From contig OZ024746.1 of NCBI GenBank assembly GCA_964016885.1, positions 48,670,001 through 48,734,000 on the forward strand: a DNA stretch of 64,000 bases. The letters are read 5' to 3'. Position 1 is the stretch's first letter. Each line of letters opens with the position of its first letter. The stretch is from Eledone cirrhosa (Eukaryota). The notes below the pieces were generated by a model, which saw only the letters and a list, made by a program, of their open reading frames with translations, had not been told where the DNA came from and made no database searches. The position numbers and the translations under genes were made by a program. This document shows, in pieces, positions 1 to 64,000 of this stretch.

Positions 1-909
1 TACCGTGTTTCTTTTGTTGCCACACCGACTTTTGTCTTTAGCTTCGTTTATGGTATTTATTGAAAAAGAACGATCGACAAGATCTCAGACTTCATTCGCT
101 AACTGAGTGGGGTGAAATTCGTCAAACTGTACCAAGGAAACAATGTTTCCATTGATATTTCAATTGCTGATACTATCTACCGGTCGCAACTCCAGGCAGA
201 AAGAGCAATGCGAAATAAAGTGTATTGTTCAAAGTATAACATATTGCCCGATCCAGGAAATGAACTTGCCATCTCACGATTACGAATCCAATTCTCTAAC
301 CGTTAAGCCACACGCTTTTTCAATTGTATCTATTCCATAACCGTATTTGAATAGGAACCCCCCAATTTGAAAAGCACTGCTCTAGAATGTGAAGATACCA
401 GAAATGTTAAGAATCGTTATCAACTATAGGGTAAGTCTCATGATTCTGGAAATATTTGACATTCATAAACTCAATATAAACTGAATCCATCCATCACAAA
501 TATCGTTTCCCGGACTTATCGGCACCTTCCACACAATGAGAAATTATTCTTAAATTAATATTTTATTTTCATTATACACAAGAATAAGATTCAAATAATT
601 CCCTCTTCGTTAATGGTAAGTGTTTAATCGGCAACAAAAACGTAGAAATTGAAGCATAAAGTCTACTATAATTAACAACAAGCATTGTACAAGATATCAT
701 GCAGATTTTAATATACCAATTTGACTATAAGGATAATCTCATAAATATGTGGCTAAATGAATTTTATGTCTTTTTCGATTATATTATGCCAACTGCGTTG
801 ACAGAAGTTATCAATTTCAACCAAAAGTAGAAACTGTCTCAAAATCTTCCTTAATTATCTTATTCCCCCTTGCTCTACTATTTTATTGATCTCTTGAATA
901 ATGGTTTTT

Positions 910-1120
910 AATTTAGACGTAATGCCAACAATTTTGGGAGAGGGGAAAGTCGATTAAATCGATCCCCAGTACGTTACTGGTAATGTATTTTATCGACCGC
1001 GTAAGGATGAATGACAAAGCTAACCTCGGCAGGATTTAAACTCAGAAAGTAAACTGATGTATCTATATGACGAAAAGAATGTTATCTGACGCTCTACCGA
1101 TAGTGGCAATTCACTGCCCC
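910..1120 (-). mobile_element. tRNA-derived SINE (octopus-type, Meta-domain-like core)
   Basis: Reverse complement of the family consensus seen at 1847 and 44265 (GAGTTCAAATCCCGCCGAGGTTAACTTTGCCTTTCATCCTTACGGGGTCGATAAAATAAAGTACCAG). Confidence 0.8.
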
Positions 1121-1846
1121 TATTGATATCTGACATAGTAAATCGCTTTTCTAGCTGATATATTTTCATTACTTAATGAACGTTAGATTGGCAGAATTTG
1201 TAGAGCCTCGGGGTAAATGACCGGTGCTATTTACATACATCTCTTTATGTGTTGAGTTCAACAAGGCCGAGGTCAAATATACCAGTTATATTTCCGGGTT
1301 CGATCAAATAAATAACATTTAAGAACCAGAGTTAATTGAATCGTATATACTTCGCTTCCATATGAGGTTTCGTACCTATATCAGAAATCAATATAGCTAC
1401 TTTCCTCGCCAAACAAAAGAAAAAGCTAGAAATCGCTGAGAGCAATATATATTTTGAATGCTGTCTGTATCATGAATATTTAATGTTATATATACTGACA
1501 GCAGAGCTATTACGTGAAGGCAAAGTCGAGGTTCACGTACAAGATAAAAATATTACTATGGTAAAATAATGCGGGTCTTATTGTAGGCAATTTCCGTACA
1601 TGAGCTGTCACTTAATATTTCAGAATATGTTTTATGGGGATAAAAGGAAATCCTGTGAACCCAGTCTTATTTTACTCAAAACATTTCAGACTCAAAATTG
1701 ATATTTGAAATCTAATTTTATTTTAGAGTGTGGAACAAGAATAATTTATATTTTTTTCAGGGTGACTTTTTATCCAAACTTAATCATAACTGGAATTGAT
1801 GACAGTTGAAACTTTTCTGAAGCTATCTCGAATTTATTGCCGAATA

Positions 1847-2033
1847 GGGCGGTGGATTGACAGTATCGGTAGAGCATCAGACACCATGCTTTGCAGCATA
1901 GAGTTATGGCCCTTTACGTTCTGAGTTCAAATCCCGCCGATGTTAGCTTTGCCTTTAATCCTTATGGGGTCGGCAAAATAAATTACCAGTACTGTACTGA
2001 GATAATTGCTGGCCAAAAGTAGAAACAATTATT
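1847..2033 (+). mobile_element. tRNA-derived SINE, near full length
   Basis: GGCGGTGGATTGACAGTATCGGTAGAG (A box), GAGTTCAAATCC (B box), conserved central domain, AGTAGAAACAATTATT tail; more than 15 related copies in the window. Confidence 0.85.
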
Positions 2034-3829
2034 AAACCCGATTTAATTGGCGAAGTCGTTATACCATCCTACAGATGCTTAGAAGTATTTTTCTGGCATC
2101 CAGAGTCGATAGGATAAAGTATCGATCAAGTCTTTCTCAATTTACTCAAAGTTCTCTCGCTGAAAATTACTGGTGTTGTGCCTAAATTAGTAACCACTAT
2201 TAAATACCATTAGAACAGGGCAGTGACAGAAAGAGAAGAGCTTCGAACTAAATGTTATTTCGGAATTTAAACCCCGCAAGTGACGATTTTACATATCTTT
2301 CAAGAGTGGGAAAATTAAGTAGATTTCAAAAACCAAAGAAGATGAAATCGACTTTAACCATCTTCTAATTTTGAGGTATTGTACTTTTGTTAGAAATCAG
2401 CATTAGAAAAACAGAATCGTGGTGTTAGAATGACAAAATCAGAAAAGCAGCGAGCAAAACGCCATGCTGAAAAGAGAAATTGATACAATTAGTACCTGTA
2501 ACGTACGAATGTATGTAATCAATTGTGTCACATACACAACACCTCTGGCCATATAACAATGATAATAATCAATATTATGAAACAATGTCAGCTTTAATGA
2601 TAAGTAGTTTCAATATTCATCTGCATTAGTTTCAGCATAGCTTCAACACTAATTATATAACTAGAGGAGATATATATTTATTTGAAGAGATAAATGTTCT
2701 TCATTAATTCTTGTAATACATAATTTTTCCCACATAATTTTTAAATTAAGCACACACAATTGAAATGGGTAAAATTACTCCCTTCATTATTTTTGTGAAA
2801 ATATAGTTATTTATTGATAGAAAAATATACATTTTTGAAAGCATTTCAAATTTAGGACTACAAGGAGATTTGATGATTGGCGATATTAATATAAAAGAGC
2901 CATAATTGGTGGAATAACATCTCAAATAAAACCAGCATCAATAATATACTGATATTTTGTTTTTTGTTTTTTCTTGTTGCTGACACTAGGGCTTATCAAG
3001 CGCCAAATTGGCTGAATTTTTAGAACATTCTGGCTTTTTGCGCTTTGATTTCAAAATCCGCTGAGATCAAATTAGTCTTTCATCCTTTCAAGGTCGATAA
3101 GAAACAGGATTCCACCAGTTGTTACAGGTCTATATACACTTGTGGTGTATCTCCGCGTCAATATTGATTGAATAAGCCTAAGATCAAAGACAGGACAGAA
3201 TTAAACTTTCATTTTGTTTGAATATTCAGGCCCTATGTACATAGGACTAAATTATATGGTATGATCTAATAAAGAATTTGGTTCCTATTTCCAAGAGGTC
3301 AAGTGATTAGGCCGATGTTCCCTTGTTGCCTCATTGCAATTTATTTAGTTCAGTGACTTGGACACTCAGAAATATCAATCGACTTCACCACCCTGAATTA
3401 TTAAATCTATAAAAGAACATACTACAAGAGGAATGATATATCATGATGCAATTTGCAATATTTTTCGAAGTGCAATGAAAGGTTGTGTACCAAATAGGTC
3501 ATTGTGCTTTCCATGTAAACAGACGTTTATATGACATTAAACAATGCTTGATCCTACAGCATACAAATCAATAATACTAGTGTATTGGCAGTCAAATATA
3601 AGAGGCTTTTCTATGTCTCCCAAACACAGTGGTCGAATTTGGGAATTTACTTGGAGATTTTGTGCATAATTGTACAAAACATTCTCGTTCTTCTTTCTCT
3701 ATATTTCTGATTTATTTTTCCCTTCTCTCTCTATTTCTCTCCATCTTTCGATTTCGTTCTTTTCCCATCAGCTGATACGTTTAATTGTGAATATGAGGAC
3801 AGGTCATGCGTCAGTTTCTATACAGAAAT

Positions 3830-3972
3830 AAGATAGAGAGAAAGAGAGAGAGAGAGAAAGAAAGAGAGAAAAAGAGAGAAAGGGAGAGGGGAGAGCGAAA
3901 AAGAGAGAGAGGGGCTGAGGAAAGGAGAGGCGAGAGAAAGGGGTGGGAAAGAGAGAGTAGAGAGAGAGAGAT
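3830..3972. repeat. GA-rich microsatellite
   Basis: Imperfect (GA)n run. Confidence 0.9.
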
Positions 3973-4329
3973 AAATGAATACATAGCAAGCTGTTTACCT
4001 CGACAAAACATTAAGGAAAATACCAATTACGATAAGAGTCGATACAACATCTATTGACTTGATATTATCTGCTCGAACTAGTTGCTCAAATACCCAAAAC
4101 ACAAATCGAAGCTGGCACCATTTTGACATTGAGAGCCTATTGAATGGAGATGCTGTATTCATCCGACAATAGATGGAAGTAACAGACATCGATTGCAATG
4201 ATTTTCTACAACGGAAATGGATCGCCTCTCTTCAAAGAAAATTAAACTGTTGAAAAGTATCGATAAACTGGTTACTTTCTTTTGAAAAGAAGAAAAAGAA
4301 AAGGTCATGCAACGAAAGAAAGAGAAAGG

Positions 4330-4676
4330 AGGAGGAACAGACACTACACCCCAGTGTGAAAGGTGTCTCAGCCGCGCCCCACGGACAAATGGCAAAGGTG
4401 TTACCGCAGAGAATGGCCAAAGACACTTGCTGCAATAGCCACCCCACTTCATAGGGATCCATCCTCAAACAGGCCGCGTCTTTCTGACTTTACGGTGGAA
4501 ATAAATAGTGTGGGGACCAAGGACACCAGGGGTCACGATGGAGACCGATACAGAGAGGAAGTAATTGGCCAGGCCCCGGTATTTGACAATCTTCTTCGTC
4601 TCTGCATTGCAGATAGTGGAGCCAGGGCTTGTGGTCGAAGCGACAAGGTAGGATCGGAGAACGAACCGCTGCACTA
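4330..4676 (-). mobile_element. Degraded 3' end of a CRE-clade non-LTR retrotransposon (restriction-like endonuclease C-terminus)
   Basis: Minus-strand frames give SYLVASTTSPGSTICNAETKKIVKYRGLANYFLSVSVSIVTPGVLGP and, after a frameshift, MDPYEVGWLLQQVSLAILCGNTFAI. This matches the AE..K..KY..L....F.P...ET.G..GP ... GD.RE..FL.QRISIAIQRGNA tail of CRE elements. Confidence 0.7.
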
Positions 4677-5717
4677 ACATATAAGAGGAATAATAAATTC
4701 ACGAACCACCAAGTATAATTCTATGAAACTGATTGCTATCGTATGCAAATTAAATTATCGTTAGAAATTATAAGAATGCAAACTGTCAACTGTAGGTTGG
4801 TCTAAATTCCACAAGCCGTATATTGTAGTATTTAGTATCGTGTCATCTTGATTGGCTCTAGGATGACTCAGAGTTATTGGGTAGGGGGCAATATGGAAAC
4901 TAAATAAACATGAAATATGAAACCACATGGAAGAGATCTGCTAGTCTGTTACTGGTATGAGGAGATCACATTCTACAGGGTAACCTTCGTCAGCCATTTA
5001 AGAAAAAAACAAACATACACTAGTGAATACGGCAATTCATTGAACTGCTTATAAGAGGCATATGCAAAACTAGAGCCTAATAATCAAGAGACACACAAGG
5101 GAAGAAACTACAGGCACGTAGTATGCTTAAACGTTATGTATAAACTATTGCAAGGTTATTTGAATATATTTTTCCAAGAAGACATGATGTGGAGAATGAA
5201 GAGAAGGTAGAGCGAACGAAAGATGTGTGGCGCTGTACCTAGCGTCTCTTCGTAAAAAATGTAAATATATTCTCAAAGAAACCACGCAGCATTAGCGAAA
5301 TATACTAGCTGTATAAGTAGATAATAAGAAAACCAAAGCCCCAACCGGTCTAATTGTTAGCATTAAAAGATTGATTGTTGGAGGTGAAGGGAAAAAAAGT
5401 TAGAGCGAGTACAAACATATATAACACATAAGTACACTCACACCACCATACACACAAACACCTGCAATGACACGTACACATAAAAACACAGACACATACA
5501 CATATACATACACATATATAACACGCATGAATGTTCAAAGTTAAATTAGATAGATGAATGAAGCCCTTTAAAATAAATAAATATACCCTTTCTGTCAGGT
5601 GTATTGCATATTTCCATTTGTGCTACCTTTCCATTCCTAACAGAGTATCTTACAGGAAGTATACACTCGTGCAAACACACATACACACACACGCACATAT
5701 ATATATATATGTATATA

Positions 5718-5773
<56 letters not shown>

Positions 5774-6309
5774 CATATATACACACACATATATATATGT
5801 ATACACACACACACATATATATATATACAAGTATATACATTGAAAGAATTCTATTAGCATGAAGCGTTTGGCAAACAAATGTGATCCCAGATGAAGGTCT
5901 GTTCATAATAAATCTTTACTCGAGAGTAATTGAACAACGAATTTCCAAAGGTGAATGGATTACTAATTCTTTTCTTATTGGCCTGCTTGGTGCGATGAAT
6001 TATTTCATCTTGCAATATCTACTTGTATAGAGAAGAACCTGAAACGTTGAAAGTAAATAGTATCTCTTGGTCATGAACAGATACATCACAGCCTCATTAA
6101 ATAGATGTTGTCTGCTCCACAATTGAGAAATTATCAGCAATTTTAATCACAACATAAATAAACCTTCAATGAATCAATATCGCGGCCATTCGACTTGTTA
6201 GAAATAGCAACTCATTTTTTTCCCGATAACAATTTACCGTATTAATTTAAAGGAAGTCATAGATACATTGCATAATATAATTTTAGATTCACCCTGTTTG
6301 AATATATAA

Positions 6310-6525
6310 GGATTTCTACTATAGACACAAGACCAGCAAGTTGGTAGAGAGGGGAAAGTCGATTAAATTGACTCCAGTACATTACTGGTGCTTTATTTTA
6401 TCGACCCCGTAAGGCTGAAAGGCAAATCTAATCCCGGCGGGATTTGAACTCAGAATGTAAAGGGCCATAACTTTATACTGCAAAGCATGGTGTTCGACAC
6501 TCTACCGATTCTGCCAATGCACCAC
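6310..6525 (-). mobile_element. tRNA-derived SINE
   Basis: Reverse complement of the family consensus, full head to tail. Confidence 0.85.
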
Positions 6526-8214
6526 TTGAATATATAATGGTATTGTCGTGGTTGGAACGCCTTTGAGCGGCTAGAAAATCAACAATACAGTTTTAATAAG
6601 TATAGGAATTATGGAGTGGCTATGCGTATGTAGAAAAGTCCAAATAAATATTCTTCTCTGCAATAGGTATTGCAAATTGAGTAGAATCGCCATTGAGAGA
6701 TCTAATTATCTTTCTTAGTGATGGATTGACGCATCGCAACGCCGCTGTCGACATGCAAACCATCGCTCCTATCTTTCAATACCTCTCTGCAATCTCATAT
6801 CATCATCATCATAATAAAAACCTTCATTGAATAATCACAGTCTTCATTGCAGTCCTTCGTGTATGCACATATATTCAACTATACCTAGATATTCAACAAT
6901 TAACCAAATAAACATAAGACAAAATTAAGAAATTTCAAGAAAGTTTAGTAAAATCATTTGAGAACTTAGCTTGTCAAATAAACAGATCAAGCGAATCCCT
7001 GAGAGACTTTTATATTTCAAATGGATATATCTTTACGGCACTCCTTTTACACTTCACCAATCGCTATCCATCTTTATTTCAACGTCTATTTCTGCTTCTC
7101 TTAACGACATGAAAAATAATTATACAAACCTTTTGGTAACCTATGATTATTTTTACCTTTTGACAGGAAGCTGTCAAAGATAAAGAATGTGACAAACTAT
7201 TTTTCATTTTTATTTTTGTCCTTTTTAATTTCGTTTGTTGAGTGTTTGGAAATATATTTTCAGATATTTGCTGATATTAGAATTTTTAAAGACGCCATCT
7301 TTTATATTTTTCTCTTCGATATTATTTGTATATTTTTTTAACAGTTCACTTTAGATTTGGTGATTGTCATTATCAATATTATTGTGATTGAGAGATACGG
7401 ATTGATACAGTCGTTTGAACGCTACACAAAATGTATTGCCTTATTTAGTTATGGTCCAATATGTTCTGAATTCTAAATCCTTTTTGGCCACTCTCCTCGT
7501 CTTTCACCATTGGAGAGTCAATAAAATATATACCAACCAAGTACGATGGCGAATTTCATTGCGTTTTAGAGAAATCGTTGATTACTGTATTAATAATAAG
7601 TTTTTTGTTCTTATCTAATAAGAAGCTTCGAAACATTTCAACGCCTATTTCATTACCTGAGATAGAGCAATGGTTTCTCTTTAGCCTTCATAAAAATTGT
7701 TTAAATATTTGATATAGATGCAATATTTACACGTTGCATAGGTGATATAGGAGAGACATGAGGCATGCATTGAATGAGATGCAAGCTTAAGTTACACATA
7801 CGACATAGGGGGTAAATTAAAACCTGAAATGACACAGGATGAAGGGAACCTCAACAAACATTACTCCTACAACACCTGAAAATAAACCCCGATTCTAACA
7901 TTCTGACTACGGCCTATAACTTCTTAAGATTAATACACACAATTTGTAAGAGTTCATTGGGTTTGTGAATTTGTATGGGTTATGGGAAAATAAATCAGAA
8001 TACCTTAAAGGGGTTTATAACACTTCCTGATCTAACGCAAATTAAGTAGCACGCACTAAAATTGTTACGGAACGCCATCATCTTTTTGAAAGGTTTACTC
8101 CCCCTCTCTTTCTTTCAATCCACCTCTCTCTCCTTCTCTCCCCCTATCTGACCCACTCCCTCTCTCTCTCTATATATATATATACTGTATATATATATAT
8201 ATATATATATATAC

Positions 8215-8640
8215 ACGATATTAAATAAATGGAAACTATATTTATAAAACCATATTTATTTCATTATATATATTTCAGGGATATCATATTAAAAATATGG
8301 TATGCCTTCATCAGACAAAATACAATATAAACAGTCTTATAAATAGATAGATTTGACATACCTTACACTTCAACTTCCATTTAAAAAGTTGATTTGGTAG
8401 TGAAAAATGTTAGGGACAGTTATAGAGAAAACAGAAAGAAAGAAAGAAAGCGAAGAAAAAGAAGAAATGCATGCAACGAAAGACAGAGAGAGATAGATAT
8501 AGAGAGATAGATAGAGAGAAGAAATTCATGTAAAGAAAAAACAGAGAGAGATAGATAGAGAGAGAAAAAACAGAGGGAGATAGATAGATAGAGAGAGAGA
8601 GAAAAGAGAGAGAGAGAGAGAGAAAATAGAGAGAGATAGG
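8215..8640 (-). mobile_element. 3' terminal (pLTR) segment of Naiad-like PLE 'B', displaced by inversion
   Basis: Near-identical to 14267-~14697 (offset about 6052); contains a hammerhead; ends in (TA)n. Confidence 0.85.
8257..8322 (-). ncRNA. Type I minimal hammerhead ribozyme (PLE B)
   Basis: Minus strand reads tattttgt CTGATGA aggcataccatatt-tt-taatatgatatccct GAAA tatata TA atgaaata, with a long stem II, palindromic stem III and pairable stem I. Confidence 0.8.
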
Positions 8641-9048
8641 GTTAATCTTTTTGTAGATGGCAAATTTTGGTGGTAGCTGCAGGATTTGTTGTTCTTGTTC
8701 ACTGATTAAATTATTCCCATAAATATTTACTGTGTGGTCATTGATAAATTCTTCCGGTATTTTTACATCAGTCATACGCATATTTTTGATGTTATCTGGG
8801 TATTTTTGAGAATATTCTATTTTGATTTCTTGTAGTTTTTTTTCTATTCATCCATTCTAATTTCTTATTGAAATGCCTATTGCATTCGTTTCGGACGTAT
8901 TTCGTTTCACGTCGGGTGACGCTCATGAAGTCATCCCTTTCGTTTGGTGTGGTGAGATTTTGGACTTCCTTACCGTTAATGCGTTTCTGTCTGTAAAGTT
9001 CGTTGACTTTTGTGTATGTTGTTCTTTTCATATTAACTGTTATTGTGT
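8641..9048 (-). pseudogene. N-terminal fragment of the PLE 'A' ORF (inverted)
   Basis: Reads ...HFNKKLEWMNRK... and VNIYGNNLISEQEQQILQLPPKFAIYKKINP, the typical PLE N-terminal L.L.PKFA motif, which continues naturally into KTELEKCFTKIRW at 17518. Confidence 0.75.
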
Positions 9049-11146
9049 GTTTCTGCCCTAGTAGACCCATAAGAGGTAGAGCACCCACCATAACCTCAAT
9101 GGCAAAAAAGACTCCCATGGGGAGGTGGATTGGGAGGACCAAAGCTATACGGACCCCCCAAAACAATGATCAGGTAAGAAAAATGATCGCACATGCAATA
9201 GGGGCTAATATCAAAACTACCCTAAAGGGCCACATATTCAAGTTCAACGAGAAGATCTACACCCAAAATGAGGGAGCAGCCATTGGCGTCAGCATAGCTG
9301 GTGATGTTGCCAACCTTTTTATGGTATGGTGGGAAAGGAGACTTAAAGATCTCCTTAATGAGAGCTCCATAGACCTCATCATGTACTCTCGTTACGTAGA
9401 CGATATCAATATAGTTATAAGAACATCCCCACTAGAGAGCACTAACAAGTTTGATTTAGAACGTAGCACAATGGAAAGCATCCAGCAGATAGCTAATTCC
9501 ATACACCAGAGTATAACTGTAACTATCGACTACCCTTCCAAACACCCTAACAATAGACTACCTGTATTAGACACGGAACTCTGGATTAACACTATAGACG
9601 AGAGAGCCCAAATTCTCCACTCACACTATGCTAAACCCATGGCCTCCAAATATATGATACTCAAAAACTCAGCAATGTCCAGTAGTGCTAAGTTTAATAT
9701 TCTGATCGCAGATTTGGTACGAGTGATGAAGAATGTGTCCCTCATGTGCGACCGAACAGAAATGGAAAGACACATCCCACACTTCATCAACCGCATGCAG
9801 TTCTTTGGCTACAACCAAAGAGACAGAGTCAGAGTATACAAAGGAGCCATGGAGAAGTATAAGACCCTCATAGAACTGGACAAAAAAGGAATTTGCCCAT
9901 TATACAGGAGCAAATCATGGAGTAGCTTAGATAGGGCTAGACATAAGATAGGGAAAGCCACCTCATGGTACGACAACCAGAGATACCAGAGTGTCATGTT
10001 TGTGGACGCTACACTTGGAGGGAAATTAGCTAACCAGTGTAGAAAGGCCCTGAGAAAGACCCACTTAAAGATTAAGGTGGTAGAAAAGCCAGGAACCACC
10101 ATAAAATCCCTGATCAGCAAAACCTACCCTTTTAAGAAAACCCACTGTACTAATAGGAAATGTATCATATGTAAGGTAAATCCCCGGATAAACTGTAAAA
10201 CTAGAAACGTAGTCTATAGCATAAGATGTACAGAGGGTACTTGTAGAAACATGACAACAACATACATAGGCGAGACAGCTCGTAGCATAGGTGAAAGGAT
10301 AGACCAACACTGGGGGGAACTAAAATGACGAAAAAACGGGTCAGTACTATACGAACATGCCAGACAACAACACGACGGTAACATAGACAACATAGAAATT
10401 AGAATAATATCTAAACATAGAAATGACCCAGCAGATAGGCAAATCAGATAGGCCAGTGAAATAGAACTTAGAAGGCCAAGACTAAACAGAAAGAATGAAT
10501 GGAATAACAACAACACCCAAACAAACAACACTGACCTAAGAGAAGTATAAATAAATAAATAAATAGATAAATAAATAAATAAATAAATAGATAAATAAAT
10601 AAATAAATACATACACAAGCACAATAACAACAAACACATAAACACACACTAGTAAAGATAGAATGCATTAACCAATACACAGTCACCCAAACACGAACAC
10701 ACATCAAACAAAACACTATACACACACGCAAACGCATGCGCAAAGAAGACAAAATAAAATAAACAAACAAACAAATAAATATATAAACAGACTAAATAAA
10801 GATGGCGTAGACATACAATGTAACGGGAGGAAACAATAGCACCATTGACGATGTTGCAGATGTGCAACGAAAGAACTTTGATAAACTATATAAATGCGTT
10901 TGTGTCTATGTTGTATCTGTATTATTTTTGACCGTTGGTCAGTCAATGGCAACATTGAGGACCGAATAAATTAGATTACCGATATAAAAGACACAGAAGC
11001 GAAAAGCGAAAACCAACCAAACAGTGAGTGTGTTCTGTTATTAATTCTGGCAATATTACACAAATATGACCCTCCCCAAGTATAACAATATTTGTTTCGA
11101 CACACGATTTCATATAAAAAACTTCGCAAAACTAATTCATCGCCGT

Positions 11147-11150
<4 letters not shown>
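9049..11150 (+). mobile_element. PLE 'A' 3' copy: RT C-half, thumb, Zn-knuckle, GIY-YIG, 3' UTR with hammerhead
   Basis: GAAIG, RYVDD, LPVLD, CxxxxCxxC, NVVYSIRC..YIGETARS..ERI.QH. The frame continues past TGA 10326 and TAG 10449 to TAA 10550. 9049-10261 is near-identical to 19106-20318. Ends at (TA)n. Confidence 0.92.
10836..10889 (+). ncRNA. Hammerhead-like fold with U3 core variant (PLE A 3' end)
   Basis: atagcacca TTGACGA t-gttgca-gatg-tgcaac GAAA gaac TT tgataaactat. Confidence 0.65.
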
Positions 11151-11196
<46 letters not shown>

Positions 11197-11199
<3 letters not shown>

Positions 11200-11255
11200 A
11201 TAAGGGTGAAAGCAGCGATTCTTTGCTTAAACTCTAATCTGTTATTTTAATAAAT
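11197..11255 (+). mobile_element. Truncated copy of the TA-flanked 'AAGGGTGAAAGCAGCG' hammerhead element
   Basis: Matches 20862, 24919, 47855 (rc) and 48349; only the 3' half of the ribozyme is present. Confidence 0.75.
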
Positions 11256-11489
11256 ATATATAAATATATATATATAATTAAAAGCATTATATATATATAT
11301 ATACATATATAAAGAATAGACGAATAACAATATTTAACAATCACATAAGTTTTCTTAAACAGAAAAACATTTTTTCTCTATATGAAGAGTTCAATAAAAG
11401 CTTTTTTTGCGAGACATTGTCCAGTAAGCACCATCCTCAGAAAACAGAAAATATATGTTGTCGTTATGATTTCACGAAGATGCTTACTA

Positions 11490-11685
11490 AAGGTGCATGG
11501 TTAAATAGTTAGAACGTTGCGGCTAGAATCAGGAGGTTGTGAGTTCGATTCACGGACTGGGTGATGCATTGCGTCGTTGAGCAAACACTTTATTTGACAT
11601 GGCATGAATTTACTTAGCTGTAGAAATGAGTTGCAACGTCACTCGTGCCAAACTGTATCGGTCACTGCATTTCCTTTGGACAACA
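11490..11685 (+). mobile_element. Second tRNA-derived SINE family
   Basis: TGGTTAAATAGTTAG..GAGTTCGATTC tRNA head followed by TTGAGCAAACACTT body; related minus copy near 62040-62260. Confidence 0.65.
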
Positions 11686-12294
11686 TATATTCTAACCATT
11701 AGAAAGAGCAAAAATGAATGATTCACCTTCAAAAGATTTCTTATTCAATAACACCCCATTCCAGGCAGGCCATCACGGTTCTAATTATTGTTTTCTTTTT
11801 GTTGTCATTTAGCCTCAGGTCGGCCTAGATTGAAAAGTTCTATGACGAAAGAGATTCTAGGATAACTACCTCAACATTCGTTTCTAAGAATAGTGTATTT
11901 TACTGTACAATATCTAATGGGTCTTCTCTTTTTAGGACGGTAGGATGTAGTCGAAGGAGATTTTAGCTGCTATTCAAGAGAATTACGAAATCACGCAAAC
12001 GAACACTTGTTTACTTGTATATGTTATGAAAAGCAATCGTAAGAAGTTGTTTTCTTCATATCTGAATACAAATAACTTTTACAACCGAGAGTTGGATGAG
12101 TCCTAAAACTTGCTTTGGAGGTGCATCAATTATTATACAATACTGATTACCATATTGAATATTATGCAATATCAAAATAGACAATTTTAGTTACACAACA
12201 TTGATGATAAATGAGATGAGATCAACTTACATGATCTCATTATTATATAAAACAACTGCAATATATATATATATATATATATAAATGAAAAGTA

Positions 12295-13188
12295 TACGAT
12301 AGCCAAAATGCCACTAATTATAATATGCCAAAAAGGGAATTTAAAAGCAGGCTAGTTCAACATCATGCGTAATTATGAAAATAAAACGCACATGTGGAAA
12401 CAGGGCTGGTGACGTCAGAATGAGACGAATGTTTGTTTACATGAAACAACAGTCAAACACATTCCGAAAAAACTCTACAATAAGGAGTTCAGCAAAAAGC
12501 AATATTATCGTGGGTTTTTTTAAAAAAGACCGGGATTAGTCACAAATAATTTAAGCACTCTAGGAAAGAAATCCGAGTATAAATATAAATGAAAAGTATA
12601 GAAATTATTGTAGCAAGAAGCCAACAGTATTCCATAATATATAAGTGACTATAGCGTCAAAATGGGAAAATAGTTAACGTAAGATGTGGGAAAAATATTT
12701 CAAACTCAATTTAAAAAGAATCAGGATATAGATTCATCCAACAGAATTTAGTGAAATCCATTGAAAAATCAATAGAGCCTTAACTCATGATAAAATAACG
12801 TTTAAAATACTCATCCTTCAATTTGGAAAAACGACAAATGCTCTGTTTAGTCTTGAAAAGACTATTTCACGAAACTTTCAGTGTGGATGGTCACGGTTGG
12901 ATTCGATCATCAGCAGAGCTCAACACGATAGCCAAAATCTCACTGATTATAATATGCCAAAAAGGGAATTTAAAAGCAGGCTAGTTCAACATCATGCGTA
13001 ATTATGAAAATAAAACGCACATGTGGAAACAGGGCTGGTGACGTCAGAATGAGACGAATGTTTGTTTACATGAAACAACAGTAAAAAACATTCCGAAAAA
13101 ACTCTACAATAAGGAGTTCAGCAAAAAGTAATATTATCGCGGGTTTTTAAAAAAAAAAGACCGGGATTAGTCACAAATAATTTAGCAC
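12295..13188 (-). mobile_element. Non-coding partial-tandem element (unit ~630 bp) with hammerhead, TA-flanked (retrozyme or non-autonomous PLE-like)
   Basis: A ~260-bp direct repeat (12297-12558 vs 12926-13188) brackets a hammerhead at 12840-12919; (TA)n on both sides; no ORF. Confidence 0.75.
12840..12919 (-). ncRNA. Type I hammerhead with full stem III (cleavage-site U mutated to A)
   Basis: gctctg CTGATGA tcgaa...ttcgt GAAA tagtctt-ttc-aagacta AA cagagc; stem I is 6 bp and stem III is 7 bp, both perfect. Confidence 0.75.
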
Positions 13189-13709
13189 ATATATATATAT
13201 ATAGTGTATATATATAGTATATATATATAGTATATATATATATATGTATATATATATGGGTGTGGGTGTCGATGTGCTGTATTGCCTCTTGCTTTCGGAT
13301 CCGTTAATTATTTATGTTTTCTATGCATTTGACAGTTACTTTGAAATCCGATAACATGCGGTTTTGTAAATGTTAAATTTGAGTCCATAAATATCGGATA
13401 TAATTCCATAAAAACATAACCGTGAAACACAATTATCTCTGACCAAAACAACCAATAGTCATTACTACAATAGCCAAGATTACTCCCCTCAACCAATAAC
13501 TACCCCATCACAAACATCATCATGACTCTCATTCTTTCTCCTCCCTCTCCGCCAACTTCTCTTTCACTCCCACACAACTATTCAACATTATATATATCAT
13601 TGTAACCGTCAGTAACCTGATTACCTTTTTCATCATCATCAATAACAACATCAGTAACAATAAATGAGAGAGGTATAATGATTTAGAGAAGTATTATTTT
13701 ATTGACAAA

Positions 13710-13932
13710 GGGCAGAGGATTGGCGGAATCGGTAGAGCGTCAGACAACATGCTTAGCGGCCTAGAATTATGGCTCTTTACGTTCTGAGATTAAATACCAT
13801 CAAGGTTAGCTTTGCCTTTCATCCGTACGGGGTCGATAAAATAAAGTACCAGTAATGCACTGGGGTCGGTTTAATCGACTTTCCCCTCCCCCAAAAATTG
13901 TTGGCCTTGTGCCTAAATCAGAAACAATTATT
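13710..13932 (+). mobile_element. tRNA-derived SINE, full length, with target-site duplication
   Basis: Family consensus; TTATTTTTATTGACAAAGG is repeated on both sides (about 13693 and 13928). Confidence 0.85.
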
Positions 13933-14143
13933 TTATTGACAAAGGAGTGACAAAAAAGAAATGTGATCAAAATGTGATTATCAAATGACCCGAAATCATT
14001 TTGTCCGACTATCAAATGCGGATGTTTTTGACCATTACGTAAAATTGTGGCATGCCGTGGTTTTATGTTGTAAATCATAATATGACAGCTTCTTTAGACC
14101 ACACAAGTGTAGGCCCGTTTATATTTTGAAACAATTTTACTCG

Positions 14144-14178
<35 letters not shown>

Positions 14179-14182
<4 letters not shown>

Positions 14183-14865
14183 AAGTATTATTTAAATTGT
14201 TGGGTTACAACGAGTAAATATTTATAACTGATATAAAAGCACTCAACAGGTATTTGGAGTATATTTACGATATTAAATAAATGGAAACTATATTTATAAA
14301 ACCATATTTATTTCATTATATATATTTCAGGGATATCATATTAAAAATATGGTATGCCTTCATCAGACAAAATACAATATAAACAGTCTTATAAATAGAT
14401 AGATTTGACATACCTTACACTTCAACTTCCATTTAAAAAGTTGATTTGGTAGTGAAAAATGTTAGGGACAGTTATAGAGAAAAAAGAAAGAAAGAAAGAA
14501 AGCGAAGAAAAAGAAGAAATGCATGCAACGAAAAACAGAGAGAGATAGATATAGAGAGATAGATAGAGAGAAGAAATTCATGTAAAGAAAAAACAGAGAG
14601 AGATAGATAGAGAGAGAAAAAACAGAGGGAGATAGATAGAGAGAGAGAGAGAGAGAGAAAAGAGAGAGAGAGAGAGAGAGAAAATAGAGAGAGATAGATA
14701 TAGATAGAGATAGAGAGAGAGAAAAATAGGTAGTTGGGCACCAGTTGAATGACGTATCAATGATATATTTATTTATTTATTTATTTATTTAGTTCTAGTA
14801 TTAAGGTAGAGAGAGATATATGTGGTTAGGAGAGAAAACAGCCGTTACATAGAGAGAAAAGAAAA
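14179..14865 (-). mobile_element. Inverted 3' copy (pLTR plus ~88-nt extension) of PLE B
   Basis: 14725-14865 is the reverse complement of 17364-17505; 14267-14697 matches 8215-8638; hammerhead at 14309-14374; abuts (TA)n. Confidence 0.88.
14309..14374 (-). ncRNA. Type I minimal hammerhead ribozyme (PLE B inverted copy)
   Basis: Same sequence as 8257-8322. Confidence 0.8.
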
Positions 14866-17517
14866 TGACCTGCCAGTCAGATTGATTGCACCATCAAAAT
14901 CTGACCTGGGTAAACTTAGCAAAAACATTCTAGACAGGGTGATACAGCAAATTAAAAACTTGAATTGTTTACCTAACTTGAGCTTGTGGAAGGGAACTGG
15001 AGAGGTTATTGAGTGGTTTAAAGAAATTAAATATAACAATAATAATAAATTTATTCAACTAGATATTGCTAACTATTATTCATCTATTACCCCTAATCTA
15101 CTAAATAAGGCACTAAATTACGCATTCAAACATACAGACCTAACTAGTAATGAAATGCACATTATATTATCGGCTAGGAAAACATTGATAGAATTTAATA
15201 ACCAACTATGGACAGATAGAGATAACAATTTCGACATTACTATGGGATCATCCGACTCAGCTCAGGTAACGGACCTTGTGGGCCTATTTATAATCAATTC
15301 GCTGCATAGGAAAATACCCGGTGTTACCAGAGGATTATATAGAGATGACATGCTTTTACTTATTGAAAATAATAACTCTGAACTAAATAGAAAAAGAAAA
15401 CAAATTACACAATTTTTTAATTACTTTAATCTAAAAATAGAAATTGAGAATAACCATAGAACAGTCAATTTCCTAGATGTAACATTAAATCTCAACACAT
15501 GTCTTCACTATCCATTTCACAAGTTGAACGAAAACTCAAACTATGTCAGTTTTAACTCTAACCACCCCAGATCTGTTAAAAATACTATAGTGAACTCTGT
15601 TCAAAAACGTATCTCTAGAATATCATCTAATAAAAAGATTTTAGACGAAAAAGCCCAGTATTACAATGAAGCGTTAGCTAGAGCAGGATATAGTGATAAA
15701 ATTATGTACATAGATAATAATAGACAAACTAATCAAAATAACAACAATTTTAATTACGGCAACAACTTTAACAACTATAATAGAAAGCATTACAATAATT
15801 CCAAAAGCCAAAAATGAAATAGAACTAGAAATATAATATGGTTTGCCCCCCCTTTCTCACTAAACATTAAAACCCACATCGCTAAACTATTTTTTAATGC
15901 TCTTGATAATCGCTTCCCTAGAACACATAAGTATCACTCAATTTTCAATAGACATACTATAAAATTAACTTACTCATCCACCAAAAATTTAGCACAAAAT
16001 ATTAATAGAATAAATAATAGGAATTTAAAACCTAGCAAAAATACCGATAATAGCCTAAATAATATCCAAGTAAACAAATGTAACTGTAGAGATAGATCTA
16101 AATGTCTGTTAAATAACAATTGCTTAGTTAAAAATATAATATACAACTGTAATGTTAAAACGGACTTAAATTCTTTTAACTATGTTGGTTCCACCTCGAC
16201 AGAATTTAAACTTCGCTATAATAACCACAAGAATTCTTTCACAGATCCAAGCAAAAAATCTTCAACATCACTATCAGGCTTACTCTGGCAACTTAAGCAT
16301 GATAACGTTGGATATTCGACGGCTTGGAATATAGTCTCAAGAGGGATTCCTTTTAATTCATCTTCTGAGACATGTGACCTCTGCGCGGAGGAGATATTCT
16401 TTATACTAAAATCTAAAAATTCCCTTAATTTACGGACAAATTTATTCAGTTGCTGCAGACATAGATTGAACTCAACTTTTAAATATAAATATAAATTTAA
16501 AATGTAGTATATTTACTTATGATTTGTAATTATTTATGAAACTCGCCGATAAATCTTTCGATTTCTTTTTTTTAAACATTCTTCATTAATAATTAAACTA
16601 CCCTAAAAGATGATGCTCCAAATATATCGAATAAATTTTACACTAGATAAACTTCTATAATAAATATAAGACCATCTGTAGATCAAATGGGTATCCTAAA
16701 CTTTTGGAATGATTTCTGCTAGACAGGATTTGGTGAATAATTTTGGTTTTGTTTGCTTTTGATTCTGATGCTTATAATGAACTTGGCAATATATTGTCAA
16801 TTAATTTTGAAGGGTAGATTTCTGTGGTTGATTTGCGGGGCATACTGTGTTTTATTTTTTAATATTTTTAATATTTTTATTGATATATTGATATCTGTTG
16901 TCTATTTTATGCTTGAACGATAATCATGTAGAGTAAAGACAAGAATATTATTGTTAAAATTAATGTAGATTCTATATATATTTGTGTGTATGTACACATA
17001 TATGTATACTAGAATTTTTATAGCACAATGAGAATGTTTTCATGTGAAATAGGAATTTGCAGAGTTGATCACGTAAATTCACATGGATGTCTATAGTATC
17101 GAATCTGGGATAACCTTCTATTTTCTTTTTCTTTTTTCATGAAAGTGCATATATACTTATGTATTTCAATTTTTTTGAAGTTTTTAACTCAGTTCTGATT
17201 ATAAACCTAGGAATTTTAAACTAGACATATTTTTCACAAATTATTGATACGTGTCTCATTCATGAATACTGATATTTACATTATAATACCTAATTCATAC
17301 GAATTGATATTTTAGATTGATGAAACATAATGTTTTAAATCTGCCTCGTTTATCTCTGGATATTTTTCTTTTCTCTCTATGTAACGGCTGTTTCCTCTCC
17401 TAACCACATATATCTCTCTCTACCTTAATACTAGAACTAAATAAATAAATAAATAAATAAATATATCATTGATACGTCATTCAACTGGTGCCCAACTACC
17501 TATTTGTCTCTCTCTCT
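14866..17517 (+). mobile_element. Naiad-like Penelope element 'B', 5'-truncated; RT plus GIY-YIG ORF to 16507 with one in-frame TGA; long AT-rich 3' UTR
   Basis: RLIAPSKSDLGK, FIQLDIANYYSSI, FDITMGSSDSA, GLYRDD, VNFLDVTLNL, SNHP. Past TGA 15815 it reads IIWFAPPFS, CNC...C.L.N.CL, IIYNC..YVGST, CDLC..E, SCCRHR, ending at TAG 16505-16507. Confidence 0.92.
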
Positions 17518-20318
17518 AAAACGGAGCTGGAAAAGTGTTTCACAAAAATACGTTGGAATGCAAAAGTAAACAACAACAACAACAATAATAACAGTAGTAG
17601 TAATATAAACAATAACTCTGAGTATAGAAATAACAGCCATAACAATAACAATAGCAGGAGAGTGAGAAATAGTAATAATGGTAATAATACTAACGATAGA
17701 CAGAACAACAACAACAACCACAATAATAATAATAATAGAAACATTAACCACAGACACAGCAGCAGCGACCACAGTAGTAATAACGGTAACAATACGAACA
17801 ACAAAAACAACAACCACAGTGGTAATAATGGAAATAATACATGTAGCAACATTAATGATAGACACAACAAAAACAAGAAACATAATAAAAGTAACAACCA
17901 CAATGGTAGAAATAACAGTAACAACAACAATAACGGTGAAGTAAACAACAATCACAGCAACAATACATCTAGCAACCATAACAACAATACATCTAACAAT
18001 CACAGCAACAATACATCTAGCAATCATAACAACAATACATCTAACAATCACAGGAACAATACACCTAGCAATCATAACAACAATACATCTAACAATACAT
18101 CTAGCAATCATAACAATAATAATAATGCTAATGATAGGAACAACAACAACCACCATAATAACAATAATAGCAACACACACAACTATGACGATAGATATAA
18201 TGACAACCCCTTAGAGAAACTATTTTTCAACCCAGCTGACGAAACATATAGGATGGGTAATATCTATCCTACGAGGTTACCCTTTAATAAAAGAGTTTGC
18301 ATACCACAACAAATAGATGACGAGACAGAGGCACAGTTCACGATAGCTAGAAATAAGATTAGACAAATAGTAGACCGGTATACTAAGAGACAGAGCAGAC
18401 CAGAAGCCCAACAACTTGGGAGGAAAACTGTAGAAGGCTTGGTTAGCCTCAAGCAGCGCACAAGTGATGGTGAGATAGTATGTCTACCCACGGATAAGTC
18501 TGGTAGGATGTCAATAGATAGCATGCCGAACTACATCAAGACTATGCAACATCACCAACACGAGCGAAATTGCACAGCAAACACATGATGGGAGAGAGAA
18601 AATCCTCAACGCTCTCATGATGATGTGGACTGACATCCTAAAGCCAAGCAGACGCACTGACAACAACTTCCAGGCGTCTAACAATGGAATACAACCCTTG
18701 TATGGGCTCCGCAAAGACCACAAGACAGTCGACGACCCGACAACAGGACCACCAACAAGACCCATATGCGGAGCTAATATAGCTAGCAACTACAGGATCT
18801 CCTACTTCCTATCAATGGTTATACGCCCCATAATCAAGATGTCCCCAGATGTATGTGACAGTACAGAAGACCTCCTCAGCAGAATCAGTGAGTGCAACAA
18901 AAACAGGAACCTATCCAACTGCATAATAGGCAGCATGGATGTGGTATCACTGTACCCATCCATTAACATTGATTTTGCTGTGGAAAAATGTGTGGAGATG
19001 ATCATTGAGAGTGAGGTGGAGTTCTGCGACGTCGACACAGACGAACTGGCCTCCTACTTAGACTTACCTACGACACTGACTACCTAGACAGCCATGACCT
19101 TAGACGTTTCTGCCCTAGTAGACCCATAAGAGGTAGAGCACCCACCATAACCTCAATGGCAAAAAAGACTCCCATGGGGAGGTGGATTGGGAGGACCAAA
19201 GCTATACGGACCCCCCAAAACAATGATCAGGTAAGAAAAATGATCGCACATGCAATAGGGGCTAATATCAAAACTACCCTAAAGGGCCACATATTCAAGT
19301 TCAACGAGAAGATCTACACCCAAAATGAGGGAGCAGCCATTGGCGTCAGCATAGCTGGTGATGTTGCCAACCTTTTTATGGTATGGTGGGAAAGGAGACT
19401 TAAAGATCTCCTTAATGAGAGCTCCATAGACCTCATCATGTACTCTCGTTACGTAGACGATATCAATATAGTTATAAGAACATCCCCACTAGAGAGCACT
19501 AACAAGTTTGATTTAGAACGTAGCACAATGGAAAGCATCCAGCAGATAGCTAATTCCATACACCAGAGTATAACTGTAACTATCGACTACCCTTCCAAAC
19601 ACCCTAAAAATAGACTACCTGTATTAGACACGGAACTCTGGATTAACACTATAGACGAGAGAGCCCAAATTATCCACTCACACTATGCTAAACCCATAGC
19701 CTCCAAATACCTGATACTCAATAACTCAGCAATGTCCAGTAGTGCTAAGTTTAATATTCTGATCGCAGATTTGGTACGAGTGATGAAGAATGTGTCCCAC
19801 ATGTGCGACCCAACAGAAATGGAAAGACACATCCCACACTTCATCAACCGCATGCAGTTCTCTGGCTACAACCAAAGAGACAGAGTCAGAGTATACAAAG
19901 GAGCCATGGAGAAGTATAAGACCCTCATAGAACTGGAAAAAAAAGCAATTTGCCCATTATACAGGAGCAAATCATGGAGTAGCTTAGATAGGGCTAGACA
20001 TAAGATAGGGAAAGCCACCTCATGGTACGACAACCAGAGATACCAGAGTGTCATGTTTGTGGACGCTACACTTGGAGGGAAATTAGCTAACCAGTGTAGA
20101 AAGGCCCTGAGAAAGACCCACTTAAAGATTAAGGTGGTAGAAAAGCCAGGAACCACCATAAAATCCCTGATCAGCAAAACCTACCCTTTTAAGAAAACCC
20201 ACTGTACTAATAGGAAATGTATCATATGTAAGGTAAATCCCCGGATAAACTGTAAAACTAGAAACGTAGTCTATAGCATAAGATGTACAGAGGGTACTTG
20301 CAGAAACATGACAACAAC
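17518..20318 (+). mobile_element. Penelope-like element 'A' main body (non-Naiad clade, exact clade uncertain), frameshifted and 3'-truncated
   Basis: PTDKSG, PLYGLRKDHK, PTRPICGA, GSMDVVSLYPSI, GAAIG, RYVDD; frameshifts near 18560 and 19050; breaks off before YIG. Confidence 0.92.
17565..18200 (+). repeat. In-frame Asn/His/Ser-rich low-complexity tract with 21-bp repeats inside the PLE A ORF
   Basis: AAC/AAT-rich; (N)HSNNTSS/NHNNNTS repeats at about 17950-18115. Confidence 0.85.
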
Positions 20319-20332
20319 TTGTTCTGCTTATC

Positions 20333-20381
<49 letters not shown>

Positions 20382-20559
20382 GCATTTTGAAGACCTTACG
20401 CTATTGTTTTAAAGTAGTGACAGTGTCACTTACTTCTTCAAATTTCAGCAAACAACAATTTTTGCTGGACCGGCAACCACTCTGTATAATCAGTGGCTGA
20501 GGATTTCAGAGACATGGAAGATTCACTGTGATACTGTGTGTGACAAACTGGTCATGCCA

Positions 20560-20690
20560 TCCATCTGACAGACTTCTAAACAGTTTCCGTGTACACAATT
20601 TCACTTGGTTGACTCGATGTTATAGTAGATGGCCAATATGTCACGCAGTGGGATAAAACCCAAAACCTTTTGATTAAGAACACACACACA
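20560..20690 (-). mobile_element. Degraded tRNA/CORE-like SINE
   Basis: CAGTTTCCGT..TATAGTAGA..CACGCAGTGGGATAAAACCC resembles the reverse complement of a SINE head and core. Confidence 0.5.
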
Positions 20691-20824
20691 TATATAATAT
20701 ATATATATATGTATGTATATATATGTATATATGTATATCTATCTATAGATATGTATATATATATACACACACACACATATATATATATATAGAGAGAAAA
20801 GAGAGATGGATATATATATATATA

Positions 20825-20900
20825 TCTATTTATTAAAATAACAGTTTCAGAAGATCCCGTTAAGGGTGAAAGCAGCGATTCTTTGCTTAAAACCTTTAAT
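20825..20900 (+). ncRNA. Hammerhead-like element with CAGAAGA core
   Basis: agttt CAGAAGA tccc-gttaa-gggt GAAA gca-gcgattctt-tgc TT aaaac, preceded by an inverted copy of the family 3' end. Confidence 0.6.
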
Positions 20901-20953
20901 CCCTCTCTCCCCCTCTCTCCCTCTCTCCCTCTCTCCCTCTCTCTCTCTCTCTT

Positions 20954-21007
<54 letters not shown>

Positions 21008-21026
21008 TATATATATATATATTTAT

Positions 21027-21065
<39 letters not shown>

Positions 21066-21067
<2 letters not shown>

Positions 21068-21204
21068 GGTGGTAGAATTAGCCGTCGAAACGGCTTGAGC
21101 TCAGCTGTCGGGGTCCTACTGGTTCCTATTACCCACTCTACTACCTCAAGTATTGAGTACTTTGGTGCGTTATGGTCCACCTGGTTCCTTACCACATTTC
21201 CTTC

Positions 21205-21206
<2 letters not shown>
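21066..21206 (+). mobile_element. TA-flanked element carrying the 3' half of a hammerhead (family also at 42801-42990 and 63630)
   Basis: tagccgtc GAAA cggct-tgagctc-agctg TC ggggtcc followed by a tail homologous to the reverse complement of 42801-42930. Confidence 0.65.
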
Positions 21207-21239
<33 letters not shown>

Positions 21240-21394
21240 TATATATATATAATAGGTATAGGATTATCCTAGATGTAGTAATGGTTAATTACTACACTAG
21301 ATATGGTTGACGTACGGTGAGAGGTTACTCAACGAGTTATGGAAGAATTGTTGAAGAAACTTAGTTCCTGATCCTTCTGTATTCCGGAGTGTAG

Positions 21395-22366
21395 ATAAAG
21401 AATGAATAATAACAGGTAGACATCATAAAAAGGTAATTTATTCCGTGTGCTTACAAATGTTTCCACGGTGGTAATACAGCCTAGTTATGCTATGTGCAAA
21501 TTTACAACTATTTGCAGAACTCAAATATCAAATGCTGTGACCACTGTATCATCAGAGCAGAATGGTTAAAATGTACAATGTAAATACCCTTAAGTGAGGT
21601 TATTGGAGAAGATAGAGTAGAATAGGAAGAGAGGAAAAGTAGGGGAGAGGGAGAGAGAGAGAAAGATATGCAGAGGTTGGAAAAATAGGAGAGAGTGGTT
21701 TGTAGATATCTTAATCAAAATATCATGGTAGGGGTTTTATTATACTGGTTACTTTTAGGGAGATGCGTTGATAGTCAAGGTTGGAATTATTTATTGCCCC
21801 AGAGGGCAGGTTCATAGATGTGGAGAGGGAGGGAGGTAGGCAAAAGGCGAGAGAGAGAGTGGAATTGATATAGAGGGAGAGATAGAGAGAGGACAGACGA
21901 AGTCTTTGGGGTGGGTGAACTTTGGGTTCGTAGTAGTAATCTGCGAATTGCACTGAGTTACCATTTATTATGATAAGCAGGGTATTGTCTTGTAGTGTGG
22001 GGGAAGAGAAGGTGGTTAGCTAGAAAGCGATGTTATAGTTACGGGTTCGAATGTTAAGTTATTTTATAGTGAGAGAATTTAGCTTTTAGTTTGTGGTTGC
22101 AGTATAATGATCGTTCGATTCTATCGTTAAGTAGTTTATTTTTGGATTTTAATATGTAAAAGAGTTCAAGGTTACATAACCTACAGTACTTCAATCCACT
22201 CCGATATGCACTTGCGCTGGAAAGTATATCCCATTTTAAGGTGAACTGTTGGTTACGTTCACGGAGTTGCCAGGTCTTGTTGGCGAGCGTGATCACAAAA
22301 CGTTGATCAGGATGTTTGATTGAGAATCGATGACGGTACCAGCGAGATTTAAACGAGGTGGTGGTA
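21395..22366 (-). mobile_element. Inverted 3' copy of PLE 'C'
   Basis: Reverse complement of 23815-24760; encodes the GIY-YIG C-terminus; hammerhead at 21440-21563. Confidence 0.92.
21440..21563 (-). ncRNA. Type I hammerhead with extended stem II (PLE C inverted copy)
   Basis: Reverse complement of 24592-24715. Confidence 0.8.
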
Positions 22367-24754
22367 AGATTAGACTTATATGCTCTTCTAAATCAGACAT
22401 AGGAAAAATTAGCAAACATATACTAGACAGAGTAATATCTCAAGTGAAAAAGAAAATTGAAATTAAATTATGGGACAACACTAGCGAAGCAATTCGCTGG
22501 TTTAATAACGTTAAGAATAAGAATAAATCTAAGTTCATACAATTTGACATAGACGAATACTACTCTTCAATCTCACCAAGTACTTTACGTAAGACCCTAT
22601 CGTTTGCTAAAGTCAATTCCGACCTAACGGAGGACGAAATTAATATTATTCTCGAGGCTAGGAAAACTATTATTAAGTTTGATAACTGCTACTGGGAACG
22701 TAAGGACAGACCCACAAACTTCGACATTACCATGGGTTCCAACGACTCCGCGGAGGTCACGGATCCTGTGGGAATTTACATAGCTCACATACTACATAGT
22801 AAATTTAGTAATCTACAGGGGGGGGGGGGGATATACAGAGATGACGAGCTCTTATTAGTTAATAACTTGAATAACCAAAATCTTGAAAGGCTACGGAAAA
22901 ATATTAGAAAATCTTTTAGTGAACTGGGTCTAAAAATAACATAGGAATACAATCTTAAAGTAGTAAATTTTCTGGACGTAACTCTTAATTTAAATACCGG
23001 AGTGATACGACCCTTCCACAAGATAAATGAGAACCTTACGTATATCAACTTTAACTCAAACCACCCACTCTCCATGATCAAATCGGTTCCCCGTAGTATT
23101 TCTCTTAGAATCTCTCGCCTATCGTCTGACTCTGAAATTTTTAGTGAACATGCTGAATACTATAATAATGCATTAAGGAATGCCGACCACCGGGATACAA
23201 TAGAATACATTGATAAGAATCTCCATAACACACATAGCTCTACACGAAATCAAGGAATACGTAACCGGGGGACTAAAATACAAGCGCACACACACAGTAC
23301 CGCCAGACATACTAATAATAGAAAATCACCACCAAATAAATCACGTTGTAGAAAGTATATCTGGTACAATCCTATTTTTAATGCCTCGACTAGTACAAAA
23401 CTATCTCATTCATTCTTTAAGTTAATCAACAATCATTTCCCTAGTTCCCATAAATACAGTAAAATTCTGAACTCTAAAACTATTAGACTATCATACTCCA
23501 CGGCACCAAACCTTGAAGCATACATAAAAAAACTTAACTTAAAGCAATTAAACAACACTACAAAACAAAATATGTTGGCAACAGATGGGCAGAAAGGTAA
23601 CATCTGCCTCCCAACCACTAAATGGGAGACGGGTATTACACAACCCACCTGTACTGCTATCACAATCTATCCATGGTATACCCGCTACCCTCAACAAAAA
23701 ATGTAACTGCCATCTACCTGAAAGATGTCCATTGAAGAATGAATGCCTAAAGTCCAACATTGTTTACCAATGCACGGTTGAATCCAACGACCAAAAATGG
23801 TATTACATCGGATCTACCACCACCTCGTTTAAATCTCGCTGGTACCGTCATCGATTCTCAATCAAACATCCTGATCACCGTTTTGTGACCACGCTCGCCA
23901 ACAAGACCTGGCAACTCCGTGAACGCAACCACCAGTTCACCTTAAAATGGGATATACTTTCCAGCGCAAGTGCATATCGGAGTGGATTGAAGTACTGAAC
24001 TCTTTTACATATTAAAATCCAAAAATAAACTACTTAACGATAGAATCGAACGAACATTATACTGCAACCACAAACTAAAAGCTAAATTCTCTCACTATAA
24101 AATAACTTAACATTCGAACCCGTAACTATAACATCGCTTTCTAGCTAACCACCTTCTCTTCCCCCACACTACAAGACAATACCCTGCTTATCACTATAAA
24201 TGGTAACTCAGTGCAATTCGCAGATTACTACTACGAACCCGAAGTTCACCCACCCCAAAGACTTCGTCTGTCCTCTCTCTATCTCTCCCTCTATATCAAT
24301 TCCACTCTCTCTCGCCTTTGGCCTACCTCCCTCTCCAGATCTATGAACCTGCCCTCTGGGGCAATAAATAATTCCAACCTTGACTATCAACGCATCTCCC
24401 TAAAAGTAACCAGTATAATAAAACCCCTACCATGATATTTTGATTAAGATATCTACAAACCACTCTCTCCTATTTCTCCAACCCCTGCATATCTTTCTCT
24501 CTCTCCCTCTCCCCTACTTTTCTCTCTTCCTATTCTACTCTATCTTCTCCGATAACCTCACTTAAGGGTATTTACATTGTACATTTTAACCATTCTGCTC
24601 TGATGATACAGTGGTCACAGCATTTGATATTTGAGTTCTGCAAATAGTTGTAAATTTGCACATAGCATAACTAGGCTGTATTACCACCGTGGAAACATTT
24701 GTAAGCACACGGAATAAATTACCTTTTTATGATGTCAACCTGTTATTATTCATT

Positions 24755-24760
<6 letters not shown>
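22367..24760 (+). mobile_element. Naiad-like Penelope element 'C', 5'-truncated and pseudogenised
   Basis: RLICSSKSDIGK, FIQFDIDEYYSSI, FDITMGSNDS, IYRDD; TAG at 22942; frameshift near 23560-23700; CNC..CPL.NECL, IVYQC..YYIGST; 17-nt deletion near 23998; ends at (TA)n. Confidence 0.92.
24592..24715 (+). ncRNA. Type I hammerhead with extended stem II (PLE C)
   Basis: attctgct CTGATGA tacagtggtcacagc...gctgtattaccaccgtg GAAA catttg TA agcacacggaat. Confidence 0.8.
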
Positions 24761-24809
<49 letters not shown>

Positions 24810-24812
<3 letters not shown>

Positions 24813-24968
24813 ATAATAATAAATTTGAATACTAAAATCCAAAGAGGGCTCGATAAGGATAAATATATATCAAATATATAAGAACCGTAGAGCAAATAGA
24901 GTTTCAAAAGATCCCGTTAAGGGTGAAAGCACCGATTTTTTGCTTAAACTTTAATCTGTTATTTTAAT
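24810..24968. mobile_element. TA-flanked 'AAGGGTGAAAGC' element: inverted extension joined to a hammerhead arm
   Basis: 24810-24898 is the reverse complement of 48403-48490; 24900-24950 is agttt CAAAAGA..GAAA..TT aaact. Confidence 0.75.
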
Positions 24969-24971
24969 ATA

Positions 24972-25066
<95 letters not shown>

Positions 25067-25662
25067 TTATACAATGATATAGAGTAAAGGATGTTTATAA
25101 AAATAATTATTAATAAGACTTGTACGAAAAGAGTTTGTGTAAAAATAATAATAAAAAAACAGAAATAAGTAGAAATGAAATATAAAAAAGAAAATAAGAA
25201 AATCAAAACAGATTTCCAAAGAAAATAACAGAACGCCATAACAACCACATTTGTCGACCTTCCATTTCACCCCTTGTTTTCCTATTTTTATGGTATATTT
25301 TGATTTCATATTTTACTTCTAGTTTCTCCTATTTGTTTAGACAAGATAAATAATTACCTTTACCAACATTAAAAATAATACATATTTTATTATTCTACAT
25401 ACTCTATAACTAATCACGTATTAATAACATATTTAATATATAATCCTAAAAGTTTGTGTGTCCATTTCTCCTTCACTTCTTTCATTGTTTTGGTCTTCCC
25501 TTCTGCGCCATTTTAGACAATGCGTGTCTTACCTCCTTTCCTATTTATCATTCACTTTCATTTCTCATTTGTTCACTCTCTATAGTTGTCTGTTTCCCTA
25601 TTATTTCTCCCTCTTTTTCTCACTCTTTTTCTTTTCTTTAGACGCTCTACTGTTGTCACAAT

Positions 25663-25728
<66 letters not shown>

Positions 25729-26045
25729 CCTCTTTCTCTCTGGAAAATGTTTTTTAGTCCTGTGCATCAAAAGTCATTTCATTACAGAAAGACTGAAAGA
25801 CAATATGAATATGTACGTTCATGTGGAGGTATGTAAATATGTATATTTGTGCAGAAGAGATACACATGTAATAACATTTTCATTTACCTGTGCACACTCA
25901 GACACACACACACACACACCCATACACACATACACACAAACATACACATACATACATGTGTATATAGATACATAATAAATGAAACAAACAAAACACAGGA
26001 GGCAATTTTTACATATTAGGTTCTATATACATGTGTGTGTGTGAT

Positions 26046-26116
<71 letters not shown>

Positions 26117-26264
26117 GAATCCGTAGATGAAAGATCAAGGAAAGCAGTGTTCAATCTGTTACAAGAGAGCTTATTTAGTGTCAACAAACTGTCATACACT
26201 TGACATGTATGTGTTACCATAGGTTCTGGGATCCAGGTATGGCACAATTGAACACACTTGTCCC

Positions 26265-26345
26265 TGTGCCCGATGATGGGCCAATTAAAGAGTATCTACC
26301 CAGTGGTAGTGATCACTGGACCCCGAAACCAATGGTCCCGCATAC
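26265..26345 (+). ncRNA. Hammerhead-like fold with CCGATGA core in a microsatellite-flanked insert (26115-26387)
   Basis: tgtgc CCGATGA tgggcc...ggacccc GAAA ccaatgg TC ccgcata. Confidence 0.55.
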
Positions 26346-26387
26346 ATGTTAAATGTATGAAACTTTGTTTATATTGCACCCACCCGA

Positions 26388-26400
26388 TATATATATATAC

Positions 26401-26467
<67 letters not shown>

Positions 26468-26679
26468 GATGTATGTATATATATATATGTAGATGTATGT
26501 ATATATATATATGTAGATGTATGTATATATATATATATGTAGATGTATGTATATATATATATGTATATGTATGTATATATATGTAGATGTATGTATATAT
26601 ATATATGTGTATATATATATATGTATATGTATGTATATATATATATGTATATGTATATATATATATATGCATATGTATG

Positions 26680-26721
<42 letters not shown>

Positions 26722-26722
26722 T

Positions 26723-26785
<63 letters not shown>

Positions 26786-26786
26786 T

Positions 26787-26851
<65 letters not shown>

Positions 26852-26865
26852 GATATATATATATA
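26388..26865. repeat. Compound (TA)n/(TATG) microsatellite
   Basis: Direct inspection. Confidence 0.95.
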
Positions 26866-27757
26866 CGTATAATAAACGGTACACATGTTACATATTATGT
26901 TTAAATCCATTTCAATTTGTAATTTCCGTGTTAATATTATTTTTTCTTTAGTTGGTTTGGAGGAGTGGGGTGAGCCCACGAGATTTGCAGGCCCCACCGA
27001 AACAGATGGGACGGATACTCTCGCTGTTGTTGCCATGGTGTTGATGTGGTGGTGGTGTAGTGTTAGTGAAAATGGTGTGTTGTATGTTTATTTGTTGGTG
27101 TGGTGGTGATTTAGAATGGTGTTGTTGTTTGTAGTGGTATATGGTGCGTTGTGTGTTAGTGTGATGATGGATGGTGCTGGTGTATGTGTTTTGTTCTATT
27201 ATTTTCTACAGAGAGCATTTCTAAGAGTACGACCATATCTGCTCTGTCCCCCCTCTCTCTTAGACCTCCACCCCCTTCCCGCCCCAAGGTACTTCCCAGA
27301 TGAACTCCACTCTATTACTTTCCTTTAAGACGGCTCCATTGGCTGCGACAGTTTGGCTTCTGTTATTTAAGAAGTGAAGCAGTTAATCTACAAGGTTTCC
27401 TCCTATGTCAGAACTACATACTTTGTAAGATATCAATCTCTGGTCAAACTTAGTGATAGCCTTCGCAAAATCGTGATATATCACATACGTTTATATATCA
27501 TGCGGGTGTAGATGTGTCGATGTATTGTTTGAATGAGTATCATCATGAGAAGACATCTGTCTGTACGCATTTGCATAACATAAAACAAGAATGTAATATC
27601 CGATTATTTGAAAGACAGAGTTCACATTAATCATTTGCTAAACAACAGTGACAACAAATCAATTAACAAAAACAACAAAGACGATGTTCACAGTATTAAA
27701 TATTATGTAATTGAATGCTTACATGTGTATAAACATATATATATATATATGTGTATA

Positions 27758-27853
<96 letters not shown>

Positions 27854-28356
27854 CGTATGTATGTATATATGTTTATACACATATATATATACATATGTAT
27901 GTATATCCTCCTCTGTTTGAATATAATAAATATGTGAATGCAATCTAATTTTTTTTGTGGACAATATCTTTAAAATAAAATGAAATAATTTACTTTGATC
28001 CATGGAATCAATGTGTGGACTAATCTATGAAATGTCTCGAAATTATAGTTTTACTGAAGATAAATCTCAGTGGAATACATCCAGACAACATTTGATTTTA
28101 GAGAAACTCAATAAAATACTGTCTGGAGTTCGTATAAAATATTGAACGCTCATAATCTTCCTTTTAACATTATTATGCTTCCATTAGTCACCCAAATCAA
28201 CCAGAATGTTGACAATAAATCGAAGAGCGAATTCTCTTTAATGATGCCTATTTGAATATTGCATTGTGTATTTGGAACAGTGGAACAGTGTTCTTGTAGA
28301 TGTGTAAATACAAACCTACATACATACATACATACGTACATACATATGTACATACA

Positions 28357-28413
<57 letters not shown>

Positions 28414-28553
28414 CATATATACATACATACATACATACGTACGTACATACATAAATACATACGTACATACATATGTACATGCATTCTATACACATACATA
28501 CATAAATACATACATACATATGTACATACATGCTACACACATACATACATGTA

Positions 28554-28627
<74 letters not shown>

Positions 28628-28632
28628 CATAT

Positions 28633-28671
<39 letters not shown>

Positions 28672-28985
28672 TATGACTGAATGCATTAAAGCATATCACG
28701 ACAACTAAATTTTAGTGATTGGACATTAAATCTATGAGGAACTTAATGTTACTGATCACAATATATAACCGTGCTCTATAGGACTATTGTGAAATTATCA
28801 ATCAATCATTTCTCTCGTGTATTAATGTTAGGCCCATTAATCACGAGACCAAACTATTTGTGCTGATAGACGGTAGAGCATCGGGGAAATGCCTTACATT
28901 GCTGAGTGGTGGTAGTGTTGGAGTTCATGGTGGCGGTGCTGGTAGGAATAATGATGAATATGATTGTGGTGGTATTGGCAGTTAT

Positions 28986-29088
28986 CTTCTTCTTCTTCTT
29001 CTTCTTCTTCTTCTTCTTCTTCTTCTTCTTCTTCTTCTTCTTCTTCTTCTTCTTCTTCTTCTTCTTCTTCTTCTTCTTCTTCTTCTTC
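28986..29088. repeat. (TTC)n trinucleotide microsatellite
   Basis: Perfect CTT run of about 100 bp. Confidence 0.98.
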
Positions 29089-29539
29089 GTTCTCGTCTTC
29101 TTTGCGACACATTCATGGGAAGATCAAAACAAAGAACAAAGACAACAATAGATGGAATTGCCGTGAATGACACACCCTTCATAACAGATGAACATAATTA
29201 ATTATTTCAGATTTAGACACATGACCAACAATTTCAAGGGGAAGAGCAAGTCAATTAAACCAATCCAAATACGTTACTGGTACTTTATTTTCTCGACCAC
29301 ATAAGGATAAAAGGTGAAGCTAACCACGGCATGATTTGAACTCTGAGATGTAAATGGTAAATTTCTCTTTTAATATAAAGTGTTTCCGTCTTTAGACTTG
29401 ATTTCCTCAACCTTCAGTCAAATATAAATAGATATCAAAATATTTATAGTTTGGTTGAAGATTTGCGTAGAGATATCTTTGTTTTAATCTTTGTTTTTTA
29501 ATGTCTCGGGTTGCATTTGCTTTTGAATATATGTTAAGA

Positions 29540-29752
29540 TTGTTTCTACATTAGGCACAAGACCAGCAATTTTGTGGGAAGCAGAAAGTCGATCGAATCG
29601 ACACCAGTGCATTACTGGTACTTTATTTTATCGATCCCGTAAGGATGAAAGACAAAGCTAACCTCGGCGGGATTTGAACCCAGAATGTAAAGATCCATAA
29701 CTCTATGCTGTAAAGCATAGCGTCCGACCCTCTACCGATACTGTCAATCCAG
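29540..29752 (-). mobile_element. tRNA-derived SINE (further fragments at 29200-29350 and 29855-29930)
   Basis: Reverse complement of the family consensus. Confidence 0.85.
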
Positions 29753-30827
29753 GGAACAAAAAATCAGTAGTGCATCAAATACATATCTAATTACGTATTA
29801 CATATGTTTCAGGAACGATTCAGTAACGATCAAAATATGTTCGAGGAAATCCAATTGAACGTAAAGGGCCATAACTATATGCTGCAAAGAATAGTGGCTG
29901 ACGCTCTACCGATGCTGCCAAACCACCGTTAATATTAACATTAACACAGGCATATAATATATGTAATAGAATTACAATGGAAGTTTCCAACAAGTGTTAT
30001 TTATGTATGCCTGATAATATTGTCTATATGTTGTTTCTCAATGTGTGTGGATGCATGTGTTAGTATGTGCACGTGCCTTTCTCTCTCTCTTTCTGTATGT
30101 CTGTCCAGGTGTGTATGTGTATGTTTGTGTTTCTTGAAATGTACTATGTGAATCCCTAAAATGCGTAATAGCGAATATCATTCGAGTAAACAAAATTAAC
30201 TACAAGATTCATATTAATCGCTATCATGTCTAGCTGCCTGGAACAATACATACATGAAAAAAAAAAAATATATATATATATGTACTATTAATAATGAGTT
30301 CAAATCTGAGGTAGTCCTTTACAATTTGAACTCATTATTAATAGTATCACTGCTCCTTACGTAGAGCTAAATTTAACCCCATATAAACGGCTGTTATTTC
30401 TAGCAGCACGAGTATGCGGTAGCTAGACACTGGATAACCATGTGTGAAAAACCATGTGCGTTAAACAGTTTTTTTAAATATTTTGAAGTGAAACATACCA
30501 ATTTTTCTGGTGCTTGCTGAGGAGATAGAAATGCGGTATTCTTTCACTTTCATTTTTCGAAACTTATTTGGATTTTAAGGTTTAAACCAGTCTACGGAAC
30601 AGGTTTGATTTTGAAATTTAAATTTGTCCAAGCACCACGGCCATTTGCCAATATACTTTGTTTTATTGATTTATTATTTTAAATCGAGACAGGCAAACTG
30701 TATTATTATAATTAGTATTTTTCAATCTAGCTAACTTAGTCATTTACAATACAAAAATGGATATGTTGGTATTTGTGTTGATCAAATATAGTAATTTATA
30801 TTAACTTGTATATATATATGTATATAT

Positions 30828-31490
30828 ATATGAATGAGAAATGGCGAGTTGTGTGGTTGCAACTAGGATATATATAAAAATGAAGAATTAGAAATAGAAG
30901 CCAGGACTATCCTTCATCAGTGGGCTACTAGCCATCATAGGTATTTCTTCGCATTACAGACCATATACGTCCATCTAGGGCGATGCAATAACTAAAATAA
31001 GTTATTGGGATAAAAAGAGTTGGGTGGAGAAAGAGAGACAGGTAAAGAAACACGAATGGTGAGACAACATAAAGAGAGGAAAAAATGAGAAAATCAAGTC
31101 AATAATTCAATTTGAACACACGCATGGGCGAATTTTGACGAGAAGACGAAAGACACATCTTCACCGTGCGGATATGAGCGGGGAAAGAATCTCAGAGAGG
31201 GTGAGTAGCAGAGAGTGAGTGAGTGAAAATGTGAGGAAGAGGCTAGCCGAAAGAGGGTGACTAGTAGAGGGGGTGAGTGAAAGTAAGGGGGAGAAGGAGA
31301 GAGAAAGAGAAAGAGGATAGCAGTAAGGGAAGAGAAAAAGAGAGGTCACAGTGAAGGGGAAAGCATATATGAATGAGAAATGGCGAGCTGTGTTGTTGCA
31401 TATAGGATATATATAAAAATGAAGAATTGGAAATAGAAGCCTGGACTATCCGTCATCAGTGGTCCACTAGCCATCATAGGTATTTCTTCT
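30828..31490 (-). mobile_element. Non-coding partial-tandem TA-flanked element (unit ~540 bp)
   Basis: ~120-bp direct repeat (30831-30950 vs 31370-31489) containing CTGATGA on the minus strand. Confidence 0.7.
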
Positions 31491-31516
31491 ATATATATAT
31501 ATATATGTATATATGT

Positions 31517-31612
<96 letters not shown>

Positions 31613-31835
31613 TAATAAAAGGAATTCCAACTTTAACTGATTTACTCGTTTTATTTACAATCCTTTAAAATTATAATGGTATGAGAATGAAATAGTATGG
31701 TAGAATATTAAATGTTAAGTGTTAATTGAACAAGTACTTTCTTGCTTTCGCAATCTTCAGGTTCATTTTCTGTGGTGACAGTCAAGTTTGCAATTTTCAA
31801 CTGTAGATATATATGTATATATATATATGTATATA

Positions 31836-31911
<76 letters not shown>

Positions 31912-31914
<3 letters not shown>

Positions 31915-32354
31915 GATATTAAACAAATGGAAACAATATTTATAAAACCATATTTATTTCATTATACATATTTCGGGGATACCATATTAAAAATATGGCA
32001 TGCCTTCTTCAGATAAAATACAATATATAAACATTTTATAAATAATTTTGACGTACCATAAATATTGACCAACCGTTATGTAAAAAGCTGGTTTTTACAT
32101 AACGGTTGGTCAATATTTATGGTACGTCAAAATTATTTATAAAATGTTTATATATTGTATTTTATCTGAAGAAGGCATGCCATATTTTTAATATGGTATC
32201 CCCCAAATATGTATAATGAAATAAATATGGTTTTATAAATATTGTTTCCATTTGTTTAATATCGTATATCTACTCCAAAACATGTCGAGTGCTTTATATC
32301 AGTTATAAAATATTTACTTGTTGTAACCCAACAATTTTATATAAAACTTTTGCA
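31912..32354. mobile_element. Palindromic mini-PLE (relative of the B pLTR): two ~175-bp inverted arms, each with a hammerhead, plus an ~88-nt extension
   Basis: Arms 31912-32086 and 32092-32266 are near-perfect reverse complements. CTGAAGA..GAAA at 31955-32020 (-) and 32158-32223 (+, GAAA changed to CAAA). Homologous to 8215-8340 and 14179-14390. Confidence 0.9.
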
Positions 32355-32648
32355 TATATATATATGTATGTATATACATACATATTTGTATATATTGTTA
32401 TACATAAATATTTAAATATTTGTATATACATGTATTATTTGGTTTGTTGTTTAGTTTGTTGTTTTATTTTCTCATACATATGTATATATATATTTCGTTT
32501 CTGAATTTGTATATATATATATATACACATATATATATACACACATATATATATACACACACATATATATGTATGTATATGTATATATATATGTATGTAT
32601 ATATATACATGTATATATACATATATATATACATATATACATGTATAT

Positions 32649-32699
<51 letters not shown>

Positions 32700-33104
32700 T
32701 ATATACATACATATATATATACATGTATATATATATATGTGTATATATATGTATATATATATAAATATATATATACATATGTATGAGCAAAATAAACGGA
32801 AAACAACAAACGAAACAATACACTACAACAATGAACAAATATATATTTGTTTAACGCTTAATATAGTAGGAAAACAGGCCTAAAGTTTCTGATATTTGTC
32901 CTTCATCAGAAAAGTAGAATGAGAAAGAAAAGACGAAATAGAAAGATACAGGAGAGTGAGAAGAAGATACGGATAAACTTTGAGGAAGTGAGAAAGTATG
33001 TGTGTTCAGCCATTTTAGGGATAAGTATATGTATATATATAATATTTATGTATATGTGTGTGCATACATATGTGTATGTATCCATATATTTATATTTATG
33101 AATC

Positions 33105-33542
<438 letters not shown>

Positions 33543-33544
33543 CA

Positions 33545-33727
33545 TAATGTAATATATTTAATATAGAAATGGCTTCTATATGAGTAGTACTGTTTGATTC
33601 GAAGGAAACAGTTCTAATCCGTAGAAACCATTTCTATATTAAACATTATATACTCTACTATGTATTGAGTACCTTACTTACTGCGGCTTCCTCCGATTGA
33701 ATCTGGGAAACAACCCCCCCCCCCCCG
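33545..33727. mobile_element. Degenerate palindromic TA-flanked element
   Basis: TTTAATATAGAAATGGCTTCTA vs TAGAAACCATTTCTATATTAAA inverted arms, with an extension on the right. Confidence 0.55.
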
Positions 33728-33835
33728 TATATATATATAAAAAACATGAGAAGAAAGAAGAATACTGCGTGGTTTGCACATGGGTTACATATGATAAAAA
33801 TAGTCCTTCGTCAGTGATTTTCCAACCATCATTGG

Positions 33836-33866
<31 letters not shown>

Positions 33867-34543
33867 ATATAAGCAAGTATTGCACCAAGAAAAATATAGA
33901 ATTCAGCGAGAAAGGAGGTAGATAGCTAGATAGATAGAAACATACATAGATAGATATGTACATAAAGATAGATAAATATTTATAATAAATCTTTATCATT
34001 TCAGAAGTCCGGATGTTTACACTGTAACAATTCACATTGGGCTATCCATATTACTTCGACATTCAACGATGAGAAACATAATATACTTTGATTCATGCAA
34101 ATATTGCAGAATAGAAGAAAGTTGATAATGAATTGATAGTCTCTCCAGTTTGACATCATCTAATCGAAAATTGAGAAATAACGTTTCAATATATGATGTA
34201 TCTTTGATATCGTGCGAAGTTCTTGTTGCGGTGTGAGATTTCTTGAATACGAAGTTCTTTGTTTTTCGTTTATTTTGCGTGTTTTACATCTTGAATCACT
34301 GTGGAAATAAATGAATTCTTCTACTTTCGTTATGTTCTATGGTAGCAAGTTACACTGCCCATTTGTTACTATAATGTTACAAATGTACGCAACCATCTGA
34401 TTCTAGAGAATATAGTTCTAGTAACCGAGACAAAAGACGCCGTATGATTGACAGAGGTATTTACGAAAGCATACAAAAGCATCAATAATACTCGTTCAAA
34501 TTATACAGTTCTTATCACCGTCAGTACATATTACATCTTTCCG

Positions 34544-34574
<31 letters not shown>

Positions 34575-34794
34575 ATTATATTCAATATTTTATTTTATCA
34601 TGATTTATCGTCTATTTCAGTTTCACTTTTTACTGCTGTTTTTTGCTTTCCATAGTGTTATTATTCCTTGTTTTACATGACGTGTGTATGTATGTATGTA
34701 TGTATGCAGTATGTATGTATGTATGTATGTATGTATGTATGTATGTATGTATGTATGTATGTATGTATGTATGTATGTATGTATGTATGTATGT

Positions 34795-35250
34795 CAGGTC
34801 ACTAGTTGGTGCTACTGGTAACATATATCCCAGTGCAACCTGTCTCATGGTCGGGTTGTTGGCGACTAAACTGGCAACCCCACCAAGGTTTCTTAGTGAG
34901 GAGGGTGACTTTAGACATCCTGCAGGACTAAAAACAAAACCTGTCAAAGGGCAGAGGAGCTCTTAAGAGTCAATGGCCATCCAAAATCACCGGGAGAGAT
35001 GACCCCTTAGCCTTTGTCAAGGCAGAATTCTAGGAGAAGGAAAACTCTGATATAACACCTGCAACTCTTATGGTATCTAATGATGTTGACTTGTTCTTCT
35101 TGTTGGTAAATATCATCTTGGTTAAGAGAGTGGGAATGGCTTGTGCAGTGCCTTTGCTCACTATAAAAGCTTCACGGCACAGGCATTGCTTTATATCTGG
35201 AGATCTCTCTGCACTTGTCGTCACATGGTACCATGGGCCCAGCATTATGT
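34795..35250 (+). mobile_element. Probable RTE-LINE 5' UTR-derived repeat next to (TATG)n
   Basis: CTAGGAGAAGGAAAACTCTGA motif recalled as typical of RTE 5' regions; higher GC than the background. Confidence 0.4.
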
Positions 35251-35518
35251 ATCAATAATTGTCACAGATGTAGTGTTTGTACCAGAGTTTTAAAGTCGCT
35301 GGCTGGACTAAAAAGTCACACTCGTTCAGCGCATCGGTAGAGGTTCTCCTACATGGATATAAAGTAGTGGCCGTACTCGAAAACGAGTTGGCAGCCACCA
35401 TGTATGTATGTGTATGTATGTATGTATATATGTTTGTATGTATGTATGTATGTGTGTATGTAAGAAACTCCTTTCTATTATTTATTCGTATGCATACAAA
35501 CAGAAATACATACATATA

Positions 35519-35594
<76 letters not shown>

Positions 35595-37208
35595 GCCACA
35601 CGCGCAAAATCATAATAGATTCTATTGATTTTTAAAATAAGGTCAGTTTTTTAAATATAGGGATAGTAGAAACAAGAATTGAGATTAGTTTACACACTTT
35701 CTCTACATTGAAATAAGAAATGAAATCGTGGGCTGGTCTCAGCGGAAATGTATCAGTGGAGAACAGTAATTACCGCATTATTAAATGCTATTAAGATGCA
35801 ATCGGGTTGATTAGAATCAAGTAAAAAAATTGATTGATATATCAATTAAAAATGAAATAACAATTGTCGTTGTTGTTTCTAGCAGTGTTTATCTAATTTA
35901 CCGGACTGATAACAAGATAACTTTATTTTTTCATATAATATCTTTTGAACAGTGTTCATACAATGTAAGGGAAATGCATTCATGAATTTATAAGTAGAGC
36001 GTGTTCCTCTGATGTGATGTTTCAAAGAACATTATACATTTAAGATAATAGGATAAATAAAGATAAAATAGATCAATAAAAACGGTTTTTGTAAGGTACA
36101 GTCTTTTATTCTTTTACTGCTTTTAGTCATTAAATTGCGACTATGATGGAGCACCACGTTGAAATCGATTATATCGACTCTAGTACTGGTTTTTATTTTA
36201 CTAATTTGGTTCTTTTTGTCGAACTGCTGAACCAAGAGATATAACAAGGAAAGACAATGGCACACATATGCACATATGCACAAACACACCCCGGCATAGG
36301 TTGAAAAGTTGGCCTGCTAGACCAACGAAACGCACGTTCCTCATATTGCTTCGTTGCAGTATATCCAGGGAGTGTAACGTGAAGTTTCTGTGTTGGTAAT
36401 AAAGGCTTCAATAAACTAAAGTCATCCGCTACACAATATAGCTGAAGATTATCAACCATTGGGCCAACATCGCTTGATGTTACGTCACCTTTTCTCTCGT
36501 CACGCAGCAAATCTGCAAGACTCAGATTTCAACATGCTCCAGATGTGGAAAACTAGTTGGCAACAAACATCTCGACCTGCCCAACTGAATATCAACCCCA
36601 ATAGAGTACCCTCCTTCGCTTAATCACCATTGGTGATTGGGTTCCCCTGAACTGACTACTCGCAGGTGTCGGCCCATTTAATGCACCCATGCCCTACTGC
36701 AGATTGCTCAATATATACCAAGTGAGTGACCAGATCTCTACCCATCTGAGAATATAACTTCACACCCCCAAATCTCACTACCATCAGCTGGTTCCAAAAT
36801 ATAACCTCAAACACCCAACATCCCACTACCATGAGCTGGTTGCAATATCTAGGGGACATCACATAATTACAGGTGTATCATACGCAAGAAAATGACTTGT
36901 CATTCATCAAATTATAAAATCACCATAAACCAAAGTAGGTGGAATTTGAACGATTCATTCGTTCGTGTATAGTTAGGGAAGGATTGTGAGGAAAACAGGA
37001 AAAGGAGAGGAGGGAAGCAAATCACATCTTAGTAAGCATCTTCAGCAAACCATTTTGATCGTTTATAGTGAAATCGTATAAGCTATTTTGTTTAAGTATC
37101 ATTATCAAATATATTCTATTACAAAAAGCTATTTTTAATACATTGGTTTTTCTACCGTTTAAAAGTGTACAACCATATTATATCAGAGTGTCTATGATAG
37201 CTAAATGC

Positions 37209-37271
<63 letters not shown>

Positions 37272-38516
37272 GTGTGTATATATATATAATGTGTATATAT
37301 ATATATATATATAATGTATATATACGTATATATATGTGTGTGTGTGTGTGTGTTTATTTAATGTTCAGCAGTCCAGGCAATTTGTTTGCAAGGAATATCA
37401 TAGTGATTCTGAAAGCATTAATTACCTAAATTCAATCTAAATTTAGATAAGCAATGTTTACATTATAAGAAGAATCATTAATTGAAACTTCACTAAAGAT
37501 ACTCTGATAGTAACCACTGTACCATCATTCGAGCTACCACTATCGCTTCTAGATCATATCCTTATGTGTTATTAGTACGGCATACAAAGTGCTTGAGTGC
37601 GTATGACTGTGTGAGGGAAGTGAGTGTGTGTATACCAGTGTCTGTATGTGTTTCTACTTGTGTATTTGTGTGTATGTGTGTCTGTGTGCGTGTAACTCAC
37701 TGTATGGATATAGAGTGCGGCAACATGACTTGCAAACTTACACACAAGATCCATTTCCAAGATACGATAAGATTCTAAAAACAAGATAGATCTACACCTA
37801 TCTACATTGTCCTCCACCACCATCACCGCCCGCCAAATTTAAAATCGGCTGATATTGTTAGAGTTATATACCTTGCATTTTGCTTTTAGATTTTAAACCC
37901 CAATAGAAAGTGTTTTACTAATTACATAAATGGTCTCAGTCATGCAACCACTATATCCCATACCTGAGACACGACCCATTATCTCAGGTGGTTGATCGTA
38001 TTGAAGTGACCAGACTTAATTTTATTTCTATCTTTTTAAATTTTAAACATTCCCAGGTGGAGAATTTGTCTACAATTTACATGGGTAATTCTAGTTAATC
38101 GACGTTTTTCAAATCACCTTATTACATTTGAGAATACTTATTGCGTATGTATTTAGCCTGTATAATGTTCACCTGAGGTACGTCTCTTGAGCCATATTGC
38201 CAGTAATTAGTTGGCTATCATGATCCATAACCCCCCTCCCCTATTGGAGATTTCGATTGTTGTAATTGTTTGTTTTATATTTTTTTACACGACTGTATGT
38301 AAAATCCCCGGCATGTCTTTGTATTGTCCCCTTTTCTTGTGCGCCCTTGTGGAAAATAAAGAAATCTATCATGATCCATAAATGTGATAATAATACATTT
38401 GTATTTCAGCATTTCTGGTTGATTCACTTTTTGTTGATCTTGTTTTTTTTCTGCTTTATACACACATGCACACACACGCATACACGCACAGACACTCTCC
38501 CACAGACATACATACT

Positions 38517-38550
<34 letters not shown>

Positions 38551-38603
38551 CTTACATAACGTACATACAAACATATATACATGACTAAATACACACACAC
38601 ACG

Positions 38604-38706
<103 letters not shown>

Positions 38707-39202
38707 GCAGGCGAATGTGTGAGCGTGTGTGGGGATGTGCGTATGTGTTTGTGTGTGTATGTGTGTGGGGGTGCATGGTCATTATTTCCATTTTAAAGAT
38801 GAAAACGGTGTAATCATTATCTCTGGAGAAGAAAAACTGTGATTGAATATTTCCATTGCGAATAATTTCCTGTGTCCTCAATATAATAACTGGCTTGGAA
38901 GAAATCGCCATTGAAAATCAAAAATAGCCTGTTCTATTAAGGCACTTCATGCAGTCTGAAGAGAGGTTAATTTTATTTCTCAAGCGAAAATTGGTTGGTT
39001 GTTTTAAAAGGAAACCAATAATAGGAAAGCTAAAATATATTTACCATAGTACAATGCTTGAATTTACACGATTATAATTACTTTTACTCACACTCACACA
39101 CACACGCGTGCGCGGGTGCACACACACGCACACACACACATATATATACACACACATATATATACACATATACATACATATATATATATACATATCTGGG
39201 TG

Positions 39203-39247
<45 letters not shown>

Positions 39248-39250
<3 letters not shown>

Positions 39251-40095
39251 GGTGGCCCTTAGCAATAGGTAATTTTCCGAAAGTTAAAACTTTGCTGCTC
39301 CCAACCCCTAATCCTGTTTCAATCAACAAAAACATGGGATGTGCCAAATTTCAGTCAGCTTCAATCGGACAACTGTTAGGCGACCCTCAAATGCCTTGAA
39401 GTTGGAACATAGTATACGCAACGATTAATTCATTTCAAAAGCGGTATACTGTTCCCTATCTCGACCATTTTCTTTTTTCTTGTCAGAGAAATTTATGTGG
39501 ACACATCCAGGCAACCCCAGTTTAAAAACGTTCTGAATCAAATTTACCAATAGTTAATTTAAAAAATTCCTAAAATAACATGAAAAACTTTTATTATAAA
39601 GGTTTTATTAATAAAGCACACAACTTCTAAAAGAGAAACGCATTTTTATTTACAACAATAATTTCTATAGAATCAAAAACATAATGTGAACACTGTGAAT
39701 ATTGAATATTATTTTTGCATAAGAGAGGATTTATTGGCAGTTGGGTATGTTTTACGGTTTTCGATAACGATCTGTAAAACAAATTGTTTCTTAGTTCCAT
39801 CTTTTGTGAGAATGTTATTATAATGCTGAATGAGTTTGACACTTCTTTCTGCAACAACTGTCTTCTCAAGTTTTTCAAGTCCACTTTTGTAACCAGGACC
39901 ATCCTTCCATATTGAAGGGTCTTTGTGGAGGAAATCGATGCTGATAGAAAATTTCGTGAAGAAAGTTTTTGTAGTTACAAAAGACGAAAACTCGATGTTT
40001 GTAAAGGAAGAAAAGTCATTTTGGTGCAGAATGTACCTCTTCACTTGATGTTTTTCTTCTTCCTGCTTCCAGCATAACTTCTGCAATATTTGCCT
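39248..40095 (-). mobile_element. hAT (hATm-like) DNA transposon 3' end with transposase C-terminus
   Basis: Terminus TAGGGTGGCCCTTAGC; ORF tail FLHKDPSIW...VVAERSVKLIQHYNNILTKD..KQFVLQIV.ENRK.YP. Confidence 0.65.
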
Positions 40096-40470
40096 TGACC
40101 TCTCCTTGCTCTCTTTGCTCTCCTTTCCTCCTTGCTCTCCTTGCTCTCCTTTTCTTCTTGGTCTCCTTGCTCTCATTGCTCTCCTTTTCTCATTGCTCTC
40201 CTTACCATCTTTGCTCTCTTTTTCTCCCTGCTCTCCTTGCTCTCCTTGCTCGCCTTTTCTCATTGCTCTCCTTTCTCTCCTTTTCTCATTGTTCTCCTTG
40301 CTCTCCTTGCTCTCATTTTCTCATTGCTCTCCTTGCTCTCGTTGTTCTCCTTTTCTCATTGCTCTCCTTGTTCCCCTTTTCTCATTGCGCTCCTTTTCCC
40401 CTTACTCTCCTTTTTTCATTGCCCTCCTTTTCCCCTTACTCGCCTTTTCTCCTTATTCTCTTTTCTCCTT
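40095..40470. repeat. Pyrimidine-rich minisatellite of ~9-bp units (CTCCTTGCT/CTCATTGCT/CTCCTTTT)
   Basis: Direct inspection. Confidence 0.9.
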
Positions 40471-40569
40471 GTATCTATGTACTTGATTATATACAAATAC
40501 AATGAGAAAAGGGGTCCAAGGAGAAATGTGAAAGCAAGGATAGTAAGGAGTGTATATATATATATATAT

Positions 40570-40755
40570 ATTGGTAAACGGAAAAGAAAATGCTGACAAA
40601 TTGTTCACAGTGAAAAATAGTTTAATTAGGAATAAGTGAGAATTAGTAATAGTATTGGTTAGTATTCAGTTTTGGTTTTAAGTTTTACCGGTTGCGCATT
40701 TCTAATGCTTTTCAAAAATAATTTTGAGATAGCGTGTCCGTGATGTTTGCTCTGA

Positions 40756-40760
<5 letters not shown>
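40570..40760 (-). mobile_element. Single-arm copy of the 43111 palindromic family
   Basis: Highly similar to 43111-43300; TA-flanked. Confidence 0.85.
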
Positions 40761-40793
<33 letters not shown>

Positions 40794-40984
40794 ATGTATA
40801 AAGCTATGCTTATTTCTTATATATATATATATGAGAAATAAGATTTCGCTTCAAACATAGCTTTATACATTATGTATAGAAATTTAGTATTTCTAAAGAA
40901 TTAAGGTTTTAGAAAGCCGTAGCTATGTAAACACCGGGTGGGTGGGGGGTGCTAACGCCATGTAGTGCTATCCAGAAGAAGCGA

Positions 40985-41046
40985 GGGGGACAACCGTCTA
41001 TGTATTTCAGGCTTGACTGGCCATCATCAGGACGATCCCTCCCCTA
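40985..41046 (-). ncRNA. Type I minimal hammerhead
   Basis: ggggagggatcgtc CTGATGA tggc-cagtcaa-gcct GAAA taca TA gacggttgtccccct. Confidence 0.75.
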
Positions 41047-41101
41047 TATCATATATATATATATTACCTATTGCCCTTAGCAATAGGTAATATATGTATA
41101 T

Positions 41102-41411
41102 TAGGGTGGCCCTTAGCAATAGGTAATTTTCTGAAAGTTAACATTTTGCTGCTCCCACAGCGGAAAATAAGTGTTTGACTGCCCCCAGCTTTGCAAGTTG
41201 CCTTCCCCATTATATTTATTGTCCCTTATCCTTCTAATACCAAGAATAAGTCTGAGCAAGTTTTTAATTTAAGAGATAAAAGATTAAAAAAAAACAAAAC
41301 TTTCCGGGCGAAAACTTCAAAATTTCACGGTCGATGAGGGTCGCCTTGGAGTTTTCCGCTTAGTTTTGCATAGATTGTTAATTGGAACAAGATAGTGGGG
41401 GTGGGAGCTAA

Positions 41412-41415
<4 letters not shown>
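41102..41415. mobile_element. Short non-autonomous derivative of the hATm-like element
   Basis: Same ~55-bp terminus as 39248; its right end resembles the reverse complement of the 39295-39335 subterminus. Confidence 0.6.
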
Positions 41416-41455
<40 letters not shown>

Positions 41456-41621
41456 TATAGATATATTTCCTGGCTCGGTTCCACGCTTGTGTCTCGGAGA
41501 GGAACTGTTTAGGTGAAGTAGGTCATTTTCATACATACATACATACACAGGTAGATACATACATACAAACACACGTACATACATACACGTACACACACAC
41601 ACGCACACACACACGCACACG

Positions 41622-41690
<69 letters not shown>

Positions 41691-42009
41691 TCATTCACTT
41701 TTGCTTAACTTCTCCAAATGTCGTATTATATTAATACATCACTTCTCATCTGCACAATTCTTCGTAAATACACATATGTATGTGCGGGAGTGACTTTGTG
41801 TGATTGTGTCTACCCAAGTATAATTCAGCAATAAGAAAGTATGAAGCAATTTCTTGATCAACTATAATACATAATACATGTCAGGTTAGAATGATGTAGT
41901 TGATTGAAGAGCAATGTGCAGTCACTGGGCGAATGTCCATAACAGTTAAATTAATATCAGGTGATAAATAAGATATCTACTACTTATATACGACATATAT
42001 AATACCTCG

Positions 42010-42039
<30 letters not shown>

Positions 42040-42049
<10 letters not shown>

Positions 42050-42733
42050 GGAAATCAGTAAAATCGAATCTCTGGGGGTTTGCAAGTAAATTCGGCCTAC
42101 TTATATGAAGTGATGGGCTAGCAAAGCACTCGATAAGATAGGTTTCAGAGTTATAACATACGTTTAAATAGCTTGACAAATCGAACATTGTGGTAGGCTA
42201 AACAAACACGCAATACATATCAAAGTAACGAAAAAACTAATCAGGTTGAGAAAAATAGACCTGGACAAATCAAACGGGCGTTTGAAATGTTTCTCTGACT
42301 CCGAAATCAAATATCAGACTTACTTGAATGGCAAGGTCATGGTATTGGTGACTGAACAGAGGACTCAGTTTATCAGCAGGTTTTCGTTCTGCTTAGAATC
42401 AGGAGTGATAAAATATGTTGCTGCTCAAATCGAATCTATATTTATCACGTGTTAATTCCGGCAAGGGAAATAACCCCTGGTTTTTGGCGGGTCATTCGAA
42501 TGGAAATATTTTTGGCGGGTCAGCGAATGGAAATATTTTAATTTCCGCTAATCATCAGGATAAGCTCTCGACTAGATGTTATAAAACTAACACAAATAAT
42601 TAACCAATCAACAGGATTTTCCAATTAAATTAATTGGTTAATTATTAAATCTAGGAGATTAATATAATTGGAAATCAGTAAAATCGAATCTCTGGCGGTT
42701 TGCAAGTAAATTCGGCCTACTTATATGAAGTGA

Positions 42734-42737
<4 letters not shown>
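42040..42737. mobile_element. Non-coding partial-tandem TA-flanked element (unit ~620 bp)
   Basis: ~73-bp direct repeat (42043-42115 vs 42662-42735); internal 28-bp duplication at 42481-42536; CTGATGA on the minus strand at 42552-42558. Confidence 0.7.
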
Positions 42738-42800
<63 letters not shown>

Positions 42801-42803
<3 letters not shown>

Positions 42804-42990
42804 CGAAGGAAGTGTGGTAAAGAACCCGATGGACATAACACACCAGAGTACTCAATACTTAGGGTAGTAGAGTGGGTAATAGAAAAACGTTTAACCCCGA
42901 CGGCAGAGCTCAAGCCGTTTCGACGGCTATTTCGAAATAGCCGTCGAAACGACTTAAGCTCTGTCGTCGGGGTTAAACTTTTTCCTACAT
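42801..42990. mobile_element. Palindromic TA-flanked element centred at CTATTTCGAAATAG, with hammerhead 3' halves
   Basis: Inverted arms around 42933; the left arm is extended; same family as 21066 and 63630. Confidence 0.8.
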
Positions 42991-42999
42991 ATATATATT

Positions 43000-43527
<528 letters not shown>

Positions 43528-43683
43528 TATATATATATATATTAGATAGTAAGGTTTTTCTACAAATTGAAAAATAACCGAGGTGTCCTACACGAGTGAA
43601 AATATAAAGAAAAATAGATGAAATCGAAAATGCAACTGCAGTCTTATTTAAAAATATATATATATATTTGGATCCTTTACCGG

Positions 43684-43730
<47 letters not shown>

Positions 43731-43854
43731 ATACATATATAGGGAGGTATTATATATATATATGAGTGGGTACATATATATATGAAAGGCTTGTTCTAAT
43801 TCTGAAGCCACTTTCAATTGAAAACTGCTATACGTTTTGAATGTTATTATGTGG

Positions 43855-44452
43855 AAGGGCACAATCGTTAAACAGACGTACGAAATGTTTTTTCGGTATT
43901 CGTTCCGTTTCTCTGCACTCTTTCAGTTTAAATCAGGCCAGGTTCTTCTTTGGCACCCTTACAGTGTCGATAAAATGAACTATCAGTAAGACACTGGGGT
44001 CGATTTAGTCGACCTTGTCCTCGTCACCATAAAATTGTTGGCCTTGTGCCTAAATCAGAAACCATTAATATTATTACTATTAGAGGGTCGGACGCCATGC
44101 TTTGACGCATAGAGTTACGGCCCTTGCCATTCTGAGTTCAAATCCCGCCGAGGTTAACTTTGCCTTTCATCTTTACGGAGTCGATAAAATAAAGTACCAG
44201 TAATGCACTGGGTAATTGCTGGCCTTGTGCCAATAGTAGAAACAATTATTATTATTACTATATTAGGCGGTGGATTGGCAGTATCGGTAGAGGGTCGGAC
44301 GCCATGCTGTGCAGCATAGTTACGTCCCTTTACGGACTGAGTTCAAATCCCGCCGAGGTTAACTTTGCCTTTCGGGGGTCGTAAAATAAAGTACCAGTAA
44401 TACACTGGGATAATTGCTGGCCTTGTGCCAAGAGTAGAAACAATTATTACTA
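43855..44452 (+). mobile_element. Tandem cluster of three tRNA-SINE copies
   Basis: Copies at about 43855, 44080 and 44265, separated by ATT-rich tails. Confidence 0.85.
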
Positions 44453-45217
44453 TTTTAGTAGTAGTAGTAGTAGCAGTAGTAGTAGTAGTAGTAGTAGTAG
44501 TAATAGAAGTAATATTTCATCAATCGATCAGCAACTGTTACAATTAATTCGACCTAAATTTCCTTGCACGCAGATCGAGGATTATTGCTTAAGAGGATTT
44601 GATTACGAACGCTAACAGTTTATGAATTTCTTTTTTTTTTAGTTTTATTAATCCATCTAATTGAGTAACATTTTGTCATCAATTATTCATTTGACTTTCT
44701 AGAGCTACGTACTTCTAATCTTGTAGCAAGCTGAAGCCGCAGCTTCGTTTCAATTCTCAGTTGATGTACGTTCGCATCACTAAAACCTCTAATGCCCATC
44801 AGAAGGATCTCGAAAGTTCAGATTTATCAATTCTCTTACGCCAGAATACAACACATTTATGCAATGAGAAGTTTCCATTTAAGGTGCTAAGTGCTTAAGT
44901 ACAAAGTGCTAAGATGCAGCAAAACATGATTCTGATGTGACCCCGATTTTTGATTAAAACCGATACATTTCACTCAGTCAGCTGACTGCAGTGATTTTCG
45001 ATTTAACGCTATATTAGTCAAAATTACTAAATTAAGATAAAAACATGAAACAGAGCTGTAATGAGACCCACTTTTTAATACGGCTTTGCCTTGAAAATCA
45101 GAGCACAATCATAAATTAATCTGTTGAGTTTTATATTGTCCTACTAACCGAAATAAGACAGAGCCTATCGCTAGGTTAGACATTAGTGTATATAATATAT
45201 AATATATATATAGTTTA

Positions 45218-45291
<74 letters not shown>

Positions 45292-46786
45292 TATATACAT
45301 ACTAAACTATATATATATATATGGTGTATATATGCAGTTTAGTATGTTCGGTTGCACTATTAACTGACCAATGTATCTTATTTAGATGAAAATAGTATAG
45401 TTACAATGTATCAATAATAATAGGGTCATTCATCAAATTTTAAATGACAAGCTCGTTTGTAAATATATTTTGTGCCTTGTGGGCCAAACCAAAATAGAAA
45501 TCTGCCCTTGAACATCCAATAGGATGATGAAGTTACAGCTCACACCTGCGAAGGTTTAGCTGAACTGTTGTGTGGTTGTAACTCATAGGAGGATTCAAGG
45601 GAACTGTAATGACAGTAGTCCCTGACACGCCATGAAAAGACTCACCCACAGAACTTGACGTATATCCGTTGCAAGGATTAACTTGCAGCTGTTGCTGGTA
45701 CTCATTTCTTTTCAGAAGAGCGTACTGGACCACGTAAATTAAAGCACTCTACTCTATGGAAAAAAGCTCTTTTCTAATTACATTAGGTTTATTTTCATTA
45801 TTTAAACCTTTAGCATTTTTATTGCTCTATATATACTATTGTATTTTCATGGTAAAGACTTTATCTCACATAATATAAAATCTATGATATTTTGATGTTA
45901 TTTATTTTGAGAACAATACCTTAATGTCAGTATGAGTGCCCAGTTAAAACCAGTTTGAACAGAAAGAGAGAAACAGGTGAAAGAATTCTGGCCGGATATG
46001 GCTAATTTAAATGCTATAAAGGCGTTAACAATATACCTACACTATCAATCAATATAAAAATTGTAATTACTTTTGAAATACAGATTATTGTGAAATTTAA
46101 TTTCTAATTTGAGGTTCGTGTAATAAAAGGGGAATACTAGTGGTGATCAGTCATTACTGTTCTAAGAAGGGATTTAATATACTAATATACTTCGTTTTTG
46201 AAAGTGGCTGTTCACATAAATTGGTTTGTGCTAAACGTTTCCTTCAAACTAGTGAGAATGGCGTAGGTGTATTCGTTAGGGAATAGAAAAATGTCTTCCT
46301 ATAAAGGGAGAGATTATAATTAGCTGCGAGTAGAAAATATCAATTTATATTACAGAACTTTCAATACAGAAAATATAAGGCATATTAGCTCAGGATCGCT
46401 TTGTAATCTAAGACTGAACTTGTTAAGATGTGTCATTGCATCCAGCGCAATATATATGTGTGTTTGTTTATATCTGTGTGTGTGTGTGTGTGTATATGTG
46501 TGTGTATGTGTGCGCGCGTGCGTGTGTGTGTGCGCGCGTGCGTGTGTGTGGATGTGTGTGTGTGTGTGTGTACGCCCGTTTGGCTCCTGTATATAATTAA
46601 ATGTATCAGAATATCCAAATGTAAATAGGTATATTAGAGCTAGAATTGAATTATCCCAAGCTTAATCTCTTCTGGCAGTATTCGGATTTACTGTAGTTGA
46701 CACCCACTTGGGGTTATGTTTTCCATTACCCTTTTGCATATATATTCTTTCTATTTTCGAGTATTCGCTTCTTTTGTTTATTTACC

Positions 46787-46882
<96 letters not shown>

Positions 46883-47775
46883 ATATGTATATATATATAT
46901 ATATATATACGGAGATAGAGAGAGATACAGTGTGTGTGTATGTGTGTGTGTGTGCATCTGTGGTGCTAAATCCAGAAAGTAGCACACTATGTATAATCGG
47001 ATGCATATAAGGAAACGTCCATTGAGCTTTTCTGTCGAGAAGCATAATCGTCATACATATTATGTATATACGTTAACTTCATATATATATATATATATAT
47101 GTATATACGTGTGTGTGTGTGCGTCTGTGTGTGTGTGTATGTATGTGTGTGTGTGCGAGGGTAGGGAGGTGTGTGCCCCGTGATTAATTTTGTGTAAAGT
47201 GAAATTAAGAGATTGTCTGTTTTAGTAATCAACAATATTGACAAAATGTACGGTCCAAAATGTAAAAAAAGAAATCAGTCAAATTATTTCTTTCCTTTAC
47301 AGAGATTTATTTAGTAAAATTGTTTACTCCTTAATACTACAAGAAAATAATATCTAATAGTTTTTTGGGGAGAATGGAATCGGTCTATTATTTAATTTAC
47401 ATAACAGTGCAAACCTTGACTATAGTATGCATTAACCAATGTAGAGAAGCAATGCACAGCAAGATTATAATCTGTGTTACTAGGAAAAACAAAAAAAGAT
47501 TCGTTAGAATTTATATGTAATTACGTTGTCACCGTATACTGCATACGGTAAGTGAATTTTGCTATCAGCCTTCATACTATTTGGAATGCCTCAGGTAAAA
47601 CGAAGGGGATATATTATGGGATACGACGCCATCTTCAACTGTTTTTAAACGACGGCTGCATGGAAATCTCGCTGATGATCTGTATATCCAATATGGCATG
47701 AAACTATATTACGGAAATAAATACAGGCAATATATATATATATAGGAAGAGAGATGAAGCGAGTGAGAGAGAGAA

Positions 47776-47829
<54 letters not shown>

Positions 47830-47852
47830 ATGTATATATATATATATATATA

Positions 47853-48599
<747 letters not shown>

Positions 48600-48711
48600 A
48601 GGGAGTGGGGGAAAAATTGACCTGATTCTGCGGTGTATTTTAGATCCCTGATATGATTTTAGCACTGGATAATACTTACTTCACTACATATATACATATG
48701 AACATGTATGT

Positions 48712-48774
<63 letters not shown>

Positions 48775-49551
48775 TTTTGAACCCTACAAATTGTTGGTTT
48801 TCTTCTCAACACAGTCGAATGTGTTAATGTACCTTCTTTGCCGGACGGTGAAAAAACACCTTCGACCGTACCTTGTATCACGAAAAGAACAATTTTTATC
48901 GAGGAAGTTTTTCAATTCTTTTGAGGAAGGTTTCAACGTTTTCAAGTTTTTATAATATTTTTTAGGAGGGAGAGGGTGTCTGAAGAGCTTAGGCTATCAA
49001 AATTGATATTCCTCAGCGAAATATGTATAACGGAGTTTTAAATCAACTTAAATCAACTGAGTATGGCCTTTGATCTAATTAATATTGTATATATATATAT
49101 ATATATAATATATTTATCCCCAAATTTTATTTTCCTTCGTTTTTAACAACATTCTTTAATAACATCTAACTCTTATTTATCACAGCCATATGAATTAATA
49201 TAAATTTATCCCTATAAGTATACCTATCAATCAATTTAATTTCTTGTTATAGATCTAAATTCCTTGACCCTAATATTTTATTCTCCTTCGATTTTAACAT
49301 TAGCATTATCCTTTAATAACATCAAATGTTTGTGTACCTTTCACCGGCTTGAACTCTTTCCATCCTCAAAGTATTCTATTCATTCAAAGTATTCTTTCCA
49401 TTCAAAACTTAAGTCTGCATTCCTCTACCCCTAAATTAAATTTCTACTACTACTATTCTATCAACTTGACCACTTACTACTTTTCTATTGGTCAATTGAA
49501 AACCTGTTCCCAAACAGACCTTTACATTAAATCTTTGTTGGTTTTTTTTCA

Positions 49552-49737
49552 TGGATTGGCAGTATCGGTAGAGAGTCGGACGCCATTCTTTGCAGCATAC
49601 AGTTACGGCTCTTGCCATTCTGAGTTCAAATCCCGCCGAGGTTAACTTTGCCTTTCATCCTTACGGGGTCGATAAAATAAAGTACCAGTAATGCACTGGT
49701 AATTGCTGGCCTTGTGCCAAAAGTAGAAACAATTATT
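49552..49737 (+). mobile_element. tRNA-derived SINE
   Basis: Family consensus. Confidence 0.88.
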
Positions 49738-50029
49738 TCTGAAGGTATGTATATTTCCTCTGATAGTTTGTAACATTTTTACATAGATGTATATGATATA
49801 CATACCCACACACATATGTATCCTAGAAACGATCGTAAAATGATGAATTTTTTAATATAAGGAACTTGTTCTTGTTTTTATTCATTGTTTTTATTAATTT
49901 ATCTTGACTCTGTTTTCCTGTGATTTTCATCGAAACATTTTTGAATGCATCTTGTCTTTTCATGATATTTGGATTACATTGAGTTCTTCATACGGATTGG
50001 ACACTACCGTATATTTTGGTAGATATATC

Positions 50030-50129
<100 letters not shown>

Positions 50130-50322
50130 GAGTGAGAAAGAGAGAGAGTGAGAGAGAGAGAGTGAGAGAGAGAGAGAGAAAGAGAAATTTATATATATGT
50201 AAAATCCCGATCGAGGCGCCAAGCGATTTCTCTATACCCACTCTACATGTATCAAGTACTCACATGATTAGTGGTTTCCTCGGTCTCAGTACCGCAGACT
50301 CTCTCTCTCAACCTCTCTCTCT

Positions 50323-50381
<59 letters not shown>

Positions 50382-51142
50382 GAAAGAGGGAGAGATAGAG
50401 AGAGAGAGAGATGTATAGATATATATTTGTGTGCGCATTTGTTTTTACCTATAACTATATAACGTAGAGAAATTCATAGTTTATTAACAAACTAAATTGA
50501 TAATAGATTTCAATTTCATTTCATCTCGTGAAATGTTAGAAATGTTCTATTATATTTATATATTTGAAGTTCCGATATCTTTAGGAAGACTCACGCTTAG
50601 CTTTCATTTCTTAGCTTTAAGCGATACGGTATTGAAGCTAATTGAGTCCAATTATGTTGCAAATGCCCTTTAGAAGAGCATCGCGTGTCTCAAGCCCTTT
50701 GACATCTGCTTTGAATTTCTGACCTTGTCTATCACTAATCAATCATTATTGTGTTCATAATTATGGTGATGATATACAAGTAGGGTACCGAACACAATCA
50801 ATCAGCTCAAAATGTGGCCAGTTCGTGTTCTGTTAACACAAATGTTTTATATATGGGGCTAATGAACTTAATAGACATAGCTCATGTTTTCATTGTTCTA
50901 AATATTTTGCATAGGATATAATAATTTGCACTTGTAGTCTATAGCAGTTCTGTAAAATTGTTGAATGCTTTGTTATAATGGAGCGAAAGTACATTAAGGG
51001 AAATAACTCCAGTGTATTACAAGTATCGGAAGGCTTGGATGGGGACCACATGACTGAATACTATTATGCTCAATAGCCATTACAGTTAAATAGAGCAGGT
51101 GACAGATGAGATCCCAAAGAGGGAAGATTGAATTATGGTTTT

Positions 51143-51420
51143 TGTTGTATGGACTGGGAATCGAACTCACAACCTCATTGTTGTATGGACTGTTAAATTC
51201 GTTTTATTCAATTTACACGTGCTCACACATTTGCATATGAATCACGTGACCTGGGCAGTCAGTCAGCGTTGGTATTAAAAACTCGGTCACAGACTGCTGC
51301 TGGCACTTACTTTATGTTGTTCTGCTACTGTGAGGAGGGGCGTTTTGGTTGTTTCGTACAATACACAAATTATTTGATATAACTCGTGTTTTCTCTGCGA
51401 GTACCGAGAGGAATACAACA
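51143..51420. mobile_element. Solo LTR (TGTTGTAT...ATACAACA) with GTTTT target-site duplication
   Basis: 8-bp terminal inverted repeat; GTTTT at 51138-51142 and 51421-51425; AATAAA on the minus strand. Confidence 0.7.
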
Positions 51421-52829
51421 GTTTTAATTAACGAATTGACCTCGTTTAATAACTATAATATCCATACAATTTTTTGTGAATCAGGCAGCCGTATCTCTAC
51501 ATTTTATGAATAGAAATTGAACATCGGTTCTATTCCGAGTTGTCACCGTTCTATTCTACATTCGAAGATCACTAACTGCCTCGGTAGAGAACATTGAGAT
51601 TGAACACCGTCTTTTCCAACAGCTTTTTGAACCCATTTAATTTTACAATATATTCTTACGTCACCAAGACCCTTAGTGGGATAGGAAATTGTGTATTTCA
51701 CAACATTCAATTTCCTCTACCAACATCTCCTGTAAAACTATAATCTATTAAGTAGAAACACAAAAAAATAAAATAAAATAAAAAATATATAAAACAAGAA
51801 ATAATTTTAAAATTCCATCAAACATAATTCTACCGAATGAAAAGACCCAATTCAATTTCTATTATACGTATTAGCGTATTTAGTATCGATTTCAGGGAGA
51901 GCCAGCAGTTAAATTATATCAGGATATAATCCTATCTGGATAGGAAAACGAGATTTTCGTTGTCATTCGTTTGTTTTATTATTATTTTATTTTTGTTGTA
52001 TGTTATTTTTCATTAAGCTATCTACTTAGTTTTTGTTCCAACATGAAACGAATTTTTCCAGGACTAAATTAAAAATTAACCCGTGACTACTACCTTCCAA
52101 CTATATTAGCTTTCGGAAAAAAACAACCCAAACAAACAAACAAAAGAAGTATACTGAAGGTGGATGAAAGTATAAACTGGTTGGATGGAAGATGACAATG
52201 TAGTGGATGGGGAAGATCACGATAGAAAAGATGAACAAGATGATTATGATGATAAGGAGGAGAAGAATGATAATGAAAGTGGCCGTGGTTGTAATGGTGG
52301 TAATGGTGGTTAGAGTAATCATAAAATAATGGGGAATAAATGCACAAGCAGAAAGAATAAAAAATGCAAAAAAAACAGAAAGATGGCGCAGAGGTATAGA
52401 AAGATGAATAACAAAGTGATTGAAAAAATACTGGTATTGTTGATATGATTAATATAATGATGATGATGAGAAGGTGAAGGAGGAGGAGGAAGAAGAGGAA
52501 GCTGATGATGATTAGGAAGATGATGGCGTGTAGAGAAACTAAAGAATTCTGAAAAAGACCAAGGTAAAGAAGAATACAATGTCAAATATACATGTATTTT
52601 TTTATGTGAAGACCATTTTCATCTCTACTCACAGGTCAATTTGCCAATTTCCGGTAGTACTCTTCAATATATGTCATTTTAGTAAACATGCAAGATTCTG
52701 AAAATGGTAAAAGCGCAGTAATGTCGATTATAATCGTATAGAAACAGAATTGTTTGCTGTTTTTGTAGTTGTTGTAGTTGTAGCAGTTGTAGTTGTTGGT
52801 GTTGATGTTATTATTATTATTGTTGTGGA

Positions 52830-53197
52830 TTGCAGCATAGAGTTATGGCCCTTTATGTTCTGAGTTCAAATCCCACCGAGGTTAACTTTGCCTTTCATTC
52901 TTACGGGGTCAATAAAATAAAGCACCAGTAACGTACTGGTGTCGATTTAATCGATTTTCCCCTCCCCACAAATTATTGAGCTTGTACATATACTATAAAT
53001 CCTTATTATTGTTGTGGATTTGCCTAATCGGTAGAGCGTCAGACACCATCCTTTGCAGTTATGGCCCTTTACGTTCTGAGTTCAAATCCCGCCGAGGTTA
53101 ACTTTGCCTTACATCCTTACTGGGTCGATGATAAAATAAAGTACCAATAATGCACTGGAGTAATTGCTGGCCTTGTGCCAAAAGTAGCAACAGTTAT
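52830..53197 (+). mobile_element. Two tandem tRNA-SINE copies
   Basis: Family consensus at about 52830 and 53015. Confidence 0.85.
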
Positions 53198-53777
53198 TAT
53201 TATTGTTGTTGGTGGTTCCGGATCAAGCCTGATCAAGCAGACATATATGCATGTATCTAGTCATGCCACCAATACTGGTGGCATGGGTAGATTCCCTACT
53301 TCGGTATTAATTTAAATAAATCGTAAAATTAAACATATTTTGGGGTGTTCCTATCTTTATCGCGCTAGGAAACTACTTTTGCCTGTTTAGTATAAGCAAC
53401 GTATTGAATAGCGATTTAGAATCGGGAATATCGGCAATGGTTTGTACTCGGCTCTCTTAGTCAAACCTCTGTTTATAGCATCGGATATCAATTAGGAAAC
53501 CGGTTCATATCCAATCTTTGCTTAATTAAGTTTTGGCATCGTATATTGTAGGATATAAACGTCGCATGCTTTAAATTAAATATACCGCAAGATGAAATAT
53601 CTATATACGAGATCATTTCCACCTCAAAATGTTAACCTTTCTTCTCATACATTGTTCACTTTAGTAGTTACATCATGAAACACAGCCACATACACAAACG
53701 CACATACACATATATATATACACACGTCCATACACACACTTTTACATCAGTAGGAAACCGCTTTTAGGGTGTTATTC

Positions 53778-53833
<56 letters not shown>

Positions 53834-53929
53834 TATATTAAAGAGTTAAACAAGATTCAATGAGTACATCAAAGAATGAGTTTTACAATAGATTGGAAGC
53901 ACTCTACAGTAAATATTTTCCAGAGTTAT

Positions 53930-54012
53930 TAATATTAATTCAAATATTAACAAAATAGATATTCTTGTGATGATCACAAGAATATCTATTTTGTTAATAT
54001 TTGAATTAATAT
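53930..54012. repeat. Perfect ~40-bp-arm hairpin in a TA-flanked insert
   Basis: ATATTAATTCAAATATTAACAAAATAGATATTCTTGTGA-TGA-TCACAAGAATATCTATTTTGTTAATATTTGAATTAATAT. Confidence 0.85.
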
Positions 54013-54900
54013 ATATGAATATGAATGAAGTAATTCCGTCGGAAAAGTCCAGGAAAAAAGAGTGCTCTATGTAGGTAACAGAGCTTAATTATTATTATTA
54101 TGTAATAAACAACATAAGGCAATTATTCCATTTACCAGTGGTTTCTTAAAAGCAAAAGGTTTTGCTTTCAATCCTCAGAATGAAAAAATCCTGGTTTGTT
54201 TATTGAATTTGGATTTAAAAAAAACAAAAATGCAATCTATATGAAAGTGAGGCTGGAGAAGGAAGAAGGAAAGGAAAAATAAAATAAAACAACACAAAAG
54301 CATACATACACACACATATATATATACATATATATATATACAAATATACATATACACATATATATATATACATACACATATATACACATACACATACATA
54401 CACATATACACATACATACACTCATACATACACACACACATACACACACACATATACACACATATATATATATATATACACATATACATATATATATGTG
54501 TGTACAAGCATACACATGTACAAACATAGCCATACGCACACACATATATACATACATACATTCACACAATCATACATATATACACACGTACATACATACA
54601 CATACATAAATGCACTCCTCTACATATTCACACACGCAAATAAATATAAGAAAAAAAAAATATATATATATATATATTAAAAATATTTGACACCGTTACA
54701 TAAGGAGCTAACTGGACAGACACGCGTGGTAAGTAATACACACAAATGCACGTATACATACGTACGAAATAGTAAACACATACACACACTCTCACACATA
54801 AATACAAATACAATATACATATACAAATACATATACAAATACATACACATACATGCACAAACACGCACACGTATACAATATATACACACACATATGTATA

Positions 54901-54936
<36 letters not shown>

Positions 54937-54951
54937 TGTATATATATATGA

Positions 54952-54992
<41 letters not shown>

Positions 54993-55549
54993 GTATAACC
55001 GGAATATGTTTATGGACCACTTAGACATAGTATAAGGAACGCATTACCATTAAGAATGATAATAATACTTCATGTATTACCTATATCCATGTATATAAAT
55101 TGGCATGGAAAAATGCCATAATAGCTGGAAACTAAACAGAGAATAACAAATAGAGTTAAAAGAATGAAATAAGGAAAGAATAAAAGAAATTAAATAGAAA
55201 GAATCAGGTGTTATATTATTCTTCATCTAGACTGTTAATATGTAAGTCGCTTTCGTAGAATATATATATATATTCCTAAGAGGCATTCTTTCAAAATATT
55301 CCAAAGTAGAATGACATTTTCCATGTAAAAGAAGCATAAATACAAGAAGGAAAGAAATGAAATAATAGGAATCAGTTGTTATAATATTGTTCAATCTATA
55401 GAGTCTATTCTTAAGAAATTTCGTGGTATGAACATACATAAACAACCATTATTTCAAAACTTCCAAAGTAGGGTGACATTTTCTTTGAATGAAATCTCCT
55501 CTTCAAAGTATCAGGTAAATATTCTTTTGCATGTCTCTTTCATCTTTCT

Positions 55550-55552
55550 TTT

Positions 55553-55610
<58 letters not shown>
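55550..55610. repeat. (TTTC)n microsatellite
   Basis: Direct inspection. Confidence 0.95.
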
Positions 55611-55611
<1 letters not shown>

Positions 55612-56319
55612 CCTTCTCTCTTTGTAGCATCTATCCACCTTCTCTGTCTTCCCAATACTGTTACAGTACCATTCTTTATCTTTCCTTTTCTTCCTGTTTT
55701 CTGTTTCCTCTTTTGATTTGGTACTGGCTTTGATCCGTTTCATTATGAATCCACATAAAAATTTACTGTATTGAATTTATGAAAATACAAAAAGATTAGA
55801 ATGTCTGAAACGTGTATGTTTTTTTCTATCGATTCTAACGAAAAGATGAAAAATAAAGACCCGCCCCCCTGGGATTGATCCTGGAACAAGTACTTGTCAA
55901 ACACTCTTTCGATTGTGCCAATCATGTAAGAGATATAACAATCTTTATTATTTCTTTCAAGTTTTCATCAGGCTGAAACTAGTTTAGTATTCAAAGAAAC
56001 ATAGTTATTCAATTTTATCTTCTTTCTTTTTTAGTCCATAAAACTTTTATTGAATTATTTTCGAAAAAATGGCAAAACTATATCACACATATCTTGTTTA
56101 TGATATTACAAAAAAAAAAATCTCTCAGTTATTTTCTAGTGTTCAGAATCAACTGGCTATAGTATGTCTGTGAGTTGTTCTACTCGCAAATTTGTTAAGA
56201 AAATCGACGCCAATTCATAAATATACTGTACATATATGACTGATTTTATCAGCAATGTGAAACATATATTATTGAAGGCAGAGAAGCAGCGTGGCTGCTA
56301 ACAACACTAGGATTTAAAC

Positions 56320-56445
56320 ATCTTTTCACTCGTGCGCTGCAAGTGTTCGCTAATGCCCGGCATCTTTCTCGGTCGTTGGCGAGTCGTTGTGCTTGTGAGA
56401 TTTGAACTCCACAGGTTTGAAGGTCCTTGGCGAGAGTATCCATAC
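56320..56445 (-). mobile_element. 3' end of an RTE-type LINE
   Basis: MDTLAKDLQTCGVQISQAQRLANDRERCRAL matches the DT...DL...G....A..LA.DR..WR tail of RTE ORFs. Confidence 0.55.
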
Positions 56446-59400
56446 TAAATCAAGAAGTTAGTATCTACTAAGGTACCTCGACTTTGCTATAGAAGATAAG
56501 ACTCGGATAACTACCAAGCTATTTGTTAATACTGTACAGGATTGTGGCAATATTAAGATATATCCGAAATCAAACTGCACGATAAAAAACAAAAAAGGAA
56601 TTAATTTTGTGATGTTTAGTTTTATTTTAACATTAATTGTTTCATTTAAATTATTTGCTGTTGTTATTGTCAATAACGTTTGTTACATTAATACATCGAT
56701 TATAATATTTCTGATTTGATGGCGTTTGAAATTAAAAGGAAGAAAGGAAATTATACAATTCATATTCAAAATTTAATGTTGTTTCAATTGATTTCAAGAT
56801 CTAAACAGATTCGCGAGCGACAAAGAGAGAGAAAGGGAAAGGGAGAGAGAGAGAGAGTGAAAGGGAGAGAGAAAGAAAGAGAAAGGGGACAGGAAGAAAG
56901 AGAAAGAGAGAGAGAGAAAGGGAGAAAGAGAAATAATGAAAGGTGGAAATAAATAAATATATAAAGAGAGTATTTTGTCCATGTCTTTGTTTTTCTTGTG
57001 ATGATAAATTATTCATGTTAGAAACTAAAGCAAGTTATAGAATAAAAATATGTGAGGGTTATGAAATTAAATAAATTTCATTTTGCTTTTGATTTTCATT
57101 TCATTACAGAAACATGTTTATACAACTGTTTGTTTTGAATATGAAACTTTAATGAACAGTTCAAAGAAAGAATTACTGAAAAAGGTTATATTTTAAATTC
57201 TTTTCCCCCAGTATGTGCAAAACAGCAGTATAACATTGGCATATGAACACAAATTCGCAAATGACTATAATCGATCGAACTAGCACAGGATAAAAATCAG
57301 GCTTTCCCCTATTGACACTTAAAAGGTTCAAATACCTAATCAAGGTGAATAGACTTTGAACACTGAATGTTGAGGAATGAAAGTAAATACTTTAAATCAA
57401 TATTATTTTAATGAAATGTGAAACATGGCATAGATGCCGATTTAATAAATCCTGTTATATGTTTATTTCAAAATTTACGAGCAATATTTTAATACATGAT
57501 ACCAGCATTCGGCACCAATGTTATTCCTGATTTTTTGCCCATTACTAGCTTTATTTGAAAACACCTATGAACAAAAGATATTTTACCATTCACCATTCAC
57601 ACATTTGGTATTTTACAGACGCAGTATATCTAGGGACACATTATCCTATGTCCCCGTCCTATTTTATAAAGTGATGCGGTGTGAGTAGGAGGAGATCTCT
57701 TTCCTATTTCCAGCAGTTTGTGACCACGAAGGGGCTTTTTCGATGGATTTGCCCACAATCCGAATGTTGGACTATTTACATACAACTTTCTCCTGGGCCA
57801 TCATGGAATTTGAGCCTTTAAATGTGATGCAACGAAACTTCCATCAATTAATTATCTAGCTCTTTAGTGCTCAGACATACCTCTTATTCGTGGTTAAATC
57901 ATAGGAATCTTGCTGCAGTACGAACGTGACAGGCTTTCACAAGCTACTGCCTACATTTGCTATTCCTTCAAGCACTTGAAAGAACTTAGTGCTACAAAAG
58001 AAACATGGAATGTAGCACAGACCCTGGTTTACTCAGGCATTTTATTTATCGTCCTACAGAGAAGGAATTTTATTTATCGAACATATGTAAACGTATTTAC
58101 ATTTATCTACATACACTATATTAATTATATAAATTTAGATGCGTTGCGTGCGCATGTGCAGTTTTGTGTGTTATTTAACGTTTATCGTGAGTTTCCAGTT
58201 ATTCCATTTAATGGAATACATCTCATATACTGTTAAATACGTCGACATAGAGAGAATCTGTTGGTGGCCTGTCTGTAAAGGATATAGCAAATGAAAGAAG
58301 ACGCCCAGATGAACGAGGTAACAAGTTGGTTGATAATGATATCACCAATAAAACATATTTGTTTCGGATTAATAAAAAACACCAACATATAATTGATTTC
58401 TTCAGTTAAACTCAGACAAAATTTAATAGAAAAAATAAATATACATTGTTGGAAGAGCGTTAGACTAATGATATAAATTAATTTCCTACAATTACATTCT
58501 ATGTTCAGATTTATTTCGAGCAGAGTGTGTCCCTCATTCCACACGTTCTAATAAAGGATTACCAGGTGATATGTTTGTTGTTGATGTTATTGCTGTCTAA
58601 CTTCAGCTCAGCTAGAATCAAGCAAATATGTTGAATGGCGTTCAAGCCATGTCTATCACAAAGCCGATGTTAGCTTTGCCTTTCATCCTTACGGAGTCGA
58701 TGAAATAAAGCACCAGTAATGCACCGGGGTCGTTTTAATTGACTTTCCCCTCCGCTAATTGTTGGTCATGTGCCTAAATCAGAAACCATTATTTTGGATA
58801 TACATGATTACAATGTCCAACGCGCCCTTTCTTTTTAAGACGACAATGGGAGATTTGAAGGATTTGGCTGTTATTTGTAACAGGTCGACCAGTGATGTAG
58901 AGAATTACATGTTGGATCTGGGCGTATAAGTCCACTAAATAAATCTTTCAAATGAAAATGTAGATTTTCGTCTAATCTCGTCATACAATAAAACCCTGCA
59001 AAAGGTGTGAATTTTAAAGGTCGCCCATGCTAACAACTTAGCGTACACCTCAACATATTTATATACATTTTATACCTGGTTTAAAGGCTGCCTAATGTGC
59101 CAGCATATACAAAATAAGAGAAAACGGATGAACCTCTTTATCTCACTCCCTAGTATGCAAACAAGCTGTTTCTACAAGCTGTTACTAGTGCTTTAACAAT
59201 GTTGAAATTAATTTTAATTAGCAACCAAACTTAATGAGATAAAGATCAAATGTCAATCATCTTACAACATATGCTATCCAATTCTATTTCCAGTCTTTGC
59301 AACTTTGTATAAAATTATACAAAGCCTTGGAATCTAATACAATGGATTTATGCACCTGCGTAATACAATCTTAGAAATTAACAATATCTTCTCGCTACTG

Positions 59401-59634
59401 TGCCTTTGTGTGTTATCATACTCAACTCGCTATATGCATGAAATAGCGTATAGCTGTGTATAACTGTGTAGGCGTATGTTTATGCGTATGTATATGCATG
59501 AATGCACAACTATATGAGTCACAATATTTGCGAATTTTTCTATGTTTTGAGTTTGCGTCTATGGGTGTGTATATATTCATATATATTTCTGTATTACTAA
59601 TATTAATAATAATATTAATAATAATGATTTCTTA

Positions 59635-59885
59635 TATAGGCACAAGCCCAGACATTTTTGGGGCGGGGAAAGTCGATTAAATCTGGTACTTTATTTTATC
59701 GACCCCGTAATGATAAAAGGCAAAGCTAACCTCGGTGGGATTTGAACTCAGAACGTAAGGCTCTTTACGGTCTGAGTTCAAATCACACCGAGGTTACCTT
59801 TGCCTTTCATCCTCATAGGATCGATAAAATAAAGCTCTGGTAATGCACTGAGTCGATTTGATCGACTTTCACTTCCACCAAAGCC
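59635..59885. mobile_element. Head-to-head inverted pair of SINE fragments
   Basis: GATTTGAACTCAGAACGTAAGG-CTC-TTTACGGTCTGAGTTCAAATC junction at about 59760. Confidence 0.8.
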
Positions 59886-60099
59886 TACTTTGCACAGGTC
59901 ATAAAGACACAATATATACTAATATTGCTTATCTTTCAGGCAAGAATAATATGACTATATAGATATGTGTGTGAGTGCGTGTGTATATATGTAAACATCC
60001 AGGGCATGCAGGCGTTGCTAAGTAGTAAATATGGTCCCTTCGCAATCAAGAATTCTCGTGTTCGGTTCCACTGCATGTAATTTTATGCCGTTATCTTTT

Positions 60100-60282
60100 A
60101 TTGGCAGTATCGGTAGAGGATCGGACCACATGCTTTGACGCATGGAGTAACGGCCCTTGCCATTATGAGTTCAAATCCCGCCGAGGTTAACTTTGCCTTT
60201 TATCCTTACGGGGGTCGATAAAACAAGTACCAGTAATGCACTGGGTAATTGCTGGCCTTGTGCCAAAAGTAGAAACAGTTAT
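60100..60282 (+). mobile_element. tRNA-derived SINE (further copies at about 58663 and 61575)
   Basis: Family consensus. Confidence 0.85.
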
Positions 60283-63200
60283 CTTTTATTATAGCCTCGA
60301 ATGACTTGAACCTAGTCTGTGGAACTAAATAAACGGATATTGTGTGAAAGCCCGTCGAATTATGTTATGGTTGTAAGTGTCTGAAGAGTATTAAATCCTT
60401 TATAATATAATTCAATATCTAGATAGTCTATTAGATCAACCAACTTTTGAAAACGACGCAGATCCATTAATATATTTTTCCTTTTGTAGCCAAGTATATG
60501 TATTCTTGTATGTGTCTGTGTCAGTGGTTTTGTATGTGTATATGCTACTACCACAATATGGGAACATTTGAATGGTATTATATCCATGTTTGTATGTTGC
60601 AATTATGTGTGTACCCATATGTGTGTGTATTGTGTATTCATAGGTGTGTGTAGAGTGTCTATGTGTAACCAGATGTTCTTTCTATTGAAGAAGCGTTTCA
60701 ATGTCTGTGAAATACACTCCTTGTTCTGAAATTAAGAAATAAATTATTTTGTTTAATGAAAAATGCTTGTATTTTGTTGTTATTCTTTAAAATTTAATTA
60801 TCGTAATCTTTTTTTGCCCAGAAAATAATCTAATTTTTATCCTTCTTTGTATATTAATTAATTTAAATTTAATTGAAATTATATTAAAGAAAACATTAGA
60901 TTCTAAGATTTCGTGAAACAATGTGTTGTGGATATGCTTAATTGATTTAAAACTCATTGACAATGACAGATAGCGTTCAAAGTTTTAGGAGATAGTCTTT
61001 CACAACAGGGACCTGAACTTTTTCTGAACTTAGTTTGCCTTTTCTACATTTCTTTTCCCCTTTCGTCTTCTGTGTAAATTTTATTAAAATTCTCAAACAA
61101 TATTTCAAATTTCTTTAGTTGTATTTTTTATCTTAATTCCCTAAAGCCGTCTCGTTTCAGTACCATCTTCAAAAATATTGTTGTTTTTTACTTTGTTATA
61201 GTTTATTTTTAAAAGTCAGTTGTAAACGAGTAGAAATATAATCAAAGACATTCCTCTTCTGATTATTTCATGATTTTTAAAACATCAGGGATTATATTAA
61301 CCACCACGCGCTTTCCTTTTCTTTCTCAACAGAGAAGTGTCTGCTATCCCATGCAGATTGCACGATATTTTTTCGTCGATAGTCTGATATTATTTACTAA
61401 CAAACTGGACAAGCTAGATGTTGATACCTTTATGTTGTTATCTTGTTTAGCCCCAGATCAACCATGATCGAGTAGACATTTGATATAAAACATTCGAAGC
61501 TGATCGCCTCACCATTTTAAAGTATGTCTACGATTATATTCAGTGTGTAGTTTTATTATTCAAAAAGACGATGAATTAGCTGTATCGAACACCATGCTTC
61601 GTGGCATTAAGTTATGGCCCTTTACGTTCTGATTTCAAATCCCGCCTAGGTTAGCTTAACCTTTCATCCGTACGGGCTCGATAAAATAAAATACCAGTAA
61701 CGCCCTGCGTTCGATTTAATCGACTTTCCTCTCTCCCACAATGGTTGGCATTGTGCCTTAATTAGAAGCAATTATTTAAAACGCTAGGTAGGGCTCAATT
61801 TGGGGGAGATTATTTTGCCAATTCTAGCTGATTAACGGACCACGTAAAAGTTCCTTGGCTGGCGCTAATATCCTTTTACCCATTTAATGTTGTTGTTGAT
61901 AATGTTATTTATATTTCTTAAACCGACCTCAATGCTAATCGAGCAAATGTATTATCAATGGCGTTCTACCTGTGACTAATCCATCTTAATTTGCATGCCC
62001 TTGTGCACTGCAAACAGTGCGTTGAGCCGGTGCTTATACAGGTTTCATGGCGTGAAGCGACTAAGAGTACAGGACTACAGGACTCCCCACACCTAGACAG
62101 AACGCGAGTCCATCGCCAGGTTAAACCCCCAGCTATTGGTGGGGCAATGTGAAATGAAGTGTTTCTGCTCAAGAACACTAGACGCAAGCCAGTCCAGGAA
62201 TCGAACCCATGACATTACCATCGTAAGTCCAACGCCCTTACCACTAGGACATGTGCCTTAATTTAGGGTATATTTATCTAAGACTGCTTGCCAATGTATC
62301 CCTTTTAAATTGGCAGGGTGACATATGAGGAAGAATGGGCTGCTATTTCTCCAGCGATTTGAACAACCACTTTGTGATCTTATCGTGGTATATAATCTTC
62401 TCATACAGCAACTATTTAGATTTTAATCCTTTTGGTGGGTTCGACGGAATAGGAAACAATTAAACAGGAGACTGGATATAATCGCTAATCCCTGTTTACC
62501 TGACATTAAGACCTTGCGTTCAAATGAAATATCATTATCATGTCACCAATTAGGGTGCTAGAAATCGAAATGTGTATAATGCCGAGCAAAGCATCTTGTC
62601 GAGCCAGCGACTGAGATTCGGGTGGTTGTTCAATCTGCTAGAAATAGCAGCGAAATCTCCATGTTATTACCGAAAGAACATGTTGAGCAATCTAGTCTCT
62701 GATATATAAAAAAAATGTAGGATGGTCACAACTGGTATGCCTTTGACCATACCTTCATTCAATAAGAACTGACCTACGGTTAAACCACAATTTTATTTAG
62801 CTTCTGAAATGAAATCTTGTTGTGGTTGACTTTACTTTCAACCTACGTGAATTCAATAAAAGAAATACTATTCAAATTTTGAAGCTAATTTAATCACGTG
62901 TGTCCTTCACCAACATTTATGGCCTCGTACCAATTTATAGAATTAATTTGATTATATCATCAAGCCGGAATGTGTAAACTATTTGTGTTTGTTAGATTTT
63001 TCCTGATATTTCTCCACTCATGTATTCCTTCGAGAAATTTCATGAATTATGTAAATTTTATCCTCTTAGTGCATCCAATTCCCTCTCTGGACATTTACTT
63101 TCCAAAGTAAATACATTCATTTCTGTAATACCTACATTTACATTGAACAAATTTTTCTTTGCTGATTTTACCATCTCTCTGGGTGATTGCATGATGTGAA

Positions 63201-63500
63201 ATACGGGGAAATTTGAGATGAAATAAATATAACAGAAAAAAAAGGGTGAAGAGATAATAGATAAGACAAGTTAGAGAAGCTATATTTGCGGTGATGATGG
63301 TGGTAAAGATATTAATAACCTGAAATGAATAAAAAAACGTTATTTATATTGGATTTGTAGGGGGATATTTTATATTTATAAAAGGTGTTCATGTGTAAGT
63401 CTGAGTGAATTGGATGACTATATGTGAATATATAAATACATACATATATGTGTACATACACACACACATATATATATACATATTATGTATTTATATAATA

Positions 63501-63612
<112 letters not shown>

Positions 63613-63754
63613 ATATATATAACAAAGATCTAGCTGTCGAAACGGCCGCGGCTCAGCCGTCGGGGTCCTGACTCTTTATATATATTTAAAATACATACAT
63701 ATTATTATCATTATTGTAAGATAGATAGGCGGTATGTTTCATAGGTCATCACGA

Positions 63755-64000
63755 TAGAGAGGTGGATTCATTTCTCTAACTGAGAAGCGTGGCTGATCGA
63801 CGTGGTTGAACCGATCAAGACGTCACAGCTAGGATTAACAAAGCAAGAGCAGCTTTCATCGTCCTAAGGAACGTCTAGGCATCAAAAGAGATCTACTCAA
63901 GAACTAAACTTTGCGTTGCGTCTTCAACTCCAACGTGAAGGTGATACTGCTATGTGGATGAGAAACTTGGAGGACAACAAAGAAGATGCAGCAGAAAATT
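63755..64000 (+). mobile_element. Degraded RTE-clade LINE RT C-terminal region, running off the window
   Basis: TDQDVTARINKARAAFIVLRNV*ASKEIYSRTKL..VFNSNVKVILLCG*ETWRTTKKMQQKI. Confidence 0.8.

Follow-up and report, generated by a model that had tools for sequence, protein, structure and literature searches.

What brought pieces of two dissimilar Penelope-like elements (PLEs), A and B, together at two chimeric junctions (8639/8640 and 17518/17519) ~8.9 kb apart in a 64,000-nucleotide stretch of the Eledone cirrhosa genome (hereafter, the window)? A preliminary description proposed a microhomology-mediated inversion between non-homologous elements. We find that the sequence gives good support to an inversion whose two breakpoints lie within non-homologous PLEs; the inversion and the non-homology stand, and the evidence falls short of "microhomology-mediated". 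As that description had it, the N-terminus of A on the minus strand (..PKFAIYKKINP, ending at 8638-8640) enters the 3' region of B, whose GA/CT repeat follows, and on the plus strand the 3' UTR of B enters A at 17518, where A resumes as KTELEKCFTKIRW. Junction 1 terminates a 200-bp tract in which purines make up 87% of the bases.

The case for an inversion comes from what happens to the duplicated arms when the segment between the junctions is reverse-complemented in silico (Table 1). As assembled, self-BLAST (run with filtering; the unfiltered version was swamped by microsatellites) and alignment reveal a direct pair in A, 9049-10261/19106-20318, with 12 substitutions over 1213 bp, and another in B, 8208-8639/14260-14697, with 97.3% identity, in which the stretch 8215-8639 differs from its partner by 3 substitutions and 6 gap columns, the gaps lying in the microsatellite. 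A third, inverted pair in B, 14711-14865/17518-17364, has 2 substitutions over 155 bp (98.7% identity against the reverse complement). After the flip, the 1213-bp arms of A become inverted at 99.0% identity, and the two end pieces of B fuse into a single inverted arm of 606 columns at 95.4% identity. Both direct pairs are then inverted, as previously claimed, and A and B take on the layout of element C, a PLE outside the inversion whose arms (21392-22366/23815-24763) and ~140-nt tail are intact. Both broken sequences are also rejoined by the flip, and in relatives of A both of its pieces lie in one chain; Octopus sinensis XP_029643478.1, to which the N-terminal piece is 49% identical, holds the two pieces together with the Asn-rich stretch.

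The ends of B point the same way. A small B-family hairpin elsewhere in the window has one short and one tailed end, which coincide with the ends of B at 8208 (short) and 14181 (tailed), and because it shows the identical two ends we take these positions to be the termini of B. As assembled they face the same direction; after the flip they face outward. Target-site duplications cannot be read within (TA)n, and a search for an orientation signal in base-composition skew saw none.

Table 1. Features of the locus, in window coordinates
Feature	Position	Strand	Description
B short-arm outer part	8208..8639	-	432 bp, B 3' end in sense on minus, outside inversion; abuts (TA)n at ~8170-8207
Type I hammerhead-like motif, B short arm	8265..8314	-	putative, by pattern match alone
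Junction 1	8637..8640		B arm (match ends 8639) fused to reverse-complemented A N-terminus
A N-terminal piece	8640..9048	-	~136 codons, frameshift near 8840, ~80 codons shorter than longest relatives
A second copy, 5'-truncated	9049..11150 (right end approximate)	+	inverted arm before flip; RT C-terminal half, CX4CxxC linker, GIY-YIG, 3' UTR
16-mer	11273..11288	+	exact repeat at 20371-20386; copies flank A's arms, inverted after flip
Host DNA inside inversion	11290..14180		~2.9 kb, SINE-like dispersed repeats, 265-bp local duplication
B intact long arm	14181..14865	-	inverted copy of B 3' end, ~85-nt tail at 14181-14266; template for judging B break
Hammerhead-like motif, B long arm	14366-14317	-	putative, by pattern match
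B main copy	14866..17363	+	5'-truncated RT, CxCX5C linker, endonuclease to 16507, then 3' UTR
B short-arm inner part	17364..17518	+	155 bp, broken off from 8208-8639
Junction 2	17516..17519		B 3' UTR fused to continuation of A
A main copy remainder	17519..20318	+	Asn-rich stretch, DKSG, RT, linker; ends inside GIY-YIG domain
Element C, Hydra-type PLE	21248..24763	+	outside inversion; intact head-to-head architecture
Small B-family hairpin	31906..32355		one short end, one tailed end; comparator defining B's true termini

All three elements have the reverse transcriptase (RT) followed by a C-terminal GIY-YIG endonuclease that marks EN+ PLEs, and terminal repeats with an optional tail are present in C as assembled and in A and B after the flip. 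The available part of PMC8557442 defines the Hydra clade by a CxCX5C linker, which occurs in B, in C and in 29/36 relatives; the region of the clade's DKT motif is lost in B and C, and 35/36 relatives carry DK[T/S]. By the linker, the ends that abut (TA)n and the hammerhead-like motifs, B and C, which are 51% identical, are assigned to the Hydra type. The same available text describes Neptune/Nematis elements by a DKG-type motif and a CX2-5CxxC linker before the endonuclease; A carries TDKSG and a CX4CxxC linker, and by these motifs is assigned to the Neptune/Nematis type. Pfam matches are weak, with RVT_1 at E 0.0009 and 0.001 in A and RVT_1 (E 0.0019) and GIY-YIG (E 0.00021) in C, all under the curated cut-offs, and a Pfam search gave no match for B; the endonuclease motif of A was read directly from the sequence. 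The ORF of B has an in-frame TGA at 15815 and no frameshifts. A is truncated at both ends, changes frame three times (near 8840, 18550-18620 and 19050), has two in-frame stops in the GIY-YIG of its second copy, and contains an Asn-rich stretch with 52% N over 210 aa. A word-index search with its N-terminal piece matched 0/22 candidates.

Between A and B no similarity was detectable (the lowest E was 0.99 with blastp and 0.30 with blastn), and the longest word common to both near the breaks is 5-6 nt. Ectopic (non-allelic homologous) recombination between transposable elements is thus unsupported, and we rejected it.

How cleanly the broken ends were rejoined can be judged against intact copies and relatives. 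For B, the earlier figure of ~13 nt lost proved exact: positions 14698-14710 (13 nt) of the intact arm are absent from the flipped one. For A, the spacer between the LPPKF and RW motifs is 22 residues in all 24 RT relatives having both motifs (among 35 hits; 11 lacked one or both by pattern and were left uncounted, and a stricter pattern counted 23) and in the 7 further relatives having both among 10 HMMER hits (P0073, a repeat protein, is unrelated, and two others stop short of RW), 31/31 in total. The O. vulgaris relative P0001 starts beyond the junction and is uninformative for it. In flipped A the spacer is 18-19 residues, which implies that ~9 nt of A are missing, and it reached at most 19 in any of the six flips tried. 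The right piece of A scored +25.2 bits at spacer column 12 and below zero at each of the 11 remaining offsets, while +20.4 was the score of the left piece at column 1; the relatives place the two pieces three residues apart. A continuous A ORF, claimed for a flip of 8641-17517, is therefore not confirmed: the join can be in frame, but the spacer there is 18 residues versus 22 in relatives and the frameshifts persist. None of the relatives used to gauge the three-codon shortfall is more than 49% identical in this stretch, and a lineage-specific deletion predating the inversion may account for it.

These missing bases bear on whether the exchange was a reciprocal, nearly loss-free one at a single CTA(T), by microhomology joining or template switching. 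Joining via one CTA (TAG at 8637-8639, CTA at 17516-17518) does read in frame, with a spacer of 19, but an in-frame join is expected by chance in one case out of three, the spacer is 22 residues long in each of the 31 relatives that carry both motifs, and both trinucleotides align to B's own repeat. With ~9 nt of A gone, the two CTAs are not a single common trinucleotide, and B's repeat supplies both; the CTA(T) microhomology read at the junctions earlier is not confirmed, having assumed a loss-free crossover in A, which is three codons short. We regard a clean exchange of this kind as unlikely. The overlap with A implied by the Pro and Lys codons is 1-2 nt, and in the octopus relative P0072 the residue next to the Pro position is Ile, as B's repeat could supply; a microhomology of a few nt at the junctions is possible.

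The explanation we consider likely is that two breaks occurred after insertion and that crosswise end-joining inverted the 8.9-kb segment. Before the event, ~3 kb would have separated B on the minus strand from A on the plus strand, both of them PLEs inserted head-to-head in (TA)n, as C is. One break would fall in the 3' UTR of B, which is rich in purines, and the second in the N-terminal ORF of A, and non-homologous or microhomology-assisted end-joining would have cost B ~13 nt and A a net ~9 nt. The breaks may have been caused by the GA tract (a possible triplex), by fold-back of the long inverted arms, or by a nick that a PLE endonuclease made in TA-rich sequence. That little was lost at either break accords with two-break end-joining. 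The junctions, with no extended breakpoint homology and small deletions (13 nt in B; ~9 nt net in A, from relatives), fit end-joining in which microhomology is optional. The event was probably neutral, because both copies were already 5'-truncated and the flipped host DNA has no recognisable coding domain: at 11300-14140, 0/35 ORFs (at least 35 aa) matched Pfam at E<=0.01, and no host exon was found.

The timing of the event is only weakly constrained, since overall arm divergence is indistinguishable between A (12/1213) and B (5/580; Fisher p = 1.0), and by this measure an event at the time of insertion is equally allowed. A and B might have been reverse-transcribed together at two (TA)n sites ~3 kb apart, their outward-primed cDNAs swapping templates or their broken intermediates being cross-ligated so as to invert the 3 kb of host DNA; we consider this very unlikely in either form. 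Sense polarity is kept at both junctions (5'-A into B-3' on minus, 5'-B into A-3' on plus), as synchronous insertion would have it, but geometry alone gives sense-sense polarity about half the time by rough estimate. The small losses and the equal overall divergence are likewise in keeping with it, and L1 provides a precedent, its synchronous insertions producing reciprocal inversions whose bridges are chimeric or "sawed" (10.1101/2024.08.27.596794; PMC13526784; 10.1101/2024.12.14.628481; all in the parts available). However, the breaks here are internal to the main copies, 409 bp from 9048/9049 and >2.6 kb from 14865/14866, whereas a twin-priming L1 example in the available part of 10.1101/2024.08.27.596794 exchanges at natural free ends. 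The RTs of A and B are unrelated, while homology favours such events in L1 reporters, according to the accessible text of PMC13526784. A may also be older, with three frameshifts versus none in B's ORF, and one block of its arms has diverged more (11/339 versus 5/580, p = 0.015), a block that was picked after the fact. Equally improbable is a simultaneous germline insertion in which the RTs of two PLE clades reciprocally swapped RNA templates; each RT would land on uncopied RNA just ahead of the other, leaving the 9- and 13-nt gaps. If true, such a swap would bear directly on the mechanism of PLE integration, and rearrangement by synchronous retrotransposition, described for L1 in tumours, would then also be known between unrelated retroelements in the germline of an animal.

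Could the junctions instead be an assembly artefact, the multi-copy PLEs having led to mis-joined contigs or chimeric reads? Assemblers have difficulty with the inverted structures of PLEs (PMC8557442, in its available part), and 11 of the 12 substitutions between A's arms fall in 339 bp (43/200000 random placements reach such clustering), a pattern that mixed reads or gene conversion could produce. Against this, the window contains no gap or N, the junctions lie outside shared repeats, and every 12-mer that crosses a junction with 4 or more bases to either side occurs just once in the window. A repeat-driven flip would create no new chimeric sequence, and an artefact would require a pair of reciprocal chimeras that both carry a small deletion; we judge it highly improbable. 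For the clustering itself, a one-sided mutation burst was rejected, as the polarised differences look derived in both arms. That there was no inversion, and that independent, truncated insertions of A and B complement each other by chance, is extremely improbable even though PLE copies are often truncated (PMC8557442, available part) and A is so at both ends, because the ends of both elements would have to agree to within 9 and 13 nt and with the right polarity, the two true termini of B face the same way as assembled, and by rough estimate truncations in two 3-5 kb elements would meet within ~10-15 nt with a chance of at most ~1e-4.

Two-break end-joining is the main source of inversions in Drosophila melanogaster, according to the available part of PMC6278893, and the present inversion resembles those in being balanced, with no long breakpoint homology and small junction losses. 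It differs in spanning only 8.9 kb and in having both breaks in young retroelements, so that the earlier state can be read, and, unlike staggered-cut inversions, no inverted duplication is demonstrable here. As in DAIBAM or Galileo inversions by ectopic recombination, transposons with reciprocal chimeras occupy both breakpoints, but those require two opposite-oriented copies of one family (both points from the accessible text of PMC6278893) and A and B are dissimilar. Pieces of two retroelements are exchanged between junctions in L1 retrotransposition-mediated reciprocal inversions as well (10.1101/2024.08.27.596794; 10.1101/2024.12.14.628481; PMC13526784; as far as their available parts go); the L1 cases described there are somatic, involve a single enzyme (L1 ORF2p) and show twin-priming exchange at inversion points, whereas here the RTs are unrelated and the breaks internal. 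With head-to-head PLE insertions (PMC8557442, available part; PMC3846280), A, B and C have in common an inverted 5'-truncated copy beside the main copy, a tail at one end, (TA)n targets, hammerhead-like motifs and an Asn-rich insert. The tails are longer than in these sources (~85 and ~140 nt versus 30-40 nt), and the Asn-rich stretch of A is N-terminal, while known PLE inserts lie around the thumb or linker. A literature search, with most subscription papers beyond its reach, found no report of an inversion joining two PLE clades.

The kind of rearrangement is ordinary and already known, and a neutral 9-kb inversion in repeat-rich DNA is of little consequence. The closest named RT relative comes from O. 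vulgaris, whose genome is ~66% repeat (PMC13282606, in the part available), and since a genome of this kind is repeat-rich, transposon-internal breaks are to be expected. Such events are recognisable only when they cut elements of known structure, and this one is unusually easy to read: its value is as a clean case in which duplicated arms and relatives bound both parental sequences to a few bases. It cautions that homologous recombination does not follow from finding chimeric transposons at the two breakpoints, and that repeat consensus libraries can pick up such junctions as contaminants.

A final observation, which lends the inversion independent support, concerns the hammerhead-like motifs, which come from a custom pattern scan, not Rfam, based on what we take to be the hammerhead core consensus. 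Rfam returned 17 matches at E<=1 for 7500-26000, none a hammerhead, all under the gathering score and most on AT repeats. A degenerate candidate in the 3' UTR of A near 10845 failed the pattern scan and was rejected. The scan gave 4 hits in 7.5-26 kb, versus a mean of 0.11 and a maximum of 1 in 100 shuffles, and these represent two motifs, each present in two arms. In C the motif is found on the same strand as the ORF and downstream of it; the B motif takes this position and sense relative to its ORF only once the segment is flipped.

Filtered self-BLAST and pairwise alignment of the window, which is AT-rich, microsatellite-rich and without any N, reproduced the repeat pairs previously assigned to two Penelope-like elements (PLEs), A and B. 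As assembled, the arms of A (a partial second copy and the main copy of a probable head-to-head insertion) are direct and B is split into a direct and an inverted pair; those of C, a comparator PLE outside the rearranged segment, are inverted and intact. Both chimeric junctions of the preliminary description read as A/B joins: at 8640, on the minus strand, the A N-terminus runs up to ..KKINP and then into B's repeat, and at 17518, on the plus strand, B's 3' UTR is followed by KTELEK.. of A. The two B pieces align to adjoining stretches of B's intact arm, and the ~13 nt said to be missing from B are exactly 14698-14710. When 8641-17517 is reverse-complemented in silico, the A arms become inverted and the B pieces form a single 606-column inverted arm (95.4%, two gaps), so that the direct duplications take on the geometry of C, as had been proposed.

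Repeats and related features of the window
Feature	Position	Remark
A arms	9049-10261/19106-20318	direct as assembled
A arm difference cluster	9551-9889/19608-19946	339 bp
B direct pair	8208-8639/14260-14697	
B inverted pair	14711-14865/17518-17364	
C arms	21392-22366/23815-24763	inverted, intact
16-mer	11273-11288, 20371-20386	exact; only these two copies in window
B tail	14181-14266	~85 nt
C tail	21248-21391	~140 nt
Tail of first hairpin	32272-32355	~85 nt
Tail of second hairpin	43494-43530	~30 nt
Hairpin elements	31906-32355, 43106-43530, 53932-54012	arms 98-99% identical
Partial copy of second hairpin	40565-40759	
Short dispersed repeat	11201-11250, 20843-20901, 24880-24970, 47795-47926, 48348-48404	five pieces
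Hammerhead-like matches outside A, B, C	31732-31760 (-), 48980-49029 (+), 54133-54178 (-)	third: helices of 7 bp and 12 bp
Direct duplication	12296-12558/12925-13188	265 bp, 95%; in flipped host DNA
~220-bp repeat	894-1119, 1833-2034, 6306-6523, 13710-13937, 29200-29930, 43950-44450, 49550-49740, 52830-53200, 58650-61780	>10 copies, identity 72-90%
Low-complexity tract	39709-40596	degenerate tandem

Independent features also bear on the flip. Full-length relatives match the minus-strand A piece and then the 17518 piece in consecutive residues, and O. sinensis XP_029643478.1 contains both, followed by an Asn-rich stretch resembling A's; judged by these alignments, A's two pieces belong together. 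The first hairpin in the table begins at one end at the same base as 8208, adjoining (TA)n, and carries B's tail at the other; because it has both ends, B must terminate at 8208 and at 14181, and these termini face the same direction as assembled and outward after the flip. A pattern scan of 7.5-26 kb with a hammerhead core consensus found four hammerhead-like motifs (pattern only), one in each arm of B and C, whereas 100 shuffled sequences gave 0.11 on average and never more than 1; Rfam did not detect these motifs. The motif of C lies downstream of the ORF and on its strand. As assembled, B has both motif copies on minus and its ORF on plus, a polarity that the flip mends. The two 16-mer copies, each past an A arm and after (AT)n, change from direct to inverted around A.

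This arrangement was probably produced by an inversion through two breaks in already-inserted A and B, with the ends joined crosswise. In the earlier state, the order would have been B in minus orientation, ~3 kb of host DNA and A in plus orientation, both elements having arrived as head-to-head insertions in (TA)n. One break would have fallen in B's 87%-purine tract and the other in A's N-terminal ORF, with ~13 nt of B and ~9 nt of A lost on joining. We favor two-break end-joining over independent replication template switches because the net change is about zero at both junctions. Ectopic recombination, like two-break end-joining a standard route to inversions according to PMC6278893, is ruled out by lack of homology: A and B have no detectable similarity (best blastp E 0.99, best blastn E 0.30) and share words of only 5-6 nt near the breaks. 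Both elements were defective before the inversion, and Pfam gave no match to any of the 35 ORFs of 35 aa or more in the host DNA that was flipped. We regard the event as a further example of a familiar class, a small inversion, probably end-joined, with breaks in transposons; a literature search with partial coverage found no inversion joining two PLE clades.

Of the microhomology-mediated inversion between non-homologous elements first suggested, the inversion and the non-homology stand, but the junctions do not demonstrate the CTA(T) microhomology. The CTA at each junction aligns with B's own repeat and is thus not evidence for or against microhomology with A. The spacer between the LPPK(F/Y) and RW motifs, which spans A's break, has 22 residues in all 24 relatives with both motifs (35 matches in all), in 23/23 under a stricter pattern and in 7/7 with both motifs in a second search (10 matches). 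After the flip A has 18, and by column scores its right-hand piece fits spacer position 12 (+25.2 bits; 11 other offsets all negative). This shortfall implies that ~9 nt of A are missing, unless lost earlier in A's lineage; with frame shifts near 8840, 18550-18620 and 19050 as well, the continuous A ORF originally reported is not recovered. A clean crossover at one shared CTA is unlikely, since it would leave 19 residues against 22 in all counted relatives.

A scenario modelled on L1 (10.1101/2024.08.27.596794, 10.1101/2024.12.14.628481 and PMC13526784), in which A and B inserted synchronously and swapped templates reciprocally, would fit the sense-sense polarity and small gaps at the junctions and the equal overall arm divergence (A 12/1213 vs B 5/580, p = 1.0; C, at 15/949, is likewise no different from A, p = 0.24). 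It seems quite improbable, however, as the breaks are internal, the RTs unrelated, and A shows hints of greater age, namely three frameshifts and 11 of 12 arm substitutions within 339 bp (p = 0.015 vs B for this block, picked after the fact). PLE structures are known to cause assembly trouble (PMC8557442), but an artefact is unlikely: neither junction contains a gap or falls in a shared repeat, and the 12-mers across them are unique within the window. Independent insertions of the A and B pieces are scarcely credible.

By motifs (TDKSG, CX4CxxC linker), A matches the Neptune/Nematis pattern given in PMC8557442. B and C are 51% identical and both have a CxCX5C linker; relatives of B have DK[T/S] in 35/36 and CxCX5C in 29/36. 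Section 11 of PMC8557442 gives such motifs as marks of the Hydra clade. A and C have weak Pfam matches that fall below cut-off; for B Pfam gave no match. The closest named relative of A is from Octopus vulgaris over the RT region (65% identity) and O. sinensis over the N-terminal piece (49%), so a cephalopod source is likely. A's N-terminus is ~80 codons shorter than in the longest relatives, and its main copy ends at 20318, inside the endonuclease, with 21 nt (20319-20339) before an (AT)n run. Its N-terminal region holds an in-frame Asn-rich stretch (17560-18200; 52% N over 210 aa); the O. sinensis relative is labelled 'serine/threonine kinase tsuA', probably a mislabel from the Asn run. The clustering of A arm substitutions was reached in 43 of 200000 random placements; 10/12 differences alter an amino acid, and derived-looking changes are seen in both arms, a pattern suggestive of gene conversion in the adjoining arm stretches or of reads mixed during assembly.

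B (14866) and C (22367) are 5'-truncated within ~4 codons of each other in the RT, around residue 190-200 of most relatives, and in each the inverted arm follows directly at the truncation point. Either coincidence or a preferred stop/switch point in Hydra-type PLEs could account for this. PMC8557442 and PMC3846280 describe PLEs with head-to-head copies, with tails in some cases and with Asn-rich inserts, and PMC11167929 attributes tails to internal initiation. A tail is present on one arm of B, of C and of the first two hairpins, and the opposite arm ends at a TA-like internal motif that abuts (TA)n; the B and C tails exceed the 30-40 nt described for PLE tails.

The hairpin elements are near-perfect; the first derives from the B family, is non-autonomous and has a hammerhead core that is degenerate. 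The short dispersed repeat, mostly adjoining (TA)n, may represent the 3' end of another retroelement. The ~220-bp repeat is presumably SINE-like, from its size and spread, and the low-complexity tract yields spurious long ORFs on both strands.
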